Assembly (NCBI GenBank): GCA_964445765.1
Contig: CAYULD010000003.1
Span: 147,480 to 211,479 of the forward strand
Direction: 5' to 3'
Length of the DNA: 64,000 nucleotides
Source of the DNA: an uncultured Rickettsiales bacterium
GTDB lineage: Bacteria; Pseudomonadota; Alphaproteobacteria; Rickettsiales; UBA8987
The position numbers and the translations under genes are program-made. The notes under the pieces were generated by a model. That model searched no databases. It had not been told where the DNA came from and was given only the letters and a program-made list of their open reading frames with translations. Positions 1 to 64,000 of the stretch are shown piece by piece (the first letter of the stretch is position 1; every line of letters starts with the position of its first letter).

Positions 1-1
1 A

Positions 2-169
2 GGGGCGGGGGCTTTGCAGAGATCAACTCTAAGGCAAAAAATCAATCGTGGCGAGTTTTTGGTGGCTTCAGATGAATTTTTACGCTGGATATATTGTAAT
101 GGAAAAATTTTAAGAGGGCTTAAAAGACGCAGAAAAGCTGAAAGAGATTTATTTTTGCAGGCAATCTAA
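2..169 (+). CDS. C-terminal end of a phage-type (GH24-like) lysozyme; the 5' part lies outside the window
   Basis: Frame 2 is open from the window edge to TAA at 167-169. It reads ...AGALQRSTLRQKINRGEFLVASDEFLRWIYCNGKILRGLKRRRKAERDLFLQAI. The GL-x-RRR-x-AE-x-LF tail is typical of the C-terminus of T4/P22-like endolysins. It is too short for the ORF track. Confidence 0.5.
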   Translation, partial: GAGALQRSTLRQKINRGEFLVASDEFLRWIYCNGKILRGLKRRRKAERDLFLQAI

Positions 170-526
170 ATTTTTTAGTAAATTTTGAAAATATTTATAT
201 CTAACCCCTGCAAAATTGCAAACCTGTTGCAATTCTTGTCGCTCTTCATCACTGCCTTTAAGCCATTTTATAGCCTTTTTCTTGTAAGACTTCCTTTTTT
301 TAGATTTTGTAGATATAATAAAGGCATCTTCAAGAGCTTGAATTAAAACCGCTTGCCAAAGGGCGGTTTCAGGTTTTGAGATTTTTTTGAGGTAATATTT
401 GCTATTAATTATTAATTTTAGCGGGTTTTTACAACTATAAATTGCGTTATTATTTTCATCTACAATGTCAGAAAATTCTCTGGTATTTTTATTTGTATTA
501 TTTTTATCGCACATAAAAGCCCCCAA
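149..526 (-). CDS. Hypothetical small basic protein, divergent from the HTH gene
   Basis: 125 aa ORF. A likelier start is the ATG at 514 (MCDKNN), preceded by GGGGG-N5. No recognisable family. It overlaps the lysozyme 3' end convergently. Confidence 0.45.
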   Translation of the reverse strand: MGAFMCDKNNTNKNTREFSDIVDENNNAIYSCKNPLKLIINSKYYLKKISKPETALWQAVLIQALEDAFIISTKSKKRKSYKKKAIKWLKGSDEERQELQQVCNFAGVRYKYFQNLLKNLDCLQK

Positions 527-555
527 TTATGTTTTTTGTAGTAATTGATAAAAAT

Positions 556-573
556 ATCTGCATTTTTGCAGAT
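556..573. promoter_or_regulatory. Operator-like perfect palindrome ATCTGCA-TTTT-TGCAGAT (site 1 of locus 1)
   Basis: Perfect 7 bp arms with a 4 nt spacer. An identical 18-mer recurs at 623-640, 22280-22297 and 22347-22364. Confidence 0.6.
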
Positions 574-622
574 TTAGCTCGTGGTAAGGTTGAATATCCT
601 TAATTACAGCTATGTGTAAAAT

Positions 623-640
623 ATCTGCATTTTTGCAGAT
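623..640. promoter_or_regulatory. Operator-like perfect palindrome ATCTGCA-TTTT-TGCAGAT (site 2 of locus 1)
   Basis: Identical 18-mer, 67 bp start-to-start from site 1 and 37 bp upstream of the HTH gene ATG. The extended shared block is aaaatATCTGCATTTTTGCAGAT. Confidence 0.6.
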
Positions 641-676
641 AGTCAAGCCCTATTCAACTAATAGTTTATATTTTTT

Positions 677-1138
677 ATGAGCTTAAGAAGAAAACATCTG
701 AAATTTATTGAAGATATAAAACTTCAAACAGATTTGTCTTATACCGCAATTGCTCGTAAGGCGGGCTTGTCTGATACAACTTTAACGCGTTTTCTAAATC
801 ACGCTGAATATAAAAGGCTTTCTATCGCAACGCTTGATAAAATTGCCAAAACTGCAAATTATAATTCTTATGAAGATTATCTGCTAAAAAACCAAGTTGA
901 GCTTGATAAAGAAGCTAAAACCATACAATTTAGTGAGGCTGAAATTTATGAAATATATGGTTTAACAAAATCATTAGTTAAAAAAATGGGACTTAATTTA
1001 AGCCCTAAAGCACTTACAATTATTGTTGAAAAAGTTAGTAAAACCGCCCAGAAGCTCAATACAAAATTTGTTACTGAAAGCCTAATCACATATGTTCTAG
1101 AGCAAACCACCAATAACGCCAAAAAGCCAAAAAACTGA
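677..1138 (+). CDS. Xre/phage-repressor-like helix-turn-helix DNA-binding protein
   Basis: The N-terminal segment LSYTAIARKAGLSDTTLTRFLNH looks like a classic HTH. The gene is divergent from a small ORF, with two palindromes between them. Confidence 0.6.
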   Translation: MSLRRKHLKFIEDIKLQTDLSYTAIARKAGLSDTTLTRFLNHAEYKRLSIATLDKIAKTANYNSYEDYLLKNQVELDKEAKTIQFSEAEIYEIYGLTKSLVKKMGLNLSPKALTIIVEKVSKTAQKLNTKFVTESLITYVLEQTTNNAKKPKN

Positions 1139-1164
1139 AAATTTATCTTAAGGCGATACATTGT

Positions 1165-1500
1165 AAATGCTAACCAGTTGGTTTTACACTTTAGTTCTCC
1201 CCCTGCTTGCGGGGGGAGTTAGAGGGGGGTGATAAGTTAGGGGCTAGGCTCTAGGTGTTAGGGATTAGTTAGGGCTTGGTTTGACATACCCCGAATTTTT
1301 TCAGCAAGAAAAAATTATAGGGGTATCCATTTATAAAAAGTTTAGTAAAACTTTTTAATAAAATTCGCGTCATTTCGAGCGAAGCGAGAAATTTGGTTGA
1401 AATATATTCCTCCTAGATCTTTCGCTTCGCTCAAGATGACTTTATTTAGATTACCAGTTGATTTTAAGCTTTAGTTCTCCCCCTGCTTGCGGGGGAGGAA
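1165..1500. repeat. Nested cluster of palindromic repeat elements (family A ends, an internal AT hairpin and a family B hairpin)
   Basis: ccagttgNttttaNNctttagttctccccctgcttgcgggg(g)gag occurs at 1174-1218 and again at 1454-1497. Its reverse complement is at about 59674-59722. The tail ttagaggggggtgataagttaggggctaggctctaggtg is shared with 2881-2952 and 32070-32150 (rc). Hairpin ataccccgaatttttt...aaaaaattataggggtat lies at about 1287-1327. Confidence 0.8.
1369..1440. repeat. Family B hairpin element (gtcat...gagcgaagcgag / ctttcgcttcgctcaagatgac)
   Basis: Long imperfect inverted repeat bounded by gtcat and gatgac. Related copies are at 2993-3054, 35815-35881 and 37987-38052. Confidence 0.8.
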
Positions 1501-1623
1501 TAATGCTTTTATAACTACTTCAATAGTTTATTAACTATAATATATTGCCTTAAATTTATCTAAAATCTTAACAATTCCTTAACCTTATTATGCTAGAATG
1601 AAAAATAGCATTTAATAAAAAAT

Positions 1624-2841
1624 ATGGTTACAGGGCTAAAAACATCAGTTACGGTTGAGAATGAAATCCGCGATTTGCGGGCGGAGCTTAGCTATTATCT
1701 AAATTTACAGAATATTTCTAATAATTCTAATATTTCCGCTAAAATTCAGGAAATTTTGCAAAAATTAGCTTCCGCTCAACAAGAATATTCAGAAGAAAAG
1801 GAAGAAGATAGATATATTGAAGAAAAATATGATTTAGCAGAGGCTAGAAACGCACAAATAGAGCTAAATTTTTCTAAATCTATTAGTGAGCTATTAAAAA
1901 ATTATCAAAGCCGCCTTAAAACAGAAATTTTTGATAAAGAATTTAATGAAAAAGTTTTCAACCCTGCAAATGGTGATGTTAATCAGCAAGCCGAAACATA
2001 TATTGAAGAGCGAGCTTGCAAAGCTGAAGAATGTTTAGCGGATTTTAGGGCTGATAAAACCCACGAATTTGTTAGTTTTTTAACTGAGATTGAAAAACAA
2101 GTTGGCAAAGAAAAAGCATTAGAGCTTATACAGAATGCTTTTCAGGGGGCACTTGAATGTCAAATGGCTGATTTTAGCACATTTAAGGAGCATATTAATA
2201 ACGGTAATTTGTCGCAAGAAGAAATATATCAAAAATTTGCTGAGGTAACTTTGCAGTTTGATGCAAATGTTTTAAGTGATCTTAAGCAAGAGCTTGAATA
2301 TCAAGCCGCAAAAACCTCAAAAGAGCAGGCTTTGGCCAGTTTATCTGATGATAAAACTATTTGTTTTGTTAGTGAATGTGGGGTTAGTTATTGTGTTGAT
2401 GGAAGCCAAATTTCTCTAAACGCAGCACAGGCTAAAAATTTCATAGAATTTTGTGCGGATAGGGCAATTGATGATAATTTTAGCCAAAATTCTCAAGATG
2501 AATGCAGGCAAGAAAGGTTAGATTTTCTTGAAAATTTAGTTTCAGACCCTGATGCTTTTTTAGAAGCCATAAAACCGCAAATAGCAACAATGAAAAATGT
2601 TAAAGGTAAAAGCGAATCTGAGGCATTAAATTTATACCTTGAAGCCATTGATCCGAAGATTAAAGAAAAGGCTCGCAAGACGCTTCCATCGGCGGATGGT
2701 AAAACAAATGTTATTATACCAAATGGTGTTGAAGAATGTGTTGAATTTGAACTCTCACCACCTCAGTATAATAATGTTGAGTATAATATCCCGACTAGGA
2801 GAGCTACGATTCCAGATCCCTCTCTATCAGGTAGAGGTTAG
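1624..2841 (+). CDS. Hypothetical protein, Glu/Gln/Asn-rich with probable coiled-coil segments
   Basis: 405 aa ORF with no recognisable family. The stop codon (ggt TAG gtc tag) lies inside the start of the next family A-like repeat. Confidence 0.55.
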   Translation: MVTGLKTSVTVENEIRDLRAELSYYLNLQNISNNSNISAKIQEILQKLASAQQEYSEEKEEDRYIEEKYDLAEARNAQIELNFSKSISELLKNYQSRLKTEIFDKEFNEKVFNPANGDVNQQAETYIEERACKAEECLADFRADKTHEFVSFLTEIEKQVGKEKALELIQNAFQGALECQMADFSTFKEHINNGNLSQEEIYQKFAEVTLQFDANVLSDLKQELEYQAAKTSKEQALASLSDDKTICFVSECGVSYCVDGSQISLNAAQAKNFIEFCADRAIDDNFSQNSQDECRQERLDFLENLVSDPDAFLEAIKPQIATMKNVKGKSESEALNLYLEAIDPKIKEKARKTLPSADGKTNVIIPNGVEECVEFELSPPQYNNVEYNIPTRRATIPDPSLSGRG

Positions 2842-2865
2842 GTCTAGTCCTTAGAAGTGGTTATT

Positions 2866-2990
2866 GTCATACCCTCCATTTCTCCCCCTGTTTACGGGGG
2901 GAGATAAAGAGGGGGGCAAGTTAGGGGCTAGGTTCTAGGTGCTAGGGCTTAGTGAAGAGTGCAAGTGGTTAGTACAAGTTATTAGTTATA
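2866..2990. repeat. Family A palindromic repeat element
   Basis: tctccccctgtttacggggggagataaagaggggggcaagttaggggctaggttctaggtgctagggcttag...gcaagtgg aligns with 1197-1279 and with the reverse complement of 32070-32180. Confidence 0.8.
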
Positions 2991-2992
2991 GT

Positions 2993-3054
2993 GTCATTCC
3001 CGTGAAAGTGGGAATCTAAGATAGGGTTTGGATCTCCGCTTTCGCGGAGATGAC
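2993..3054. repeat. Family B-like double hairpin element
   Basis: gtcattcccgtgaaagtgggaat...gatctccgctttcgcggagatgac, bounded by gtcat/gatgac like the other B copies. Confidence 0.7.
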
Positions 3055-3120
3055 GAGTATAACAATAAAATTTTACAAACACCCCTTCCGTTAGAGAAAT
3101 ATAAATGTTATAATATATTT

Positions 3121-4215
3121 ATGAAAATAGATTACAAAAAATTCTTAACCCAAACTCAGCCCCAGCAACAACTGCAAGAGGCAGCCACCACACCCGCTGA
3201 GAATTCAAATTCTAATGATGTAAGAAATGTAAATATATTGAACCTTGCTAGTCAAATTAATAATCTAAATGCGGTATTAAATAATTTTATATCTGATGAA
3301 TCCAATTCCTTTCGCGGAAGAATGGGAAAAATATTTCAAAAAGATAAAACCGCAGAAAAGATTGCCAATGGCAGAGAAAGTATAGATATGTTTTCTCAAA
3401 TGATATTAAAAGATTTAACTGGCAGTTTATCAGCCTTGTATGAGAATGGTAAAATTCCAACGCAAGAAGAAATTAATAATGCCCTTGCAGAAAAAGTGGG
3501 TTACTTAAATTCTGCAAATGGGTTTAGAAATTATTTGGTTGAGTTAGCAAATAGCCCACATTTGTCAGATGAAGAAAAAGCCAGAATTAAGAAAGATGTT
3601 TTTGAAGATAAAGATATAAAATTTTCTAATGTAAAACCAGAAATAGCTGAAACCCTTGAAAATATTTATAATAAGAAAAAAGGAGAAATTACAGCAATTA
3701 CAAATAATTTTTTTACTGGGTTTGTTTATAATTATAATGAGAATTTAGAGGATGCTAAAAGGGCTGCCGAAGAAAAACTTCAGGCTTCAGTTGGTAGGGT
3801 TAATCAATCTAAGGCAAATGAAGAATCTCAAGGCGGTTTTCTAGATGTTATTTTTGCAATTATTTCCCAATTTGTTGGTGAGGATTTTGCAAATTCTATT
3901 GCTGAGTTATTTCCTAAAAAGGAAGCTAAACAAACGCCTCAAACCCCAACTAATCCAGAGCAAACTGGGGCTTCGCCTGCTACAACTACACCTCAGACAG
4001 GACAAACAGAGCCACAACAACCAGTTGTTCAAGCCACAGATAACACTCCTCCAATTAAAGCGAAGGAGCTAAATCTGAGTTCTTCTCAAGTAAATCCGCT
4101 TGCATTTTCTGCTGATATATTATCCGGCTTAACAGGCGTTACTTCTGCCCCGGCTGATTACTCTAACCTTGCTTATGGCAGCGTTGCAAAAGGAAGTAAT
4201 GGCCGCCCAGTATGA
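3121..4215 (+). CDS. Hypothetical protein with a Pro/Thr/Gln-rich C-terminal linker
   Basis: The ORF track begins at a TTG at 3028 inside the repeat. The first ATG (MKIDYKKF) at 3121 is preferred. There is low complexity at QTPQTPTNPEQTGASPATTTPQTGQTEPQQP. No recognisable family. Confidence 0.55.
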   Translation: MKIDYKKFLTQTQPQQQLQEAATTPAENSNSNDVRNVNILNLASQINNLNAVLNNFISDESNSFRGRMGKIFQKDKTAEKIANGRESIDMFSQMILKDLTGSLSALYENGKIPTQEEINNALAEKVGYLNSANGFRNYLVELANSPHLSDEEKARIKKDVFEDKDIKFSNVKPEIAETLENIYNKKKGEITAITNNFFTGFVYNYNENLEDAKRAAEEKLQASVGRVNQSKANEESQGGFLDVIFAIISQFVGEDFANSIAELFPKKEAKQTPQTPTNPEQTGASPATTTPQTGQTEPQQPVVQATDNTPPIKAKELNLSSSQVNPLAFSADILSGLTGVTSAPADYSNLAYGSVAKGSNGRPV

Positions 4216-4234
4216 TATTAGCTATAGCTATAGC

Positions 4235-5038
4235 TTAGAAACCTAAAACATCAAGCATTGTGTATAAGCCAGAAGGCTTATCTTTTGCCCAAAGGCAAGC
4301 CCTTAAAGCCCCTTTACTAAAAATATTTCTACCTGATGCTTTGTGAGAAATTTCAACCCTTTCACCTTCGGTTGCAAAAATTACCGTGTGATCACCCACA
4401 ACATCACCACCACGCAAAGTTGCAAAGCCAATCTCACCTTTTTTGCGAGCACCAATATTACCATCACGAGATTTGCACCAAACATCTTCTAGATTAACAT
4501 TTCTGCCCTTTGCAACTGCCTTGCCAAGCCCTAATGCTGTGCCAGAAGGGGAATCAACTTTTTTATTGTGATGCATTTCTAAAATTTCAATATCATAAGA
4601 ATCATCAAGAATTTTTGCAGCTTTTTCAACCAATGCGAAAAGCATATTAACCCCAACGCTCATATTTGGGGCGTAAATTATACGAGCAGAATTTGAGAGT
4701 TTTTTAAGCATTTCTTCACTTTCCTTATCCATTCCTGTAGTTCCAATTACATGGATTAGATTTTTTTCGGCACATTTTTTTGCTATAGAAATTGTTGAGT
4801 TAGGTGAGGTAAAATCAATTACAGCATCAATTTCAGAGATGAATTCATCAAGGTTATCAGTGATTTCTAAAAAATTTGCACTTGAGCCAAAGCCTGCAAT
4901 TTCATAGGCGTTTTTACCAATTAAGGGTGAGTTTTTAACCTCAAGAGCCGCAGAAAATATCGCTTTTTGTGATTCCACAATTTCAGCAATGTTCATTCTG
5001 CCCATTCTGCCACCTGCACCTGCAATTCCAATTTTCAT
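4235..5038 (-). CDS. dapB: 4-hydroxy-tetrahydrodipicolinate reductase
   Basis: N-terminal GAGGRMG nucleotide-binding motif and the E-x-HH-x-x-K-x-D-x-PSGTA signature (EMHHNKKVDSPSGTA). Confidence 0.95.
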   Translation of the reverse strand: MKIGIAGAGGRMGRMNIAEIVESQKAIFSAALEVKNSPLIGKNAYEIAGFGSSANFLEITDNLDEFISEIDAVIDFTSPNSTISIAKKCAEKNLIHVIGTTGMDKESEEMLKKLSNSARIIYAPNMSVGVNMLFALVEKAAKILDDSYDIEILEMHHNKKVDSPSGTALGLGKAVAKGRNVNLEDVWCKSRDGNIGARKKGEIGFATLRGGDVVGDHTVIFATEGERVEISHKASGRNIFSKGALRACLWAKDKPSGLYTMLDVLGF

Positions 5039-5167
5039 AAAGCAATTTTGTTATATTTTTGAAGCCACAATATTAAAATATTTTTATTTTAATTACCACT
5101 AAGAAATCATTTTATATAATAATTGGTAAAAGAATATTGTATAAATAATCAAAAAAAAATTTAGGCA

Positions 5168-6364
5168 TTGTTAGAAACTGGAAAATTAGTTTTAGAAATT
5201 ATTGAATCTTCTGGCGGAGAAGCAAGGTTTGTAGGCGGTTGCGTAAGAGATTTTATTAATAATCTTGAAACTAAAGATGTTGATATCGCAACAAATTTAC
5301 AGCCTGAAATTATTACAAAAATATTTGAATCACGCGGTTTTACAGTTATTCCAACTGGCATAAGATTTGGCACTGTAACATTACTCTTTAATAATTTTGG
5401 TTATGAAATTACCACACTAAGAAAAGATGTAAAATGCTTTGGTAGGCACGCAGAGATTGAGTTTTCTAGCTCTTTTGAAGATGATTCAAAACGCAGAGAT
5501 TTTACTTTCAATGCCCTTTATATGGATAGAAAAGGCAAAATTTATGATTTTCATAATGGCAAGGAAGATTTAGAAAAAGGCATAGTTCGCTTTATTGGCA
5601 AGCCAGAAGATAGGATAAAAGAGGATTATCTTAGAATTTTAAGATTATTTAGATTTCAAGCAAGATTTGGCAAAGTTGATATTTTGGATAATCAAATTAA
5701 GGCTTGCTTGGAAAATGCTGATGGGCTTAAAAATATTTCTGGCGAAAGAATTCATCAGGAAATCCAAAAAATTTTGGAAAATAGAAATTCTCTAAATGCC
5801 TTAAAGCAAATGCAAAAAGCTAATGTTTTACAACAAATTACTGGCTTAAATAATAATTTTTTTGATTTTGAAAGTTTAGAAAAATATTACTTAATTTCTA
5901 ATGAAATTGATTGGATTGCAAGTTTGGTAGCCCTGCTTAAAATTGAAGAAGTTGTTAAAAACTTAATCAAAATAAAGAGAATTGTAACTAATTTTAAGTT
6001 ATCTAACGCAGAAAAAGGTTTTTTTTATAGAATTTGGGATTCCTTAAAAATTGATTTCAATAAAGACTTTGAAGTAAAAAGATTGCTTAGAAGCTCAGTA
6101 AAAAAAGAATTTCAGCAATTTGCAAATATTGCTTATGCAAAAAATTTTATTGATAGCAAAAAGTTAAAAGATATTTTGGATTTATCAGAAAATTTTTCTC
6201 CGCCAATATTTCCCCTTAATGGCCTTGATTTAATGAATGAGCTTAAAATGAAGCCTAGTAAAGAGCTTGGGGAATTACTTAGAAAATTTGAAGAACTTTG
6301 GGAGCAAGAAAATTATCAACTCACCAAGGAAGATATGCTTAATATGATAAGGCAAGTAAGTTAA
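5168..6364 (+). CDS. cca: CCA-adding tRNA nucleotidyltransferase / poly(A) polymerase family
   Basis: GGCVRD...DVDIAT nucleotidyltransferase motifs and an RRDFT motif. Confidence 0.85.
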   Translation: MLETGKLVLEIIESSGGEARFVGGCVRDFINNLETKDVDIATNLQPEIITKIFESRGFTVIPTGIRFGTVTLLFNNFGYEITTLRKDVKCFGRHAEIEFSSSFEDDSKRRDFTFNALYMDRKGKIYDFHNGKEDLEKGIVRFIGKPEDRIKEDYLRILRLFRFQARFGKVDILDNQIKACLENADGLKNISGERIHQEIQKILENRNSLNALKQMQKANVLQQITGLNNNFFDFESLEKYYLISNEIDWIASLVALLKIEEVVKNLIKIKRIVTNFKLSNAEKGFFYRIWDSLKIDFNKDFEVKRLLRSSVKKEFQQFANIAYAKNFIDSKKLKDILDLSENFSPPIFPLNGLDLMNELKMKPSKELGELLRKFEELWEQENYQLTKEDMLNMIRQVS

Positions 6365-6366
6365 AA

Positions 6367-7107
6367 TCAAAAAGTTTTTAAGTTATACCATAATAAGCAT
6401 TCAGGTTTTGAACCTGAAACATAGTTAGCATCATCACCGGTGCCAGAAGAGTTAGTGCAATCTGAATCTTGTTGGGAAGTTATAATTTTGCCACTATAAG
6501 CTAATCCATCATCAATTTTTTCATCAATAAATTTTGCTTGCTCACCTGTTAAAAGGCCATCCCCTGTTATTGAGCAGTTAAGAGCTATAGATGAAATTCT
6601 CATTATTGAATTTCTGGTATCATTATTAGATGTAGTTCTTGCCTCAACTTGAGAATTAGGGTTTTCAAAGCTAAATGATAACCCATTTATAGAAATTTTG
6701 GGGTATCTAGTGCCAATTTCACAATCAGTATGAGAATCAGCATTAATAGCGGAAAATGTAGTATCTAAAATTTTTGATAATTGAAAATGTTTCCAAGCTT
6801 TATAGGTTTCAACTTGGCTATTATATGTAATATTTCCATCGCCATTACATCTTGCAGAAGTATCAGCGCAAGCCGTTCCCCAAATAGTAAAGGCATTATC
6901 CATATCTCCCGGTAATTGCTTATATTGTTCTTGAAAGCGTGTATGCAAGGCAGCATATTGGCTGATTTCTTTTGATAAAGTTTGTAGTTTTGAAACCTCA
7001 ATTAAATATTGCCCACCAATTATTCCAGAGATAATTAATGCAACAATCACCAATACAATAACAAGCTCAATTATAGTAAATGCTTTATTATTTTTATTTT
7101 TTTTCAT
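6367..7107 (-). CDS. Prepilin-type N-terminal cleavage/methylation domain protein (pilin or pseudopilin-like)
   Basis: N-terminus MKKNKNNKA-FTIIELVIVLVIVALI is a class III signal (FT-x-x-E-L plus a hydrophobic helix). The C-terminal domain is Cys-containing. Confidence 0.75.
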   Translation of the reverse strand: MKKNKNNKAFTIIELVIVLVIVALIISGIIGGQYLIEVSKLQTLSKEISQYAALHTRFQEQYKQLPGDMDNAFTIWGTACADTSARCNGDGNITYNSQVETYKAWKHFQLSKILDTTFSAINADSHTDCEIGTRYPKISINGLSFSFENPNSQVEARTTSNNDTRNSIMRISSIALNCSITGDGLLTGEQAKFIDEKIDDGLAYSGKIITSQQDSDCTNSSGTGDDANYVSGSKPECLLWYNLKTF

Positions 7108-7162
7108 AATTATTGTAGGTTTTATTCATTAGACATTTTACTACATATTTCCTAAAAATCAT

Positions 7163-10100
7163 ATGGCAATTTTAACCTCGGTAACTCATATCACGCATTA
7201 TAAATATGATAGGCTAGTAAGTTTAGCTCCGCAATCTGTGCGTTTAAGACCTTCGCCGCATTGTAAAATTCCGATTAAATCATATTCACTAAAAATTTCA
7301 CCTGCGGAACATTTCTTAAATTGGTATCAAGATATTTATGGCAACTGGGTTGCAAATATTGTGTTTCCTGAAAAAATTAACGAATTTAAGATAGAAGTTG
7401 ATGTTAAGGCGGAGGTTAGAATTATAAATCCGTTTGATTTTTTTATTGATAAACAGTTTGAAGATTTTCCATTTTCTTATGATGAAAAAACCAAAGAAGA
7501 ATTATTCGCTTATCTAAAACCCGCTGAAAATTCTAAAATATTAATGGATTTTATTTCAGAATTAATTGGCAATAATAAAAAACAAAATTTATCTGATTTC
7601 TTAAAAAATAAATTCAAGAAAAGAAATACTATTGATTTTATTGTAGAGATAAATCGCAAGGTTAACAAGGCGTTGAATTATATTATCCGCCTTGAGCATG
7701 GGGTTTATAGCTGTGAGGAAACTCTTACAAAAAAATATGCTTCTTGCCGTGATATGGCTTGGCTTTTATGCAATATTTTTCGCCATTTAGGAATTGCCGC
7801 AAGGTTTGTTTCTGGCTATTTAGTTCAATTAAAAGCTGATGAAAAACCCGTTGATTCAGATTTAGTAGGCGTAGAAAATGATGTTGTTGATCTTCACGCT
7901 TGGACAGAAATTTATATGCCCGGTGCCGGTTGGGTTGGGCTTGATGCAACTTCTGGCTTGCTTGCTGGTGAAGGTCATATTCCACTTTCAGCCGCACCTC
8001 ATTATGAAAATGCCGCCCCAGTTTCTGGCCTAATTGATTATTGTGAAAGTACAATGCATCATCATATGGAAGTTCACAGAGCTTTTGAAGATGCAAGGGT
8101 TACCAAGCCTTTAAGCGATATAGAATGGAATGAAATTGAAGCCCTTGCCAAAGAAGTTGATGCTGACATTAAAAAGAATGATATTCGCTTAACACTAGGC
8201 GGAGAGCCAACTTTCGTCTCTTCAGAAAATAGAGATGCACCTGAGTGGAATGTGGCAGCAATGGGTGAAGAGAAAATTGCAAAATCTATTGATTTACTAT
8301 TTCGCTTGAGAAATAAATTCGCCAAAGGGGCAAGTTTACAGTTTGGTCAAGGTAAATGGTATGGTGGTGAAACCCTGCCAAGATATGCTTATGGTTGCTT
8401 TTTTCGTTTAGATGGACAACCAATTTGGGCAAATGAAAATTTAATCGCAAGCCCAAAACCAATAAATGAAAATGAAAAGATATATAATTTAGCTGATGCT
8501 AAAAAATTTATTGAGAATTTAACAAATGCCCTTGGAATAGCTCATAAAGCTATAATTCCAGCTTATGAAGATGTGCCATATAATTTACTAAGAGAGCGGA
8601 TTTTACCTCTAACCGGCAAAATTATAAAAAATGCTGAAAAAGATGATGAGATTAAAAGATTACTTAATCTAAATAAAAACGAACTAGGCAAGCCAAAAGG
8701 TTTTGTTCTACCACTTTTATATAGTGTAAAACGAAAAAAATGGATTTCAAATTTATGGAAATTTAGAAGTAAACATCTTCTTTTAATTTCTGGTGATTCT
8801 CCAATAGGTTTGCGTTTGCCAATGGCTAGTGTTCCTTATGTAAAAGCGGGTGAACAAGAAATTCCGCCATATCGCAGTAATTTTGATGATTTAGAAAATT
8901 TTGAAAATTACGAAAAAATAAAGAAAAAATTTCAACAAAAAATTTCTAAAAAAGCTAGTGAAAAAGAAAATTCTTATTTGAATAAAGATGAAAATGGCTA
9001 TGTAAGAACCGCCCTTTGCGTTGAAGTTAGAAAGGGTAAAATTTTTGTTTTTCTACCACCTTTATATTATTTTGAACATTATCTTGAGCTTATTTCTGCA
9101 TTAGAAGTAACTGCTGAAGCACTTGGTTTTCCTATCGTTTTAGAGGGGTATGAGCCACCAAGAGATTATCGCACAAAACATTTTCATATCACCCCAGACC
9201 CGGGCGTGATTGAGGTAAATGTTGCCCCTGCAAAAGATTGGGAAGAATTAAAATTCATAAATAATACGCTTTATGAAGAAGCTAAATATTGCAAACTAAC
9301 TGCTGAAAAATTTATGCTAGATGGCAGATCAGTTGGCACAGGTGGCGGAAATCATATTGTAGTAGGTGGTGCAACCCCAAGTGATTCACCTTTTCTGCGT
9401 CGTCCTGATTTAATAAAGAGCCTGCTTTTATTTTGGCAAAATCACCCAAGTTTATCTTATTTATTTTCATCAATTTTTATTGGCCCAACCTCACAAGCAC
9501 CAAGAATTGATGAAGCTAGAAATGATAGTTTATATGAGCTTGAAATTGCCTTAAACCAAATTGATAAAACCAAAAATATTCCATTTTGGCTAATAGATAG
9601 ATTGCTTAGAAATATTTTGGTTGATTTAACTGGCAATACCCATCGCACAGAAATTTGCATTGATAAATTATACGCCCCAGATGGCGAGCGTGGAAGGCTT
9701 GGGTTGCTTGAGTTTCGTGGTTTTGAGATGACGCCTCACGCTAGAATGAATTTGTTACAAATATTATTGCTTCGTGCAATAATTTCAAGTTTCTGGCAAA
9801 AACCTTATGATGGAAAATTAATCAGATGGGGAACAAATCTGCACGATAGATTTATGCTCCCTCATTTTGTGTGGGAAGATTTTTCTTCAGTTTTAGCCGA
9901 GTTAGAAAATAGAGGATATAAATTTGATAAAAATTGGTTTTTGGCTCAATATAATTTTAGATTTCCTAGATATGGCGTTGCACAAATTGGTGATTGTAAT
10001 ATTGAACTAAAAATGGCTTTAGAGCCGTGGCCAGTGCTTGGTGAAGAGGCAACATCTTTTGGCACATCAAGGGGCGTTGATTCCGCAATAGAGAGGCTTC

Positions 10101-10498
10101 AAGTTAAAATTGAAGGGCTTGATAATAATAAATTTGCACTTCTTGTTAATGGTTATGAATATAAACCGCAAAATTTATCAGCTGATAAAAATATTTTTGG
10201 TGTTCGCTTTAAGGCTTGGCAACCTGTTTTGACACTCCATCCAAATCTTCCAGTAAATTCACCTCTAGTTTTTGATGTGATAAATAGAAAAACTGGCGTT
10301 GCGATAGGTGGTTGTAAATATCATATTGTTCACCAAGGTGGTAGGGCTTATGAGAAAATGCCGGTAAATGTTAATGAGGCAGAAGGTAGAATGATCTCTC
10401 GCTTTGAAACAATTGGCCACAGCCAAAGAAAAATCAAAATTAAGGAATATATACCCTCACCAGATTTCCCACTTACGCTAGATTTAAGAAGGGTTTAA
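7163..10498 (+). CDS. Large transglutaminase-family protein (N-terminal transglutaminase-like domain plus a DUF2126-type C-terminal region)
   Basis: 1111 aa. It has a transglutaminase core with Cys in ASCRDMAW and a downstream DLHAWTE...GWVGLDATSG. Size and layout match the COG4196-type proteins that partner with circularly permuted ATP-grasp and alpha-E proteins. Confidence 0.8.
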   Translation: MAILTSVTHITHYKYDRLVSLAPQSVRLRPSPHCKIPIKSYSLKISPAEHFLNWYQDIYGNWVANIVFPEKINEFKIEVDVKAEVRIINPFDFFIDKQFEDFPFSYDEKTKEELFAYLKPAENSKILMDFISELIGNNKKQNLSDFLKNKFKKRNTIDFIVEINRKVNKALNYIIRLEHGVYSCEETLTKKYASCRDMAWLLCNIFRHLGIAARFVSGYLVQLKADEKPVDSDLVGVENDVVDLHAWTEIYMPGAGWVGLDATSGLLAGEGHIPLSAAPHYENAAPVSGLIDYCESTMHHHMEVHRAFEDARVTKPLSDIEWNEIEALAKEVDADIKKNDIRLTLGGEPTFVSSENRDAPEWNVAAMGEEKIAKSIDLLFRLRNKFAKGASLQFGQGKWYGGETLPRYAYGCFFRLDGQPIWANENLIASPKPINENEKIYNLADAKKFIENLTNALGIAHKAIIPAYEDVPYNLLRERILPLTGKIIKNAEKDDEIKRLLNLNKNELGKPKGFVLPLLYSVKRKKWISNLWKFRSKHLLLISGDSPIGLRLPMASVPYVKAGEQEIPPYRSNFDDLENFENYEKIKKKFQQKISKKASEKENSYLNKDENGYVRTALCVEVRKGKIFVFLPPLYYFEHYLELISALEVTAEALGFPIVLEGYEPPRDYRTKHFHITPDPGVIEVNVAPAKDWEELKFINNTLYEEAKYCKLTAEKFMLDGRSVGTGGGNHIVVGGATPSDSPFLRRPDLIKSLLLFWQNHPSLSYLFSSIFIGPTSQAPRIDEARNDSLYELEIALNQIDKTKNIPFWLIDRLLRNILVDLTGNTHRTEICIDKLYAPDGERGRLGLLEFRGFEMTPHARMNLLQILLLRAIISSFWQKPYDGKLIRWGTNLHDRFMLPHFVWEDFSSVLAELENRGYKFDKNWFLAQYNFRFPRYGVAQIGDCNIELKMALEPWPVLGEEATSFGTSRGVDSAIERLQVKIEGLDNNKFALLVNGYEYKPQNLSADKNIFGVRFKAWQPVLTLHPNLPVNSPLVFDVINRKTGVAIGGCKYHIVHQGGRAYEKMPVNVNEAEGRMISRFETIGHSQRKIKIKEYIPSPDFPLTLDLRRV

Positions 10499-10505
10499 CA
10501 ATTTG

Positions 10506-11594
10506 CTACTTCCCAGTGAAGAATAAAGCCAATAAATCTATGGCGAAGAAAACAACTATAATAAATTCTAGCCATAGCATTTTCGCACTTGAAATTTCAG
10601 AGTGAGCTACAGAATATAATGTATCTAATTGTGAAAGCCTCTCTGCAACGCTATTACGCCATTTATCTAAGTGAAATTTTTCTCTAGCACCCATATAAAC
10701 CCTTGCTAAATACCAATCACCAAAAAATTTTGTAATATGGGTAACTTCATCATTTAGCTTTGTAACATCAACCCTTAAAGTTCTTAGATTTCTTAGGATG
10801 TTATAATTAAAATTGAATAAACCAATTTTCTTATATTTAACATCATCATAGGCTTTATTGAGATAATTATCTAGGCGATAATCCATCACTTTATATTCTT
10901 CAAGCTGAAGATTTGCGAGTTCTAAAACATAAATAGTATCTTCAACATAGCCGGTTAAATCAACTACAAAGGCAGAATCCCAGTCAATAACAGATATTTC
11001 TTGATTGCTATATGAAAGATTAATTTTAAGAGTTTCTTCAATCTGCTGGTTGCTCAAAATATTAGGCTTACTTTCAGTTATAAGCTCTGCAATTTTAATT
11101 CTATTTTCATTATACCAATTATTGATATTGGCAGAGTTTTCATTTTCTAAATCAGTAACGCAAAATATTGTATATGCTTCAGGTTCAAAATTTTGTTGGG
11201 CTTCTTGAATTAACGCAGGCTTTATGTTTTGCACAGTTTTTTTGCAAATATTAATTGCAATTTCATCAAGTTTTAAGCCGTTATCTAGTTTAGGGGCGTG
11301 AAATTGTTGAAGGTTTTCAAAATCAAAATTTTCAAATTCTAGATGAAAATTGATTGAAATAACGCCAACCTCATAAATATTTAATTTTGCTTTTAGCTTT
11401 TTGCCATTTGATAAAATATCTAAATCAGAAACCTCAAATGAAAGGGGCTTATATAAAGGTATATCTTTTGGAAAAGTGTGATCTGTGCTGATTTCAAGGG
11501 GTAAGGCATCAGATTGTAAAATTTCAGAAAGTTTTTTAGTATTAACTTCATTAGCAACATCAAATGCGTATAAATAAACAACTTTACCCTTCAT
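10506..11594 (-). CDS. Membrane-anchored protein, possibly RMD1/DUF155 family
   Basis: 362 aa with a single C-terminal TM (LWLEFIIVVFFAIDLLALFF). That TM is preceded by segments resembling the DUF155 C-terminal pattern (LE-w-IIivLI). Family assignment is by eye only. Confidence 0.4.
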   Translation of the reverse strand: MKGKVVYLYAFDVANEVNTKKLSEILQSDALPLEISTDHTFPKDIPLYKPLSFEVSDLDILSNGKKLKAKLNIYEVGVISINFHLEFENFDFENLQQFHAPKLDNGLKLDEIAINICKKTVQNIKPALIQEAQQNFEPEAYTIFCVTDLENENSANINNWYNENRIKIAELITESKPNILSNQQIEETLKINLSYSNQEISVIDWDSAFVVDLTGYVEDTIYVLELANLQLEEYKVMDYRLDNYLNKAYDDVKYKKIGLFNFNYNILRNLRTLRVDVTKLNDEVTHITKFFGDWYLARVYMGAREKFHLDKWRNSVAERLSQLDTLYSVAHSEISSAKMLWLEFIIVVFFAIDLLALFFTGK

Positions 11595-11695
11595 AAAAAT
11601 ATAAGAACATAAATTTTACTTTATGTTGTAACTGAAAATGCAATCTTGTCAAAAAATTACAAAAAATAAATTATTTTTAAGAATATAGCTCTACA

Positions 11696-12490
11696 TCAAT
11701 AATTCTCTACATCAATACTTGGATATCTTTTTGCAGGGGCTGCTGGGTTTTCCTCTTTAATTACTATTGGTTTAGGAGGAGTATTATGTTGATCTGCATC
11801 TGATATCACAATATTAGGATACTCATGCTTACTATTACGATCAAATATAACACCTCTTCCTTTAAAGCCTAAAAGGTTAGCTACTTTAATAGGTAGAAGT
11901 CTTAATAATTTTGCTGTTTTAGAGCTTCCTAATAAACTATAATCTTTTGGAGCTTCTCTAAAGCCAGTATTTAGAAAAAAATTTTTATATTCTGATAGTT
12001 TAGCTTCTACAGCATCATTGCACAAAACAATAATATTAAATTTATTAATAATAACTCTATTACCATTAATTAAATCACCATTTAAATTTTTAAGATAACA
12101 TGCTGCATCTCGGTACATATCTTTTATTACTAAAAATAAATTATCTCTATTACATTTTAAAGATAAAAAATCTCGAGAAATTATAATTTCTTTAAAATTT
12201 GTCGGCTTTTCAGCTCCATTATTATTTTCATTAAAATTGAGTATTAAATTTGCACCTGTATCTCTGCATTGGTACATTTTAACATTAGAATTTTCACAAA
12301 GGTTAACTATCAGATCTGAAGAGCTGTTATGGTCATTTGGATTATTAAAAAATAAATATTTAATTTCAGCATTTTTGAGATTTACAGTTAAATTTCTTGA
12401 AGAGCAATTTATAAGTAAATCTTCAATATTTCGATTTTCAATAGTAATGGTATCTGAATTTGCATCGATTTTAATTTTTTTTTCAGACAT
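11696..12490 (-). CDS. Hypothetical protein with degenerate x-L-x-V-N-L-x-N repeats and a Pro-rich tail
   Basis: 264 aa ORF with no recognisable family. Repeated NLTVNLKN / LIVNLCEN / LILNFNEN strings occur in the N-terminal half. Confidence 0.5.
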   Translation of the reverse strand: MSEKKIKIDANSDTITIENRNIEDLLINCSSRNLTVNLKNAEIKYLFFNNPNDHNSSSDLIVNLCENSNVKMYQCRDTGANLILNFNENNNGAEKPTNFKEIIISRDFLSLKCNRDNLFLVIKDMYRDAACYLKNLNGDLINGNRVIINKFNIIVLCNDAVEAKLSEYKNFFLNTGFREAPKDYSLLGSSKTAKLLRLLPIKVANLLGFKGRGVIFDRNSKHEYPNIVISDADQHNTPPKPIVIKEENPAAPAKRYPSIDVENY

Positions 12491-12661
12491 TTGGATCTTG
12501 AGTGTTTTTATTAATAGAGAATATAAGATTATTTGACATTAAAAAAATTTCATTTCAAACAAAAATTATATACACAAAAAAATTGTTTTTTATGGAACTT
12601 AAGTAAAATATAACATATTTTGATTATTGTCCAATTCAAAGTTTTTTAAAATTATATCCAT

Positions 12662-13318
12662 ATGACCCAAAAAACCAAAATAGCCCCATCAATTTTATCA
12701 GCGGATTTTTCTAAACTGGCGGAGGAAATTCAAGCCATAGATAAAGCCGGTGCGGATATGGTGCATATAGATGTTATGGATGGCAGATTTGTGCCAAATT
12801 TAACTATTGGGCCTGTGGTTCTTTCTTCCATCAGAAAAGTTACAAAATTGCCGTTTGATACTCACTTGATGATTGTTGAGCCGGAGAAATATATCTCTGA
12901 TTTTCGTAAGGCAGGTGCGGATATTATAACAGTTCACTATGAAGCCTGCCCACATCTTGATAGAACAATCTCACAAATTAAAGAAACTGGTGCCAAGGCT
13001 GGGGTTTCAATAGTTCCCTCAACGCCTGAAAGCGTGCTTGAATATATATTGCCTGAAATTGATTTAGTTCTGGTGATGTCTGTAAACCCCGGTTTTGGTG
13101 GGCAAAAATTCATACCTTATTCGCTTGAAAAAATTAGAAATCTTCGCAAGATGATTGATAAAACTGGCAAAAATATTATGCTGCAAGTTGATGGCGGAGT
13201 TAACCAAAATAACATCAGGCAAATTCTTAATGCAGGGGCGGATACCATAGTTGCAGGCTCCGCAGTGTTTGATGGCAAGCCAGAGAATTATGCAGGTAAC
13301 ATTGAAAAACTTAGATAG
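12662..13318 (+). CDS. rpe: Ribulose-phosphate 3-epimerase
   Basis: APSILSADF...[17 protein letters not shown] and [12 protein letters not shown] signatures. Confidence 0.95.
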
Positions 13319-13450
13319 AATTATAAAAATTGAGTATATTTTTTGAAGAAATTTGAGTCTACTTTATAATAAAAACATCAAGGATTTTCTATAATTTCAA
13401 AGAGAATATTTCATTTAAAAAAATTAGAAAAAAATAACTTAAAAAAATTT

Positions 13451-13606
13451 ATGACTGAGGAAAATCAAAATAAAGAATCGCCGCACCCAAAGAATAATGA
13501 TGAGCTTCAAGAAATTTTATCTAAAATCCCTGAAATTGGTGGGCCAAAAACCGGCACAACAAAATTTGGCGATTGGAGCAATAAAGGCAGAGTAAGTGAT
13601 TTCTGA
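13451..13606 (+). CDS. DUF1674 / SDHAF4-like small protein
   Basis: 51 aa ORF absent from the track: MTEENQNKESPHPKNNDELQEILSKIPEIGGPKTGTTKFGDWSNKGRVSDF. The C-terminal E-I-GGPK...(F/Y)GDW-x-x-KGR-x-x-DF motif characterises DUF1674. Confidence 0.7.
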   Translation: MTEENQNKESPHPKNNDELQEILSKIPEIGGPKTGTTKFGDWSNKGRVSDF

Positions 13607-13643
13607 TTTTTAATTTTACTAAATCACTCACGCTTTGATTATC

Positions 13644-14513
13644 TTAAGCCTTAGTAGTAAGTGGAAGCATAAAATTTTGGAGTTTTTCTAAGGCACGATT
13701 TTCAATTTGGCGAACTCTTTCACGAGAAATTCCATAAAAATTGCTTATATCATCAAGTGTGAGTGGGTTTTCAAGAAGTCTGCGTTTTCTGATGATATCC
13801 CTTTCCCTATCGTTGAGGTTTTCTAAGGCTTTTGCAAGTAAAGCCTTGTTAAAATTTTCCTCTTGAGCATTAGCTAAAATAACTTCTTGATTGTCAGATT
13901 TATCTTCAATGAAATTAATTTTCTCATCATCACTATCTTCAGCAATAGAGGTGTTGAGGGATTGTGCTTTATTACTCATCAACATATCCATATCACGCAC
14001 TTCTTCTGCGGTAACATCAAGCGTTTCAGCTATTTCATCGGTATTAGCATCAGACATATTAATAGATGATGAATCACCAGTAAGCTGATTTTTTAGCCTT
14101 TTCAGATTGTAAAATAACCTTTTTTGAGTAGCACTTGAGCCAATTTTAACTATTGACCAAGATTTTAATACAAACTCATTAATGGTTGCTTTAATCCACC
14201 ACATTGCATAAGTTGAAAGCCTAAAACCTTTAGATGGATCAAACTTTTTAACGGCTGTCATAAGGCCAATATTACCCTCACTGATAATGTCATTTATCGG
14301 AAGGCCATAACCCCTAAAAGACATAGCGATTTTAACTACCAAGCGAAGATGGCTTGTAACTAGTTTGTGAGCGGCTGAGATATCATTATGCTCTTTATAG
14401 CGAACCGCCAGCATATATTCTTCATTCTCATCTAATATTGGGAATTTATTGACTTGCTCAATATAGGCAGTAAGCCCATTTTCTTGAATTACAGGAAGAT
14501 TTATCTTACTCAT
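13644..14513 (-). CDS. rpoH: RNA polymerase sigma-32 heat-shock factor
   Basis: Sigma-70 family regions 2-4 plus an RpoH-box-like ATQKRLFYNLKRLK. Confidence 0.93.
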   Translation of the reverse strand: MSKINLPVIQENGLTAYIEQVNKFPILDENEEYMLAVRYKEHNDISAAHKLVTSHLRLVVKIAMSFRGYGLPINDIISEGNIGLMTAVKKFDPSKGFRLSTYAMWWIKATINEFVLKSWSIVKIGSSATQKRLFYNLKRLKNQLTGDSSSINMSDANTDEIAETLDVTAEEVRDMDMLMSNKAQSLNTSIAEDSDDEKINFIEDKSDNQEVILANAQEENFNKALLAKALENLNDRERDIIRKRRLLENPLTLDDISNFYGISRERVRQIENRALEKLQNFMLPLTTKA

Positions 14514-14547
14514 AAATAACCTCCATTTTTTATGATTTCTTATGATT

Positions 14548-14576
14548 TATTTATAATAACTTGATTAATTAGTCAA
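14548..14576 (-). promoter_or_regulatory. Candidate sigma70-type promoter for rpoH (TTGACT-N17-TAAATA)
   Basis: On the minus strand, TTGACT is at 14576-14571 and TAAATA at 14553-14548, about 35 bp upstream of the ATG. Called by eye. Confidence 0.35.
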
Positions 14577-14678
14577 GAAAAATTGGAACAAAATTGGAGC
14601 ATAAATTGAAAAAATAATTAATTATTCATTTTAAGACTTTTAAAAAACATTCTTAATGTTTTTTAATTAGAACTTCAC

Positions 14679-14707
14679 TTGACTAATTAAATGCAAGTTA
14701 ATAAAAG
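14679..14707 (+). promoter_or_regulatory. Candidate sigma70-type promoter for tRNA-Leu/arsC (TTGACT-N17-TAAAAG)
   Basis: TTGACT is at 14679-14684 and TAAAAG at 14702-14707, just upstream of the tRNA 5' end. It shares the block cttgactaatta with the rpoH promoter on the other strand. Confidence 0.3.
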
Positions 14708-14720
14708 GCTTTAATTTTTA

Positions 14721-14805
14721 GCGGTTATGGTGGAATTGGTAGACACGCAGCCTTGAGGTGGCTGTGCCGCGAGGCGTGGAAGTTCGAGTCTTCTTAACCG
14801 CACCA
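14721..14805 (+). tRNA. tRNA-Leu (anticodon GAG), class II with long variable arm, CCA encoded
   Basis: Acceptor GCGGTTA/TAACCGC. Anticodon stem CAGCC/GGCTG with loop TTGAGGT. Variable arm GCCGCGAGGC. T-loop TTCGAGT. 3' ACCA. Confidence 0.9.
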
Positions 14806-14817
14806 TTGAATTTTTAC

Positions 14818-15306
14818 ATGAAATCAGAGTTCAAAATTCTATTTCTATGCACGCATAATTCTTGTCGCTCAGTAATGGCAGAAGGCTTGATGCAACATTA
14901 TAGCAAAGGCAAGTTTAAGGTCTATTCAGCGGGAAGTTTTCCATCAGGTAAAATAAACTTAAAAGCAATACAAACTCTTCAGAAAAACGGCATTAAAGCT
15001 GATTATAATAATTTCAAAAGCCAATCTTGGGATGATTTTGAAAATATAAAAATGGATATTGTTATCACTGTTTGTGATAATGCCTCTGGTGAAACCTGCC
15101 CATTGTTTTTGGGCGGAGCTGTTAAGGCTCACTGGGGCGTTTTTGATCCATCGCAAGTTAACGGTGAAGCAGAAATTGAATCCTCATTTCAAAATGCATT
15201 TGAAATTTTGCAAAAGAGAATAATTGCCTTGGTTGAATTGGATTTGAATAATCTATCAAAAGAACAGCTAAAACAACAATTAGATAAAATTGGTAATATT
15301 ACCTAA
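14818..15306 (+). CDS. arsC: Arsenate reductase, LMW-PTP (thioredoxin-coupled) type
   Basis: CTHNSCRS (C-X5-R-S) P-loop and a downstream CDNASGETCP Cys pair. The start is moved to the ATG at 14818 because the track ORF start at 14758 overlaps the tRNA. Confidence 0.8.
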   Translation: MKSEFKILFLCTHNSCRSVMAEGLMQHYSKGKFKVYSAGSFPSGKINLKAIQTLQKNGIKADYNNFKSQSWDDFENIKMDIVITVCDNASGETCPLFLGGAVKAHWGVFDPSQVNGEAEIESSFQNAFEILQKRIIALVELDLNNLSKEQLKQQLDKIGNIT

Positions 15307-15334
15307 TTTTTTAATTATCAAATTCACAAATCTA

Positions 15335-16897
15335 TTAATGCCTGAAATGCCTAATGCCGGTGAAGACCATTGCGATGTTATTTTTATCTGCGGCTTCTAT
15401 AACTTCTTCATCTCTAACAGAGCCACCGGGTTGAATAACCGCTGTTATACCTTCTTTTGCACCAGCTTCTAGGCCATCTGCAAAGGGGAAGAATGCATCA
15501 GAGGCAAGCACTGAGCCTTCCGCACTTTCAGAGTTTTTATTCACTTCTTTTGCCTTCCAAGCACCAATGCGAGATGAATCTATACGGCTCATCTGCCCAG
15601 CACCAATGCCGATTGTAGCTAAATCTTTAGCGTAAACTATCGCATTAGATTTTACATGCTTGCAGATGGTAAATGCAAAAAGTAAATCTTCCATTTCTCT
15701 ATCAGTTGGCTTGCGTTTTGTAACAATTTTTAAGTTATTTACATCAAGCACAATATTATCTTTATCTTGCAGTAAAAAACCAGATTTTATTGCTTGAATT
15801 TTCTTTTCAGAAATTTGGTTTGCGTTCTTAATATGCCCAATTTCAAGCACTCTTAAATTCTTTTTACTGCTGAAAATTTCTAGGGCTTCTTTGGTGTAAG
15901 AAGGTGCAATTATAACTTCGCAAAATATTTTTGCGGCTTTTTCTGCGGTGGTTTTATCAACTTCACGATTAAAGGCAAAGATGCCTCCAAAAGCAGATAC
16001 GGGATCACAATTAAGAGCTTTTTCAAAAGCTTCTGCCAGATTTTCAGAGGAAGCAACACCGCAAGGGTTATTGTGTTTTACAATAACGGCAGATGGCTGT
16101 TGAAACTCAGAAACAAGCTCATAGGCGGAATCTGCATCTAAAATATTATTATAGCTGAGCTCCTTACCTTGTAAGAATTTTGCATTAGCAACTGATGGAA
16201 TATTGCTATCTGCAACATATAAAGCGGCTTTTTGATGAGGGTTTTCACCATATCTAAGAATAGATTTGCGATTTGCTGTAAGGGCAATTTTTTCAGGAAA
16301 TTCAACGCTAAGCTGATTATCAAACCAAGTGGCGATTGCGGAATCATAACTTGCGGTTCTAGTAAAAGCCTCACCAGCTAAGGCTTTGCTGATTTCTTCA
16401 GGGATAGAATTATTATTCTGCTTCATAATTTCAATAATCCCTTCATATCTCTCAGGGTTAACAACAACCGCAACAAATTTATGATTTTTTGCAGATGAGC
16501 GTATCATTGAAGGCCCCCCAATATCAATGTTTTCAATGGTTTCTTCAAATGATGCATTTTTCTTAGCGGTTTCTTCAAATGCATATAAATTCACAATCAC
16601 CATATTAATTTGTTCAATATCGTGAAGCTCCATAGCTTTCAGGTGCTCTTTATTATCTCGCACTGCAAGCAAACCGCCATGAACTTTAGGGTGCAGGGTT
16701 TTAACTCTGCCATCCATAATTTCAGGAAAGCCAGTGAATTCTGAAATATCTTTAACCTTAATATTATTCTCTTTTAGCAATTTTGCTGTGCCACCAGTTG
16801 AAATAATTTCAATTTTTTGGCTATCCAAAAATTTTGCGAAATCTACAACGCCAGTTTTATCAGTTACAGAAATTAAGGCTCTTTTAATTTTAATCAT
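15335..16897 (-). CDS. purH: Bifunctional AICAR transformylase / IMP cyclohydrolase
   Basis: Full-length 520 aa with the typical N-terminal MGS-like domain (ALISVTDKTG) and a C-terminal AICARFT domain. Confidence 0.97.
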   Translation of the reverse strand: MIKIKRALISVTDKTGVVDFAKFLDSQKIEIISTGGTAKLLKENNIKVKDISEFTGFPEIMDGRVKTLHPKVHGGLLAVRDNKEHLKAMELHDIEQINMVIVNLYAFEETAKKNASFEETIENIDIGGPSMIRSSAKNHKFVAVVVNPERYEGIIEIMKQNNNSIPEEISKALAGEAFTRTASYDSAIATWFDNQLSVEFPEKIALTANRKSILRYGENPHQKAALYVADSNIPSVANAKFLQGKELSYNNILDADSAYELVSEFQQPSAVIVKHNNPCGVASSENLAEAFEKALNCDPVSAFGGIFAFNREVDKTTAEKAAKIFCEVIIAPSYTKEALEIFSSKKNLRVLEIGHIKNANQISEKKIQAIKSGFLLQDKDNIVLDVNNLKIVTKRKPTDREMEDLLFAFTICKHVKSNAIVYAKDLATIGIGAGQMSRIDSSRIGAWKAKEVNKNSESAEGSVLASDAFFPFADGLEAGAKEGITAVIQPGGSVRDEEVIEAADKNNIAMVFTGIRHFRH

Positions 16898-16967
16898 AAT
16901 TTTAATATCTTATTTTTTGACATTTTTAATTCCTTATAGTTAAGTGAATGTAAAATAAAATATAAAA

Positions 16968-18392
16968 ATGGTATTTGAAAATTATAATTCTGGCAATTTT
17001 TATGATGAGCTTTTTGATAATCAAAATAAAGCTCGCCAATCTGCATTGCCATTAGTTTGGGGGTTATCTCACCTCAAACTTTCTGAGCTTAGAAAAAAGC
17101 AAGAATTAGCTGAAACATTGCTTATGCAAATGGGGGTTACATTCACAGTTTATGGTGATAAACGCTCCACTGAGAAAATTATGCCGTTTGATGTTATCCC
17201 TAGAATTATCCCTGCATCAGAATTTGATTATATTGAAAAGGGCTTGAAGCAAAGAATACACGCTCTTAATTTATTTCTTTCAGATTGTTATGGGGAGAAA
17301 AAAATATTTAAGGATAAAATTATCCCTGAAGATTTGATTTTCAAAAGTGAATTTTATATCCCTCAGCTTGATGGCTTCCGCCCGCCCAAAGATGTTTGGG
17401 TGCATATCAGCGGTATTGATTTAGTGCGTGGTGGTGATGGCAAATATTATATTCTGGAAGATAATTTGCGTTGCCCTTCAGGCGTTTCTTATGTGTTAGA
17501 AAATAGAAATGTTCTTAAAAGAACTTTTCCTGAAATTTTCAATACAATTAATCTTCGCCCTGTTAGTAATTATCCAAGTGAGCTTTTCAAAACTCTTAAA
17601 TATCTTAGCGATATTGAAAACCCAAATATAGTTGTTTTAACACCCGGTATTTTTAACTCAGCTTACTTTGAACATTCTTATTTAGCTCAACAAATGGGGG
17701 TTCAACTGGTGGAAGGCTCAGATTTAGTGGTGCGTGATGAAATCGTTTATATGAAAACCACTAAGGGCCTGCAAAAAGTTGATGTTATTTATCGCAGAAT
17801 TGATGATGCATTTCTTGATCCCAAATTTTTCCGCCCTGATTCTATGCTTGGTGTGCCGGGCATTATGAGTGCTTATCTTGCCGGTAATGTTGCACTTGCA
17901 AACGCCCCCGGGGTAGGCATTGCAGATGATAAAGTTATATATGCTTATGTGCCTGAAATTATAAAATATTATTTAGGTGAGGAAGCTATTTTAAGCAATG
18001 TGCCAACTTATCTTTGCTGGCGAGAAGAAGATAGAAAATATGTGATTGAAAATATCCATAATTTAGTTGTGAAGGCTGCAACTTTATCAGGCGGATATGG
18101 CTTGCTAATTGGCCCGCATTCTAACAAAGAACAGCAGCAAGAATTTATTGATAAAATAAATGATGACCCAAGAAATTATATCGCACAACCTGTTGTTTCA
18201 CTTTCTACAGTGCCAACTATTACCCCTGATGGCATTGAGCCTCGCCATGTTGATTTACGCCCTTATATTTTATATGGCAAAGAAACTTACATTTCACCCG
18301 GTGGGTTAACTAGAGTTGCACTTCGCAAAGGCTCTTTGGTGGTTAATTCTTCTCAAGGTGGCGGAAGTAAAGATACTTGGGTGGTGGCTTAA
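16968..18392 (+). CDS. Circularly permuted type-2 ATP-grasp protein
   Basis: 474 aa. The layout and conserved strings (DLVRGGDGKYYILEDNLRCPSG, GVGIADDK, GGGSKDTWV) match the COG2308 family. It sits upstream of an alpha-E protein. Confidence 0.8.
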   Translation: MVFENYNSGNFYDELFDNQNKARQSALPLVWGLSHLKLSELRKKQELAETLLMQMGVTFTVYGDKRSTEKIMPFDVIPRIIPASEFDYIEKGLKQRIHALNLFLSDCYGEKKIFKDKIIPEDLIFKSEFYIPQLDGFRPPKDVWVHISGIDLVRGGDGKYYILEDNLRCPSGVSYVLENRNVLKRTFPEIFNTINLRPVSNYPSELFKTLKYLSDIENPNIVVLTPGIFNSAYFEHSYLAQQMGVQLVEGSDLVVRDEIVYMKTTKGLQKVDVIYRRIDDAFLDPKFFRPDSMLGVPGIMSAYLAGNVALANAPGVGIADDKVIYAYVPEIIKYYLGEEAILSNVPTYLCWREEDRKYVIENIHNLVVKAATLSGGYGLLIGPHSNKEQQQEFIDKINDDPRNYIAQPVVSLSTVPTITPDGIEPRHVDLRPYILYGKETYISPGGLTRVALRKGSLVVNSSQGGGSKDTWVVA

Positions 18393-18410
18393 TTTTAGTG
18401 TAAAGTAAAC

Positions 18411-18439
18411 TTGACGCATTATATAAAATTTTATATTAT
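18411..18439 (+). promoter_or_regulatory. Candidate sigma70 promoter for the toxin-antitoxin pair (TTGACG-N17-TATTAT)
   Basis: TTGACG is at 18411-18416 and TATTAT at 18434-18439, with TATAAT also at 18437-18442. It lies in the 62 bp gap after the ATP-grasp gene. Confidence 0.4.
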
Positions 18440-18454
18440 AATATGGTTTAATTA

Positions 18455-18772
18455 ATGGTTTATGAAATTTCAATTCTTTATGATGAATATGGCTGGAGTT
18501 TTTATCAAGATTGGATAGACGCACTTGATGAAATAACTTCAGAAAGAATAAAGAATCGTATCAATAGAATTAAATTTGGTAATTTTGGAGACTTTAAGAA
18601 AATTTATAAAAATATTTATGAATTAAGATTTTTCTTCGGCTCAGGGTATAGAGTTTATTTCGCAAAAGAGAATAAAAATATTATCCTTTTACTTGCAGGC
18701 GGTGATAAATCAACTCAGAAAAAAGATATAAAAAAATCAATAGAAATTTATGAAAAGTATAAATCTAAATAA
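18455..18772 (+). CDS. Addiction-module killer protein (RelE/HigB-superfamily toxin, TIGR02683-like)
   Basis: RINRIKFGNFGDFKKIYKNIYELRFFFGSGYRVYFAKENKNIILLLAGGDKSTQKKDIKKS matches the GN-x-GD...ELR...GpGYRvYf...LL-GGdKs-Q-kDI pattern. Confidence 0.85.
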   Translation: MVYEISILYDEYGWSFYQDWIDALDEITSERIKNRINRIKFGNFGDFKKIYKNIYELRFFFGSGYRVYFAKENKNIILLLAGGDKSTQKKDIKKSIEIYEKYKSK

Positions 18773-19106
18773 GGGAAAATATACCTTGGTTTCTTTTGAA
18801 GATTTAAGAATTAAAGAACTCACTGAACCCAGAAAAGCAAAAATTGCGTTAAAAATTGCACTTGAGGAATATGAAAAAGATGGCGATTTGCTTGCATTAC
18901 TAGATTTTTTTAGGCAATTAGCGAAAGCTCAAGGGGGCTTATCTAAGATTGCAAAAAAATCTAAGATAAGTCGTCAGGCTTTGCATTCTGCGCTTTCAAG
19001 TGATGGTAACCCCAAAATAAAAACTTTTGAGGCAATATTAAACAGCCTTGGATATAGAATAAGCTTTAAGCCTATTAATTCAGCTTCTAAAGAAAAGAGG
19101 GTGTGA
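18750..19106 (+). CDS. Addiction-module antidote protein (HTH antitoxin, TIGR02684-like)
   Basis: Overlaps the toxin by 23 nt. HTH LSKIAKKSKISRQALHSALSSDGNPKIKTFEAILNSLGYRISF. Its TGA stop overlaps the alpha-E ATG (TGATG). Confidence 0.85.
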   Translation: MKSINLNKGKYTLVSFEDLRIKELTEPRKAKIALKIALEEYEKDGDLLALLDFFRQLAKAQGGLSKIAKKSKISRQALHSALSSDGNPKIKTFEAILNSLGYRISFKPINSASKEKRV

Positions 19107-20044
19107 TGTTATCAAGAGTTGCAGAAAATTTATATTGGCTTTCAAGATATGTTGAGAGAGCTGAAAATATATCAAGGATAATTGATGTAAACCATCACCT
19201 AATGCTTGATATGCCTTCTGGAAGCCTTACTGAGCAGTGGGAGCCATTAATTATTGCACTAGGTGAAGAAGAAAATTTCAAGAAAAAATATTCAAATTTT
19301 AGCAAAGAAAAGGTTATAAATTTTCTTACCTTTGATGAGGATAACCCAAATTCAATCATAGCTTCGGTTAATTCTGCCCGCTTTAACGCTAGAACGGTTA
19401 GAGAATCAATTTCACCTGAAATGTGGGAGGAGCTTAATAATCTATATCACAATATTAAAGAATATAAGGAAGAATATTTTGACGTTGAAGACCATAAAGA
19501 ATTATTTGATAACATTATAAAAACCAGCCATTTATTCGTTGGCACCACTGATAGAACCCTAATGCACGATGAAGGTTGGCAATTTATAAGGCTTGGCAGA
19601 ATGCTTGAAAGGGCTGATAAAACCAGCAGAATTTTAGACTTAAAATATTTTATTTTATTGCCATCTGTTAATGATGTTAACACACCACTTGATGATATTC
19701 AGTGGGGTGCATTGCTTAAATCTGCAAGTGCTTTTGAATCATATAGAAGGGTTTATAATCACATTAACTATGATTCAATTTTACAATTTTTAGTTTTAGA
19801 AAAAGATTTACCAAGAAGTATAAGATATTGCGTAAATGGTGCTTTAAGAACTATTACAAATATATCGCCAGAATTTAAGGGTAATGCGTTTAATAGCTTA
19901 TATAATCTTTCAAAAGAGTTGGAGCATAAAAAAGTGCAGGAAATCAAACATTATGGCCTGCACGAATATGTTGATTTAATCCAGCAAAAACTAAATGATA
20001 TCGGCGATGGAATTTATCAAGATTATTTTTATAAAGTAGTTTAA
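19106..20044 (+). CDS. Alpha-E domain protein (COG2307)
   Basis: N-terminal LSRVAENLYWLSRYVERAENISRIIDV and internal GRMLERADKTSRILD are typical alpha-E strings. ATG at 19106 is preferred over GTG at 19103. Confidence 0.85.
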   Translation: MLSRVAENLYWLSRYVERAENISRIIDVNHHLMLDMPSGSLTEQWEPLIIALGEEENFKKKYSNFSKEKVINFLTFDEDNPNSIIASVNSARFNARTVRESISPEMWEELNNLYHNIKEYKEEYFDVEDHKELFDNIIKTSHLFVGTTDRTLMHDEGWQFIRLGRMLERADKTSRILDLKYFILLPSVNDVNTPLDDIQWGALLKSASAFESYRRVYNHINYDSILQFLVLEKDLPRSIRYCVNGALRTITNISPEFKGNAFNSLYNLSKELEHKKVQEIKHYGLHEYVDLIQQKLNDIGDGIYQDYFYKVV

Positions 20045-20634
20045 GACCTTTTGTTTTCTTGGGGTTTGGATGGAGATGCTTGGCTTAAAATAAATTTCCT
20101 TGATGGGGGAGGATTTTTACATTTCCCTTTTTCAATTACTACATAAAGTTCAAGATTATTAAATTTATCAATTTTACAAATTATTTCTTTAGGCTTTAAT
20201 TCAGCAAAATGTTTTAACATTTTTTCAGCAACAAAATTTGCAAGTTTTGGCGGTGGATTTTCTTGATTTTTTCTATTGTAAATATAATCTGTAATTGCTT
20301 GATTATATGCATTAATATCTTCATTAGAAAATTGATGAGAGTTTGCAAATTTTGGCTTAATACCAAGTATTCTAAAGTCATTTTCTTCAATTATTATTTT
20401 ATAATCTCTGATTGAAAAAAAATCCCCTTTACTATCAAAATAATCGCCTAATTGCTTTGAAAAATATTGGCTATGAAAAAAATGTTTATGTTCATATTTT
20501 TCTTTAAGTGAGGCGTGAAGTTTTTTAGAAAATTCATCATCAACATAAATGCCGTAATATCTAAGTTTAGCTTGAAAACCTTCTAAGCTAATTTCAAATG
20601 GATTTTGATTTTTCTTTTTGAATAAATTAAACAA
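20041..20634 (-). CDS. Hypothetical protein
   Basis: 197 aa ORF with no recognisable family. Its stop overlaps the alpha-E stop convergently (TTAA). Confidence 0.5.
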   Translation of the reverse strand: MFNLFKKKNQNPFEISLEGFQAKLRYYGIYVDDEFSKKLHASLKEKYEHKHFFHSQYFSKQLGDYFDSKGDFFSIRDYKIIIEENDFRILGIKPKFANSHQFSNEDINAYNQAITDYIYNRKNQENPPPKLANFVAEKMLKHFAELKPKEIICKIDKFNNLELYVVIEKGKCKNPPPSRKFILSQASPSKPQENKRS

Positions 20635-20795
20635 CTAATAAAATTTTAGGTTAATGACATAATTACTATATCATAAAAACACTAAAAATTGGTTAATATA
20701 GACTAAAAATTATTGATATTTTTATGTTTGTTAAAAAAGCCCCCAAGCAATCTAACATATTGATTTGTAAGTTTTTTTTGCAAAATGGTGGCGAA

Positions 20796-22202
20796 TTAAG
20801 CAACATCCTTGAAAACAGGGCCTTTGCCAAGCTCAAGCGATTTTAGCTTGCGATGTAATGCAGAACGCTCCATACCAACAAAGGAGGCCGTTCTAGAAAT
20901 ATTACCGCCAAATCTGTTGATTTGAGCAAGCAGATATTGCCTTTCAAATAATTGTCTTGCATCCCTAAGTTTCAAGCTCATCAATTCTTTGTTGCTATTT
21001 TCTAAGAAATCACCCGCAGAGCCTGCAATAATTTCTTTCGGTAACATTGAAGATTTTATATTATCAGATGCCTCACCCGGGTTCATAATTAAAAGCCACT
21101 CAACAACATTCATTAATTGACGGGTGTTTCCCGGCCAATCATATGATTGAAGAGAAATAAAAGCCTCATTGGTAAATCTTCTTCTAGGTAAATTATATTT
21201 TGCAGAAAAATAATTCTTAAAATATTCCGTAAGCATTGGAATATCATCACGCCTTTCTGCAAGTGATGGAATTGTTAATTCAACAACATTAAGCCTGCTG
21301 AATAAATCACTTCTAAATTCACCTTCTTGAATTTTTCTAGCAATATCAGAATTAGTAGAAGAAATTACCCTAACATTTGATTCAATTAATTTAGTGCCAC
21401 CGTTTCTGCTAAATTTGCCATCAGTTAAAAATTTTACTAATTTATTTTGCAAATTTTTTGGAAGATCACAAACTTCACTAATATATAATGTGCCACCATT
21501 TGCAACTTCAAGCAAACCAACCTTTCTAGCGGGTGAATTAAAACCGCCTTTATCCTCGGTGCCAAAAAGAACATCATCAAGCTCTTCAGGGTCATAATTA
21601 TAAACATCAAAGCGAACATAAGGGTTATTCGCCCTTTTAGATTCAATGTGCAGACGCTCCGCAACAAATTCTTTACCAACGCCAATATCACCTTTAATAA
21701 AAACTCTGCTTTCAGTTTTTGAAATTCTATCTATATCCGCCCTTAAAGTTTTGATTGCGTTAGATTCACCATACAAAAAATCTATCTGCTGGGTTTTGTC
21801 GTTAAGCTCCCTATTTTCTTTAATCAAACGAGAAGATTCAACCGCTTTATTAAGCGTGTGGATTAGTTTATCTTGCTTGAAAGGCTTTTCAATATAATCA
21901 TAAGCACCAAGTTTGAGAGAGCGAAGGGCGGTTTCAATATTGCCATGACCGCTAATCATAATAACTGGAATTTCAGGGTATTTCTTTTTAAGAAGTTCAA
22001 GAATTCCAAGCCCATCAAGCTCACTATCTTTAAGCCATATATCTAAAATTACGGCTTCTGGCTGTTGTTCAGAGATAACATTAAATGCGTCTTGAGAGTT
22101 TTTTGCCTTAAATGGCTGGTAGTTAGCATCTTCAACTATATCAGAAATGAGTTCTAATATATCCTTTTCATCATCAACTATCACAACTTTATTTTTAGAC
22201 AT
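20796..22202 (-). CDS. ntrX: NtrX-like response regulator (receiver + degenerate AAA+ + Fis-type HTH)
   Basis: Receiver domain (VVIVDDE...VILDIWL). The AAA+ core has GDIGVGKE in place of GESGTGKE, LYISEV in place of LFLDEI, and GGFNSPA where GAFTGA would be. C-terminal HTH GGNISRTASFVGMERSALHRKLK. ATG at 22202 (MSKNKVV) is preferred. Confidence 0.8.
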   Translation of the reverse strand: MSKNKVVIVDDEKDILELISDIVEDANYQPFKAKNSQDAFNVISEQQPEAVILDIWLKDSELDGLGILELLKKKYPEIPVIMISGHGNIETALRSLKLGAYDYIEKPFKQDKLIHTLNKAVESSRLIKENRELNDKTQQIDFLYGESNAIKTLRADIDRISKTESRVFIKGDIGVGKEFVAERLHIESKRANNPYVRFDVYNYDPEELDDVLFGTEDKGGFNSPARKVGLLEVANGGTLYISEVCDLPKNLQNKLVKFLTDGKFSRNGGTKLIESNVRVISSTNSDIARKIQEGEFRSDLFSRLNVVELTIPSLAERRDDIPMLTEYFKNYFSAKYNLPRRRFTNEAFISLQSYDWPGNTRQLMNVVEWLLIMNPGEASDNIKSSMLPKEIIAGSAGDFLENSNKELMSLKLRDARQLFERQYLLAQINRFGGNISRTASFVGMERSALHRKLKSLELGKGPVFKDVA

Positions 22203-22233
22203 AAACCCACCCATTGGTTAATTTTTAGTAAAA

Positions 22234-22261
22234 AATATAATAATCTTTTAGTGTTTTGCAA
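22234..22261 (-). promoter_or_regulatory. Candidate sigma70 promoter for ntrX (TTGCAA-N16-TATATT)
   Basis: On the minus strand, TTGCAA is at 22261-22256 and TATATT at 22239-22234, 19 bp downstream of the proximal palindrome. Called by eye. Confidence 0.3.
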
Positions 22262-22279
22262 GAATTAACTTAAAGTTGA

Positions 22280-22297
22280 ATCTGCAAAAATGCAGAT
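22280..22297. promoter_or_regulatory. Operator-like perfect palindrome ATCTGCA-AAAA-TGCAGAT (proximal site of locus 2)
   Basis: Identical 18-mer to 556-573 in reverse-complement spacer orientation, 78 bp upstream of the ntrX ATG. Confidence 0.6.
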
Positions 22298-22346
22298 AAT
22301 TAGCAACCTTAATTATACCATAAAAAACAATAGCTTATCATAATAA

Positions 22347-22364
22347 ATCTGCAAAAATGCAGAT
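22347..22364. promoter_or_regulatory. Operator-like perfect palindrome ATCTGCA-AAAA-TGCAGAT (distal site of locus 2)
   Basis: Identical 18-mer, exactly 67 bp start-to-start from 22280, the same spacing as locus 1. Confidence 0.6.
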
Positions 22365-22606
22365 ATTTAGTAAAATATTATAAAAAATATTTTTATCACT
22401 ATTGCCAATAAAAACAATCAATAATAAATTTTATTGCTTTTAATGTTGCATAAATCCATCGTTGTAATATTGCAACCTTTAAGCCTTATTTCAAGTAACA
22501 AATAAATTAATATTATTATAGTATTAATTTTGTAACAAGGAAGTATTGTTTTGTTGTATTTTTACATCTAGCATTTAATGAATCTTAAAAATTAAAAATT
22601 TATAAA

Positions 22607-22903
22607 ATGAATATTTTCATAATAGATATAACTTACACAAAACCTATTGAAGTTATTGATAAGGCTGTTGCAGAACATCGGGCTTATTTGGATAGATTTT
22701 ATGCCTCAAATAATTTAATATTTTCTGGCAGAAAAAACCCAGTAACAGGTGGTGTTGTGGTTGGGATGTTCACAGATATTAAAGAGGCAGAGAACTTTGT
22801 TGCTAGCGATCCATTCAAAATAAATAATTTAGCTGATTATAAAATAACGGAATTTAACCCTGTAAAATATAATCAAAAAGTGAAAGATGTTCTAGGATTT
22901 TAA
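22607..22903 (+). CDS. YciI-like protein
   Basis: 98 aa with the typical YciI layout (AEHRAYL...GG...F...EAENFVASDPF). Confidence 0.75.
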   Translation: MNIFIIDITYTKPIEVIDKAVAEHRAYLDRFYASNNLIFSGRKNPVTGGVVVGMFTDIKEAENFVASDPFKINNLADYKITEFNPVKYNQKVKDVLGF

Positions 22904-22911
22904 TTATAAAA

Positions 22912-23658
22912 ATGGATATTAAACAAAAAATTGCTGATGAGTTTTCAAAATATGCTGAGAGCTATAATAAAAATGCAATTCTACAAAAAAATGTTGCTAT
23001 AAAATTAGCAGAAAAAATCAAAAAAAATATTTCTGATAACCATAATATTTTAGATGTTGGGGCTGGAACAGGCTTTGTTGCTGAGTTACTTTCAGGTGTA
23101 GATATAATTCAAAGCGATATTTCATTTGAAATGTGCAATATAAATAAAAAATTTGGCAAAAGCGTGGTTGCTGATTTTGATTTTCTTCCATTTTATAATA
23201 ATTATTTTGATTTTATAATTTCGTCATTAGCTTTGCAGTGGTCTTTGGACTTAAGAAAAACCTTCGCGGGAATTTATAAAATATTAAAATTTAATGGTCA
23301 TTTTGCTTTTGCTATTTTTGGAGAAAAAACCCTGCAGGAGCTTAGATTTTGTAGTAATGAAATTGGTGTTGTAACAAATAATAATTTTTATTCTTCAAAC
23401 CAAATTAAAGAATTTTTAGAAGAAAATAATTTCAAAATTATTAGTGAAGAAAAACAACATAATATAGAAAATTATAAAACTTTGCTTTCTATGTTGAACT
23501 CAATGAAATCAATAGGTGCAGGGGTTAATTTAGATGAAAATAAGAAAAATTTATCTAAGTCTCAAATAAAAAAAATTGAAGAAATTTACTTAAAAAATTA
23601 TCAAAATAATATTCAAACTAGTTGGGAAATTTATTATTTTATAGCACAAAAAAACTAA
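22912..23658 (+). CDS. bioC: Class I SAM-dependent methyltransferase, probably malonyl-ACP O-methyltransferase
   Basis: ILDVGAGTG motif I, size about 250 aa, immediately upstream of bioD. Confidence 0.6.
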   Translation: MDIKQKIADEFSKYAESYNKNAILQKNVAIKLAEKIKKNISDNHNILDVGAGTGFVAELLSGVDIIQSDISFEMCNINKKFGKSVVADFDFLPFYNNYFDFIISSLALQWSLDLRKTFAGIYKILKFNGHFAFAIFGEKTLQELRFCSNEIGVVTNNNFYSSNQIKEFLEENNFKIISEEKQHNIENYKTLLSMLNSMKSIGAGVNLDENKKNLSKSQIKKIEEIYLKNYQNNIQTSWEIYYFIAQKN

Positions 23659-23664
23659 ATTTTT

Positions 23665-24348
23665 ATGAGTATTTTTATAACATCAACCGGCACAAATATT
23701 GGCAAAACTTATATAAATTGTTTGCTAATTGACTTCATCAAAAATATAAAAAAGAAAAATATTTCAGCCTTTAAGCCAATTATAAGCGGTTTTAATTTTG
23801 ATGAAACCCCGAATGATTTATCAGAAATATGTGAGGCTTTAGGTTTGGAATATAATAAAAATAATATTAAAAAAATTTCCCGTTACTTTTTCAAAGAGCC
23901 ACTTTCCCCTGATATGGCAGCTAGAATTTCAGGTGAAAAAAATGCAGAAATTTCAGAGATTATAAAATTTATCTCAGAAAACCAAAATAAAAATAGTGAT
24001 TATATAATCATAGAAGGGGCTGGAGGGGCTTTTGTGCCTATAAATGAAAATGAAAATACTTCTGATTTAATTGCTAAAATTTCAGATAAAATAATCTTGG
24101 TTTGTGGCAGTTATCTTGGCTCTTTAAGCCATACAATTTCTTGCATAAGCGCAATGAAAGCAAAAAATATTGCACCTGATTTGATAATTATTTCCCAAAA
24201 TTTAACTACTAAAGATGAGCTATATATAAATATTGAAGAAACTATTAAATCATTAAAAAATTTTACTGATATTCCGATAATATCAGTTGCTCATAATAAA
24301 AATTTTTCTAAAAAAGCTATAGAGGAAATAGAATTTTTAATTTTGTAA
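23665..24348 (+). CDS. bioD: Dethiobiotin synthetase
   Basis: N-terminal P-loop TSTGTNIGKT and IIEGAGG motif. Confidence 0.8.
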   Translation: MSIFITSTGTNIGKTYINCLLIDFIKNIKKKNISAFKPIISGFNFDETPNDLSEICEALGLEYNKNNIKKISRYFFKEPLSPDMAARISGEKNAEISEIIKFISENQNKNSDYIIIEGAGGAFVPINENENTSDLIAKISDKIILVCGSYLGSLSHTISCISAMKAKNIAPDLIIISQNLTTKDELYINIEETIKSLKNFTDIPIISVAHNKNFSKKAIEEIEFLIL

Positions 24349-24986
24349 TGAATTCAGAAAATCAAATTGATAGCTCAAAAATTCACTATGCAGGTTTTAG
24401 CATAAGGTTTTTAGCACAAATTATTGATACTATTTTTATAATGCTATTATTTATTCCACTGGGATATATTATTCCAGATGCGAAAAATGAAATGCCAAAT
24501 GAAATCATAGAAGCATATAAACTTCATTCTCAAAATGAAATTACTGATGAAGAGCTTACAAATATTGCCGCACCTTATTTGATAAATGAATTTTTGCCAA
24601 AATTAATAAATGTTTTTTTAATTCAGCTTTTTATAGTTGGTGTAGTTTTTATAATTCTTTGGCATTACAAAAGCACCAGCCCCGGTAAAGCCTTGCTTGG
24701 CTTAAAAATTGTTGATGCAGAAACCCTAAAGCCGTTAAGTTATGCACAATCATTTTTAAGATTTATTGGATATTTTATTTCAATAATTCCGTTTATGTTT
24801 GGTTTTACTATGATAATGTTTAGCAAGAAAAAACAAGGGCTTCACGATAAAATTGCTAGAAGCCTTGTAATTTATAACCGCAATTATGATGAGGCTTGGG
24901 AACAGAAAAAAGCTAAATATCAGCTATATTTCTTCCTTGCGGCGTTAACAATTTTAATAATTATAATTACATCAAAGGGTTTATGA
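24348..24986 (+). CDS. RDD family membrane protein
   Basis: AGFSIRFLAQIIDTIF at the N-terminus, multiple TM segments and a GLHDKIARSLV motif. Confidence 0.75.
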   Translation: MNSENQIDSSKIHYAGFSIRFLAQIIDTIFIMLLFIPLGYIIPDAKNEMPNEIIEAYKLHSQNEITDEELTNIAAPYLINEFLPKLINVFLIQLFIVGVVFIILWHYKSTSPGKALLGLKIVDAETLKPLSYAQSFLRFIGYFISIIPFMFGFTMIMFSKKKQGLHDKIARSLVIYNRNYDEAWEQKKAKYQLYFFLAALTILIIIITSKGL

Positions 24987-26290
24987 TTCCTAGATATACA
25001 AGAAAAGTAATGTCTGATATTTGGCAAGCTGAAAATCGCTTAAAAATCTGGCGGGATATTGAAGTTTTTGCCTGTGAAGCAATGGCAGAAATTGGCGTTA
25101 TACCTAAGCAATCGGCGGAAAATATTTCAAAAAATGCACCAACAAAATTTTCTCAAGAAGATATAAATAAAATTGATGAAATTGAACAAATAACCAAGCA
25201 CGATGTTATAGCTTTTTTAACTCACTTAGCTGGTTTTATTGGCGATGATTCTCGCTTTGTGCATCAAGGTATGACATCAAGTGATGTTCTAGATACTTGC
25301 CTTGCAGTGCAGTTAAAACAAGCGGGTGAACTTCTGCTTGATGATTTAGAAAAAGTTTTAATCGCATTAAAAGAAAAATCTTTTGAACATAAATATACCA
25401 TCACTATTGGCAGAAGCCACGGCATCCACGCGGAGCCTGTTACTTTTGGCTTAAAACTTGCTAGCTTTTATGCAGAATTTGAACGCAATAAAAACCGCCT
25501 GCAAGCTGCAATTAAAGATGTTGCAACTTGTGCAATTTCTGGTGCAGTTGGCACATTTGCAAATATTAATCCTTACATTGAAGAATATGTAGCAAAGAAA
25601 TTAGGCCTAACGCCAGAGCCAATTTCAACGCAAGTAATTCCAAGAGATAGGCACGCAGAATTTTTTGTCACGCTTGCAGTTATCGCAAGCTCAATAGAAA
25701 GGCTTGCCACAGAAATTCGTCATTTGCAACGCACAGAAGTTTTAGAAGCAGAAGAATTTTTCTCAAAAGGGCAGAAAGGCTCATCAGCTATGCCACATAA
25801 AAGAAACCCAGTTTTAAGCGAAAATTTAACTGGTCTTGCAAGAATTGTTCGTGGCTATGCAATTCCAGCTTTAGAGAATGTAGCACTATGGCACGAGAGG
25901 GATATTTCCCATTCTTCAGTTGAGCGAATGATTGCACCTGATGCAACCGTTACCCTAGATTTTGCATTAGCAAGGCTTGAAGGTTTAGTTAAAAATTTAT
26001 TGGTTTACCCTGAAAATATGCAGAAGAATATGGATAAATTAGGCGGTTTGCATAATTCTCAGCGAGTATTATTAGCATTAACACAAAAAGGCTTCTTGCG
26101 CGAAGATGCTTATGCGATTGTTCAAAGAAATGCCATGAAAGTATGGCAAGATGGCAGAGATTTTTTAACTGAGCTAAAAAGCGATAGCGAGATAAAATCC
26201 AAAATGTCTGAGCAAGATCTTGAAGATTGTTTTGATGATACTTATCACATAAAAAATGTTGATTATATTTTTAATCGGGTTTTCAAATAA
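24983..26290 (+). CDS. purB: Adenylosuccinate lyase
   Basis: Fumarate-lyase signature GSSAMPHKRNP and a full-length 435 aa PurB layout. Confidence 0.95.
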   Translation: MIPRYTRKVMSDIWQAENRLKIWRDIEVFACEAMAEIGVIPKQSAENISKNAPTKFSQEDINKIDEIEQITKHDVIAFLTHLAGFIGDDSRFVHQGMTSSDVLDTCLAVQLKQAGELLLDDLEKVLIALKEKSFEHKYTITIGRSHGIHAEPVTFGLKLASFYAEFERNKNRLQAAIKDVATCAISGAVGTFANINPYIEEYVAKKLGLTPEPISTQVIPRDRHAEFFVTLAVIASSIERLATEIRHLQRTEVLEAEEFFSKGQKGSSAMPHKRNPVLSENLTGLARIVRGYAIPALENVALWHERDISHSSVERMIAPDATVTLDFALARLEGLVKNLLVYPENMQKNMDKLGGLHNSQRVLLALTQKGFLREDAYAIVQRNAMKVWQDGRDFLTELKSDSEIKSKMSEQDLEDCFDDTYHIKNVDYIFNRVFK

Positions 26291-26305
26291 TTTTATAATT
26301 TATTT

Positions 26306-26749
26306 ATGATTTCATTTTACCAATTAAGCTCAAGCCCAATAGAGCAAGCATTGCCGGTGCTTTTAGAAAAAGTAATTAGCACAGGAAATAGAGCCGTTTT
26401 GCGTTGCAAAGATAAAAATTTGCTAAACGAAATTGATAATGCATTATGGGCGGTTGGTGGCACTAGGTTTCTTCCACACGGCACAGAAAATGAAGATTTT
26501 AAGGAAGCCCAACCTATATATTTAACCTCTGCAAATGATAACCCAAATGGTGCAAAATTTTTGGTTAATATTGGTGTTTTAGATGATGATTATTTCAAAA
26601 ATTTTGAAAGAACATTATTAATTTTTAGCCAAGCAGATAGCAAAGAAACTGAAAATGCTAGAAAATTATGGAAATCATTAAAATCAAATGAAAATCTAAG
26701 CCTTAAATTTTATAAGCAAAATGAAAAAGGTGGCTGGGAAGAGGGTTAG
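26306..26749 (+). CDS. holC: DNA polymerase III subunit chi
   Basis: 147 aa, FYQL...LLEKV...RAVL...LW...FLPHG pattern of alphaproteobacterial HolC. Confidence 0.75.
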   Translation: MISFYQLSSSPIEQALPVLLEKVISTGNRAVLRCKDKNLLNEIDNALWAVGGTRFLPHGTENEDFKEAQPIYLTSANDNPNGAKFLVNIGVLDDDYFKNFERTLLIFSQADSKETENARKLWKSLKSNENLSLKFYKQNEKGGWEEG

Positions 26750-26842
26750 GTTGGTTGATGGTTAATGGTTTATGGTTGTTATAATGCAAATTATTCTAGA
26801 AAGAAAATTCGGGGTATGGCAGCTTATCACTTGCACTCAGAA
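26744..26842. repeat. Degenerate family A-like repeat
   Basis: ggttaggttggttgatggttaatggtttatgg...aaaattcggggtatg...tcacttgcac parallels ttaggggctaggttctaggtgctaggg...tcacttgcac of the other A copies. It overlaps the holC stop codon. Confidence 0.35.
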
Positions 26843-26845
26843 AAA

Positions 26846-27739
26846 CTAATCTCTAACTTCCTGAAGAACTTGGGAAAGGTAGCGGTGATAATCAGAAGAT
26901 GTGCTGTAAGTTTTAATTAATTCTTCAAATTGGTTTGCAGAAATAAAATTTTTTCTAAAGGCAATTTCTTCTAAACAAGCGATTTTTACACCTTGCCTTT
27001 TTTCAATGGTTTGAATAAAATTCGCAGAATCTAAAAGCGAATCTGGCGTGCCAGCATCAAGCCAAGCAAAGCCTTTTCCAACTTTGATAACATTTAATAA
27101 ACCTTTTTCCATATAGGCCCTGTTGACATCAGTAATTTCTAGCTCCCCCCTTGCAGATGGCTTAAGATTTTTTGCAATATTTATAACTTCATTATCATAA
27201 AAATATAAGCCAGTTACTGCCCAATTTGACTTCGGTTGCTTCGGCTTTTCCTCTATTGAAATTGCCTTATTATTTTTATCAAGCTCAACAACACCATATC
27301 TTTGCGGATCGCTAACTCTATATGCCATCACAGACGCACCTTTTTTAAGGCTAAGAGCGTTTTGAAAATCTTCACTGATTTCATTTCCTAAAATTTCAGA
27401 GCCGTAAAAAATATTATCACCAAGTATTAAACAAGAAGAATCATCTTTAATAAAATCTTCTGCGATAATGAATGCTTGTGCAATTCCCTCTGGTTTTTCT
27501 TGAATTTTATATGAAAAATTAACACCATATTGGCTGCCATCACCTAAAAAATTTGCGATGATTGGAATATCCCTTGGTGTGCTAATAATTAAAATATCTT
27601 TCAACCCAAAATTCATTAATATTGCAAGCGGATAATGTATCATCGGCTTATCATAAACCGGCAGAATTTGCTTGCTGATTGCGTTTGTCATAGGTTGTAA
27701 GCGAGTTCCACTACCACCTGCTAAAATTATTCCTTTCAT
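26846..27739 (-). CDS. rmlA: Glucose-1-phosphate thymidylyltransferase
   Basis: MKGIILAGGSGTRLQPMT...SKQILPVYDKPMIHYPL signature. Confidence 0.95.
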   Translation of the reverse strand: MKGIILAGGSGTRLQPMTNAISKQILPVYDKPMIHYPLAILMNFGLKDILIISTPRDIPIIANFLGDGSQYGVNFSYKIQEKPEGIAQAFIIAEDFIKDDSSCLILGDNIFYGSEILGNEISEDFQNALSLKKGASVMAYRVSDPQRYGVVELDKNNKAISIEEKPKQPKSNWAVTGLYFYDNEVINIAKNLKPSARGELEITDVNRAYMEKGLLNVIKVGKGFAWLDAGTPDSLLDSANFIQTIEKRQGVKIACLEEIAFRKNFISANQFEELIKTYSTSSDYHRYLSQVLQEVRD

Positions 27740-27750
27740 AATTTTATATT

Positions 27751-28590
27751 TTATATTCCTCTTGGATTTTTATTTTTATCAAATGCACCTTGCCCTAAAA
27801 TAAAGCTGATTGCACCGCATAAGCGAGCTTTATATTTTATCTTCTTCAATTTATTAAATGATAGAATATAAAGCAAATATTTTAATGAGTAACTAAAAAT
27901 TATTGAGAAAGCCCGCTTAAAAAACTCACATTTTGAATAATGTTTTTTGTAAAAATATAATTTTGACCAAGCCGAATGCCAATATTTTAGATATTCAATT
28001 TTTGGATTAGGCGTTGATGATTTGCCAACTAAATGTTTTAATAAAATATTTTTACAAATTAATAAATCAAGCCCAGCATTTTCAATGCGTTTGCATAAAT
28101 CAGTTTCTTCATAATATAGAAAAATATTTTCATCAAAAAAACCAATTTTTCTGAGGTTTTCCATCTTAAAAAGCATTGTTGCGCCAACCACCCAATTAGT
28201 TTTCTCCGCGGTAAGATTTTGAGATGTAATAAATTCCCTCTCATCAGTTGCAGGGGCAATCACACCAAGATTTTTATAATTTTTTGCAAGCTCTAGAAGT
28301 TTGAGAATAGAGGTTTCATCAGAGATTATATCTGGGTTTAACAAAAAAGCATAATCAGTTTTTACCTCATTAAGCCCAAGATTTGCCCCTTTGCCATAGC
28401 CGAGATTTTTTTCAGATTTAATGAGTTTAACCTCAGGGAAATTAGATTTTATAAAATCCGCCGTTTCATCTTTGCTTGCGTTATCAACAATAATAATTTC
28501 AAATTTATTATAAATATTGTTTAGGAATTGCGAAATTATATCCTTGCTGTTATAGGTTACTGAAATAATTGTTAATTCTGTATTTTTCAT
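27751..28590 (-). CDS. Family 2 glycosyltransferase (rhamnosyltransferase-like)
   Basis: LTIISVTYNS...IIIVDNASKDET...GYGKGAN motifs. Start taken at MKNTELT (28590). Confidence 0.8.
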   Translation of the reverse strand: MKNTELTIISVTYNSKDIISQFLNNIYNKFEIIIVDNASKDETADFIKSNFPEVKLIKSEKNLGYGKGANLGLNEVKTDYAFLLNPDIISDETSILKLLELAKNYKNLGVIAPATDEREFITSQNLTAEKTNWVVGATMLFKMENLRKIGFFDENIFLYYEETDLCKRIENAGLDLLICKNILLKHLVGKSSTPNPKIEYLKYWHSAWSKLYFYKKHYSKCEFFKRAFSIIFSYSLKYLLYILSFNKLKKIKYKARLCGAISFILGQGAFDKNKNPRGI

Positions 28591-29560
28591 GGAATATAAA
28601 AAATTTATAACCCGTAACATAGCAATTCAAAATAAATCCGCAAATTATAATCGTTTATGCGTTTTTTCTCATTTTGATAAAGATAATAAAATTGATGCTT
28701 ATGTTATAAATTATCTTGAAACACTAAAAAAAGCTGATTGTGATATAGTTTTTGTAAGTAATTGCCAAAATATTGATGATTCTGAAATAGCAAAAATTGA
28801 AAATATTTCCCATAGAATTATTCTCAGAAAAAATGAAGGCTATGATTTCGCCTGCTATTTAACTGGCTTTTATGAAGAGATTGAAAAAGAAAAATACAAG
28901 CAAATAATTTTTGCTAATGATAGTGTTTATGGCCCTTTTTATGACATTCAAAAGGTTTTTGATGAAATGAATGCTAAAAATTTTGATTTGTGGGGTATAA
29001 CAGATAATGTTGCTTCTGTTTATCATATACAATCATATTTTTTGAGCTTTTCAAACAAGATGCTAAAATTTTTAGATAATCATTTTAGAAATTTTAAGTT
29101 TGAAAATAACAAAGAAAATATTGTTGCAAATAATGAAGTTAGCCTTTCAAGAAAGGCTTTAGGGGAGGGCTTTAAGATTGGAGCATTGTGTCATCACCAA
29201 GATGTAATTTCTTTTGAATCTAAAAATTTTGATGAAAAATTTATTGCAAAAATAAAACAAAATATCTCTGAAAATTTATTTTATAAAACTGGGCTAAAAA
29301 AACTTTTCTCTAAAAAATATAATCGTGAAATAAATTTTAGAAAATTTTTTGATGTAAGTCTCGTTCCGCATTTATCAAGTTGGTATAGTTTAATTCAGTA
29401 TTTTGAAGCACCTTTCATTAAGGTTTCACTTCTGAAAGACCCTCGCTTAGTGCATTATCATAGTTTTTTATATCGTGATGTTATTAAAAATAAATATCCA
29501 AATTTTAATTTAGAACTTATAGAAAATCACCTTATAAGAATTAGAAAATTAGAGTTATAA
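28589..29560 (+). CDS. Rhamnan synthesis protein F (RgpF)-like polysaccharide biosynthesis protein
   Basis: FSHFDKDNKIDAYVINYLETLKKADCDIVFVSN... and NDSVYGPF resemble the RgpF family. It lies in the rml cluster. Confidence 0.65.
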   Translation: MEYKKFITRNIAIQNKSANYNRLCVFSHFDKDNKIDAYVINYLETLKKADCDIVFVSNCQNIDDSEIAKIENISHRIILRKNEGYDFACYLTGFYEEIEKEKYKQIIFANDSVYGPFYDIQKVFDEMNAKNFDLWGITDNVASVYHIQSYFLSFSNKMLKFLDNHFRNFKFENNKENIVANNEVSLSRKALGEGFKIGALCHHQDVISFESKNFDEKFIAKIKQNISENLFYKTGLKKLFSKKYNREINFRKFFDVSLVPHLSSWYSLIQYFEAPFIKVSLLKDPRLVHYHSFLYRDVIKNKYPNFNLELIENHLIRIRKLEL

Positions 29561-29563
29561 AAT

Positions 29564-30559
29564 ATGAAAACAATATTAGTAACAGGTGGTTTGGGCTTTA
29601 TAGGTAGCAACTTTGTTATTCAAGAAATCAATGCAGGTAACAGAATAATTAATCTTGATAAAGTTACTTATGCCGCAAATTTTGAGAATGTAAAAGAAGT
29701 TGATTCCAATAAAAATTACCATTTTATTAAGGGTGATATTTGTGATGCTAATCTTGTAAAAAAAATTTTTGACGAAAATAAAATTGATTGGGTAGCACAT
29801 TTTGCCGCAGAATCTCATGTTGATAACTCAATTTCAAAACCATCAGAATTTATAGAAACTAATATAATCGGAACATATAATTTGTTACAAAACGCATTGC
29901 AATATTACAGAAATACAAAAGATGAAGCATTTAGATTTCTTCACATTTCAACTGATGAAGTTTTTGGAAGTTTAGAAGAAAATTCTGATAAATTTAATGA
30001 AGATACAAAATATGATCCATCTTCGCCATATTCAGCTTCTAAGGCTTCCTCTGACCATTTAGTAAAAGCGTGGCATCGCACATATGGTTTGCCAATTCTT
30101 ATGACAAATTGCTCTAATAATTATGGCCCTCGCCAACATAAAGAAAAATTGATTCCAAAAACAATTTTTTGTTGTTTAGAAGAAAAGCCAATTCCAATTT
30201 ATGGAAATGGCAAAAATATTCGTGATTGGATATTTGTTGAAGATCACTGCAAAGGCATTAAACTTACGCTTGAAAAGGGCAGGGTTGGGGAATCTTATTT
30301 GTTTGGTGGTAATTGTGAAAAAAATAATTTAGAAGTTGTGAATATTATTTGCGAAGAAATGGATAAAAGAAAACCTCGCAAAAATGGGGCTTCTTATAAA
30401 AATTTAATCAGTTTTGTTAATGATAGGCTTGGCCACGATTTTAGATATGCAATAAATGGCAGAAAGGCTGAAAAAGAGTTTGGATATAACCCCAAGCCAG
30501 ATTTTTCTTTATATATTAATAAAACTATTGATTATTATATTAGCTATTTGAAATCTTAA
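29564..30559 (+). CDS. rmlB: dTDP-glucose 4,6-dehydratase
   Basis: TGGLGFIGSNF Rossmann motif, STDEV, YSASKASSD (YxxxK). Confidence 0.95.
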   Translation: MKTILVTGGLGFIGSNFVIQEINAGNRIINLDKVTYAANFENVKEVDSNKNYHFIKGDICDANLVKKIFDENKIDWVAHFAAESHVDNSISKPSEFIETNIIGTYNLLQNALQYYRNTKDEAFRFLHISTDEVFGSLEENSDKFNEDTKYDPSSPYSASKASSDHLVKAWHRTYGLPILMTNCSNNYGPRQHKEKLIPKTIFCCLEEKPIPIYGNGKNIRDWIFVEDHCKGIKLTLEKGRVGESYLFGGNCEKNNLEVVNIICEEMDKRKPRKNGASYKNLISFVNDRLGHDFRYAINGRKAEKEFGYNPKPDFSLYINKTIDYYISYLKS

Positions 30560-30562
30560 TTT

Positions 30563-31105
30563 ATGCAAATTACTAACCTAGAAATTGAAGGCTTAAAATT
30601 AATAAAGCTCAATATTTATAATGATAATAGAGGCTTTTTTAATGAAAGATATGTTGAAAGCAAATTTCACGAAATTGGTATAAAAAATAAATTTATTCAA
30701 GATAACCATTCTTTTTCTTATCAAGGCGTTATAAGGGGTTTGCATTTTCAATCTAACCCAAATCAAACTAAATTAGTTAGCTGTATTCGTGGAAAAATTC
30801 TTGATGTTGCCGTTGATATTAGAAAGAATTCTAAAACTTATGGCAAATATTATTCAATAGAATTATCTGCTGAAAATGGCTTGATGCTGTATATTCCAGC
30901 GGGTTTTGCCCACGGTTTTTCTGCACTTACAGATTGCGATGTGCTTTATAAAGTTGATGGCACTTATAATCCAAAAGGTGAGGGCGGAATAATTTATAAC
31001 GATAAAACTCTTAATATTGATTGGAAAGTTAAAAACGAAATTGTTTCCGATAAAGATAAAAACTTACCGAGCTTTGCTGAATATAATAATTCCGCTATAT
31101 TTTAA
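30563..31105 (+). CDS. rmlC: dTDP-4-dehydrorhamnose 3,5-epimerase
   Basis: DNRGFF...RGLHFQ...KLV...GFAHGF cupin signature. Confidence 0.95.
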   Translation: MQITNLEIEGLKLIKLNIYNDNRGFFNERYVESKFHEIGIKNKFIQDNHSFSYQGVIRGLHFQSNPNQTKLVSCIRGKILDVAVDIRKNSKTYGKYYSIELSAENGLMLYIPAGFAHGFSALTDCDVLYKVDGTYNPKGEGGIIYNDKTLNIDWKVKNEIVSDKDKNLPSFAEYNNSAIF

Positions 31106-31113
31106 TTTTTTCT

Positions 31114-32016
31114 ATGAATATTTTGGTTTTTGGAAAAACAGGGCAAATTGCCTCAAATTTTTTTGAGATACATAAAAACTATAACAAATTTAATTTTTAT
31201 TTTGCCACTCGTGATGAAGCAGATTTTAGCAAGCCTTCTGCTATATTTGAGTATCTTAATAATCTCAAATTTAAGCCAGATTATATTATTAATGCGGTTG
31301 CTTATACGGCAGTTGATAAGGCAGAAGATGAAAAAGATTTATGTGATAATATCAATGTAAAATCAGTAAAAATTATAGCAGAATTTTCTAAGAAAAATAA
31401 TGTTATTTTAATTCACTATTCAACAGATTATGTTTTTGATGGTGCTGGGCAAGAGCCATTTTTAGAGAGTAATTTTGAAAATCTAAAGCCGTTAAATTAT
31501 TATGGTTTGAGCAAATTGAAATCAGAGCAAGAAATAATAAATTCGCGTTGTAAGTATTTTATATTTAGAATTAGTTGGGTTTATAATCATAGTGGTAAAA
31601 ATTTTCCTTTAACTATTTTGCGTTTAGCAATTGAAAGGGAAGAGTTGAAAATTGTTTCTGATCAATTTGGAAGCCCTTGCTATGCTAAAGATATTGCGGT
31701 TGCAGGGTTAAAATTAATTGATGATTTATCTAAACAAAATGATGATTCTGAGAATATTTTTGGGGTTTATCACTTAACACCTCAAGAATATATTTCTTGG
31801 TATGATTTTACGAATTTGATTATTGAGCAGGCTAAAATAAATAAATTATCGCTTAAGGTAAAAAATATTTTGCCAATAAAATCTGAGGAGTTTTTGTTGC
31901 CAGCTAAAAGACCAAAAAATTCTCGGCTAAATTCAGATAAAGCAAAAAATAAATTAGGTTTGGAACTTCCTAAAATAAAAACATCTCTAGAGGAATTTTT
32001 TTCTAAAGTATTTTAA
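31114..32016 (+). CDS. rmlD: dTDP-4-dehydrorhamnose reductase
   Basis: 300 aa SDR-like protein, STDYVFDG and YGLSK motifs, last gene of rmlBCD. Confidence 0.9.
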   Translation: MNILVFGKTGQIASNFFEIHKNYNKFNFYFATRDEADFSKPSAIFEYLNNLKFKPDYIINAVAYTAVDKAEDEKDLCDNINVKSVKIIAEFSKKNNVILIHYSTDYVFDGAGQEPFLESNFENLKPLNYYGLSKLKSEQEIINSRCKYFIFRISWVYNHSGKNFPLTILRLAIEREELKIVSDQFGSPCYAKDIAVAGLKLIDDLSKQNDDSENIFGVYHLTPQEYISWYDFTNLIIEQAKINKLSLKVKNILPIKSEEFLLPAKRPKNSRLNSDKAKNKLGLELPKIKTSLEEFFSKVF

Positions 32017-32043
32017 GTGGATAGACCTATATTTTTATTACTA

Positions 32044-32182
32044 AAAAAATTCGGGCTATGACAATTAAGCCCTAAGCCCCAAGCCCCACAACCCCTATAA
32101 GCCCTTTGTTAATGCCCCCCTCTTAATCTCCCCCCGCAAGCAGGGGGAGAAATTATAGAGAGTATAACTAATCACTTGCACT
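32044..32182. repeat. Family A palindromic repeat element (reverse orientation)
   Basis: The reverse complement reads tctccccctgcttgcggggggagattaagaggggggcat...ggggcttggggcttagggct. It fills the gap between the convergent rmlD and carA. Confidence 0.8.
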
Positions 32183-32184
32183 AA

Positions 32185-33351
32185 CTAGGCGGCTTTAACT
32201 TTTCTTCGCTCTAAAATTTCTGTGAATTTAGAAAATAGATATTCTGCATCTTTTGGCCCGGGGGCGGCTTCTGGGTGATGTTGAACTGAGAAAACATCTT
32301 TGCCTATAAGCTCAATTCCTTCATTAGTATTATCAAAGAGTGAAATGTGAGTTTCTTTAACATTTTTAGGAAGTGATTCTCTAGTTACTGCAAAGCCGTG
32401 ATTTTGGCTGGTGATTTCTACCTTTCCAGTATTAAGATTTTTTACAGGGTGATTCGCCCCCCTATGCCCTTGATGCATCTTGATAGTTTTACAACCAAGT
32501 GCGGTTGCAAGTAGTTGATGGCCTAAGCAAATACCAAAAACAGGAATATCAGATTCAACTATTTCTTTAATCACTGAGCCTGCATATTTAGCAGTTTGTG
32601 AAGGGTCTCCGGGGCCGTTTGAAAGAAATACACCATCAGGGTTATGAGATAAAATTTCTTTTGCAGAAGATTTTGCCGGCAGAACTACAACCTCACAATT
32701 TTGTGCAACTAAATTTCTCAAAATATTTCTTTTAATGCCAAAATCTAAGGCAACAATTTTATACTTAAAATTATTACATTTTGGGAAAATATCTTCATCA
32801 GCATTCCAAATGCCTTCTTGCCAATTGTATGATTTATCAGTTGAAACCTCTGCGGCAAGCTCAAGCCCTTCCATTTTTGGCGTTTGTTTTAGTTTTTCAG
32901 TTAGCTCAGAAATATTGATTTGCGATAAATTTTCTTTATATGAGATTATACAATTTTGTGCACCCTTTAACCTTATATGCCTTGTGATAGCCCTTGTATC
33001 AACGCCACTTATGCCTGTTATACCCTCACTTGTAAGCCAATTTACAAAATGATTTTCAGAGCGATAATTAGATGGGTTAGTAACTTCCGCAGAGGTTATA
33101 AGGCCTTTAGCAAAAACTTTTTTGCTTTCATAATCATTTTTATTTGCACCAACATTGCCAATATGTGGAAAAGTAAAATTTATAATTTGTTTGTGGAAAG
33201 ATGGATCAGTAAGTGATTCTTGATAACCAGTTATTGAAGTATTAAAGCATATTTCACCAGTTGTTTCACCTTTTTTGCCAATGCCATAACCATAAAAAAT
33301 ACTTCCATCTTCAAGTAATAAAACTGCATTTTTTTTAGGAATTAAAGACAT
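32185..33351 (-). CDS. carA: Carbamoyl-phosphate synthase small (glutaminase) subunit
   Basis: GICLGHQLL catalytic Cys motif and HH-PE at the C-terminus. Confidence 0.95.
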   Translation of the reverse strand: MSLIPKKNAVLLLEDGSIFYGYGIGKKGETTGEICFNTSITGYQESLTDPSFHKQIINFTFPHIGNVGANKNDYESKKVFAKGLITSAEVTNPSNYRSENHFVNWLTSEGITGISGVDTRAITRHIRLKGAQNCIISYKENLSQINISELTEKLKQTPKMEGLELAAEVSTDKSYNWQEGIWNADEDIFPKCNNFKYKIVALDFGIKRNILRNLVAQNCEVVVLPAKSSAKEILSHNPDGVFLSNGPGDPSQTAKYAGSVIKEIVESDIPVFGICLGHQLLATALGCKTIKMHQGHRGANHPVKNLNTGKVEITSQNHGFAVTRESLPKNVKETHISLFDNTNEGIELIGKDVFSVQHHPEAAPGPKDAEYLFSKFTEILERRKVKAA

Positions 33352-33427
33352 AAACAATTTTTTATTTTGGGCAAAATTTCTAGATTTAATAATTATTTTA
33401 TATATAAAATCTAGTAAAAAATTTCTA

Positions 33428-35773
33428 ATGCACCAATTTAATCAAATTTTATCTTCGCTAAACCCTGAACAATTAGATGCTGTAAGCCATACAGAAGGTG
33501 CATTGTTAGTTTTAGCGGGTGCTGGCACTGGAAAAACAAAAGTTTTAACTACAAGAATTGCCTATATTTTACAAAATCGTTTGGCTTGGCCAAGCCAGAT
33601 TTTAGCCGTTACTTTTACCAATAAAGCCGCGAAAGAGATGGAGCATAGAATCCACCAAATGGTTGGGGATATTTCTGCGGGGCTTTGGCTTGGAACATTT
33701 CATTCTATAAGCCTTAAAATTCTTAGGAAATATCCGCTATTAGTAGGCTTAAAAGAAAATTTTAGCGTTATAAACTCTGAAGATCAACTTCGCTTGATTA
33801 AAGAAATTATGCTAGAAAAACAAATTGATGTTAAAAAATTTAATCCTAAGGCAATTTCAGCACAAATTAATCGCTGGAAAGATAGGGCGGTAAACCATGA
33901 AAGCCTAACCGATGATAGTGATTTAGCCGCAGAAATATATCAAGATTATCAAAGAAGATGTGAACTTCTAAATATCATAGATTTTGGTGATATTATTCTT
34001 AAATGCATAAATTTATTTAGAAATAATGAAGATATTTTAAGCGAGTTTCATAATAAATTTAAGTATATTTTGGTTGATGAATATCAAGATACCAACACCG
34101 CACAATATTTGTGGTTGCGGTTGCTTGCACAGGCGAAACAAAATATATGCTGTGTGGGTGATGATGACCAATCAATCTATGGTTGGCGAGGCGCAGAAGT
34201 TGGAAATATTCTTCGCTTTGAAAAAGATTTTGCCAATCCAAAAATTATAAGGCTTGAAACGAATTATCGTTCTACCACTCAAATATTAGCAGGGGCAGAT
34301 GCGGTGATTGCAAATAACCAAAATCGCTTAGGCAAAATCTTAAAAGCTAATAATGGCAGTGGTGATGCCATAAAATTAGTTTCACTTTGGGATGATAGAA
34401 GTGAGGCAAATTATATCGCAGATGAAATAGAAGCCCAGCAACAAATTTACAAAAAACGCCTTGATAATATGGCGATTTTAGTTAGGGCGGGCTATCAAAC
34501 TAGGGCTTTTGAAGAATGTTTTATACGCAGGGCAATTCCTTATAGAATTCTTGGTGGTTTAAGATTCTATGAAAGAATGGAAATTAGAGATGTAGTTGCT
34601 TATGTTAGAGCTTGCATTACACCAGAAAATGATTTGGCGATTGATAGAATAATTAACCTGCCAAAGCGTGGGCTTGGTGAAAAAACTTTGAACGATCTTA
34701 AAAAATTCGCAAGCAATAATAATATCAGCCTTTTTGATGCGATATATAATAATATTTATTCAAATGAGATTGAAAAAGATTTTTCACTTTCTTTTGCGAG
34801 TAGCCCTCAGCCTAACTCTCTCCCAGAGGGGGTTGAGGATTTATTTAGCCTTGAAAAAAACCCCTCTCCCATTGGGAGAGGGGAAGGGGTGAGGGCTAAT
34901 ACAAAACCCACTCTAAACCTAAAGCCGAAAGTTAGGGAAACGCTTAAAAATTTTGTTGATGATTTAATTGCTTGGAAGAATGATTTTGTTGAACAACCCC
35001 ACGCAAAAGTTGTTGAAAAAATTGTTGAAGATTCTGGCTATAAATCAATGTGGGAATCTGAAAAAACCATTGAGGCAAAGGGAAGGCTTGAAAATATAAA
35101 AGAATTAATAAACGCCATATCACAATTTAGTGATATTTATGAATTTCTTGAACATATAAGCCTTGTTGCAGATGCAGATGATAGACCAGTTGAAGATATG
35201 ATTTCAATTATGACAATTCACGGTGCAAAAGGCTTAGAGTTTGATAATGTTTTCTTGCCCGGTTGGGAAGAAGGGTTATTTCCAAGCCAGCAATCACTTG
35301 ATGAATTGGGGCGCGAAGGGCTTGAGGAAGAACGCCGCCTTGCCTATGTTGCAATCACTAGAGCTAAGAAAAATCTCACGATAAGTTTTGCCTCTAGCAG
35401 AATGGTTTTTGGAAATATTGTAAATTCTGTTCCTTCAAGATTTGTTGATGAACTGCCAGAAGATGCGGTTGAAGTAATTAATAAAGCAGGGCTTGGTGCA
35501 AATTATAAGGGGAAAAGTTTCTCTGCAAAACAGGGTGAAAATAATCTCTCAGAAAAGCCAGCGAGATTTGAAATTCCCTCAATAAATAATGGTTTTAATT
35601 CTAAAAAAATTAATGATAATTTACAAAATAAATTTTCAGTTGGTGATAAAGTAAATCACCCAGTTTTTGGTTTTGGCAGAGTGCTAAATATCAACGGAAA
35701 ACATTTGCAAATTGTTTTTGAAAAAGCCGCAATAAAAACTCTGCTTGAAGATTTCATTGAAAAAGTTGCTTAG
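33428..35773 (+). CDS. uvrD: UvrD/PcrA/Rep-family ATP-dependent DNA helicase
   Basis: GAGTGKT Walker A, VDEYQDTN motif II, TIHGAKGLEF and VAITRAK motifs. It carries a 96 bp repeat-derived insertion (see 34802-34897). Confidence 0.9.
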   Translation: MHQFNQILSSLNPEQLDAVSHTEGALLVLAGAGTGKTKVLTTRIAYILQNRLAWPSQILAVTFTNKAAKEMEHRIHQMVGDISAGLWLGTFHSISLKILRKYPLLVGLKENFSVINSEDQLRLIKEIMLEKQIDVKKFNPKAISAQINRWKDRAVNHESLTDDSDLAAEIYQDYQRRCELLNIIDFGDIILKCINLFRNNEDILSEFHNKFKYILVDEYQDTNTAQYLWLRLLAQAKQNICCVGDDDQSIYGWRGAEVGNILRFEKDFANPKIIRLETNYRSTTQILAGADAVIANNQNRLGKILKANNGSGDAIKLVSLWDDRSEANYIADEIEAQQQIYKKRLDNMAILVRAGYQTRAFEECFIRRAIPYRILGGLRFYERMEIRDVVAYVRACITPENDLAIDRIINLPKRGLGEKTLNDLKKFASNNNISLFDAIYNNIYSNEIEKDFSLSFASSPQPNSLPEGVEDLFSLEKNPSPIGRGEGVRANTKPTLNLKPKVRETLKNFVDDLIAWKNDFVEQPHAKVVEKIVEDSGYKSMWESEKTIEAKGRLENIKELINAISQFSDIYEFLEHISLVADADDRPVEDMISIMTIHGAKGLEFDNVFLPGWEEGLFPSQQSLDELGREGLEEERRLAYVAITRAKKNLTISFASSRMVFGNIVNSVPSRFVDELPEDAVEVINKAGLGANYKGKSFSAKQGENNLSEKPARFEIPSINNGFNSKKINDNLQNKFSVGDKVNHPVFGFGRVLNINGKHLQIVFEKAAIKTLLEDFIEKVA
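34802..34897. repeat. 96 bp hairpin/MITE-like element inserted in-frame in uvrD
   Basis: Terminal inverted repeat agccctca/tgagggct and an internal perfect hairpin cccctctccc-att-gggagagggg. The length is 32 codons and translates to SPQPNSLPEGVEDLFSLEKNPSPIGRGEGVRA. Confidence 0.75.
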
Positions 35774-35814
35774 ATTTTTGAAATACTGCATAAAATTAGA
35801 TTGAGTTCTGAGAT

Positions 35815-35881
35815 GTCATCCTGACCCTAGAGCGAAGCGAAGGGGAAGGATCTTTAGATGTTTCGCTACGCTCAACATGAC
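35815..35881. repeat. Family B hairpin element
   Basis: gtcatcctgaccctagagcgaagcgaagg...tttcgctacgctcaacatgac, between the convergent uvrD and miaB. Confidence 0.8.
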
Positions 35882-35913
35882 AAACTTCAAAATAATTTAC
35901 TATACAACAAAAA

Positions 35914-37332
35914 CTACTTACTAGCTAGTAAAGCCCTATCTTTAACGCTTTCAATATTCACTTCTACAATTTTGTTCATAAATTCTGGGTGGTTTTCAAT
36001 GATAACGGGCTGATAATATTCCGTAAAGCCAACTAGATGATTTTCAAATTTTCCTTTGCGATTGAAAAGAACCTTCATTTTTTTGCCAACTTTATCAGCA
36101 AGCCTAGCAAACATTTGCTTATCTAGAAGAGCTTGTAGCTCAGAAAGCCTTTCTTTTTTAACTTCTGCTGGTGTGGTATCTTCCATATTTGCACCCGGTG
36201 TGCCGGGTCTTGCGCTATATATAAAAGAATATGAAAGGGTAAAGCCAACATCATTGATTAGTTTTAGAGTATCTCTAAAATCTTGCTCTGTTTCACCCGG
36301 AAAGCCAATTATGAAATCAGAAGAAAACTCAATATCAGGGCGAACATTTCTAAATTTATCAATGATTCTGCGGTAATCATCAGCGGTGTGTTTGCGATTC
36401 ATTGCTTTTAAGATGCTATCTGAGCCACTTTGAATTGGCAAATGCACAAAAGGCATTAATTTTGGAAAATCTTTATGGGCATTTATCAAATCATCTTCCA
36501 TATCCCTTGGGTGAGATGTGGTGTAGCGAATGCGCTGAATTTGCGGAATATTAGAAAGTTTTTCAATAAGTTTTGCAAGGCTCCAGCTTGAGCCATCAGG
36601 GGCTTTGCCGTGAAATGCATTAACATTCTGGCCAAGTAAATTAAGCTCTATTGTGCCTCTTTCTGCAAGAATTAAGGCCTCACGATAAATTTGATTCACA
36701 TCTCTTGAAACCTCTGCACCGCGAGTATAAGGCACAACACAAAAAGTGCAGAATTTATCACAACCTTCTTGAACCGTAAGAAATGCAGATGATTTAACTT
36801 CGTGAACATCTTTGGGGGCTTTTTCATTTTCAATTTCTTCTAGAAGAAAATCAAATTTATCAATCGTTGAAAAATCAAGCTCAACATTACCTTTTGTGCC
36901 AGCTTCTGCGTTTTTTACAAGCATCGGCAAGCGTTGATAGCTTTGTGGCCCAACCACAATATCAACATAAGGTGCACGAGATTTAATTTCAGAACCCTCT
37001 GCCTGTGCAACGCAACCAGCAACTGCAACAACGGTGTTTTTACCCTCTAGCTTTCGTTTATCCTTAAATTTTTTTATTCTACCTAAATCAGAATACATTT
37101 TTTCAGAGGCTTTTTCACGAATGTGGCAGGTGTTTAGAACAATTAAATCGCACTCATCAGATATTTCTTTTTCAAGCTGGAAGCCGTGATTTCCCATCGT
37201 GCCACCCATTTTTTCAGAATCATAAAAATTCATCTGGCAACCATAAGTTTTGATAAACATTTTCTTTTGGCTTTCAGAGTTATTTTCTAAAAATTGAGCT
37301 TGATTGCTATTATTTATATTCGCTTCTTGCAC
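35914..37332 (-). CDS. miaB: tRNA-i6A37 methylthiotransferase
   Basis: TYGCQMN N-terminal Cys motif, radical-SAM CDKFCTFCVVP, C-terminal TRAM domain. Confidence 0.95.
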   Translation of the reverse strand: MQEANINNSNQAQFLENNSESQKKMFIKTYGCQMNFYDSEKMGGTMGNHGFQLEKEISDECDLIVLNTCHIREKASEKMYSDLGRIKKFKDKRKLEGKNTVVAVAGCVAQAEGSEIKSRAPYVDIVVGPQSYQRLPMLVKNAEAGTKGNVELDFSTIDKFDFLLEEIENEKAPKDVHEVKSSAFLTVQEGCDKFCTFCVVPYTRGAEVSRDVNQIYREALILAERGTIELNLLGQNVNAFHGKAPDGSSWSLAKLIEKLSNIPQIQRIRYTTSHPRDMEDDLINAHKDFPKLMPFVHLPIQSGSDSILKAMNRKHTADDYRRIIDKFRNVRPDIEFSSDFIIGFPGETEQDFRDTLKLINDVGFTLSYSFIYSARPGTPGANMEDTTPAEVKKERLSELQALLDKQMFARLADKVGKKMKVLFNRKGKFENHLVGFTEYYQPVIIENHPEFMNKIVEVNIESVKDRALLASK

Positions 37333-37334
37333 TA

Positions 37335-37886
37335 TTAAAATTTTGATGTTTTCTTAATTTTTTCAACTTTTTTAACTATCATATCTCGCTTCATTTTTGA
37401 GATATAATCAACGAAAACTATACCATTTAGGTGGTCAATTTCGTGTTGAATACAAACAGAGGCTAGGCCTTCAAAATCTTGAGTTCTCTCTCTGCCATCA
37501 GCATCAAGATATTTAACGATAACTTTTTTAGGCCTTTCAATTTCTGCAAATTGAGTTGGGAAAGATAAACAACCTTCTTCAAAAACAAATTTCTCTTCTG
37601 ATGAATAAATTATTTCAGGGTTAATTAAAAAGATTGGATCAGGCGTTGCATCAGGGTTGTGAGTGCCATCATATCTCAGTGAGCCTTGCGCAATATCCAT
37701 TGCAATAATTCTTTTATGAACCCCAACTTGAACGGCAGCCAAACCAAGCCCATAATGCTTATACATTGTTTCAAGCATATCTTCAAGAAATACGCGAAGA
37801 TTATCATTAATTTCTTCGGGTTTAACTTCCTCAGAAACCTTTTTTAATCTTGGATCTGGTGCAATAACTAAAGGTAAAACGGCCAT
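37335..37886 (-). CDS. def: Peptide deformylase
   Basis: GLAAVQVG, EGCLS and HEIDHLNG motifs. Start taken at MAVLPLV (37886). Confidence 0.95.
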   Translation of the reverse strand: MAVLPLVIAPDPRLKKVSEEVKPEEINDNLRVFLEDMLETMYKHYGLGLAAVQVGVHKRIIAMDIAQGSLRYDGTHNPDATPDPIFLINPEIIYSSEEKFVFEEGCLSFPTQFAEIERPKKVIVKYLDADGRERTQDFEGLASVCIQHEIDHLNGIVFVDYISKMKRDMIVKKVEKIKKTSKF

Positions 37887-37986
37887 ATTTGAGTTATATA
37901 ATATTTTATAAATTTTAATAATAAAAAATGCCCAATCTTTATGCAAAAGGCAGAGTTAAAATACAAGAGGTAACTGCGAGATTTTT

Positions 37987-38052
37987 GTCATTCTGAGCAT
38001 AGCGAAGAATCTAAAAAAGCTAATTTAGATCTTTCACTTCGTTCAAGATGAC
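37987..38052. repeat. Family B hairpin element
   Basis: gtcattctgagcatagcgaagaatc...gatctttcacttcgttcaagatgac, immediately downstream of gatB on the minus strand. Confidence 0.8.
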
Positions 38053-38122
38053 ACTAATTTTATTACCTGTAAATTGCAACCTGCACTATCCCTATTAAGA
38101 TGGGGATAAAACTTAAAACCTG

Positions 38123-39589
38123 CTATTTCAACTTATCTTTTAGTAAATCATTAACACCTTTTGGGTTTGCTTTGCCTTGAGTTAATTTCATAACTTGACC
38201 AACTAAAAAGCCGAATAATTTATCTTTTCCAGATTTATATTCTGCAACCTCATTAGGAAATTTAGAGATAACTTCATCAATCGCTTTTTCAATAGCACCA
38301 CTATCACTAACTTGTTTTAAGCCTTTTTCTTCAACAATTTGCAGGGCTTTTTTATTAGAAGAAATCATTTCATCAAGCACATCTTTTGCAATTTTGCCAG
38401 AGATTGTGCCATCTTTAATAAGATTCACAAGTTCCGCAAGGTTTTCAGAGGTAACGGGGCAGTTTGAAATTTCCAAGCCAAGTTTGTTGAGCCTACCGAA
38501 TAACTCCGCAGTTAGCCAAGAAACTGAAAGTTTAGCATCTTGAGTTTTATTAAATAAATTATCAAAATATTCTGCTATTTCTTTTTCAGCGGTTAAAACG
38601 CCAGCATCATATTCACTAAGCCCTAACTGGTTGATATATCTATTTTTCTTATCTTCTGGCAGTTCAGGCAGGCTTTGCTTTATTTTAGTAATTTCAGAAT
38701 CTTCAATTTTTAGCGGGTATAAATCAGGGTCAGGAAAATATCTGTAATCGTGAGCATCTTCCTTAGTTCTCATCACCCTTGTTGAGCCTGTATTTGTATC
38801 AAATAGGCGAGTTGCTTGTTCAACCACGCCACCATTTTCAATTAAATCAATTTGCCTTTGCACTTCAAAATTAATTGCTTGGATAATAAATCTGATAGAG
38901 TTTAGATTTTTTATTTCATTTCTAGTGCCGAATTTTGATTCACCATATTTACGAACTGAAACATTGGCATCACAGCGAAGCGATCCCTTTTCCATATCTC
39001 CATCGCAAGAGCCAACATATCTGAGGATTTGACGAAGATTTTTAATATATTCCCCAGCTTCTTCTGCGGAGCGTAAATCAGGGTAGGTAACAATTTCCAT
39101 CAGGCCAACGCCAGAGCGGTTTAGATCAATAAAACTTTCAGTGGGAGATTGATCGTGAATAGATTTTCCAGCGTCTTGCTCAATGTGAATTCTTTCTACT
39201 CTAATTTTCTTTCTGCCGTAAGGCATATCAATAGAGATTTCACCTTCTGAAACTATTGGCCTTCTAAATTGGCTAATTTGGTAGCCTTGCGGTAAATCTG
39301 CGTAAAAATAATTTTTTCTATCAAAAACGCTTAAATTATTAATATTCGCCTTTATCGCAAGCCCTGTTTTAATTGCTTGATTAACACAATAAGGGTTAAG
39401 AACTGGCAACATTCCGGGCATTGCAGCATCAACAAATGATACATTAGTATTAGGCTCAGCCCCAAATTCCGCCACTGACGACGAAAATAGTTTTGTATTA
39501 GACTTAATTTGAGCGTGAACCTCAAGACCAATAACAACTTCCCAAAGACCAGTTTTGCCCTGAATTAAATTTTCTTTTGATTCTACCAT
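38123..39589 (-). CDS. gatB: Asp/Glu-tRNA amidotransferase subunit B
   Basis: Full-length 488 aa with [10 protein letters not shown]...DLNRSG... GatB signatures. Confidence 0.97.
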
Positions 39590-39661
39590 TTATAAAATTT
39601 TTTTGAAAATTTTATTACAGCATCAATATTATTAAATCAAGAGGCTTAAATGTTAACTCTC

Positions 39662-39821
39662 CGGGAGTGTTCACTATCCATAGGTATATCTGTTATTACC
39701 CGAATTTTTATAAAGATCCAATCTTTAGAAAAATTATAGGGTAATCTAAATCAATAGGTTAATGGATCGCCCTATAGTTGCTTCGCAACTCGGGCGATGA
39801 CAATCTATGTATAGTGAACAC
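39662..39821. mobile_element. Family C MITE-like element, copy 1
   Basis: Terminal inverted repeats (g)ggagtgttcactat / atagtgaacac. Internal hairpins tacccgaatttttataaagat...atctttagaaaaattatagggta and tcgccc...gttgcttcgcaac...gggcga. Confidence 0.8.
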
Positions 39822-39833
39822 CTCCAAATCTCC

Positions 39834-40442
39834 CTAAACTCTAGGCATAGTTTTTTGAAGGCTATCTCTTAAAGAAAATTTATTATACCATTCTGCAAGT
39901 TTTTTGTGCTTTTCCTGCCAGTTATAATTGGTAAGTCTAAAGGATATGTAACCTAAAGCAGAAGCGGTTGAAATTTCAGCTAGAGTGAAAAGTTGCTCAA
40001 TATGAAAAGTTTTACAGATTCTATCAAGCATATCAAAGCCCCTATCTAAAATCTCGTAATGTTTGTTTAGGGTTGCTTTATCTTGCTTCTCAGAGGGTTT
40101 TAGATTTTCAAAATATATTTTAATTGCTGATTCAACCATTCCATCAGTTAAAGCTTCTGTTCTTAAAACCTCAATTCTATAAGAAATTTGAGATGGTATT
40201 AGTTTAGGGTTATCATTCAAACCATCAATATATTCACAAATTACGGGGCTATCATAAATTGAATGGCCATTTTCTAAAACTAATGTTGGCACTTGCCCTA
40301 ATGGATTTGCCTCAATAAGCTCTTTAGGTTTGTTGGATAAATCTACTGGAATAATTTTTATTTTTTCAGCAAGACCCTTTTCAATAGCCATAATCAAGGC
40401 TTTTCTTGCAAAAGGGGAGCGGTTTGTTATATATAATTTCAT
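39834..40442 (-). CDS. Glutathione S-transferase family protein
   Basis: 202 aa with a thioredoxin-like N-terminal domain (MKLYITNRSPFARK...VPTLV) and a helical C-terminal domain. Confidence 0.75.
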   Translation of the reverse strand: MKLYITNRSPFARKALIMAIEKGLAEKIKIIPVDLSNKPKELIEANPLGQVPTLVLENGHSIYDSPVICEYIDGLNDNPKLIPSQISYRIEVLRTEALTDGMVESAIKIYFENLKPSEKQDKATLNKHYEILDRGFDMLDRICKTFHIEQLFTLAEISTASALGYISFRLTNYNWQEKHKKLAEWYNKFSLRDSLQKTMPRV

Positions 40443-40525
40443 AAAATCTTTTTGTATTTGCTGTTAGAAAATATAATTAGTAATCTTAATTGCAAGTGAC
40501 AAGTTGTGAATGTAGGAACTAGGGC

Positions 40526-40710
40526 GTGTTCACTATAGATAGATGGATTTGTCATTACCCGAATTTTTATAAAGATATAAATCTTTAGAAAAATTATAGA
40601 GCCTGCCCCGCACTTGATGGGGGGTAAGCTAAATCAATAGGTTAATGGATCGCCCTATGGTTGCTTCGCAACTCGGGCGATGACAATCTATACATAGTGA
40701 ACACTCCCAA
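40526..40710. mobile_element. Family C MITE-like element, copy 2 (same orientation as copy 1, with an extra internal segment)
   Basis: gtgttcactat...atagtgaacactccc. It aligns with copy 1 along its length except for an added gagcctgccccgcacttgatgggggg segment. Confidence 0.8.
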
Positions 40711-40790
40711 TTAACTCTCAAATTTACTATTGTATTTACAACACAAATAGTTATAAGCCTATTATTAAGAAAAATTTAGAAAGAATAATT

Positions 40791-42638
40791 ATGCCTTCAA
40801 ATAAGTTTAATTTTGCTTTTATTGCTCTTGTAACGCTTGTAATCTCTACATCTTCAGCATTTGCACAGGTTGAATATGCATTTAATGATGTGAATAATTC
40901 TAAAGTTCCTGCTAATCCAAAATGTGATCCATACTCACCGGAAGATCAAGCTAGAATACCTATTTCAGGGGTTAATGACCCTAAATTCAATATTAATTAC
41001 CATAATGGTGAGCCAGTTATTGAAACTAAAATTTGTGGTGTTCAAGTTAAGGGCAAGGGTTCACCTAGATTAAAGGGGATTTTAATTACAACGCCTTGGT
41101 ATTACAAAAATAAGCTAAATAGTTATTTTGGAACGCCTGGCTTTTTTATAAGAGATCTTAATATTCTTACACAAGATCCAGATGCTAAAAACAGGCTTTA
41201 TTCCTATAAAAATGATGAAATTACCGAAGATATGCTTAACGGCATAATTCGCGATGTGATAGTTTTGATGAGGGATAAAAACCAGCCAGTGGTTGATGTT
41301 TATTTTCCTGAGCAAGATGTTACAGATGGCTATGTTGTTGGTTTAGTTGAGCGTGCAATTCTTGATAAAATTATTGTTAATGGCAACCAATATTATTCTG
41401 ATGAAGAAATTTCTGATAATATTCGTTTGAAATCAGGGGATTATGTTTGGTCTGATATTCTTTCTGAAGATATGCGTTGGATAAACTCATATCCGTATCG
41501 TCAAGTTGATGCTATCTTCAAGCCGGGTGCGAAGCCTAGAACAACGGATTTAATTCTAGAAACTGCGGATATGACGCCTTATCGTATATTCGGTGGCTAT
41601 GATAATTATGGCCCTTCTGCAACTAACCAAGATCAAGTATATGCAGGGTTCAGCTATGGTGATTTATTTGGTGCGGATCACGAAGTTATTTATACTTATG
41701 GTGCAAGTGCTGATTTTGCGAATTTTAGCTCTCACACATTACAATATATAATGCCATTTGCAGATATTAGAAATAGGCTTTCATTAACTGGTTCACTTTC
41801 AACTTCTGAGCCAATTTCTGATAACCCATTTTTCTCAACAGAAGGTGAAAATATTTTCTTGAATGCTGATTATGAAATTCCACTTCATGACTTTGGTATT
41901 AGAGGTTTTGTGCAAGGTTTAAGAGTTGGTGCTGATTACAAAAAACTTGAAAATAACATTGATTTTGGTGGCACACAAGTATTTAGCTCTGACCCTGAAA
42001 TTATGCAGGCTTATATTACCTATGAAGGCTCTGAAACTTCTTCAATTGCTTCAAATATCTTTAGGTTAACAGCGGTTGGCTCTCCGGGTGATTTAGCTGG
42101 TAATAATAATGATGTTGAATTTAACACAGCCACATTAGGTGCAGAATCTCAATATGCTTATTTCAGAGGTTTATATGATACAAGATATACCTTCCAAGAT
42201 TTAGAAGGCTTTTCACTTGGTGGTTTATTTAGGGGGCAATATTCACCTATGACAACCTTACTTTCATCTGAGCAAGCTGCAATTAGTGGGCCGGGTGCGG
42301 TTAGGGGCTTCCAAACCAATAATATCCGTCGTGATAATGCGTTCCTTTCTACTATTGAAGTTGCCTCACCTTATGTGCCAGTTCTTGATGAAATTCTGCA
42401 AACTACCATCAGGGATAGAATTCAAGGCTTTGTTTTCTATGATAGAGGTTATGGTGCTAATGAAAATGTTGCATCTCAAGGCTCTCAAACGGTTAATTTA
42501 CAATCTGCCGGTATTGGTGCAAGGTTCGGCTTAGGCAGAAACTTAAACGGCGTTGTTGAATATGCGAGAGAAATTGATGATGAGTTTAATGATGGCACCG
42601 ATGACCAAGTGCATATAAGGGTAAATGCATCTTATTAG
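40791..42638 (+). CDS. ShlB/FhaC/HecB-family two-partner-secretion outer-membrane transporter (TpsB)
   Basis: Signal peptide ending SSAFAQ. POTRA-like segment (ILDKIIVNGNQYY...LKSGD...L..D...IN). Omp85/TpsB loop-6 VRGF motif and F-x-D-x-G (FYDRG). Terminal aromatic residue. Confidence 0.8.
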   Translation: MPSNKFNFAFIALVTLVISTSSAFAQVEYAFNDVNNSKVPANPKCDPYSPEDQARIPISGVNDPKFNINYHNGEPVIETKICGVQVKGKGSPRLKGILITTPWYYKNKLNSYFGTPGFFIRDLNILTQDPDAKNRLYSYKNDEITEDMLNGIIRDVIVLMRDKNQPVVDVYFPEQDVTDGYVVGLVERAILDKIIVNGNQYYSDEEISDNIRLKSGDYVWSDILSEDMRWINSYPYRQVDAIFKPGAKPRTTDLILETADMTPYRIFGGYDNYGPSATNQDQVYAGFSYGDLFGADHEVIYTYGASADFANFSSHTLQYIMPFADIRNRLSLTGSLSTSEPISDNPFFSTEGENIFLNADYEIPLHDFGIRGFVQGLRVGADYKKLENNIDFGGTQVFSSDPEIMQAYITYEGSETSSIASNIFRLTAVGSPGDLAGNNNDVEFNTATLGAESQYAYFRGLYDTRYTFQDLEGFSLGGLFRGQYSPMTTLLSSEQAAISGPGAVRGFQTNNIRRDNAFLSTIEVASPYVPVLDEILQTTIRDRIQGFVFYDRGYGANENVASQGSQTVNLQSAGIGARFGLGRNLNGVVEYAREIDDEFNDGTDDQVHIRVNASY

Positions 42639-42666
42639 TATTAATTTTGATATGTCTTGATATTAT

Positions 42667-42691
42667 AAGGGGGCTTAAGCCCCCTTTTTTT
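42667..42691 (+). terminator. Rho-independent terminator after the TpsB gene
   Basis: aaGGGGGC-ttaa-GCCCCCtt stem-loop followed by seven T. Confidence 0.75.
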
Positions 42692-42741
42692 ATTTTATAA
42701 AATTTGATATTATAATTTTATTAAGCCAAAAAACATATTTT

Positions 42742-43032
42742 ATGGATTTAGAAAAAATAAAGAAAAAATATAAATCAAAAATTGAAAAAATTTCTAATAA
42801 ATATGGTGTATATAATCTAAGAGTATTTGGCTCATATTCTAAAGGAAAACAAAATAAAAATAGTGATTTGGATATTTTATATTCAGCAAATGAAAATTTT
42901 AGTCTTCTAAAACACTCAGCTTTAGAAATAGAATTAAAAAATTTGCTAAAATTGAATGTTCAACTTGTTTCAGATAAAGTTTTAAGTCCTCTTATAAAAA
43001 AAGAAGTTCTAAAGACTGCCATTAAAATATGA
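42742..43032 (+). CDS. mntA: Nucleotidyltransferase antitoxin (MntA-type)
   Basis: GS-X10-D-x-D minimal nucleotidyltransferase motif (FGSYSKGKQNKNSDLDILY). Confidence 0.85.
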   Translation: MDLEKIKKKYKSKIEKISNKYGVYNLRVFGSYSKGKQNKNSDLDILYSANENFSLLKHSALEIELKNLLKLNVQLVSDKVLSPLIKKEVLKTAIKI

Positions 43033-43370
43033 ATCAAGATATTACACATCTAAAATATATTTTAGCTCAAATTAAGCATCTAAAAAATATATCTTCTAGA
43101 GATAGAGATGATTTTGCTATAGAATTAGCTTGCCAAAAACTTCTAGAAAATATTGGTGAATCTTGTTCAAAAATATCTTCTCAGTTAAAAAAAGATTTTC
43201 CAGAAGTTTTATGGAAAGAAATAGTTGGTATGAGAAATATTTTAATACATAATTACTTTGGCATAGATTCTAATGAGGTTTGGAATTCTATAGATGAAGA
43301 TATATTAACTTTAGAAAAGCAAATTAAAAATATTCTAAAAATAAAAAAATATGAAAATAAAAGCACCTAA
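43029..43370 (+). CDS. hepT: HEPN/DUF86 toxin (HepT-type)
   Basis: R-x4-H motif in MRNILIHNYFGID. It has an ATGA overlap with mntA. Confidence 0.85.
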   Translation: MNQDITHLKYILAQIKHLKNISSRDRDDFAIELACQKLLENIGESCSKISSQLKKDFPEVLWKEIVGMRNILIHNYFGIDSNEVWNSIDEDILTLEKQIKNILKIKKYENKST

Positions 43371-44556
43371 AATGATATATGTTTCTGGGGAAGAAATGAC
43401 CAGATACACAATGGATTTAATCTTAAAAAGCTTGATTGAGCCTAATTTAGATATTTCAAACTGGCAGTTTTATGATTTATCTTGCAAAAATCGTGATAAA
43501 ACAGGGGATCAAGTTTTGAAGGATATAATTTCCGCAGGTAAGCAAACAAAAGTTATATTCAAAGAGCCAACAATCACGCCAACTGAAGATCAGAAAAAAG
43601 AGATGGGGCTTTCAAAGGCATGGGGCAGCCCAAATGGTGCAATGCGAAAAGGTTGGAATGGTATAACTATTAGCCGTGATACTATCCATATTGAAGGGAT
43701 AAAACTTGGTTATGAAAACCAAGTTCTGTTTGATAGGCACGCAGTTGGTGGTGAATATTTCGCTGGTTATAAAATTGTAGGAAAGGGCAGGGTGGAAACA
43801 AAATTTTATCCAGAAGATGGCGGTGAGGCTATAATAATTGATGAAAGGCAATTAAAAGATAAGCAAACCGCTGCCGTTTTTTATGATAACCCATATGATA
43901 ATGTTTACCATCTTGCAAAATATTTCTTTGAGCGATCGCTTAAGGCAAAAGTTGTGCCTTATGTTGTAACCAAGAAAACGGTTTTCAAATGGCAAGAGCC
44001 AATGTGGCAAATAATGAAAGAAGTTTTTGATAGGGATTTCAAACAAAAATTTATCTCTGCTAATTTATCACCAAAAAATGAGCTTGAGCATCTAATTTCA
44101 GATTCTGCAACAATGCAGATAATTAAGTGGGTGAAGGGCGGTTTTTCTATGGTTGCACATAATTATGATGGTGATATGCTAACTGATGAGATTTCACAAG
44201 TTCATAAATCCCCCGGTTTTATTTCATCAAGCTTAATTGGTGTTCACGAAGATGGCTCAATGATTAAAGAGTTTGAAGCCTCTCACGGCACAGTTTCAGA
44301 TATGTATCAAAAACATTTGAAGGGTGAGGAAACCTCTCTAAATCCGCTAGGGCTTGTTTATGCACTTAAAGAGGCGATGGATTATTCTGAGGAGTTAGAA
44401 AAGGGCAAGGTTAGCGAGATAAAAGCCTTCTCAGATAAAATGTATAAGGCGATTTGTAAGTTGATGGTTGAAGGTAAGGGAACTCGTGATCTCTGCGGTT
44501 CTTCTGGTGCTACAACCGAGAAATTTATTGAGTTAGTGGCAAGGGAGTTGAATTAG
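43351..44556 (+). CDS. icd: Isocitrate dehydrogenase, homodimeric type II (eukaryote-like) subfamily
   Basis: GEEMTR, TITP, SPNGAMR, RHAVGGEY, NYDGDMLTD and EASHGTV motifs align with type II IDH. The start overlaps hepT by 20 nt. Confidence 0.88.
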   Translation: MKIKAPKMIYVSGEEMTRYTMDLILKSLIEPNLDISNWQFYDLSCKNRDKTGDQVLKDIISAGKQTKVIFKEPTITPTEDQKKEMGLSKAWGSPNGAMRKGWNGITISRDTIHIEGIKLGYENQVLFDRHAVGGEYFAGYKIVGKGRVETKFYPEDGGEAIIIDERQLKDKQTAAVFYDNPYDNVYHLAKYFFERSLKAKVVPYVVTKKTVFKWQEPMWQIMKEVFDRDFKQKFISANLSPKNELEHLISDSATMQIIKWVKGGFSMVAHNYDGDMLTDEISQVHKSPGFISSSLIGVHEDGSMIKEFEASHGTVSDMYQKHLKGEETSLNPLGLVYALKEAMDYSEELEKGKVSEIKAFSDKMYKAICKLMVEGKGTRDLCGSSGATTEKFIELVARELN

Positions 44557-44571
44557 AATTTTCAAATTAAT

Positions 44572-45273
44572 ATGAATTATAACCCATTAATATTAGCACT
44601 TGATTCAGATAATCTTGAAGTTGCCAAGAGGATTTTTAGCAAAACTAAAGATTCAATAGGCCTACTAAAATTAGGTTTAGAATTTGTCTATAATTTTGGT
44701 TTTGAAGAAGTTAAAAAATTTCAATCAGAAAAAGAAATCTTCTTAGATCTCAAACTCCACGATATTCCAAATACAGTTAAATCTGCGTTAAAACCTATCT
44801 CAAAAATGTCAATCGCAATGACAACTATCCATCTTTTAGGTGGCTCAGAAATGGTTAAGGAAAGCAAAAAAATCCTGCAGGAAAATAACTCAAAAACAAA
44901 ATTACTTGGCGTTACAATTTTAACTTCACATAATGATATTAAAGAAATTGGCATTGATAATTCAATCACTTCTCAAGTTTTGAAATTAGCTGAAATGGGG
45001 TTAAAATCTGGCGTTGATGGCTTGGTTTGTTCGCCACAAGAAATTCAAATTATTAGAAAAGAATTTGGTAACTCACCAATTTTAGTAACTCCCGGGGTTC
45101 GCTTGCAAGAAAACACGCAAGGTAATTTTTCTGATGATCAATCCAGAATTGCAACCCCTAAAGATGCAATCTTAGCGGGAAGTAATTACATAGTTGTAGG
45201 GCGACCGATTACAAAATCACACACCCCAAAAGAAGAATGTGAAAAAATATTAAAAAACATTACTTCTGCTTGA
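44572..45273 (+). CDS. pyrF: Orotidine 5'-phosphate decarboxylase
   Basis: LALD...LKLG and DLKLHDIPNTV signatures. Confidence 0.92.
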   Translation: MNYNPLILALDSDNLEVAKRIFSKTKDSIGLLKLGLEFVYNFGFEEVKKFQSEKEIFLDLKLHDIPNTVKSALKPISKMSIAMTTIHLLGGSEMVKESKKILQENNSKTKLLGVTILTSHNDIKEIGIDNSITSQVLKLAEMGLKSGVDGLVCSPQEIQIIRKEFGNSPILVTPGVRLQENTQGNFSDDQSRIATPKDAILAGSNYIVVGRPITKSHTPKEECEKILKNITSA

Positions 45274-45326
45274 ATTAAAACCAAATTTATGTGAAATTTT
45301 AGAATAAACAAATTTATTCTAGATCA

Positions 45327-46595
45327 ATGAAAAAAAATTTTTTTGGCAGTATCGCATTTAAGGTTCAGATTTCCTTAATATTATTATCATTAGTGGGCGT
45401 TGGTTTTTCAGTTTACACATATGTTGATGTTAAAAATTATGTAACTGATGAACTTAGGGATGAAGTTTATTCTCACATAATTCTACAAATTTTAGTAGCT
45501 TTTTTCTTCAATAGCGTTTTGGGAATGATAATTTTTAACTCAATTACAAACCCTGTTAGAAATCTAAATGAAGTATTAAACAAAATTGCAAATGGTGAGC
45601 TTGAAACAGAAGTTCCTTACACTTCATATCAAAGTGAAATTGGTAACATTGCGGTAAATATCAAGCATTTCAAAGAAAAAATGAAGGAAACATTAAACTC
45701 AGAAAAAATTATTGCTGAGCTTAAAACTAAAGGTGAGGCTGAAAAAAGGAAATTATTTGGCGAAACCGTTGCTAAAAACTTTAATGATAAAATTGTTTCT
45801 ATTGCATCTAGATTCAAGACAGTTGCTGGTGAGCTTCAAAAAAATGCTGAAAACCTTAATAGTTCAACTAAAGTTAGCGGTAAATTTATTAATGATTTAT
45901 ATAAATCTGCGGCACACGCGAATGAAAATGTTAACTCAGTAGCAATGGCAGCTGAAGAGTTAACTTCTTCAATTTCAGAAATTTCAGGTCAAACAAACAA
46001 ATCTGCACAAATTGCAGAAGAAGCAACAATTAGGGTGAATAATACTAATAATGAAATCCATAATTTAGCAGAGGGTGCAGAAAAAATTGGTCATGTTATT
46101 GAATTAATTAACGACATTGCGGAGCAAATTAACTTACTTGCACTTAACGCTACGATTGAAGCTGCAAGGGCAGGGGAGGCCGGAAAGGGCTTTGCAGTTG
46201 TTGCAACTGAAGTTAAAAACCTTGCGGAGCAAACTGCAAATGCAACTCAAGAAATCTCAGCATTAATAAGTGATATTCAGGGTAAAACAGATAATGCAGT
46301 TGGCTCAATTAAAGAAATTAATCATACAATTTCTCAAATTAATCAAATTTCTAAAAATATTGCTGATGCTATTGAAGAGCAAAGTGCGGCAACAAAAGAA
46401 ATCGCTAGAAATATTCAAGAGGCTGCTTCTCATACCGCAGGCGTTAAACAAAATGTTGATGAGGCAGTTAATAGTTTTAGTGCGGTTGAAGGCTATTCAA
46501 ACCAAATCGGCAATAATAGCGGAACTATTGATCAAACCTGCACTAACCTTGATAGTGAAGTTAAAAACTTCATCAATTCTATAAAAGAAAGCTAG
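45327..46595 (+). CDS. Methyl-accepting chemotaxis protein (two TM, HAMP, no periplasmic sensor domain)
   Basis: Highly conserved signalling hairpin [35 protein letters not shown]. There are only about 17 residues between the two TM helices. Confidence 0.9.
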
Positions 46596-46657
46596 TATTT
46601 TATTTTTTATTTTGTTATAAAAAAAATTCAATTAATAACAAAATAAATTATAGTTTT

Positions 46658-46990
46658 ATGGTGAAATTTGGTGGCATTTCTGGGGAGCAACTTCGTCAAT
46701 TGGTTGCAAGAATTGAAAAGTTAGAAGAAGAGAAAAAAGAAGTTTCTGAATTTATAAGTGATGCTTATAAAGAAGCAAAAGCCAACGGCTTTGATGTGAA
46801 AGTTCTTAGAAAAATTATTTCACTCAGAAAAAGGGACCAAGCTCAAATCGCTGAAGAAGAAGAGATTATGGATCTCTACAAGCACGCACTTGGAATGATT
46901 AAAATTAGTGATAGCGATGAAGATTCATCTGATGATAATTTAGATGAAATTGAATCTGAAAATAAGGCTAAAACTAAAAAAGTCGCCTAA
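46658..46990 (+). CDS. gapR: GapR-like DUF2312 nucleoid-associated protein with an acidic C-terminal tail
   Basis: [50 protein letters not shown] matches the DUF2312 core. Confidence 0.85.
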
Positions 46991-48072
46991 AACTCATTTA
47001 ATTTTTTGATAATAAATTCAACTTCACTTTTTTTCATTATCGGTGAAATTGGAAGGCTAAGAACTTCTTTATGAATTTTTTCAGTAATAGGTAATTTCTT
47101 TTTGCTATATTCTTTTAAGGCCTCTTGCTTATGTGGTGGAATAGGGTAATGAATAAGTGTTTCAATGGAATTCTCAGCCAAATAATTTTTTAATTTATCT
47201 CTATTTTTGCATCTGATTACATATAAATGCCATACGCAAGAGCCATCATTTACAAAAAGTGGCTTGACAATTTTAGGGTTATTTATCCCATCTTCATACA
47301 TTTTAGCTATAGAAATTCTTGCTTTATTATCAGAATCTAAATGTTTTAATTTTGTAATAAGAACGCCAGCCTGAAATTCATCTAAACGAGAATTGAAACC
47401 CTTATAAATATTTTCATATTTAATATGTGAGCCATAATTTCTAAGAGCTTTTAACTTATCATATAGATTTTTGCTATTGGTTGTTATTGCACCGCCATCA
47501 CCCAATGCACCTAAGTTTTTTCCGGGGTAAAAACTAAAACCAGAAGCAATTCCAAAAGAGCCAGATTTTTTGCCGTTATAAATTGCGCCGTGAGATTGAG
47601 CAGAATCTTCAATTAAATATAAATTATGTTTCTTGGCAATTTCTGAAATTTTATCAATATCAGAAACCAAACCATATAAATGAACTGCTAATATTGCCTT
47701 AGTTTTTTTAGTGATTTTTTTTTCAATTAAATCTGGATTTAGATTATATGTTTCAATTTTAGGCTCAACAAAAACAGGCTTAGCACCATTTGCAACAACC
47801 GCAAGAATTGTTGCAATATAAGTATTTGCTGGCACAATAACTTCATCACCTTTGCCAATTCCAAGGGCTTTAAGAATTAAAATTAGGGCATCAAGCCCAT
47901 TTGCAACCCCAATAGCATATTTAGTGCCACAGAAATTTGCAAAATCTTTTTCAAATTGCTCAACATTTTTGCCAAGAATATACCAACCAGAATCTAGTAT
48001 TTTAGCGGAAGTTCTTAAAAATTCTTTTTTGTAGCGATCATTTATTTTTTTGAGATCTAAAAATTTAATCAT
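46987..48072 (-). CDS. DegT/DnrJ/EryC1/StrS-family sugar aminotransferase (dTDP-3-amino-3,6-dideoxyhexose type, FdtB/QdtB-like)
   Basis: 361 aa, PLP-lysine context [17 protein letters not shown], sits next to an FdtA-like isomerase. Confidence 0.85.
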
Positions 48073-48085
48073 AATTCTAATTTTT

Positions 48086-48496
48086 CTAGAGAGATTTTTT
48101 ATATTCGCAAAATTTTTTATAATCTCTTATATAATCATTTTCATCATATATTTCAGAGGCTAAAACAAGGCAGGTGCAACCTGATGTAAACTCTGATAGA
48201 TCCCGCCAATAGCCTTTTGGAACAAAAACCCCTTCATAAGGATATTTTAAGTTAAAATTAAAAACATTCCCTAAGCCATCATCTAATTTTAAGTTAAAAC
48301 TCCCTGATAAAGAAATAAAAAATTGCGATAATTCTTTATGAGCGTGTGCCCCACGAAATTCACCCGAAGGAACATCATAAATATAGTAAACCCTTTTAAT
48401 ATCAAAACCAACCTCACTTGCTTCAAGAAATGAAATACTCCCTGAATTAGATGAAACCTTGTTTATTTTGTGTAATTTAGGAATTAAACTGTTCAT
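48086..48496 (-). CDS. FdtA/QdtA (WxcM C-terminal)-like dTDP-4-dehydro-6-deoxyglucose 3,4-ketoisomerase
   Basis: 136 aa cupin. GSISFLEA...[22 protein letters not shown] is the typical FdtA string. Confidence 0.8.
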
Positions 48497-49020
48497 TAAA
48501 TAAATCTTTGATATTTTGGCAAAATTTTTTCAAAATCTTCTTTTGTATAAATGTAATAAAAATTTAATTCATCTTCATCGTAGATTTTAGAACCCATTCT
48601 TTGATGAAAATCATTAACACTATAATTATCTTTTCTAACATCAAACTTAGTTAGTTCAAAACCTTTTTCAAAAAAAGCAAATTTATAAATTAATAAAGCG
48701 GATTCAATAGCACAAAATTTGGGTGCATTAGGGATTGTAATCCAGCTTCCCCAACAAAATTCGCTATTAATAATATTATAAATTCTAACTGTTCCAAGTC
48801 TCTCTTGGTTTTTATTTTCAATAATAAAATAAAAATCTTTATTGTTAATTTTATAATTTTTTATGAATTGGATTTGTTTTTCAAGATCATTTTCAATTTT
48901 TGAAATATGCTTAGATTTGCTTTCATTAAGCCGCAATTGTAAAATAAATTCAGCATCCTCTAATTCAATATCTCTAAGATTTATATTTTTTCCTGTAATA
49001 AATTTATTTGCTTTTTTCAT
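48496..49020 (-). CDS. GNAT-family N-acetyltransferase
   Basis: 174 aa with the typical RimL-like N-terminus (INLRDIELEDAEFILQLR). It is the first gene of the three-gene minus-strand amino-sugar operon. Confidence 0.7.
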   Translation of the reverse strand: MKKANKFITGKNINLRDIELEDAEFILQLRLNESKSKHISKIENDLEKQIQFIKNYKINNKDFYFIIENKNQERLGTVRIYNIINSEFCWGSWITIPNAPKFCAIESALLIYKFAFFEKGFELTKFDVRKDNYSVNDFHQRMGSKIYDEDELNFYYIYTKEDFEKILPKYQRFI

Positions 49021-49102
49021 TGAGACTAATACCTTGACAACACTGATATTTTTTTAATACTTGTTAAAAAAAATTAATTCAACTTTAATTAGTAATTATG
49101 TG

Positions 49103-50560
49103 ATGAAAACTATTAATGTTTTATATATAACAGAGGTTTATATTCAAAGTGATTATTGGGGGCCGTTTCATAGGGGTTTTTCAAACTATTTTAATTCTAT
49201 TAATAGTGTAAATTTTACAGGGCTAAATATTAGGTTGCACAAAACTGAAGATATAATTAATAAAATTGAAAAACACTCACCTGATTTTGTTTTTTTTGTT
49301 AATTATGTATCTAATTCAAATGATTATTGTGAATTTATTAAAAAAAGATTTCCTAAATGTAAGTTAGCTCTGTGGTTTATTGATTCTTTTGAGAGGTTTA
49401 AATATGCATCCTTTGAAGCATTAGATGTTTTTGATAAGGTGTTTTTATCTGGAAATGATGAATATATAAATAGGCTAGTTCAATATTTCCCATATCTTGA
49501 TAAGAAGGTTAAATTTCTTCCATTTGCCACTGATTTAAGCAAATTTAATGATAATAACTTAAAAAAAGATATTGATGTTTCATTTGTTGGAACATTGTTT
49601 TACAATTATGAGTTCAAGAGGCTTATTTCAGATAATGTTAGCTTTGATAATCATTACGAAATTTTTAATAATCTTCTAAACAAGCATAGGAATAAATATC
49701 AATTTGGTTTAATTGATAGCTTAAAAAACTCAGGTTTTCAATTTTCAGAAAATGAAAATATGAGATTATTAGAGTCATCTAATGTCCTTCAAACTATATT
49801 TGATGATCAGCTTTCTAAAGAAAAAAGATTAAGGTATTTATCAAGGTTATATGAGTTTAATTTATCTATTCACGGTGAGCCAGTCTCAGAATGGATATTT
49901 AGCATTTGTGATGTTGATTCAAGGTTACTAAGCAAATTTAAGGCTAATGAACCTATAGGTGATAGTGAAGCCCTTTCAAAATTATATAATCGCTCAAAAA
50001 TTTCATTAAATATTCAACATCATCAAGCCTATAATTTTGGTTTAGCTATGAGGATATTTGATATTATGGCTTGTAAATCTTTACTTATAACTGAGCATAC
50101 TTCAATCAAGCCTCTAAATGATTTGGGATTTGAAGAAAATTTAGATTTTGTATCATTTAGTAATGAAAATGATTTATATAATAAGGTTAAAATTTATCTG
50201 AATGATGATAGTAAAAGAAACCAAATTACAGAATCAGCTTATGAAAAAGTAGTAAACTCTCACACCTTTGATAAAAAAATTGCATATATTCTTAAAGAAA
50301 TAGGTTTTGATGAGGCTTCTAAAGAGGCAAATAAGGTATCATATAAAAATTTAATTGATTTCAAAACTCCATCAATTAATTTTAATATTAAAAGTAAAAC
50401 AATTTTTGATAAAATTAAAAATTTCTTTTTCACAAAGCAAGAAATTAAGCCAGTTAAATATAAACTCTTTAACTTAAAACCTATATTTCAATTCAAATTC
50501 AAAATATTTGGTAAATATAAATTTTCTGTATTTGTTGAAGATATTGTTAATAATAAATAA
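49103..50560 (+). CDS. CgeB-like glycosyltransferase (Glyco_trans_1_2-type C-terminal domain)
   Basis: C-terminal RSKISLNIQHHQ...GLAMRIFDIMACKSLLITEH...ESAYEKVVNSHTF resembles the CgeB/DUF3880 family. ATG at 49103 is preferred over TTG at 49061. Confidence 0.6.
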   Translation: MKTINVLYITEVYIQSDYWGPFHRGFSNYFNSINSVNFTGLNIRLHKTEDIINKIEKHSPDFVFFVNYVSNSNDYCEFIKKRFPKCKLALWFIDSFERFKYASFEALDVFDKVFLSGNDEYINRLVQYFPYLDKKVKFLPFATDLSKFNDNNLKKDIDVSFVGTLFYNYEFKRLISDNVSFDNHYEIFNNLLNKHRNKYQFGLIDSLKNSGFQFSENENMRLLESSNVLQTIFDDQLSKEKRLRYLSRLYEFNLSIHGEPVSEWIFSICDVDSRLLSKFKANEPIGDSEALSKLYNRSKISLNIQHHQAYNFGLAMRIFDIMACKSLLITEHTSIKPLNDLGFEENLDFVSFSNENDLYNKVKIYLNDDSKRNQITESAYEKVVNSHTFDKKIAYILKEIGFDEASKEANKVSYKNLIDFKTPSINFNIKSKTIFDKIKNFFFTKQEIKPVKYKLFNLKPIFQFKFKIFGKYKFSVFVEDIVNNK

Positions 50561-50580
50561 AATATTTTCAGTAACTAATA

Positions 50581-51999
50581 ATGTTGGTTAATAATAAAAT
50601 TATTATTGTTGATCTTGATAATACATTTATCAAAACAGATCTTCTATATGAAGCATTTGTTCAGTTAATAAAGTTCAGGTTTTGGCTGGTTTTTTTAATG
50701 CCAATATGGTTGATTAGAGGTAAATTATATTTTAAGAAAAAAATTTTTGAAGGTTACTCTTTAAGAGAAGATTTACTTCCATATAATTATGATGTCATAA
50801 ATTACATCAAAGATAAATGGAATTCAGGACATAAAATATATTTATACTCTGCTTCACCTGAAGAATTTGTAAAAAAAATTGCTAATAAATTTGAGTTTTT
50901 TTCTGGTTTTAGGGGCTCCACAAATATTAATCTTAAATCAATTAATAAGCTAAAAGCAATAATAGAAGATTTTGGAGAAAATTTTGATTATATTGGAGAT
51001 TCTTTAGATGATATAGTTATATGGAATAAAGCAATAAATAAAATTGCGGTTAATCCTAATAAAAAAATATTTAAGTTTCTTAGCAAAGATAAATTTGAAA
51101 AAATATTTACTTACGGCAATAATTTGAAATCTCTAATTAAATTAATTAGGGTTCATCAGTGGAGTAAAAATTTTTTAGTATTTACGCCTTACATTATTAG
51201 GGGAGATTTTAGTGATATAAGCCTATTAATTAATTTTATAATTATCTTTTTTTGTATTTCGTTAATCTCAAGCGGAACATATATAATCAATGACTTGTTT
51301 GATTTGAATAGTGATAGGCTTCACCCATCCAAAAAAAATAGGCCATTAGCAAATGGGGATACTAAAATAATTTATGCTATTTATTTAGCTCCTATTCTAA
51401 TTATTTCAGGGTTATTAATTTCTTACAATTTATCAATAAATGCTTTTTTATCATTAATTTCATATATAATAATTACCTTATCTTACTCTTTATATTTTAA
51501 GAAATTGGCAATTTTAGATGTAATATTAATCGCAGGATTATTTACATTAAGGGTAATTGCTGGTTCATTATTAATAGAGGAACCAATTTCTCATTGGCTT
51601 TTAGCTTTCACATTTACAATCTTTTTTAGCTTAGCGATTTCTAAAAGAGTTTCAGATATTAAGTTGATAATTGATAGTAGCGATAAAAAAAATTTAGATG
51701 GCAGAGGCTATAAAATTGAAGATGAAATTTTTTTGACAATATCAGGTATATCATCAGGTTTTGCTTCAATATTAATATTTTCTTTATATCTTGTTTTAGA
51801 ACAATTTAAGAGAGATATTTTTTCAAATAATGAATTTTTATGGTTTGTATGCATGCTTATAATGTTTTGGATGCTTAGAATTTGGTTCAAAACATGCAGG
51901 GGAGAAATTAAATGTGATCCCGTTATATTTGCCTTAAAAGATAAGACATCTATAATTATGGGTTTATTTTCATTAATATTTATATATTTTGCTTGGTGA
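50581..51999 (+). CDS. Fusion protein: N-terminal HAD-superfamily phosphatase domain + UbiA-family polyprenyl-phosphate phosphoribosyltransferase (Rv3806c-like)
   Basis: HAD motif I VDLDNTF, motif II YSAS and motif IV IGDSLDD lie in residues 1 to about 185. The UbiA Asp-rich motif NDLFDLNSDRLHPSKKNRPLANGD follows, with about 8 TM helices. Confidence 0.8.
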   Translation: MLVNNKIIIVDLDNTFIKTDLLYEAFVQLIKFRFWLVFLMPIWLIRGKLYFKKKIFEGYSLREDLLPYNYDVINYIKDKWNSGHKIYLYSASPEEFVKKIANKFEFFSGFRGSTNINLKSINKLKAIIEDFGENFDYIGDSLDDIVIWNKAINKIAVNPNKKIFKFLSKDKFEKIFTYGNNLKSLIKLIRVHQWSKNFLVFTPYIIRGDFSDISLLINFIIIFFCISLISSGTYIINDLFDLNSDRLHPSKKNRPLANGDTKIIYAIYLAPILIISGLLISYNLSINAFLSLISYIIITLSYSLYFKKLAILDVILIAGLFTLRVIAGSLLIEEPISHWLLAFTFTIFFSLAISKRVSDIKLIIDSSDKKNLDGRGYKIEDEIFLTISGISSGFASILIFSLYLVLEQFKRDIFSNNEFLWFVCMLIMFWMLRIWFKTCRGEIKCDPVIFALKDKTSIIMGLFSLIFIYFAW

Positions 52000-53303
52000 T
52001 GGAAGAATCTAAAGAATATCTATCTTGGGGAAGAATTTTAAGATTCAAGCATAAAGTTATTGATAACTTGCAAGAAATTAATTTTGCTAACAATGATTTT
52101 ATATTAGCCTATGGCAATGGAAGATCTTACGGCGATTCTTGCTTAAATGAAGGTAAAACTCTTTTTGATACTCGTAAATTAAAGAATTTTATATCATTTG
52201 ATGAATCGCAAGGAATTTTAGAATGTCAGTCTGGGGTTCAATTTTATGAAATTTTAGAATTATTAAAATCTAGAGCTAGAAAAGGTCTTAAAAAGTTCTT
52301 TATACCTGTTACACCCGGAACAAAATTTATTACTATAGGCGGTGCAATAGCTAATGATGTTCACGGCAAAAATCATTACAAAATGGGTTCATTTGGAAAT
52401 CACCTTATTTCTTTCAAGCTATTAAGAAGTGATAATCAAATTATAGAATGTAGCAAAGAGGAAAATTCAGAATTGTTTTTTTCTACTATTGGTGGCTTGG
52501 GTTTAACCGGCATAATTTTATCTGCTAAAATAAGGCTTATGGAAGCAAGTTCTTTTTACATAGAAGTAGAAAAAAAGATATTTTATAATTTAGATGAATT
52601 TTATAAAATTGATAATGATTCTAAAGATAAATATTTATACACAGTTGCTTGGTTAGATAGTTTTAGCAATGGCAGGGGCGTTTATTATAGAGGAAACCAC
52701 TCTAATATAGAAAAAATTCCTGAATATAAAAAGCCTATAACATTTTTTTCAAAATTTAATGTTAAAATCTTTAACCAATTCTTTATTAAAATTTTTAATA
52801 TTATTTACTTTAGAATAGCTTGTTTAACAAAAGATAAAAAATATTATTCTGATTACGATAGTTTTTTTTACCCACTAGATAAAATTAAAAATTGGAATAT
52901 TTTTTATGGTAAAAATGGCTTTTATCAATTCCAGTTCCTAATCCCTTATAAAAATAGTTCTTCTTTAATTGAAATTCTAAGTATTATTAAAAAAAGTAAT
53001 TCCGCCTCTTTTTTATCAGTTCTAAAAACCTTTGGAGGCATTCACTCACGGGGGTATTTGTCATTCCCTAGCGAAGGAATTACTCTCGCATTAGATTTTG
53101 TTAATCAAGGTGAAAAAACAAAAAATCTATTATTGGAGTTAGAAAAGATAGTTATAGAAAATAATGGTAAAATATATCCAGCTAAGGATATGCTTATGTC
53201 AAAGAATAGTTTTTATAATTCTTATAATAAGATTAATTTATTTAAGAACTATATTGATAGTAAATTTTCATCTAGCTTTTGGAGGCGTATAAATAATGTC
53301 TAA
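51999..53303 (+). CDS. FAD-dependent oxidoreductase, DprE1-like (polyprenyl-phospho-ribose 2'-oxidase)
   Basis: GNGRSYGDS and PVTPGTKFITIGGAIANDVHGKNHY match the DprE1 strings GRSYGD and PGT..VT.GGAIA.D.HGKNH. The ATG overlaps the upstream TGA (TGATG). Confidence 0.75.
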   Translation: MEESKEYLSWGRILRFKHKVIDNLQEINFANNDFILAYGNGRSYGDSCLNEGKTLFDTRKLKNFISFDESQGILECQSGVQFYEILELLKSRARKGLKKFFIPVTPGTKFITIGGAIANDVHGKNHYKMGSFGNHLISFKLLRSDNQIIECSKEENSELFFSTIGGLGLTGIILSAKIRLMEASSFYIEVEKKIFYNLDEFYKIDNDSKDKYLYTVAWLDSFSNGRGVYYRGNHSNIEKIPEYKKPITFFSKFNVKIFNQFFIKIFNIIYFRIACLTKDKKYYSDYDSFFYPLDKIKNWNIFYGKNGFYQFQFLIPYKNSSSLIEILSIIKKSNSASFLSVLKTFGGIHSRGYLSFPSEGITLALDFVNQGEKTKNLLLELEKIVIENNGKIYPAKDMLMSKNSFYNSYNKINLFKNYIDSKFSSSFWRRINNV

Positions 53304-54039
53304 AAATATTTTAATTTTTGGTGCAAACTCAGATATAATGCAAGAATTTGCTAGAATTAATGCTCTTGAAGAGAGTAATAATTTTTTTCTTATAGGTAGA
53401 GATATAGAAAGAATTAAAATTCTTAAAGATGATTTAATTGTTAGGGGTGCAAAATCAGTTGATTTTTTAAGTGCAGATTTATCTGAAATTAAGAATATAG
53501 AAAATATTATGTCTGAAGTTTCTAAAAAGTTTTCTATAATAGATGTTTGTATTATTGCTCAAGGCTCTCTAACTAACCAAATTAAAGCAGAAAATGATAT
53601 AGATTATTTTTTCTATGAGGCTAGGCTTAATAGCCTTTCTTATATGTGTATTACACTAGAATTAATAAAAGTTTTTGGAGTAGATAAAATTAAAAATATT
53701 GTTTTTATAACATCGGTTGCTGGGGATAGAATAAGGCAATCTAACTATATTTATGGCACATTCAAATCTTCCTTATCTAGTTTTTTATCAGGTTTAAGGC
53801 ATAAATATTATAATAAAGAAATTAATTTTATTGAAATAAAGCCCGGTTTTACAAAAACAAAGATGACTAAAGAATTCAAAAAGAACCTTTTATGGTCTGA
53901 GCCTTCAGTTATAGCTAATGACATAAAAAAGGCTATTTTACATAATAAAAAAGTTGTTTATTCGCCTTTTTGGTGGAAGTTTATAATGTTAATTATTAAG
54001 TTGTTGCCAACATTTATATTCAATAAACTTAAGATATGA
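53296..54039 (+). CDS. Short-chain dehydrogenase/reductase, DprE2-like
   Basis: ILIFGANSDIM nucleotide-binding turn and YGTFK (YxxxK) catalytic motif. It overlaps the upstream gene by 8 nt. Confidence 0.7.
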   Translation: MSKNILIFGANSDIMQEFARINALEESNNFFLIGRDIERIKILKDDLIVRGAKSVDFLSADLSEIKNIENIMSEVSKKFSIIDVCIIAQGSLTNQIKAENDIDYFFYEARLNSLSYMCITLELIKVFGVDKIKNIVFITSVAGDRIRQSNYIYGTFKSSLSSFLSGLRHKYYNKEINFIEIKPGFTKTKMTKEFKKNLLWSEPSVIANDIKKAILHNKKVVYSPFWWKFIMLIIKLLPTFIFNKLKI

Positions 54040-54437
54040 TAAAATCTTTACTAAATAATAATTTTATTAAATTTCTTATTTTAGGCGGTGTTGCGGCATT
54101 AATAAACTTTGTATCAAGAATTTTTATAAATTTTTTTTTAAGCTACAGATTTTCAATAATCTTATCATATTTTTTAGGAATGATTGTCGCTTTCTATTTG
54201 TTCAGGAAGTTCATTTTTATTAAATCTCAAAAGCCAATTAAAAAACAAATTTATGGTTTTGTTACAGTTAACATTCTTGGTATAATTCAAGTTTGGTGCG
54301 TAAGTGTTTTTCTAGAAGAGTTTTTTTTTCCGTTGATTAGCTTTAATTTTTATTCTAAGGAGTTTGCTCACGCAATAGGGATATCGGTTCCTGCGATAAC
54401 AAGCTATTTTGGTCATAAATACCTAAGTTTTAGTTAA
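54036..54437 (+). CDS. GtrA-family membrane protein
   Basis: 133 aa with four TM helices. The N-terminal FIKFLILGGVAALINF is typical of GtrA. ATGA overlap with the upstream gene. Confidence 0.8.
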   Translation: MIKSLLNNNFIKFLILGGVAALINFVSRIFINFFLSYRFSIILSYFLGMIVAFYLFRKFIFIKSQKPIKKQIYGFVTVNILGIIQVWCVSVFLEEFFFPLISFNFYSKEFAHAIGISVPAITSYFGHKYLSFS

Positions 54438-54439
54438 AT

Positions 54440-55666
54440 ATGCAAGAATTTACATATAAAAATTTTGCTCATAAAGTTTTAATATCTTTAAATAAATTTT
54501 ATCCGCTCATTCTCGTTTTAGCTATTTTATATTTTTTGCAGAATTTCTATCTTAATATTACCCCCTCAAAATGTGAAGGGCTTGGTGATTGTGTAAAATA
54601 TTCTCAAATGGCAGAAAATTTTGGTAATAATAATCAGGTGAAGATTGAAACCCCCTTTAATTTAAGAATTTTAGCACCTTATTTATCTAGCTTAATTTCT
54701 AAAGATACTCAGATTGCTTTTAAGATTTTGAATTCTGTTTCAATTTTAGTATTCTGTTTTTTTTCCTTTTTTACCCTTAAAAAATTGGAAATTAATAATT
54801 ATTATTCAGCAATTTTTTTCTCTTGGTTTTTTCTTCACCCTTTAGGTTTTCAATATTACTTTGTAGTGCCTGTAATGGTTGATATGCTATATTATGCAGC
54901 ACTTAGTATAATTATTTATTTAGCTGTAACTAAAGAAAAGTTTTTAATATGGTTAGCGTTCCTCACTTTTGCTTTTATAAAAGAGACAATTATTTTTATA
55001 GCCCTAATTTACTATTTATGTCTAATAGTTAATGAATTAAAAGAAAAAAATGTAAAAAAAATATCTTTCAACTTTTTTAGCCTAGTATTCTTTTTTCTGA
55101 TTTATAATCTAATTAAAGAAAATATTGTTCTTAATAAATTTCCTAACCTGCAAGAGTGGGAAGTTACGCCATTAACCACTGTAAAATGGTTTTTTAATGA
55201 GCTTTTGAAAGATTATAACAGGCTTATAATTTGGTTTTGCTCGTTTTTTTGTGCGGTAGGCTTTTATTTTTTGTCTATTTTTAATTTTAGTATAAAAAAT
55301 TTATTTATTAATTTATATGAAAATATAACGCTTCAAGGTTTCTTATTTTTAATTTCCTGTGCTATGATTTTATTCGGAATTTTAGCTGGATCAGATATGA
55401 CAAGAATAATCTTTAATGGTTCACAATTTATTTTATTATTTAGTTTTTTAGTTATCAAGAAAAATTCAAAACTAAATATTTCTGATTATTTAATTCCCTT
55501 ATTTAGCTTTTTACTATTATTTTCGTATAGTAAATTTTTTCCAAGCAACTTAGAATATAAATATTATTACGAAAAAGAAATTACTCCATATTTTAGCTTA
55601 GGATTTATTTTTTTAATTACTTCTATTGGTCTAATTTTTTTGTTAAAAAAGTACAAAGCTGAATGA
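54440..55666 (+). CDS. Polytopic integral membrane protein; candidate GT-C-type glycosyltransferase or polymerase
   Basis: 408 aa with about 10-12 hydrophobic segments and a first loop of about 45 residues containing acidic residues. No family recognised by eye. The function is inferred only from position. Confidence 0.35.
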   Translation: MQEFTYKNFAHKVLISLNKFYPLILVLAILYFLQNFYLNITPSKCEGLGDCVKYSQMAENFGNNNQVKIETPFNLRILAPYLSSLISKDTQIAFKILNSVSILVFCFFSFFTLKKLEINNYYSAIFFSWFFLHPLGFQYYFVVPVMVDMLYYAALSIIIYLAVTKEKFLIWLAFLTFAFIKETIIFIALIYYLCLIVNELKEKNVKKISFNFFSLVFFFLIYNLIKENIVLNKFPNLQEWEVTPLTTVKWFFNELLKDYNRLIIWFCSFFCAVGFYFLSIFNFSIKNLFINLYENITLQGFLFLISCAMILFGILAGSDMTRIIFNGSQFILLFSFLVIKKNSKLNISDYLIPLFSFLLLFSYSKFFPSNLEYKYYYEKEITPYFSLGFIFLITSIGLIFLLKKYKAE

Positions 55667-56520
55667 ATTATTTTACTATATTAACAAGGGGTAGAACAGG
55701 CTCAACTGCTGTTATTGATTATCTCAACAGGGTTCCTAATGTTGCGTGCTATCAAGAATTATTCAAATATAGCCCCGGATTAAAACAAGAAATTAAAGAT
55801 ATTATAAATTCTGAGCTAGGTGTTTCAGGAAAAGTAAATTTTGAAACAAAAGTTATAGATAAACAACCCTTAGATTATGATTTTTACTCAAACTATTTTG
55901 GCAAAGATATTACTAAATATCTAGATTATCTAATGGAGTATTCTAATAGAAAAAAATTGTTTTTTGTAAAAAATAATAAAAATTTTATAGGTTTTAAGTT
56001 ATTATTTAATCATTTAGAGCATTTTTCTAACTCAGAAAATTTATTGCAAATTTTAGTTAATAATGGATGTAAATTTTTAATTCTTAGAAGAAAAAACCCT
56101 CTTAAAGAAGCATTATCTGGTGTGATTGCTAGTAATAGGGGAACATTTAACATTAATAAAAAAACTGAAAAAGAAAAATTTAATAATTTTAAGAAAAATA
56201 TATTTAATAAAAAAATAAAAATATCTTCTAAACAAGTTGCTGATGAAGTAGCTTACATTGAATATAATTATCCAATATTTGAAAAGATTTTATTGGATTC
56301 ATCAGCGTCATATAAATATATATATTATGAAGATCTTCTATATAATAAAGATAAATTTATAAGAGATGTATGCCATTTTATTGGTTGTGATAGCAAGTTT
56401 AATCTATTTGAAAACAACTATGTAAAAATAACCCCTGATGATTTATCTAATATAATAGAAAATTATGATGAGTTTGTTAGAGAAATCAGGGAAGTTCATC
56501 AAATTGAATATGAATTATAA
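55663..56520 (+). CDS. NodH/Stf0-like P-loop sulfotransferase
   Basis: The N-terminus FTILTRGRTGSTAVIDYLNRVPNVACYQELF parallels the 5'-PSB loop region of NodH-type sulfotransferases (RTG-T/S ... HPNV ... EL). ATGA overlap with the upstream gene. Confidence 0.55.
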   Translation: MNYFTILTRGRTGSTAVIDYLNRVPNVACYQELFKYSPGLKQEIKDIINSELGVSGKVNFETKVIDKQPLDYDFYSNYFGKDITKYLDYLMEYSNRKKLFFVKNNKNFIGFKLLFNHLEHFSNSENLLQILVNNGCKFLILRRKNPLKEALSGVIASNRGTFNINKKTEKEKFNNFKKNIFNKKIKISSKQVADEVAYIEYNYPIFEKILLDSSASYKYIYYEDLLYNKDKFIRDVCHFIGCDSKFNLFENNYVKITPDDLSNIIENYDEFVREIREVHQIEYEL

Positions 56521-57519
56521 AGTATTTTTTGAAAATATAGGTATATTCAAAAAATAAAATCTATTTTTCCCACCTTTCACAACACACTTAAATAAACTGA
56601 TTCCGAAGAATTTTACAACTGTTTTTTGGAAGGTTTTTTTTATATGCAAAATTTTTATACCAAAAATTGAAATTATTTTTTCATAATCTTTATATTTTTT
56701 CCATAAATCTTCTTTACCAAATTCAATCGCTTTTTGGTGCTCAAGCAAATAAGTTTGTTTTTTTGCTTCATTCATCCAGTCAAAATTATTAGAGGTGCTG
56801 GAATAATGTTTTCTATAATAAGTTATTGCATTATTATTAAACTTAAAATTACCAATTTTAGCAAGCTGTAAAACTAAAAACCAATCTTCTAATTTTGCGA
56901 TTTCAGAATAGCCCCCAACTGCATCAAAAGCAGATTTTTTTATTAAAAAACCATTTGGAATATAATTCCCTTTTAATAGAGATTCATATGAGCCAAACTG
57001 AGGGGAGTTAAAATTTACATCCGGCCTTTTTGATAAAATTAACTCATCAAAACTAAATATTTTTGCGGAATTTTTATCATAAGTTTTTTGCTCTTTTTCT
57101 TTTAGATAAAAAATTTTATTATTTTCATCTACGAAATAATTTTTGCCAACCGCTAAAACAAGATTTTCATCTTCTTCAAAAGTTTTAACTAAAATTTCTA
57201 TGGTATTATTTTCAATAAAATCATCAGAGGCAATTGGGAATAAATAGAAGCCATTAATATATTGTTTTGCCTTACATAAACTTTTTTGTAAGCCAAGATT
57301 TGCTTCATTTTTAATGAATTTTACGAAGATATTTTTCTCAGTAAAATTTGGTAAGAAATTTTCAATTTCTAAAGCGGTATTATCAGTTGAAAAATCATCA
57401 ATAATAATAAGCTCTAAATTTTTATAAGTTTGATTTAATATAGATTGCAAACAAGTTTTAATATAATTCTGATGATTATATGATGGTATTAAAACGCTAA
57501 CAAGTTTGCTTTCAAGCAT
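56515..57519 (-). CDS. Family 2 glycosyltransferase
   Basis: VSVLIPSYNHQNYIKTCLQSILNQTYKNLELIIIDDFSTDNT. Confidence 0.85.
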   Translation of the reverse strand: MLESKLVSVLIPSYNHQNYIKTCLQSILNQTYKNLELIIIDDFSTDNTALEIENFLPNFTEKNIFVKFIKNEANLGLQKSLCKAKQYINGFYLFPIASDDFIENNTIEILVKTFEEDENLVLAVGKNYFVDENNKIFYLKEKEQKTYDKNSAKIFSFDELILSKRPDVNFNSPQFGSYESLLKGNYIPNGFLIKKSAFDAVGGYSEIAKLEDWFLVLQLAKIGNFKFNNNAITYYRKHYSSTSNNFDWMNEAKKQTYLLEHQKAIEFGKEDLWKKYKDYEKIISIFGIKILHIKKTFQKTVVKFFGISLFKCVVKGGKNRFYFLNIPIFSKNTL

Positions 57520-57543
57520 AGTAAATAATATTTGAAAGCCTAT

Positions 57544-59436
57544 TTAAGCGACTTTTCTTTCTTTTTCTAGTTTTTTTAGATAAACCATAATAGCCGCAGT
57601 TGCAGCAGGTGTTATGCCCGGTATTCTGCCAGCAGCACCTAGTGTAGCAGGGCGAATACGATTTAATTTTTCTCTCACCTCATTTGATAAACTATCAACT
57701 TCAAAAAAGTTAATTTCAGTTGGAATTTTAACTGATTCATCTTTACGAAATTGCTTTATTTCTGCCTCTTGCCTTTCTAAATAGCCGGTATAAAGGGCTT
57801 GGATTTCAATTTGTTCAATTACATCTTTTGAAAAACCAGAAAGTGAATTTGCATAAATATTTTTAAGAATTTCAAAAGTAACATTTGGCAAAGAGAGTAA
57901 TTGAATTAAATTTCTGCGAACGCCATCTTGATTAATTTTTATACCAAGTTTTTCAACTTCAACTGGGGTTAGTTGAATTGCCTCCATCTCAGATTTTAAC
58001 TTGTTTAAGTTATTTAGTTTTTGGCTAAAAATTTGCGTTCTTTTTGCCCCAGCAAAATTTCGCTCAATCGCTTTTGGCGTTAGTCTTAAATCAGCATTAT
58101 CAGCCCTCATAATAAGGCGATATTCCGCACGAGAAGTGAACATTCTATAAGGCTCAGAAGTGCCAAGCGTGATTAAATCATCAATTAAAACCCCAATATA
58201 GGCTTCACTTCTATCAAGTGTGAATTCTTCCCTTTTTAGAGCTTTGAAGCCAGCATTTAAGCCAGCAATAAGCCCTTGTGCACCGGCTTCTTCATAGCCT
58301 GTAGTGCCGTTAATTTGCCCTGCTAAAAATAAGCCATTTATTTTCTTAGTTTCAAGCGTGTTTTTCAGCTCTCTTGGGTCAATATAATCATATTCAATCG
58401 CATAGCCATATTGGGTTATTACACAATTTTCCAAGCCTTTGATTGAATGGACATAGGCATCTTGCACATCACGAGGCAGAGAAGTTGAAATACCATTTGG
58501 ATAAACTAAATCTGAATCAAGCCCTTCTGGTTCAAGAAAAATTTGGTGGCGTTCTTTATCACGAAAACGATTTATTTTATCTTCAATAGATGGGCAATAT
58601 CTTGGCCCTACGCCTTTTATTTCACCTGAATACATTGCTGATTTATGAATATTATCTGCAATTATTTGATGGGTTTTTTCATTGGTGTAAGTTATTGAGC
58701 AATGAATTTGCGGAACTTCAACCTTATCAGTTAAATATGAAAATGGATTTGGAATAGCATCACCAATTTGAGGCTCTAAAACGGAATAATCAATTGATGA
58801 TTTCAAAATTCTAGGCGGGGTGCCAGTTTTTAATCTACCAAGTTGAAAGCCTATTTTTTCAAGAGTTTCTGATAGTTTTATAGATGGCTTTTCGGCTTTT
58901 TTATCTTCACCATAACGCCCTGCTGGGGTTTTTTCATCACCAATGTGAATTAAGCCTCGCAAGAAAGTTCCAGTTGTTAAAACCACTGAATCACACTCAA
59001 ATTTTGAGCCATTTTCTGTAATTACTGCTTTAACTTTTTCATTTTCAATTTCAATATCATCAACGCCATCTGCAAATACATCAAGATTTTCATAATTGAG
59101 AATAACTTGTTGCATTGCTTGTTTGTAGAGTTTTCTATCCGCCTGTGCGCGAGGGCCCCATACCGCTGGGCCTTTAGATGCATTGAGTGTTTTATAGTGA
59201 ATACCTGCTTTATCAGTAACTTCCGCCATCACGCCGCCAAGTGCATCAATTTCTTTAACTAAAGTTCCTTTAGCAACGCCACCAATAGCTGGGTTACAGC
59301 TCATCTGCCCTATAGTTTCAATCTTATGAGTAATAAGTAAGGTTTTTGCCCCTGTCCGTGCGGAAGCAGTTGCGGCTTCACAGCCAGCATGCCCCCCACC
59401 AATAACCACAACATCATATTTATTTTTATAGTTCAT
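57544..59436 (-). CDS. mnmG: tRNA uridine 5-carboxymethylaminomethyl modification enzyme
   Basis: [18 protein letters not shown] motif and a full-length 630 aa GidA layout. Confidence 0.97.
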
Positions 59437-59580
59437 AACAAAATAAATCTCGCGTAATATAAAAATTATGAGGGGTGTTTATACCAAAATCTGCCAAAAA
59501 TCAAGGCTAAAGCTGAGTATTTACTTGTTACTGAATGCGATACATTATGGTTAATAAGCTATTGAAGAAGTATAAACGCA

Positions 59581-59725
59581 TTATTCCTCCCCTGCTAGCG
59601 GGGGAGGTTAGGTGGGGGTGTGGTTAAGATTGGCTATGAAAAAAGATTTTACCTCTTTTCACCCCCCTCTAACTCCCCCCGCAAGCAGGGGGAGAACTAA
59701 AGCGTAAAATCAACTGGTTAGCATC
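59581..59725. repeat. Family A palindromic repeat element (compact copy with two opposed C-run/G-run hairpins)
   Basis: cctcccctgctagcgggggagg at 59586-59607 and ctccccccgcaagcagggggag at 59674-59695. The reverse complement of 59660-59725 aligns with 1168-1235. Confidence 0.8.
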
Positions 59726-59781
59726 TATAATGTATCAGCCTATTGTTACTGGGGATATTATAAGCTAATTAATAATGGTTT

Positions 59782-60651
59782 TTAAGCTAATTTATAAATA
59801 TATATTGTTTGTTTCTCGCATAAAACTTGGTATTTTTTACAGAGCTTAATTAAATCTTGATGATTAATTAGAGCAATTTTACCATCTTTATAATTCTGAG
59901 CTTCTTCTTTGGATTTTTGGCTAAAATCTGAAGTTGTTATAAAAACTCCTTTGTTCTCTCTAACATTATACAAAAATTCTTTCATATCCTTTGGTTGGAT
60001 TGTTCCACTATCCCATTTTTTAGCTTGAATATAAATCTTTCCTTTTATACCTAATTCATCCTCATAAATTTCTCCATCAATTCCACCATCCCCAACTCTA
60101 ATTTTCCTCTTTGAAGCAACTCCATATCCCATTCTTTCAAGTAAATTCGCACATAAATCTTCAAATTCTTGCCATGATAATTGTTTAATTTTATTTAGAA
60201 GAGCGGTATCAAATTCATTTTCTACTTTATCTAGTTCATCTTCTAAATCAAAGCTCGCTATATTCTCGTTTTCATCACTAAAATTATCTGATTTATTTTT
60301 TATAACTCTCCAATTATTTTCAAAATTTTGTGAGTTTTCTTGTAAATACTTTGTAGTAATAGAAATTTTATTTTCTTTAGCCTTTTTTAACTCTTGCTTT
60401 CCTAAATCGGTAATTTTATAAATTGCTCTTCTCTCTGTTAATTCTATATATTCGGCCTTAGTTAAATAAGTAAAAGCCCAGCCTAATCTGTTTTCAAACT
60501 GATTAACCCCTGAGCTAATTTTTAATGCTTTTTCCTCAGGACTTAGATTAAAATTATTTATTAAAATCTCACTTGCAGATTTTCTGCTATGATTAGATTC
60601 TGATAGTAATTCTAACAATGGCATCAATAAATCTTGGTAGGTTGGCATCAT
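59782..60651 (-). CDS. mrr: Mrr-family type IV restriction endonuclease
   Basis: N-terminal Mrr_N-like winged helix (PTYQDLLMPLLELL). C-terminal catalytic region FEDLCANLLERMGY...GDGGIDGEI...IYIQAKKW. Confidence 0.8.
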   Translation of the reverse strand: MMPTYQDLLMPLLELLSESNHSRKSASEILINNFNLSPEEKALKISSGVNQFENRLGWAFTYLTKAEYIELTERRAIYKITDLGKQELKKAKENKISITTKYLQENSQNFENNWRVIKNKSDNFSDENENIASFDLEDELDKVENEFDTALLNKIKQLSWQEFEDLCANLLERMGYGVASKRKIRVGDGGIDGEIYEDELGIKGKIYIQAKKWDSGTIQPKDMKEFLYNVRENKGVFITTSDFSQKSKEEAQNYKDGKIALINHQDLIKLCKKYQVLCEKQTIYIYKLA

Positions 60652-60677
60652 ATAAAAATACTTATTTGTTTTTTAAT

Positions 60678-61124
60678 TCAATTCGGCATTCTAAGTTGTT
60701 CGGTGCTATCAAGGGAAAACACAGGTATGAGAGCCTTTTTAAGGGTGTTATCAGTAGTTTTGAATTCATAATGGCCGTGCATCAACCCAGATGGTGTTGT
60801 AAGTGATACAGAGCTTGCATAATCAAACTTGCTTTTAGGCTCAATAACAGGTTGAAGGCCAACAACGCCGTGGCCATTAACTTCTTGCACTAAACCTTTG
60901 CCATCTGTTATGTGCCAATATCTAGTAATTAGTTGAACGGCTTCACTTCCTTTATTTTCAATTTTGATGTGATAAGCCCATACATAATGGTTATCAATAG
61001 GTGAAGATTCAAGCTCAAGATATTCCGGCTTGACATTAACCACAATATTTTCAGTTTGTAAGGTGTAAGAATAATTTGCCACTTGTATAAATTTTTTTAG
61101 TAAGTAATTTTTGACACATAACAA
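60678..61124 (-). CDS. apaG: ApaG (DUF525) protein
   Basis: VWAYHIKIENKGSEAVQLITRYWHITDGKGLVQEVNGHGVVGLQPVI matches the ApaG core. Confidence 0.85.
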   Translation of the reverse strand: MLCVKNYLLKKFIQVANYSYTLQTENIVVNVKPEYLELESSPIDNHYVWAYHIKIENKGSEAVQLITRYWHITDGKGLVQEVNGHGVVGLQPVIEPKSKFDYASSVSLTTPSGLMHGHYEFKTTDNTLKKALIPVFSLDSTEQLRMPN

Positions 61125-61153
61125 ATTTTATAAAACTTTGCTAGCTATAGAAT

Positions 61154-62776
61154 ATGAAAATACTAGAAGTAAATAATTTAACAATAAAATCTAGCAATAA
61201 TATTTTAGTTGATAATGTAAATTTTGCAATCAACAAAGGTGAAGTTTTTGCATTAGTTGGGCAGAGTGGCAGTGGAAAATCCCTTACCGCTAATTCGGTT
61301 TTGGGTTTAACAAAGTTTTTGGGTAATTTTGAAATTTCTGGCAGTATTCATTTTACTGATAATCAAAATGAAACTGATAATCTGCTTGAGCTTCCAGAAT
61401 CAGAAATTAGAACAATTAGGGGTGATAAAATCTCAATGATTTTTCAAGACCCCATGACAAGCCTTAACCCACTTCATAGAATTGGCAAACAACTTGAAGA
61501 GGCGATAGAGCTTCACCAGAAAATCGGTAAAAGAAAGCTCCAAAAAAGAATAGAGCATTTGTTAGATGATGTTGAGCTTTCAATTCTAAAAGATAGGCTT
61601 GATGCCTTTCCGCACGAATTATCAGGCGGGCAAAGGCAAAGAATTATGATAGCAATGGCTTTAGCCAATAACCCCAATTTACTTATCGCTGATGAGCCAA
61701 CCACCGCACTTGATGTTACGGTGCAAAAAGAGATTTTGGAATTATTAAAGAAGCTGAAAAAAGAAAAATCCCTCTCAATTCTTCTAATAACTCACGATTT
61801 AACAGTGGTTGCAAATATCGCTGATAGAATTGCCGTTATGCACAAGGGCAGAATTGTAGAGCAGGGGGAAGCCAAGCAGATTCTTGAAAGCCCAGTTGAT
61901 GATTATACCAAAAAATTAATGGCATCAGTTCCTAGTGGCAGCCCAAAACCTATTCCAGAGCCTATGCAAGAGGTTTTATCGGTAAATAAATTTTATATAA
62001 AATATGGTATTGGTAAATCAATTTTTGGTGTAACAAATAAATATTTTAAGGCATTAAAAAACTTTGAGTTAAACCTTTATAAAGGGCAAACTATTGCAGT
62101 TGTTGGCGAGAGTGGCAGTGGTAAATCTTCCTTTGCTAAAGGGGTGCTAAAATTAGTGCCATCTAAAGGTAAAATATTTCTCAAGCATAAAAATATTTCA
62201 AGATTACCAGAATTTTTATTCAGACCATTTAGAAGAAAGCTCCAAGTTGTTTTTCAAGATCCCTATTCAAGCCTAAACCCTAGAATGACTATTGCAGATA
62301 TTATTAAAGAGGGCGTAATAGCACATCGCAAGCATTTTAAGTATCATAATCATATCAATATTTCTGAAGATGAGCTTAATGAATATATTGGAGAGATGAT
62401 TGAAAAAATGAACCTGCCTAAATCATACTTAACCAGATACCCCCATCAATTATCAGGTGGTGAAAAGCAAAGGGTTTGCATTGCAAGGGCGTTAATTCTA
62501 AACCCTGATATAATAGTTCTTGATGAGCCAACCAGTGCCTTAGATTTAATAAACCAAGCGGAAATATTAAATATTTTGAAAAATTTGCAATCTGAGCATA
62601 AAATTTCTTATATATTTATAAGCCACGATTTAAGAGTGGTTAGAAGCCTTAGCCATTATGTTATAGTTCTAAAGAATGGCAAAATTATTGAGCAAGGCGA
62701 AACTGAAAAAATTTTCACTAATCCAGAAAATGATTACACCAAAAACCTTATTCAAAGTGCTTACCTAGTTGCCTAA
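61154..62776 (+). CDS. ABC transporter ATP-binding protein with two fused ATPase domains (YejF/oligopeptide type)
   Basis: Two Walker A sites (GQSGSGKS, GESGSGKS) and two LSGG signatures (LSGGQRQR, LSGGEKQR). No permease or binding-protein gene is adjacent. Confidence 0.85.
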   Translation: MKILEVNNLTIKSSNNILVDNVNFAINKGEVFALVGQSGSGKSLTANSVLGLTKFLGNFEISGSIHFTDNQNETDNLLELPESEIRTIRGDKISMIFQDPMTSLNPLHRIGKQLEEAIELHQKIGKRKLQKRIEHLLDDVELSILKDRLDAFPHELSGGQRQRIMIAMALANNPNLLIADEPTTALDVTVQKEILELLKKLKKEKSLSILLITHDLTVVANIADRIAVMHKGRIVEQGEAKQILESPVDDYTKKLMASVPSGSPKPIPEPMQEVLSVNKFYIKYGIGKSIFGVTNKYFKALKNFELNLYKGQTIAVVGESGSGKSSFAKGVLKLVPSKGKIFLKHKNISRLPEFLFRPFRRKLQVVFQDPYSSLNPRMTIADIIKEGVIAHRKHFKYHNHINISEDELNEYIGEMIEKMNLPKSYLTRYPHQLSGGEKQRVCIARALILNPDIIVLDEPTSALDLINQAEILNILKNLQSEHKISYIFISHDLRVVRSLSHYVIVLKNGKIIEQGETEKIFTNPENDYTKNLIQSAYLVA

Positions 62777-62856
62777 AAATTATTGTAATAATTTGACGAA
62801 ACTATCTAATAATGTTAAGAAAAAAGAAGATATATATAAAATTTTCTTCTTTCCTT

Positions 62857-64000
62857 ATGTTTTCACTTCTCATTAAAAACGGCACAATAGTTAATGCAAA
62901 TGGCAGGCAAAAAGCCGATATTGCTGTTAAAGATGGCAAAATTTCTGCCATTGGTTTTTTTCCAGAATCGCAAGCTGATAAAGTTATTAATGCTGAAAAT
63001 TTATTTGTGCTGCCGGGGCTTGTGGATACGCAAGTGCATATGCGAGAGCCGGGCTTAGAATATAAAGAAGATCTTGAAGCTGGCACAAGGGGTGCGGTTT
63101 TGGGTGGTCTTACTGGTGTTTTTGAAATGCCAAATACAAACCCTTCAACCACTACGAGAGAAGCATTAGAAGATAAATTGCAAAGAATGGAAGGCAGAAG
63201 TTGGTGCAATTATGCGTTCTATATTGGTGGCACGCCTGAAGCAAATGTTAATTGGCATGAGCTTGAGACACTGCCCGGCTGTTGCGGTATAAAAATATTT
63301 ATGGGTGCTTCAACTGGTAACTTGCTTGTTGAAGAAGATGAGGCGATAAGAAATATCTTAAAGAAATCTAAAAGGCGTTCAGCAATTCATTCCGAGGATA
63401 ATTTTCGCTTAAAGGATAGAAAATATATTGCAGAAGAAATGGCTCACCCTAGAGCTCACCCAATTTGGAGGGATAAGGAATCCGCAATTATTGCAACTAA
63501 TCGCTTGATAAGAATTGCTCGTGAAACTGGTGCAAAAGTGCATGTTCTTCACATCTCAACCGCTGAAGAAATGGAATTTTTATCAAAGAATAAAGATGTT
63601 GCAACTGTTGAAATTCTTCCTCAATTTTTATATTTTTCTGATGAAGATTATGAAACATTAGGCTCTAGAATTCAGATGAATCCGCCGATTCGTGATAAAG
63701 AAAATCGTAAAAAATTATGGCAAGCAGTTCAAACTGGTATAGTTGATGCAATTGGCTCAGATCACGCCCCGCATACTTTGCAAGAAAAAGCAAAACCTTA
63801 TCCGCAAAGCCCTTCTGGAATGCCGGGGGTTCAAACTATAGTTCCTTTAATGCTAAATTTTGTTAATGAAGGCTATATTTCTTTAGAAAAATTAGTGCAA
63901 ACAATGGCTGGCTGTTTAGAGCCTATTTGGGGTGTAAAAAATAAAGGTAAAGTTGCCACTGGTTATGATGCTGATTTTACTATCGTTGATATGAATAAAG
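62857..64000 (+). CDS. pyrC: Dihydroorotase-family cyclic amidohydrolase, 3' end outside the window
   Basis: Open frame from ATG 62857 to the window edge, absent from the track because it has no stop. LPGLVDTQVHMREPG, GIKIFMG, IHSED, VHVLHIST and GSDHAPH align with type I dihydroorotases. Confidence 0.8.
   Translation, partial: MFSLLIKNGTIVNANGRQKADIAVKDGKISAIGFFPESQADKVINAENLFVLPGLVDTQVHMREPGLEYKEDLEAGTRGAVLGGLTGVFEMPNTNPSTTTREALEDKLQRMEGRSWCNYAFYIGGTPEANVNWHELETLPGCCGIKIFMGASTGNLLVEEDEAIRNILKKSKRRSAIHSEDNFRLKDRKYIAEEMAHPRAHPIWRDKESAIIATNRLIRIARETGAKVHVLHISTAEEMEFLSKNKDVATVEILPQFLYFSDEDYETLGSRIQMNPPIRDKENRKKLWQAVQTGIVDAIGSDHAPHTLQEKAKPYPQSPSGMPGVQTIVPLMLNFVNEGYISLEKLVQTMAGCLEPIWGVKNKGKVATGYDADFTIVDMNK

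What the first reader, a model, noticed from the sequence alone, without database searches (positions are those of the whole stretch)
50581..55666. Polyprenyl-phosphate D-arabinofuranose (DPA-type) donor pathway in an AT-rich alphaproteobacterium-like genome
Five tightly coupled genes (overlaps TGATG, 8 nt, ATGA, and a 2 nt gap) encode the following:
- a UbiA-family enzyme with the NDxxDxxxD...RP motif, as in mycobacterial Rv3806c (polyprenyl-phosphate 5-phosphoribosyltransferase);
- a DprE1-like FAD oxidase (GRSYGD, PGT...GGAIANDVHGKNH);
- a DprE2-like SDR (YxxxK);
- a GtrA-family protein, like Rv3789, which is linked to DPA handling;
- an unassigned polytopic membrane protein.

In Corynebacteriales this gene set makes decaprenyl-phospho-D-arabinofuranose for arabinan. 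Outside them it is known only sporadically, for example in pilin arabinosylation in some Pseudomonas aeruginosa strains and Nod-factor arabinosylation genes in Azorhizobium. Finding the whole set with a new domain fusion, a possible new transferase and a sulfotransferase suggests an undescribed D-Araf-containing, possibly sulfated, surface glycan.
Basis: partly seen in the sequence, partly recalled or inferred. Interest (0 to 1): 0.75.

Follow-up and report, generated by a model that had tools for sequence, protein, structure and literature searches.

The report
Arabinofuranose side-chain glycosylation gene module
The five genes are real and most likely make a lipid-linked D-arabinofuranose donor and attach it to a surface sugar polymer outside the cytoplasm, but this kind of system was described in 2024, so only the unannotated membrane transferase family is possibly new.

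Summary
Five co-directional, overlapping genes at 50581-55666 encode a HAD-UbiA fusion, a DprE1-like FAD oxidase, a DprE2-like SDR, a GtrA protein and a 408-aa polytopic protein.

For three of them the closest solved structure is the matching mycobacterial enzyme: DPPRS 1.5e-24, DprE1 2e-59, DprE2 2e-17. Decoy families score far lower.

The HAD-UbiA "new fusion" is an existing NCBIfam equivalog (NF006088, 484 bits). It has the architecture of the biochemically characterised Citrobacter youngae ORF15. Full-length copies lie on 81 plasmid or chromid records.

The block is an arabinofuranose-type "three-component pentofuranose side-chain system" (Kelly et al., PNAS 2024), and such systems are widespread rather than sporadic.

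The 408-aa protein models confidently (pLDDT 95) as a minimal GT-C-fold glycosyltransferase. It has no Pfam, NCBIfam or PDB sequence match. Its relatives sit directly after DprE2 in six other distinct loci from unrelated bacteria.

The block lies in a low-GC glycan island with FdtA/DegT/GNAT amino-sugar genes, two cytoplasmic glycosyltransferases and a NodH/Stf0-type sulfotransferase. The sulfotransferase's relatives travel with the amino-sugar genes, not with the arabinose module.

Verdict: new member of a known kind, with a candidate new GT-C family.

The parts
50581..51999 (+). Fusion of an N-terminal HAD-type phosphoribose phosphatase and a C-terminal UbiA-type polyprenyl-phosphate 5-phosphoribosyltransferase. 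Predicted product: polyprenyl-P-ribofuranose made from PRPP.
   Evidence: NCBIfam NF006088 484 bits (cutoff 351), covering residues 6-471. DPPRS models score 143/135/109 bits; heme O synthase and UbiA score 35 bits or less. Best PDB match is M. tuberculosis DPPRS 8j8j at 1.5e-24; the next is DGGGP synthase at 6.7e-8. HAD motif D11xD13xT15 and GDSLDD are intact. N237, D238, D241 and D245 are invariant among five homologs. Same architecture as C. youngae ORF15 (PMC11127046).
51999..53303 (+). DprE1-like FAD-dependent oxidase. Predicted reaction: polyprenyl-P-ribose to the 2'-keto intermediate.
   Evidence: PDB DprE1 entries at 2e-59 over residues 38-415; the next family, cytokinin dehydrogenase, is at 2e-9. 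NCBIfam DprE1 model NF053785 scores 305 bits, below its 500-bit cutoff; the next family scores 44 bits. The HGKNH motif and the YPAKD lysine align with the corresponding M. tuberculosis motifs. The residue aligned with the C of M. tuberculosis NICVDF, which I take from memory to be Cys387, the benzothiazinone target, is Ala.
53296..54039 (+). DprE2-like short-chain dehydrogenase/reductase. Predicted reaction: 2'-keto intermediate to polyprenyl-P-arabinofuranose.
   Evidence: PF00106 70 bits. The only PDB sequence at or below 1e-8 is DprE2 (21gq_C, 2.2e-17). NCBIfam NF005489 scores 220 bits and the DprE2 model NF053786 119 bits, both below cutoff. GANSDI and Y153xxxK157 are present. The DprE1-DprE2 gene pair is syntenic in L007, L008, L014 and L023; L002 and L017 show DprE2 preceded by the 3' end of a DprE1 gene at the contig edge.
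54036..54437 (+). GtrA-family small membrane protein. Candidate flippase or scaffold for the lipid-linked pentofuranose.
   Evidence: PF04138 40.2 bits (cutoff 26.1). GtrA genes sit in the same modules in L007, L008 and L014. The role is inferred from Rv3789 and PsPA7_6247.
54440..55666 (+). 408-aa polytopic membrane protein (here 'MP408') with a predicted minimal GT-C fold. Candidate periplasmic arabinofuranosyltransferase.
   Evidence: No Pfam, NCBIfam or PDB sequence hit for it or its family. AlphaFold2 on 82 sequences gives pLDDT 95.0 and pTM 0.93. The top Foldseek PDB hits are all GT-C enzymes: STT3 8age_A (E 6.5e-3, prob 1.00, TMq 0.55), ALG12, ArnT 5f15, PglB, AglB. Transporter hits have TM below 0.22. 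D50, Y54, R76 and D148 are invariant in 82 sequences. By a positive-inside reading these fall on predicted periplasmic loops. Homologs lie directly after DprE2 in L002/3, L004, L007, L008, L015/16 and L017, and next to the HAD-UbiA/DprE1/DprE2 operon in L023.
55663..56520 (+). NodH/Stf0-type PAPS-dependent sulfotransferase (soluble, cytoplasmic), translationally coupled to the preceding gene.
   Evidence: ATGA overlap with the preceding gene. Alone, PF13469 scores 24.5 bits, below the gathering score of 27. The family profile hits PDB 9vki 'LPS sulfotransferase NodH' at 2.4e-14 and Stf0 at 2.8e-4. 21 of 23 relatives match PF13469. RTGS (residues 11-14), R143 and S152 are invariant. Relatives lie beside DegT/FdtA genes in L025 and L026.
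49061..50560 (+). Cytoplasmic glycosyltransferase-like protein (Glyco_trans_1_2), 20 nt upstream of the HAD-UbiA gene. Likely first gene of the same transcription unit; the true start is probably ATG at 49103.
   Evidence: PF13524 76 bits. A protein of the same family is in the related cluster L023. Intergenic sequence read. The promoter scan gave no more hits than expected by chance.
56515..57519 (-). Family 2 glycosyltransferase, convergent with the sulfotransferase gene and overlapping it by 6 nt.
   Evidence: NCBIfam GT2-type hits at 2.6e-17 and weaker. Homologous GT2 genes lie next to DegT/FdtA in L007, L009, L019/20 and L023.
46987..49020 (-). Divergent three-gene unit: DegT-type aminotransferase (46987-48072), FdtA-type 3,4-ketoisomerase (48086-48496) and GNAT acyltransferase (48496-49020). 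Predicted pathway to a dTDP-3-acylamino-3,6-dideoxyhexose.
   Evidence: PF01041 380 bits, PF05523 150 bits, PF13302 35 bits. DegT and FdtA recur within 10 kb of MP408 homologs in L007, L008, L009, L019/20 and L023.
26846..32016 (.). Context only: second glycan locus with rmlA, a GT2, an RgpF-like rhamnan synthesis protein, rmlB, rmlC and rmlD. It can supply the dTDP-4-keto-6-deoxyglucose that FdtA/DegT need.
   Evidence: Pfam hits. Agrobacterium pDG3-1a places rfbA/rfbD, a GT2 and 'rhamnan synthesis F' next to its HAD-UbiA/DprE module.

Best explanation
The block is an arabinofuranose-type, extracytoplasmic pentofuranose glycosylation module inside a surface-polysaccharide gene island.

Inferred steps:
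1. [quoted passage not shown]
2. The fused HAD domain removes the 5-phosphate, giving polyprenyl-P-ribofuranose.
3. The DprE1-like FAD oxidase and the DprE2-like reductase invert C2' through a 2'-keto intermediate, giving polyprenyl-P-D-arabinofuranose.
4. The GtrA protein helps move or hand over the lipid-linked sugar across the inner membrane.
5. The 408-aa GT-C-fold protein uses this donor in the periplasm to add arabinofuranose to an already assembled glycan.

That glycan is probably built by the neighbouring cytoplasmic glycosyltransferases. It probably contains a 3-acylamino-3,6-dideoxyhexose made by FdtA/DegT/GNAT, and it may be sulfated in the cytoplasm by the NodH/Stf0-type enzyme.

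Shown here: gene order and coupling, family relationships, intact catalytic motifs, the GT-C fold prediction, and conserved gene neighbourhoods. Inferred: every enzymatic activity, the identity of the lipid carrier, the pentose, the acceptor and the linkage.
For: Nearest characterised relatives are the three mycobacterial enzymes, with wide margins over decoys.

The fusion passes the NF006088 equivalog cutoff. It shares the architecture and motifs of C. youngae ORF15, whose two activities were shown in vitro (PMC11127046; motifs).

Kelly et al. report that DprE1/E2 homologs accompany such systems where the glycan contains Araf, and that the transporters are MATE or SMR type.

GtrA scores above its Pfam cutoff. 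GtrA genes are present in the homologous modules L007, L008 and L014.

MP408 models at pLDDT 95, and its best structural matches are all GT-C enzymes. Its invariant acidic, aromatic and basic residues fall on loops predicted to be periplasmic.

MP408 homologs directly follow DprE2 in six further distinct loci with GC from 0.39 to 0.56. In L023, 8 of the island's 11 genes recur together.

In L007, L020 and L023 the related clusters carry ABC-transporter (Wzm/Wzt-like) genes. This fits post-polymerisation periplasmic side-chain addition.
Against: - No activity was measured and the organism is an uncultured MAG.
- The DprE1, DprE2 and DPPRS equivalog models are all hit below their curated cutoffs, so orthology in the strict sense is not established.
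- The Foldseek E-values for MP408 are weak (best 6.5e-3) and TM-scores are 0.45-0.55.
- Several MP408 homologs have no DprE genes nearby: L010, L011, L019/20, L021 and L024.
- L023 has a second polytopic GT-C-like candidate.
- No export or ligation genes (Wzx, Wzy, Wzm/Wzt, WaaL) were found in the ORFs of 120 aa or more that were scanned across the 64-kb window.
Confidence: 0.66

Rival explanations
1. The donor pathway is as described, but MP408 is not the arabinofuranosyltransferase. It has another envelope role, such as polymerase, ligase, flippase or a transferase for a different lipid-linked sugar tied to the amino-sugar glycan. The Araf transferase would then be encoded elsewhere.
For: MP408 homologs occur with FdtA/DegT but without DprE genes on contigs L009 and L019/20. 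They stand alone in L010, L011, L021 and L024. L023 carries a second GT-C-like membrane protein with a 'MDDSYITFRYARNL' loop after its first helix. Foldseek E-values are modest.
Against: There are no structural matches to WaaL, Wzy, SEDS or flippase folds. All confident matches are GT-C enzymes. DprE2 lies immediately upstream in six distinct loci, plus the window via GtrA. The contigs that lack DprE are short or end within about 3 kb downstream of the gene (L009, L019, L020). The window block has no other candidate transferase for a lipid-linked donor.
Confidence: 0.18
2. The module arabinosylates a protein (pilin or flagellin) rather than a polysaccharide, as TfpW does for type IV pilin in Pseudomonas aeruginosa Pa5196/PA7.
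For: In P. aeruginosa the Araf genes and the pilin genes are unlinked. The window encodes a 246-aa protein with a prepilin N-terminal methylation motif at 6367-7107.
Against: The prepilin-like gene is 44 kb away and has no pilus-assembly neighbours. The module is embedded in polysaccharide genes here. In L007, L020 and L023 the related clusters carry ABC-2 type exporters. MP408 lacks the large periplasmic TPR domain described for the 646-aa TfpW.
Confidence: 0.08
3. The oxidase/SDR pair yields a pentofuranose other than arabinose, or the lipid-linked ribose itself is transferred. The glycan would then carry Ribf, a keto-pentose or another epimer.
For: The DprE1 and DprE2 equivalog cutoffs are not reached. 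The characterised GT136 enzyme accepts more than one pentofuranose donor. Some related clusters, such as Agrobacterium pDG3-1a, carry extra epimerase and oxidoreductase genes.
Against: DprE1 and DprE2 are by far the closest characterised relatives. The DprE1 motif residues HGKNH and YPAKD are conserved. Kelly et al. found DprE1/E2 homologs specifically in Araf-containing systems and a different SDR for Xylf.
Confidence: 0.06
4. Decoy reading: the UbiA protein is a quinone, heme or archaeal-lipid prenyltransferase, and the oxidase and SDR are unrelated redox enzymes that happen to be adjacent.
For: Weak sub-threshold hits to heme O synthase, UbiA and GGGP-type models.
Against: Those hits score 64 bits or less, against 484 bits for the fusion family and 109-143 bits for the DPPRS models. 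PDB ranking puts DPPRS 17 orders of magnitude ahead of DGGGP synthase. The same gene combination recurs in L007, L008, L014 and L023.
Confidence: 0.02

Closest known systems
Three-component extracytoplasmic pentofuranose side-chain system (Citrobacter youngae O1/O2 ORF15-ORF14-ORF12; Kelly et al., PNAS 2024, PMC11127046)
   Same: - N-terminal HAD phosphatase fused to a C-terminal UbiA-type polyprenyl-phosphoribose synthase.
- A small membrane transporter.
- A GT-C-fold transferase.
- Auxiliary epimerase genes that set the pentose; DprE1/E2 homologs are reported for Araf-containing glycans.
- Location inside a polysaccharide locus.

   Different: The transporter here is GtrA-type, not the MATE-type ORF14. 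The transferase is 408 aa with no C-terminal carbohydrate-binding domain, against 652 aa for ORF12. It shows no detectable sequence similarity to the GT-C candidates of two other HAD-UbiA systems tested. GT136 membership could not be tested. A sulfotransferase gene is translationally coupled downstream.
Mycobacterial decaprenyl-phospho-arabinose pathway (Rv3806c, Rv3807c, DprE1 Rv3790, DprE2 Rv3791, Rv3789, Emb/Aft GT-C enzymes)
   Same: Same chemistry is predicted: PRPP plus polyprenyl-P, dephosphorylation, 2'-oxidation and reduction, a GtrA-family protein, and a GT-C transferase. The closest solved structures for three proteins are these enzymes.
   Different: - About 30-40% identity, and below NCBIfam equivalog cutoffs.
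- The phosphatase is a fused HAD domain rather than a separate PAP2 enzyme.
- The residue aligned with the benzothiazinone-target cysteine of M. tuberculosis DprE1 is Ala.
- The carrier is probably undecaprenyl, not decaprenyl (inference).
- There are no Emb/Aft homologs.
- The product is probably a side chain rather than an arabinan core.
Pseudomonas aeruginosa PA7/Pa5196 D-Araf pilin glycosylation (PsPA7_6245-6249 plus TfpW)
   Same: A Gram-negative polyprenyl-P-Araf pathway with a GtrA-like protein encoded between the synthase and DprE1/DprE2, and a GT-C transferase. L007 and L008 share the GtrA-DprE1-DprE2 order, and L007 also has a separate PAP2 phosphatase gene next to its UbiA gene.
   Different: In the window the phosphatase is fused, GtrA follows DprE2, and the GT-C gene is inside the operon rather than next to pilA. 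The context is polysaccharide, not pilin.
Gtr (GtrA/GtrB/GtrC) O-antigen glucosylation of Shigella and Salmonella phages
   Same: Same logic: a lipid-phosphate-linked monosaccharide donor, a GtrA-family protein and a serotype-specific GT-C enzyme acting in the periplasm.
   Different: Here the donor is made from PRPP by a UbiA enzyme, not from a UDP-sugar by a GtrB-type GT2. An epimerisation step occurs on the lipid. No prophage context was found, and there was no MP408 relative in viral contigs.

Membership tests
Three-component pentofuranose glycosylation system (Kelly et al. 2024) | UbiA-type polyprenyl-phosphate phosphoribosyltransferase with the N-D-x-x-D-x-x-x-D loop | tested here: met
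   N237, D238, D241 and D245 are invariant in five homologs. DPPRS is the best PDB match at 1.5e-24.
Three-component pentofuranose glycosylation system (Kelly et al. 2024) | HAD-family phosphoribose phosphatase domain with the loop-I catalytic Asp (D18 in ORF15) | tested here: met
   D11-L-D13-N-T15 and GDSLDD are present and conserved in the fusion homologs. NF006088 covers residues 6-471.
Three-component pentofuranose glycosylation system (Kelly et al. 2024) | Small membrane transporter (MATE or SMR/GtrA type) encoded with the synthase | tested here: met
   PF04138 40.2 bits against a cutoff of 26.1. The gene overlaps DprE2 by ATGA. Flippase activity itself is not testable here.
Three-component pentofuranose glycosylation system (Kelly et al. 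2024) | GT-C-fold glycosyltransferase encoded with the synthase | tested here: met
   Met at fold level only. The model has pLDDT 95, and its top PDB matches are STT3, ALG12, ArnT, PglB and AglB at probability 0.98-1.00 and TMq 0.39-0.55.
Three-component pentofuranose glycosylation system (Kelly et al. 2024) | DprE1/DprE2 homologs present when the pentose is Araf | tested here: met
   The pentose itself is not testable with these tools.
NCBIfam NF006088 (PRK08238, UbiA family prenyltransferase with N-terminal HAD domain) | Whole-protein score at or above the curated cutoff (351 bits) | tested here: met
   484.1 bits, E 4.2e-145.
DprE1 equivalog (NCBIfam NF053785) | Score at or above 500 bits | tested here: not met
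   305.2 bits. It is the top family by 260 bits, so this is a homolog and not a curated equivalog.
DprE2 equivalog (NCBIfam NF053786) | Score at or above 250 bits | tested here: not met
   118.8 bits. The best model is NF005489 at 220.5 bits, below its own cutoff of 267. DprE2 is the only PDB hit at or below 1e-8.
Decaprenyl-phosphate phosphoribosyltransferase equivalogs (NF008977/8/6) | Score at or above 234/207/474 bits | tested here: not met
   142.8, 135.2 and 108.6 bits.
CAZy GT136 (C. youngae ORF12) | Sequence similarity to ORF12 and its catalytic residues D31, E34, H106 and R349 | not testable with these tools
MP408 has an invariant D50-x-x-x-Y54, the same D-to-Y spacing as D31...Y35 in ORF12. 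This is a lead only.
GT-C superfamily | Polytopic membrane core with an acidic catalytic residue in the first extracytoplasmic loop after TM1 | tested here: met
   About 12 predicted membrane helices. Invariant D50 starts the first loop helix after TM1. Lys/Arg-rich short loops all fall on the opposite side, by the positive-inside rule. The catalytic role is inferred.
Sulfotransfer_3 / NodH-Stf0 sulfotransferases | Pfam PF13469 gathering score (27 bits) | tested here: not met
   24.5 bits for the window protein alone.
Sulfotransfer_3 / NodH-Stf0 sulfotransferases | Family-level homology and PAPS-binding motifs | tested here: met
   The profile of 23 relatives matches NodH structure 9vki at 2.4e-14 and Stf0 at 2.8e-4. 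21 of 23 relatives match PF13469. RTGS (11-14), R143 and S152 are invariant.

The most novel reading that the evidence does not exclude
The 408-aa protein founds a previously unclassified, minimal GT-C family. The family has about 390 clusters at 50% identity, no Pfam or NCBIfam model and no large periplasmic domain. It would be a dedicated polyprenyl-P-D-arabinofuranose transferase that decorates a conserved, ABC-transporter-type polysaccharide containing a 3-acylamino-3,6-dideoxyhexose in several proteobacterial lineages. In this alphaproteobacterium the glycan would additionally be sulfated, giving an undescribed sulfated, Araf-bearing surface polymer.
Probability: 0.3. Interest if true: 0.55.

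Novelty: new member of a known kind. Interest (0 to 1): 0.38.

Why it matters
The result extends the recently defined pentofuranose side-chain pathway to an uncultured, AT-rich alphaproteobacterium.

It also gives a concrete candidate for a new family of arabinofuranosyltransferases. That family recurs next to DprE2 in unrelated bacteria and could be tested directly with the farnesyl-phosphate donors already synthesised for the Citrobacter system.

It corrects the impression that DprE1/DprE2-type arabinose donors are nearly confined to Corynebacteriales. That bears on how specific these enzymes are as markers or drug targets. Here the residue aligned with the benzothiazinone-target cysteine is alanine.

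It does not change the current understanding of the pathway.

Tried and rejected
- Exact look-ups of the window's SDR and DprE1 proteins in the contig index found nothing. The source record could not be named beyond an NCBI contig of 316,637 bp and Logan run SRR12997672.
- The first AlphaFold run, with only 4 sequences, gave pLDDT 66 and weak matches. It was replaced by the 82-sequence run.
- Sequence and profile searches of MP408 against PDB chains gave no hit even at E = 10. Pfam hit none of the 82 family members. There was no match in plasmids or viral contigs.
- Profile comparison of the MP408 family with the hypothetical membrane proteins next to HAD-UbiA genes in Vibrio and Agrobacterium showed no relationship. 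These were single-sequence targets, so the test is weak.
- The genome-collection scan with the 82-sequence alignment failed for lack of a conserved stretch. It worked with 24 sequences but returned only 5 loci. The metagenome scan returned 6.
- The promoter and terminator scan was uninformative in this AT-rich DNA: 73 promoter-like sites against 78.8 expected.
- The repeat search found no flanking direct repeats or mobile-element ends around the island.
- A SAR11 origin was considered, but it was not tested. The window encodes a methyl-accepting chemotaxis protein and a sigma-54 activator. MnmG relatives are named only as Alphaproteobacteria or Rickettsiales MAGs.
HMM and PDB score margins were used instead.

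Full report
**1. What is in the sequence**

ORF listing and junction reading confirm five co-directional + strand genes:
- 50581-51999
- 51999-53303 (alternative TTG/GTG starts at 51993 and 51996)
- 53296-54039
- 54036-54437
- 54440-55666

They are joined by TGATG, an 8-nt overlap, ATGA and a 2-nt gap. A sixth gene (55663-56520) overlaps the fifth by ATGA, and a seventh (49061-50560) ends 20 nt before the first.

Per-gene GC is 0.23-0.27, against 0.32-0.36 for the flanks. So the block lies in a compositionally distinct island of about 10.5 kb (46987-57519). The island sits between a GapR-type gene (46658-46990) and mnmG (57544-59436).

GapR (PF10073, 100 bits) points to an uncultured alphaproteobacterium. 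So do the named relatives of MnmG, which are Alphaproteobacteria at 75% identity and Rickettsiales MAGs at 61-63%. All window proteins tested are singletons at 90% identity.

**2. The four recognisable proteins**

*HAD-UbiA fusion.* The first protein matches NCBIfam NF006088 end to end at 484 bits (cutoff 351). It then matches three decaprenyl-phosphate phosphoribosyltransferase models at 109-143 bits. Heme O synthase, 4-hydroxybenzoate prenyltransferase and chlorophyll synthase score 35 bits or less. In the PDB its UbiA domain is closest to M. tuberculosis DPPRS (8j8j, 1.5e-24), and the next hit is DGGGP synthase at 6.7e-8. HAD motif I (D11-L-D13-N-T15) and GDSLDD are intact. N237, D238, D241 and D245 are invariant across five homologs.

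*DprE1-like oxidase.* The second protein aligns to DprE1 structures over residues 38-415 at 2e-59; the next family, cytokinin dehydrogenases, is at 2e-9. The DprE1 HMM scores 305 bits against 44 for sugar-lactone oxidases. The HGKNH motif and the YPAKD lysine align with the corresponding M. tuberculosis motifs. The residue aligned with the cysteine of the M. tuberculosis NICVDF motif is alanine; I identify that cysteine from memory as Cys387, the benzothiazinone target.

*DprE2-like SDR.* For the third protein, the only PDB sequence at or below 1e-8 is DprE2 (2.2e-17).

*GtrA.* The fourth protein passes the Pfam GtrA threshold, 40.2 bits against 26.1.

The DprE1, DprE2 and DPPRS equivalog cutoffs are not reached, however. 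These are homologs, not curated equivalogs.

**3. The fusion and the gene set are already known**

Kelly, Duong, Nothof, Lowary and Whitfield (PNAS 2024, PMC11127046) showed that C. youngae ORF15 has the same architecture. It carries an N-terminal HAD phosphoribose phosphatase and a C-terminal UbiA polyprenyl-phosphoribose synthase, and it makes lipid-linked ribofuranose from PRPP. A small transporter then exports the donor, and a GT-C enzyme (GT136) adds the sugar to the O-polysaccharide in the periplasm.

They report that:
- DprE1/E2 homologs accompany these systems where the glycan contains Araf;
- the transporters are MATE or SMR type;

DprE1-like genes were found on 18 records that include Acidobacteriota, Bacteroidota and Cyanobacteria.

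Agrobacterium salinitolerans pDG3-1a has the order HAD-UbiA, FAD oxidoreductase, SDR, two further redox genes, GtrA. This run lies next to rfbA/rfbD and a rhamnan synthesis gene. The P. aeruginosa PA7 cluster has phosphatase, synthase, GtrA-like, DprE1, DprE2.

So "new domain fusion" and "known only sporadically" do not hold.

**4. The fifth protein (MP408)**

It has no Pfam or NCBIfam hit. The word-indexed search found only four relatives. An exhaustive profile search found 391 representative clusters at E 1e-3 or better and 31 at 1e-30 or better. None of 82 members tested matches any Pfam family. The family profile matches no PDB sequence even at E = 10.

With an 82-sequence alignment, AlphaFold2 gives pLDDT 95.0 and pTM 0.93. 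Every Foldseek match with probability above 0.8 is a GT-C glycosyltransferase:
- yeast STT3 (E 6.5e-3, probability 1.00, TMq 0.55)
- ALG12
- ArnT bound to undecaprenyl phosphate (probability 0.99, TMq 0.48)
- PglB
- AglB

MFS and other transporters have TM-scores below 0.22.

Four residues are invariant in all 82 sequences: D50, Y54, R76 and D148. H133, K181, E182, D319 and R322 are at least 90% conserved.

I read the predicted helices with the positive-inside rule. The Lys/Arg-rich short loops (114-115, 164-167, 201-207, 340-345 and the C-terminus) fall on one side. All conserved polar residues fall on the other, with D50 opening the first loop after TM1. This is the GT-C pattern. The assignment is my inference, because model coordinates could not be inspected.

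**5. Gene neighbourhoods of MP408 relatives**

A DprE2-like gene lies immediately upstream in six further distinct loci: L002/L003, L004, L007 (Motiliproteus MAG), L008 (Alphaproteobacteria MAG), L015/L016 and L017. Their GC ranges from 0.39 to 0.56.

- L007 and L008 carry GtrA, DprE1, DprE2 and the MP408 homolog in a row. A non-fused UbiA gene lies on the other strand. In L007 a PAP2-type phosphatase sits beside it, which is the P. aeruginosa and mycobacterial solution.
- In L023 a HAD-UbiA/DprE1/DprE2 operon diverges from the MP408 homolog. The cluster also holds DegT, FdtA, a GT2 and a Glyco_trans_1_2 protein, so 8 of the window island's 11 genes recur.

The linkage is not universal. L009 and L019/L020 have the homolog with FdtA/DegT/GT2, but the contigs end within about 3 kb downstream. 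L010, L011, L021 and L024 show unrelated neighbours. L023 also has a second GT-C-like membrane protein.

I therefore put the specific assignment "MP408 is the Araf transferase" at roughly 0.55-0.6. That is lower than my confidence in the donor pathway.

**6. The rest of the island and the sulfotransferase**

Divergent from the block are DegT, FdtA and a GNAT. This is the standard route from dTDP-4-keto-6-deoxyglucose to an N-acylated 3-amino-3,6-dideoxyhexose (pathway from general knowledge). An rmlA / GT2 / RgpF / rmlB / rmlC / rmlD locus at 26846-32016 can supply the precursor. DegT/FdtA and a homologous GT2 recur with MP408 homologs in five other loci. Related clusters in L007, L020 and L023 encode ABC-2 type exporters.

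This fits an ABC-transporter-dependent polysaccharide that is decorated in the periplasm, as in the Citrobacter model. No exporter or ligase was found in the ORFs of 120 aa or more scanned across the window.

The protein at 55663-56520 alone is just under the Pfam sulfotransferase threshold, 24.5 bits against 27. A profile of 23 relatives matches the NodH LPS sulfotransferase structure at 2.4e-14 and Stf0 at 2.8e-4. 21 of 23 relatives match PF13469, and the RTGS loop, R143 and S152 are invariant.

Its nearest relatives sit directly after a DegT gene (L026), or between a GT61 and Wzm/Wzt in an FdtA/DegT cluster that lacks any Araf module (L025). Sulfation needs cytoplasmic PAPS (general knowledge). 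It therefore most likely acts on the backbone glycan before export, not on the periplasmically added arabinose.

**7. Verdict**

The functional reading of a polyprenyl-phosphate D-arabinofuranose donor pathway is well supported by homology, motifs and synteny, but it is untested biochemically.

The novelty claims are overstated. The fusion and the gene set belong to a kind of system described in 2024 and found widely. What remains open and moderately interesting is a candidate new GT-C family tied to DprE2. It occurs in a recurrent glycan cluster that combines an amino-dideoxyhexose, arabinofuranose and, in this genome, sulfation.

Novelty: new member of a known kind. Interest: 0.38.

Noticed in passing
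L013:6486-9410 (Azospirillum ramasamyi plasmid NZ_CP029831.1): A single 974-aa protein combines a GT87 (GT-C) domain, a HAD domain and a UbiA domain, and is followed by a small EamA transporter gene. This looks like a whole pentofuranose side-chain system compressed into two genes.
   Followed up: partly
L016:7881-10886: Here the MP408 homolog is the N-terminal third of a 1001-aa protein. The remaining ~600 aa form a second polytopic region with no Pfam match. The upstream DprE2-like gene is truncated and fused to foreign sequence, amid transposase-like genes.
   Followed up: partly
L007:4280-6253: In the Motiliproteus MAG the MP408 homolog and a hexapeptide-repeat acyltransferase read as one 657-aa ORF, followed by a MaoC dehydratase. 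In L020 a hexapeptide acyltransferase gene lies directly upstream instead. The fusion might be real or an assembly or frame artefact.
   Followed up: no
L023:15401-16606 (- strand): A second 401-aa polytopic protein in the related cluster carries 'WPYTMDDSYITFRYARNL' right after its first helix, a DD-type loop reminiscent of GT-C enzymes. It has no Pfam hit.
   Followed up: no
window 26846-32016: A second low-GC glycan locus: rmlA and a GT2 on the - strand, then an RgpF-like rhamnan synthesis protein, rmlB, rmlC and rmlD on the + strand. Agrobacterium pDG3-1a likewise pairs rhamnan genes with its HAD-UbiA/DprE module.
   Followed up: partly
window 6367-7107 (- strand): An orphan 246-aa protein with a prepilin N-terminal methylation motif (PF07963). 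It lies between a poly(A) polymerase/CCA-adding enzyme family (PolyA_pol domain) gene and a DUF2126 gene, with no pilus assembly genes nearby.
   Followed up: no
window 56515-56520: The sulfotransferase gene (+) and the GT2 gene (-) converge and overlap by 6 nt at their 3' ends. This leaves no room for an intergenic terminator.
   Followed up: no
L025:8001-8825 and L026:302-1147: Relatives of the window's sulfotransferase (32% and 41% identity) sit inside FdtA/DegT amino-sugar clusters. In L025 the gene lies immediately before Wzm/Wzt exporter genes, a position where chain-terminating enzymes are often encoded (general knowledge).
   Followed up: partly
window 7163-10498 and 16968-20044: Two separated sets of genes: a transglutaminase-like/DUF2126 amidoligase protein (1111 aa), and a circularly permuted ATP-grasp protein with an Alpha-E domain protein. 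These genes are usually found together as one conserved cluster of unknown function (general knowledge).
   Followed up: no
window 59782-60651 (- strand) and 40791-42638: An Mrr-type restriction endonuclease lies just beyond mnmG at the edge of the island. A ShlB/FhaC-type two-partner secretion transporter lies further upstream, with no obvious cargo gene noted.
   Followed up: no

What the first reader, a model, noticed from the sequence alone, without database searches (positions are those of the whole stretch)
50581..51140. HAD phosphatase fused to the UbiA phosphoribosyltransferase: a candidate for the 5'-dephosphorylation step
In the mycobacterial pathway the product of Rv3806c (polyprenyl-phospho-5-phosphoribose) must be dephosphorylated before DprE1/DprE2 act. 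That step is attributed to a separate PAP2-type phosphatase (Rv3807c). No PAP2 gene is present in this cluster. Instead the first 185 or so residues of the UbiA protein form a complete HAD domain (DLDNT, S, GDSLDD). This looks like a Rosetta-stone fusion in which a non-homologous HAD phosphatase takes over the dephosphorylation step.
Basis: inference. Interest (0 to 1): 0.6.

Follow-up and report, generated by a model that had tools for sequence, protein, structure and literature searches.

The report
HAD phosphatase fused to phosphoribosyltransferase
The gene does encode a phosphatase domain fused to the membrane enzyme that loads ribose-5-phosphate onto a lipid carrier, but this fusion is common, has its own curated family, and its phosphatase role was shown by experiment in Citrobacter in 2024, so it is an ordinary member of a known kind.

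Summary
Observation confirmed. ORF 50581-51999 (+, 472 aa) has an N-terminal HAD domain (about residues 6-177). All four catalytic motifs are present: D11-x-D13-x-T15, S90, K123 and G139-D140-x3-D144. A short helix joins it to a nine-helix UbiA-type polyprenyl-phosphate 5-phosphoribosyltransferase. DprE1-like, DprE2-like and GtrA-like genes and a 408 aa membrane protein follow. The window has no PAP2 gene. The genome's only PAP2 lies on another contig.

Interpretation supported but not new. The protein matches NCBIfam NF006088 over its full length (484 bits, cut-off 351), and that model covers both domains. The fusion occurs in 47 of 401 sampled genomes of the same phylum and on 81 plasmid records. 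The HAD profile finds 3105 clusters at E<=1e-30 in the 1.84-billion-protein library. In 17 of 20 fetched loci a DprE1 homologue sits next to the fusion. None of the 20 has a PAP2 gene within 290 kb.

Kelly et al. 2024 (PMC11127046) showed that the N-terminal HAD domain of Citrobacter youngae ORF15 removes the 5'-phosphate. They also listed DprE1/E2-containing versions for arabinofuranose.

This scan has met the same architecture in other genomes, for example e1-1131326 and e1-4016608.

Verdict: a divergent member (at most 44% identity) of a known kind; low interest.

The parts
50581..51999 (+). Whole gene: HAD phosphoribose-phosphatase domain fused to a polyprenyl-phosphate 5-phosphoribosyltransferase (472 aa).
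   Evidence: ORF. NF006088 match over residues 6-471, 484 bits against a cut-off of 351. AF2 pLDDT 92.4.
50596..51111 (+). HAD domain, residues about 6-177: Rossmann-like core plus helical C1-type cap (helices 21-32, 34-45, 48-56).
   Evidence: AF2 models. Foldseek hits to HAD phosphatases. Profile of 34 N-terminal domains hits PDB HADs weakly, E 0.005-0.08.
50611..50625 (+). HAD motif I, D11-L-D13-N-T15 (nucleophile and acid/base Asp).
   Evidence: D11 and D13 invariant and T15 at least 90% conserved in 34 homologues. Matches the loop I Asp (D18) mutated in C. youngae ORF15; the correspondence is inferred.
50848..50850 (+). HAD motif II, S90 at the end of strand 85-93.
   Evidence: The column is S or T in all 34 sequences.
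50947..50949 (+). HAD motif III, K123.
   Evidence: Invariant, together with N117.
50995..51012 (+). HAD motif IV, G139-D140-S-L-D-D144.
   Evidence: G139 and D144 invariant; position 140 is D or N.
51148..51996 (+). UbiA-fold phosphoribosyltransferase domain, residues 190-472, nine helices.
   Evidence: phmmer against Mtb DPPRS 8j8j, E 1.5e-24. Foldseek 8j8j_A, TM by target 0.83. Pfam UbiA E 2.5e-19.
51289..51315 (+). Active-site motif N237-D238-x2-D241-x3-D245 in the loop after helix 2. R356 and E359 (51646-51657) lie further on.
   Evidence: N237, D238, D241, D245 and R356 invariant, E359 at least 90%. They equal ORF15 N247, D248, D251, D255, R366 and E369 at a constant offset of 10.
51993..53303 (+). 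DprE1-like FAD oxidase (436 aa), overlaps the end of the fusion gene.
   Evidence: Pfam FAD_binding_4. NF053785 E 9e-91, but 305 bits against a cut-off of 500. A homologue sits next to the fusion in 17 of 20 loci.
53296..54039 (+). DprE2-like short-chain reductase (247 aa).
   Evidence: adh_short. NF053786 E 3e-34, 119 bits against a cut-off of 250. Adjacent in 16 of 20 loci.
54036..54437 (+). GtrA-family small membrane protein, candidate flippase of the lipid-linked pentose.
   Evidence: PF04138 E 4.5e-10. A homologue lies within 10 kb of the fusion in 6 of 20 loci.
54440..55666 (+). 408 aa polytopic membrane protein, candidate GT-C type pentofuranosyltransferase (a lead only).
   Evidence: No Pfam or NCBIfam family. 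Atlas neighbours are unnamed clusters, a few carrying GT87, PMT or PMT_2 on 11-24% of members.

Best explanation
The gene encodes a two-domain enzyme that makes polyprenyl-phosphate-beta-D-ribofuranose on the cytoplasmic face of the inner membrane.

[quoted passage not shown] The N-terminal HAD domain sits on the same side of the membrane. It removes the 5'-phosphate through an aspartyl-phosphate intermediate on D11, with D13 as acid/base and Mg2+ held by D140 and D144.

The DprE1-like oxidase and DprE2-like reductase encoded next then invert C2 to give polyprenyl-P-arabinofuranose. The GtrA-like protein flips this donor, and a membrane glycosyltransferase adds the sugar to a surface glycan; the 408 aa neighbour is the candidate.

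Shown here: the fold, the conserved catalytic residues, the topology, family membership and gene neighbourhood. Shown in the literature for a homologous architecture: both enzyme activities. Inferred: the activity of this protein, the identity of the lipid, the arabinose end product and the acceptor.
For: 1. Full-length match to NF006088, which models both domains: 484 bits, cut-off 351.
2. HAD fold at pLDDT 93.7, with all 50 listed Foldseek hits in the HAD superfamily.
3. D11, D13, K123, G139 and D144 invariant and S/T90 conserved in 34 homologues of 30-43% identity. This argues for a catalytically active domain.
4. The transferase domain matches Mtb DPPRS: 8j8j E 1.5e-24, TM 0.83. It keeps N237, D238, D241, D245, R356 and E359, the residues mutated in ORF15.
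5. Same-side topology: two helices lie between the HAD domain and the active-site loop, and K+R is 14 against 2.
6. Experiment on the same architecture: ORF15 makes farnesyl-P-Ribf, and D18A accumulates farnesyl-P-Rib-5-P (PMC11127046).
7. A DprE1 homologue is adjacent in 17 of 20 fusion loci and DprE2 in 16 of 20. The same holds in a metagenomic relative outside the phylum sample.
8. No PAP2 within 290 kb in 20 of 20 fusion genomes. Two of them have no PAP2 at all and none has DUF212.
9. Complementary cases with an unfused transferase. G115 has a separate HAD gene in the DprE1-DprE2 operon. G095 has a DUF212 'divergent PAP2' gene directly downstream. P. aeruginosa PA7 has an Rv3807c homologue next door.
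Against: No activity data exist for this protein.

The HAD domain of this copy is below the Pfam and TIGRFAM HAD cut-offs.

The ORF15 D18A mutant kept some product in vitro and in vivo. So the HAD domain is not strictly required in that host, and other phosphatases can substitute in part.

The genome does hold one PAP2 gene elsewhere.

The solved PRP domain of the Thermobacillus composti ribofuranosyltransferase was not among the 50 best structural matches. A specific kinship with that PRP group is therefore not shown.

I could not align ORF15 itself. The residue correspondence rests on published numbering.

The DprE1 and DprE2 homologues score under the NCBIfam equivalog cut-offs.
Confidence: 0.85

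Rival explanations
1. The HAD domain is not the pathway phosphatase. It acts on another phosphoester, or it is a structural or regulatory module. The 5'-phosphate is then removed by a housekeeping phosphatase such as the genome's single PAP2 enzyme.
For: ORF15 D18A still gave some dephosphorylated product and some ribosylated O antigen. One PAP2 gene exists on contig C1. The HAD domain here scores under the Pfam cut-off.
Against: The catalytic residues are invariant across distant homologues. The fusion partner and gene order are conserved. Two fusion-bearing genomes have no PAP2 at all and none has DUF212. D18A does accumulate the 5-phosphate intermediate. The lone PAP2 here looks like a lipid-A phosphatase and is not linked to the locus.
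Confidence: 0.08
2. The HAD domain is the pathway phosphatase but acts at another step: after the 2'-epimerisation, on polyprenyl-P-5-phospho-arabinofuranose.
For: Nothing found here fixes the order of steps. The fusion only shows closeness to the transferase. Three of 20 fusion loci lack DprE1 and DprE2, which neither supports nor excludes this.
Against: ORF15 alone, with no epimerase, releases dephosphorylated farnesyl-P-Ribf. So the direct transferase product is a substrate. Fusions without any epimerase nearby exist.
Confidence: 0.04
3. The locus delivers ribofuranose or another pentose, not arabinofuranose, because the DprE1/DprE2-like pair does a different redox job.
For: Both proteins fall under the NCBIfam equivalog cut-offs: 305 against 500 bits and 119 against 250 bits. 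The reductase scores higher on a generic SDR model, NF005489.
Against: DprE1 is still the best family by far (E 9e-91). The pair is conserved right next to the fusion in 16-17 of 20 loci. Published systems with Araf glycans carry DprE1/E2 homologues.
Confidence: 0.1

Closest known systems
Citrobacter youngae O1 ORF15 (PRP-PPPRS), part of the three-component pentofuranose side-chain system (Kelly et al. 2024, PMC11127046)
   Same: N-terminal HAD phosphoribose phosphatase fused to a C-terminal nine-helix UbiA-type polyprenyl-phosphate phosphoribosyltransferase. The same active-site residues are present at a constant offset of 10. The setting is a cytoplasmic two-step synthesis of polyprenyl-P-ribofuranose for glycosylation outside the cytoplasm.
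   Different: ORF15 works with a small ArnE/F-like flippase (called MATE family in the paper) and the GT136 enzyme. It has no epimerase in serotype O1 and an SDR epimerase in O2. Here the partners are DprE1/DprE2 homologues, a GtrA-family protein and an unclassified 408 aa membrane protein. I could not make a direct sequence comparison, as the ORF15 sequence was not on hand.
Mycobacterium tuberculosis decaprenyl-phosphoarabinose pathway: Rv3806c, Rv3807c, DprE1, DprE2, Rv3789
   Same: The transferase is homologous (8j8j E 1.5e-24, TM 0.83). So are the DprE1/DprE2 pair and the GtrA-type protein. The chemical logic is the same.
   Different: Rv3806c has no HAD domain, and the phosphatase is the separate PAP2-type Rv3807c. 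The lipid is decaprenyl phosphate. The window protein scores under the actinobacterial DPPRS equivalog cut-offs: 143 against 234 bits.
Pseudomonas aeruginosa PA7/Pa5196 D-arabinofuranose cluster PsPA7_6245-6251 (pilin glycosylation)
   Same: A Gram-negative version of the pathway with Rv3806c, DprE1 and DprE2 homologues.
   Different: There the transferase is unfused and an Rv3807c homologue (6245) sits beside it. Here a fused HAD domain takes that place.
gPRT-PRP ribofuranosyltransferases (Kelly et al. 2022, as cited in PMC11127046 and PMC11194591)
   Same: A PRPP-dependent phosphoribosyltransferase is coupled to a HAD-family phosphoribose phosphatase that uses a loop I Asp nucleophile.
   Different: Those enzymes are soluble and transfer ribose directly to a glycan. 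Their transferase domain is unrelated to UbiA. The solved T. composti structure was not among the best 50 fold matches of the window's HAD domain.

Membership tests
NCBIfam NF006088 (PRK08238, 'UbiA family prenyltransferase', 482 positions covering both domains) | Whole-protein score over the curated cut-off, with a match across both domains. | tested here: met
   484.1 bits against a cut-off of 351; residues 6-471 on model positions 12-479. The N-terminal 200 aa alone give 172.7 bits on positions 12-210.
HAD superfamily phosphatase | Four catalytic motifs: DxDx(T/V), S/T, K/R and (G/S)Dx3-4(D/E). | tested here: met
   D11-L-D13-N-T15, S90, K123 and G139-D140-S-L-D-D144, conserved across 34 homologues.
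HAD superfamily phosphatase | Rossmann-like HAD fold with a cap. | tested here: met
   AF2 pLDDT 93.7. Foldseek gives 152 PDB hits at E<=0.001, and the 50 listed are all HAD-superfamily proteins (1f5s E 4e-7; 3fvv TMq 0.68).
HAD superfamily phosphatase | Pfam PF12710 or PF00702 gathering score. | tested here: not met
   12.7 and 12.2 bits against cut-offs of 27 and 26.4. Most homologues do carry PF12710. This copy is divergent and AT-biased.
Polyprenyl-phosphate 5-phosphoribosyltransferase (DPPRS/PPPRS branch of UbiA) | UbiA fold with NDxxDxxxD in cytoplasmic loop II and R...E in loop IV. | tested here: met
   N237, D238, D241, D245, R356 and E359. Nine helices in the model. 8j8j is the best fold match, TM 0.83.
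Actinobacterial decaprenyl-phosphate phosphoribosyltransferase equivalogs (NF008977, NF008978, NF008976) | Score over the curated cut-off. | tested here: not met
   142.8 against 234, 135.2 against 207 and 108.6 against 474 bits. The protein is a homologue, not a member of those equivalogs.
PRP-PPPRS fusion of Kelly et al. 2024 | N-terminal HAD domain with a loop I Asp joined to a C-terminal PPPRS in one polypeptide, both on the cytoplasmic side. | tested here: met
   Domain order and linker. Two helices lie between the HAD domain and loop II, and K+R is 14 against 2.
PRP-PPPRS fusion of Kelly et al. 2024 | Makes polyprenyl-P-Ribf from PRPP, and the Asp mutant accumulates the 5-phosphate intermediate. 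| not testable with these tools
   Needs a membrane assay; published only for ORF15.
PRP-PPPRS fusion of Kelly et al. 2024 | Direct sequence homology to ORF15 (AWU66546.1) over both domains. | not tested
Only the published residue numbers could be compared.
Three-component pentofuranose glycosylation system | PPPRS plus a small flippase plus a GT-C transferase in one locus. | tested here: inconclusive
   PPPRS is present. The flippase candidate is GtrA-family rather than the ArnE/F-like type. The 408 aa protein has no family, and the Atlas gives only GT-C leads.
DprE1/DprE2 epimerase pair | NCBIfam equivalog scores for NF053785 and NF053786. | tested here: not met
   305.2 against 500 and 118.8 against 250 bits. 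The pair is homologous, and its position next to the fusion is conserved.

The most novel reading that the evidence does not exclude
The HAD cap of this family may be adapted to a lipid-linked substrate. Helix 34-45 is as hydrophobic as a membrane helix (mean Kyte-Doolittle value 2.39). It could dip into the membrane surface, so that the ribose-5-phosphate head group passes straight from the transferase site to the phosphatase site without leaving the enzyme. That would make this a channelling enzyme rather than two activities that merely share a polypeptide. I could not test this, because the model coordinates were not open to measurement.
Probability: 0.3. Interest if true: 0.3.

Novelty: new member of a known kind. 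Interest (0 to 1): 0.12.

Why it matters
It matters little beyond annotation. The gene should be named as a bifunctional polyprenyl-phosphate 5-phosphoribosyltransferase and phosphoribose 5'-phosphatase, rather than 'UbiA family prenyltransferase'. The locus should be read as a lipid-linked arabinofuranose donor module inside a low-GC surface-glycan island.

The survey made here adds a small general point. In the genomes sampled, the phosphatase step of this pathway is filled in one of three ways: a fused HAD domain, a separate HAD gene, or a PAP2 or divergent-PAP2 neighbour. This is a clear case of non-orthologous displacement. It could guide the search for the missing phosphatase in loci that have none of the three.

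Tried and rejected
- The search for related loci with the 34-sequence alignment failed, because no stretch was conserved enough. I used the genome search with NF006088 instead.
- A regular-expression scan for the PAP2 signature recovered even the positive control only in part. I replaced it with HMM searches.
- Pfam and TIGRFAM HAD models do not reach their cut-offs on this copy. The HAD call rests on motifs, the fold and NF006088.
- The profile of the N-terminal domains against PDB sequences gave only weak HAD hits, E 0.005 and worse.
- I looked for the solved T. composti PRP domain among structural matches. It is not in the best 50.
- Stand-alone relatives of the HAD domain (G063, G208, G293) lie in housekeeping surroundings and say nothing about function.
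- In several unfused PPPRS loci (G172, G056, G220, G024, G090) I found neither a HAD like the window's within 10 kb nor a PAP2 nearby. The N-terminal 200 aa of the long G172 frame has no Pfam hit.
- I could not fetch ORF15 for a direct alignment.
- No complex prediction was run, since the two domains are one chain.

Full report
THE OBSERVATION

The ORF at 50581-51999 (+) gives a 472 aa protein with no stop.

Pfam sees only the UbiA domain at significance (residues 217-358, E 2.5e-19). On the N-terminal 200 residues the Pfam HAD models score under their cut-offs: PF12710 gives 12.7 bits against 27.

NCBIfam settles it. The protein matches NF006088 (PRK08238) over residues 6-471, on model positions 12-479 of 482. 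The score is 484 bits against a cut-off of 351. The first 200 residues alone give 173 bits on model positions 12-210. So a curated family model already covers both domains.

An AlphaFold2 model from 34 homologues is confident (pLDDT 92.4, pTM 0.90). It shows a Rossmann-like core with a helical cap (residues 6-177), a linker helix (181-189) and nine membrane helices. The domain modelled alone has pLDDT 93.7. It gives 152 Foldseek hits in the PDB at E<=0.001. The 50 listed are all HAD-superfamily proteins, led by phosphoserine phosphatases.

D11, D13, K123, G139 and D144 are invariant in 34 homologues of 30-43% identity. T15 is nearly invariant. Position 90 is always S or T.

THE TRANSFERASE DOMAIN

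Residues 180-462 align with M. tuberculosis decaprenyl-phosphate phosphoribosyltransferase (8j8j, E 1.5e-24). That structure is also the best fold match (TM 0.83 by target).

N237, D238, D241, D245 and R356 are invariant, and E359 is nearly so.

TOPOLOGY

Two helices (191-207 and 213-240) lie between the HAD domain and the NDxxDxxxD loop, so both are on the same side of the membrane. Loops on that side hold 14 Lys+Arg and the opposite loops hold 2. By the positive-inside rule the HAD side is the cytoplasm, where PRPP is found. There is no signal peptide.

SURROUNDINGS

The gene overlaps a DprE1-like FAD oxidase (51993-53303; NF053785 E 9e-91). Then come a DprE2-like reductase (53296-54039), a GtrA-family protein (54036-54437) and a 408 aa membrane protein with no family (54440-55666). 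A weak sulfotransferase match follows, and a GT2 lies on the other strand. A glycosyltransferase precedes the gene.

This stretch has 24-26% G+C against 32-35% around it.

No cluster gene is a PAP2. The genome (1.69 Mb, 99% complete) has one PAP2 gene, on another contig, closest to lipid-A phosphatases. It has no DUF212 gene.

HOW WIDESPREAD

- The word-indexed search found 208 relatives among the candidates scored. Nearly all were 470-500 aa, most with precomputed HAD plus UbiA hits, from Bacteroidota, Ignavibacteriota, Deltaproteobacteria, Planctomycetota and others. The best identity was 44%.
- In a sample of 401 genomes of the window's own phylum, 51 pass the NF006088 cut-off. Of these, 47 match the full length.
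- tblastn finds the full-length protein on 81 plasmid records of Rhizobium, Azospirillum, Vibrio and others.
- A profile of the HAD domain alone finds 3105 clusters at E<=1e-30 among 1.84 billion representatives. Of the best 150, 67 are full-length fusions. At least 31 of the 52 intermediate-length ones carry the start of the UbiA domain, so they are probably truncated fusions.

GENE NEIGHBOURHOOD ELSEWHERE

I fetched 20 fusion loci from the phylum sample. A DprE1 homologue lies directly beside the fusion in 17, and a DprE2 homologue in 16. A metagenomic relative of 42% identity shows the same three genes.

Other relatives have no epimerase. There the fusion sits beside a GT-C gene (PMT family), or beside an EamA-type transporter plus a large hypothetical protein. 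This is the arrangement of the published ribofuranose system.

In none of the 20 fusion genomes is a PAP2 gene on the same contig within 290 kb. Two genomes have no PAP2 match at all (completeness 100% and 93%). None has DUF212.

Where the transferase is unfused, the phosphatase slot can be filled in other ways:
- G115: a separate HAD gene (PF12710, E 5e-36; hhalign probability 96.6 to the window's family) lies in the operon DprE1-DprE2-HAD-unknown-UbiA.
- G095: the only DUF212 'divergent PAP2' gene over the cut-off among the 31 genomes searched lies directly after the unfused transferase.
- P. aeruginosa PA7: an Rv3807c homologue sits beside the unfused transferase.

Several unfused loci showed neither, so the pattern is not complete.

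WHAT IS KNOWN

Kelly et al. 2024 (PMC11127046) characterised Citrobacter youngae O1 ORF15, which has an N-terminal HAD 'phosphoribose phosphatase' domain and a C-terminal polyprenyl-phosphate phosphoribosyltransferase.
- Membranes made farnesyl-P-ribofuranose from PRPP.
- The D18A mutant in HAD loop I accumulated farnesyl-P-ribose-5-P, although some product remained.
- Mutants of N247, D248, D251 and D255 lost activity. These residues, with R366 and E369, equal the window's N237, D238, D241, D245, R356 and E359 at a constant offset of 10.
- The paper states that Rv3807c is unrelated to these HAD domains. It also states that candidate systems for arabinofuranose-bearing glycans carry DprE1/E2 homologues.

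This scan has also met the architecture in other genomes. I found the paper before reading those notes, and they did not change my reading.

VERDICT

The finding is an ordinary, rather divergent member of a known kind. The activity of this protein, the lipid carrier, the arabinose end product and the acceptor glycan remain inferences.

Noticed in passing
window 54440-55666 (+): A 408 aa polytopic membrane protein with no Pfam or NCBIfam family follows the GtrA gene. Its ESM Atlas neighbours are unnamed clusters, a few carrying GT87, PMT or PMT_2 on 11-24% of members. A GT-C type transferase is therefore only a lead.
   Followed up: partly
window 48000-58000: The glycan block has 24-26% G+C against 32-35% in the flanks. 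The one genome sampled from the same family lacks the fusion gene, and the best database identity is 44%. Together this suggests a horizontally acquired island.
   Followed up: partly
L060 7786-8397 (G115) and L061 10488-10979 (G095): Beside unfused phosphoribosyltransferases the phosphatase slot is filled by a separate HAD gene (G115) or by a DUF212 'divergent PAP2' gene (G095). The latter is the only DUF212 match over the cut-off in the 31 genomes searched.
   Followed up: partly
L055 9498-10919 (-) (G172); same genus G056: The unfused transferase lies in an open frame of about 470 aa. Its first 200 residues have no Pfam match and do not match the HAD part of NF006088. This could be a spurious upstream extension in a high-GC genome or an undescribed N-terminal domain.
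   Followed up: partly
L052 9692-10240 (G063); L053 9725-10354; L054 9611-10276: Stand-alone HAD proteins match the HAD half of NF006088, and the G063 copy is 38% identical to the window's domain. They sit among housekeeping genes (in G063 between an ABC-F ATPase and uvrC), with no transferase within 10 kb. Their function is unknown.
   Followed up: partly
L066 8971-12232 (Vibrio alfacsensis plasmid NZ_AP024168.1): The HAD-UbiA fusion is followed by a small EamA-family transporter and a 486 aa hypothetical protein, inside an XrtA/PEP-CTERM exopolysaccharide locus on a plasmid. It looks like a ribofuranose-type three-component system without epimerases.
   Followed up: no
window 55663-56520 (+): The gene overlapping the end of the 408 aa membrane protein gene matches sulfotransferase families only below their cut-offs: Sulfotransfer_3 gives 24.5 bits against 27.
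   Followed up: no
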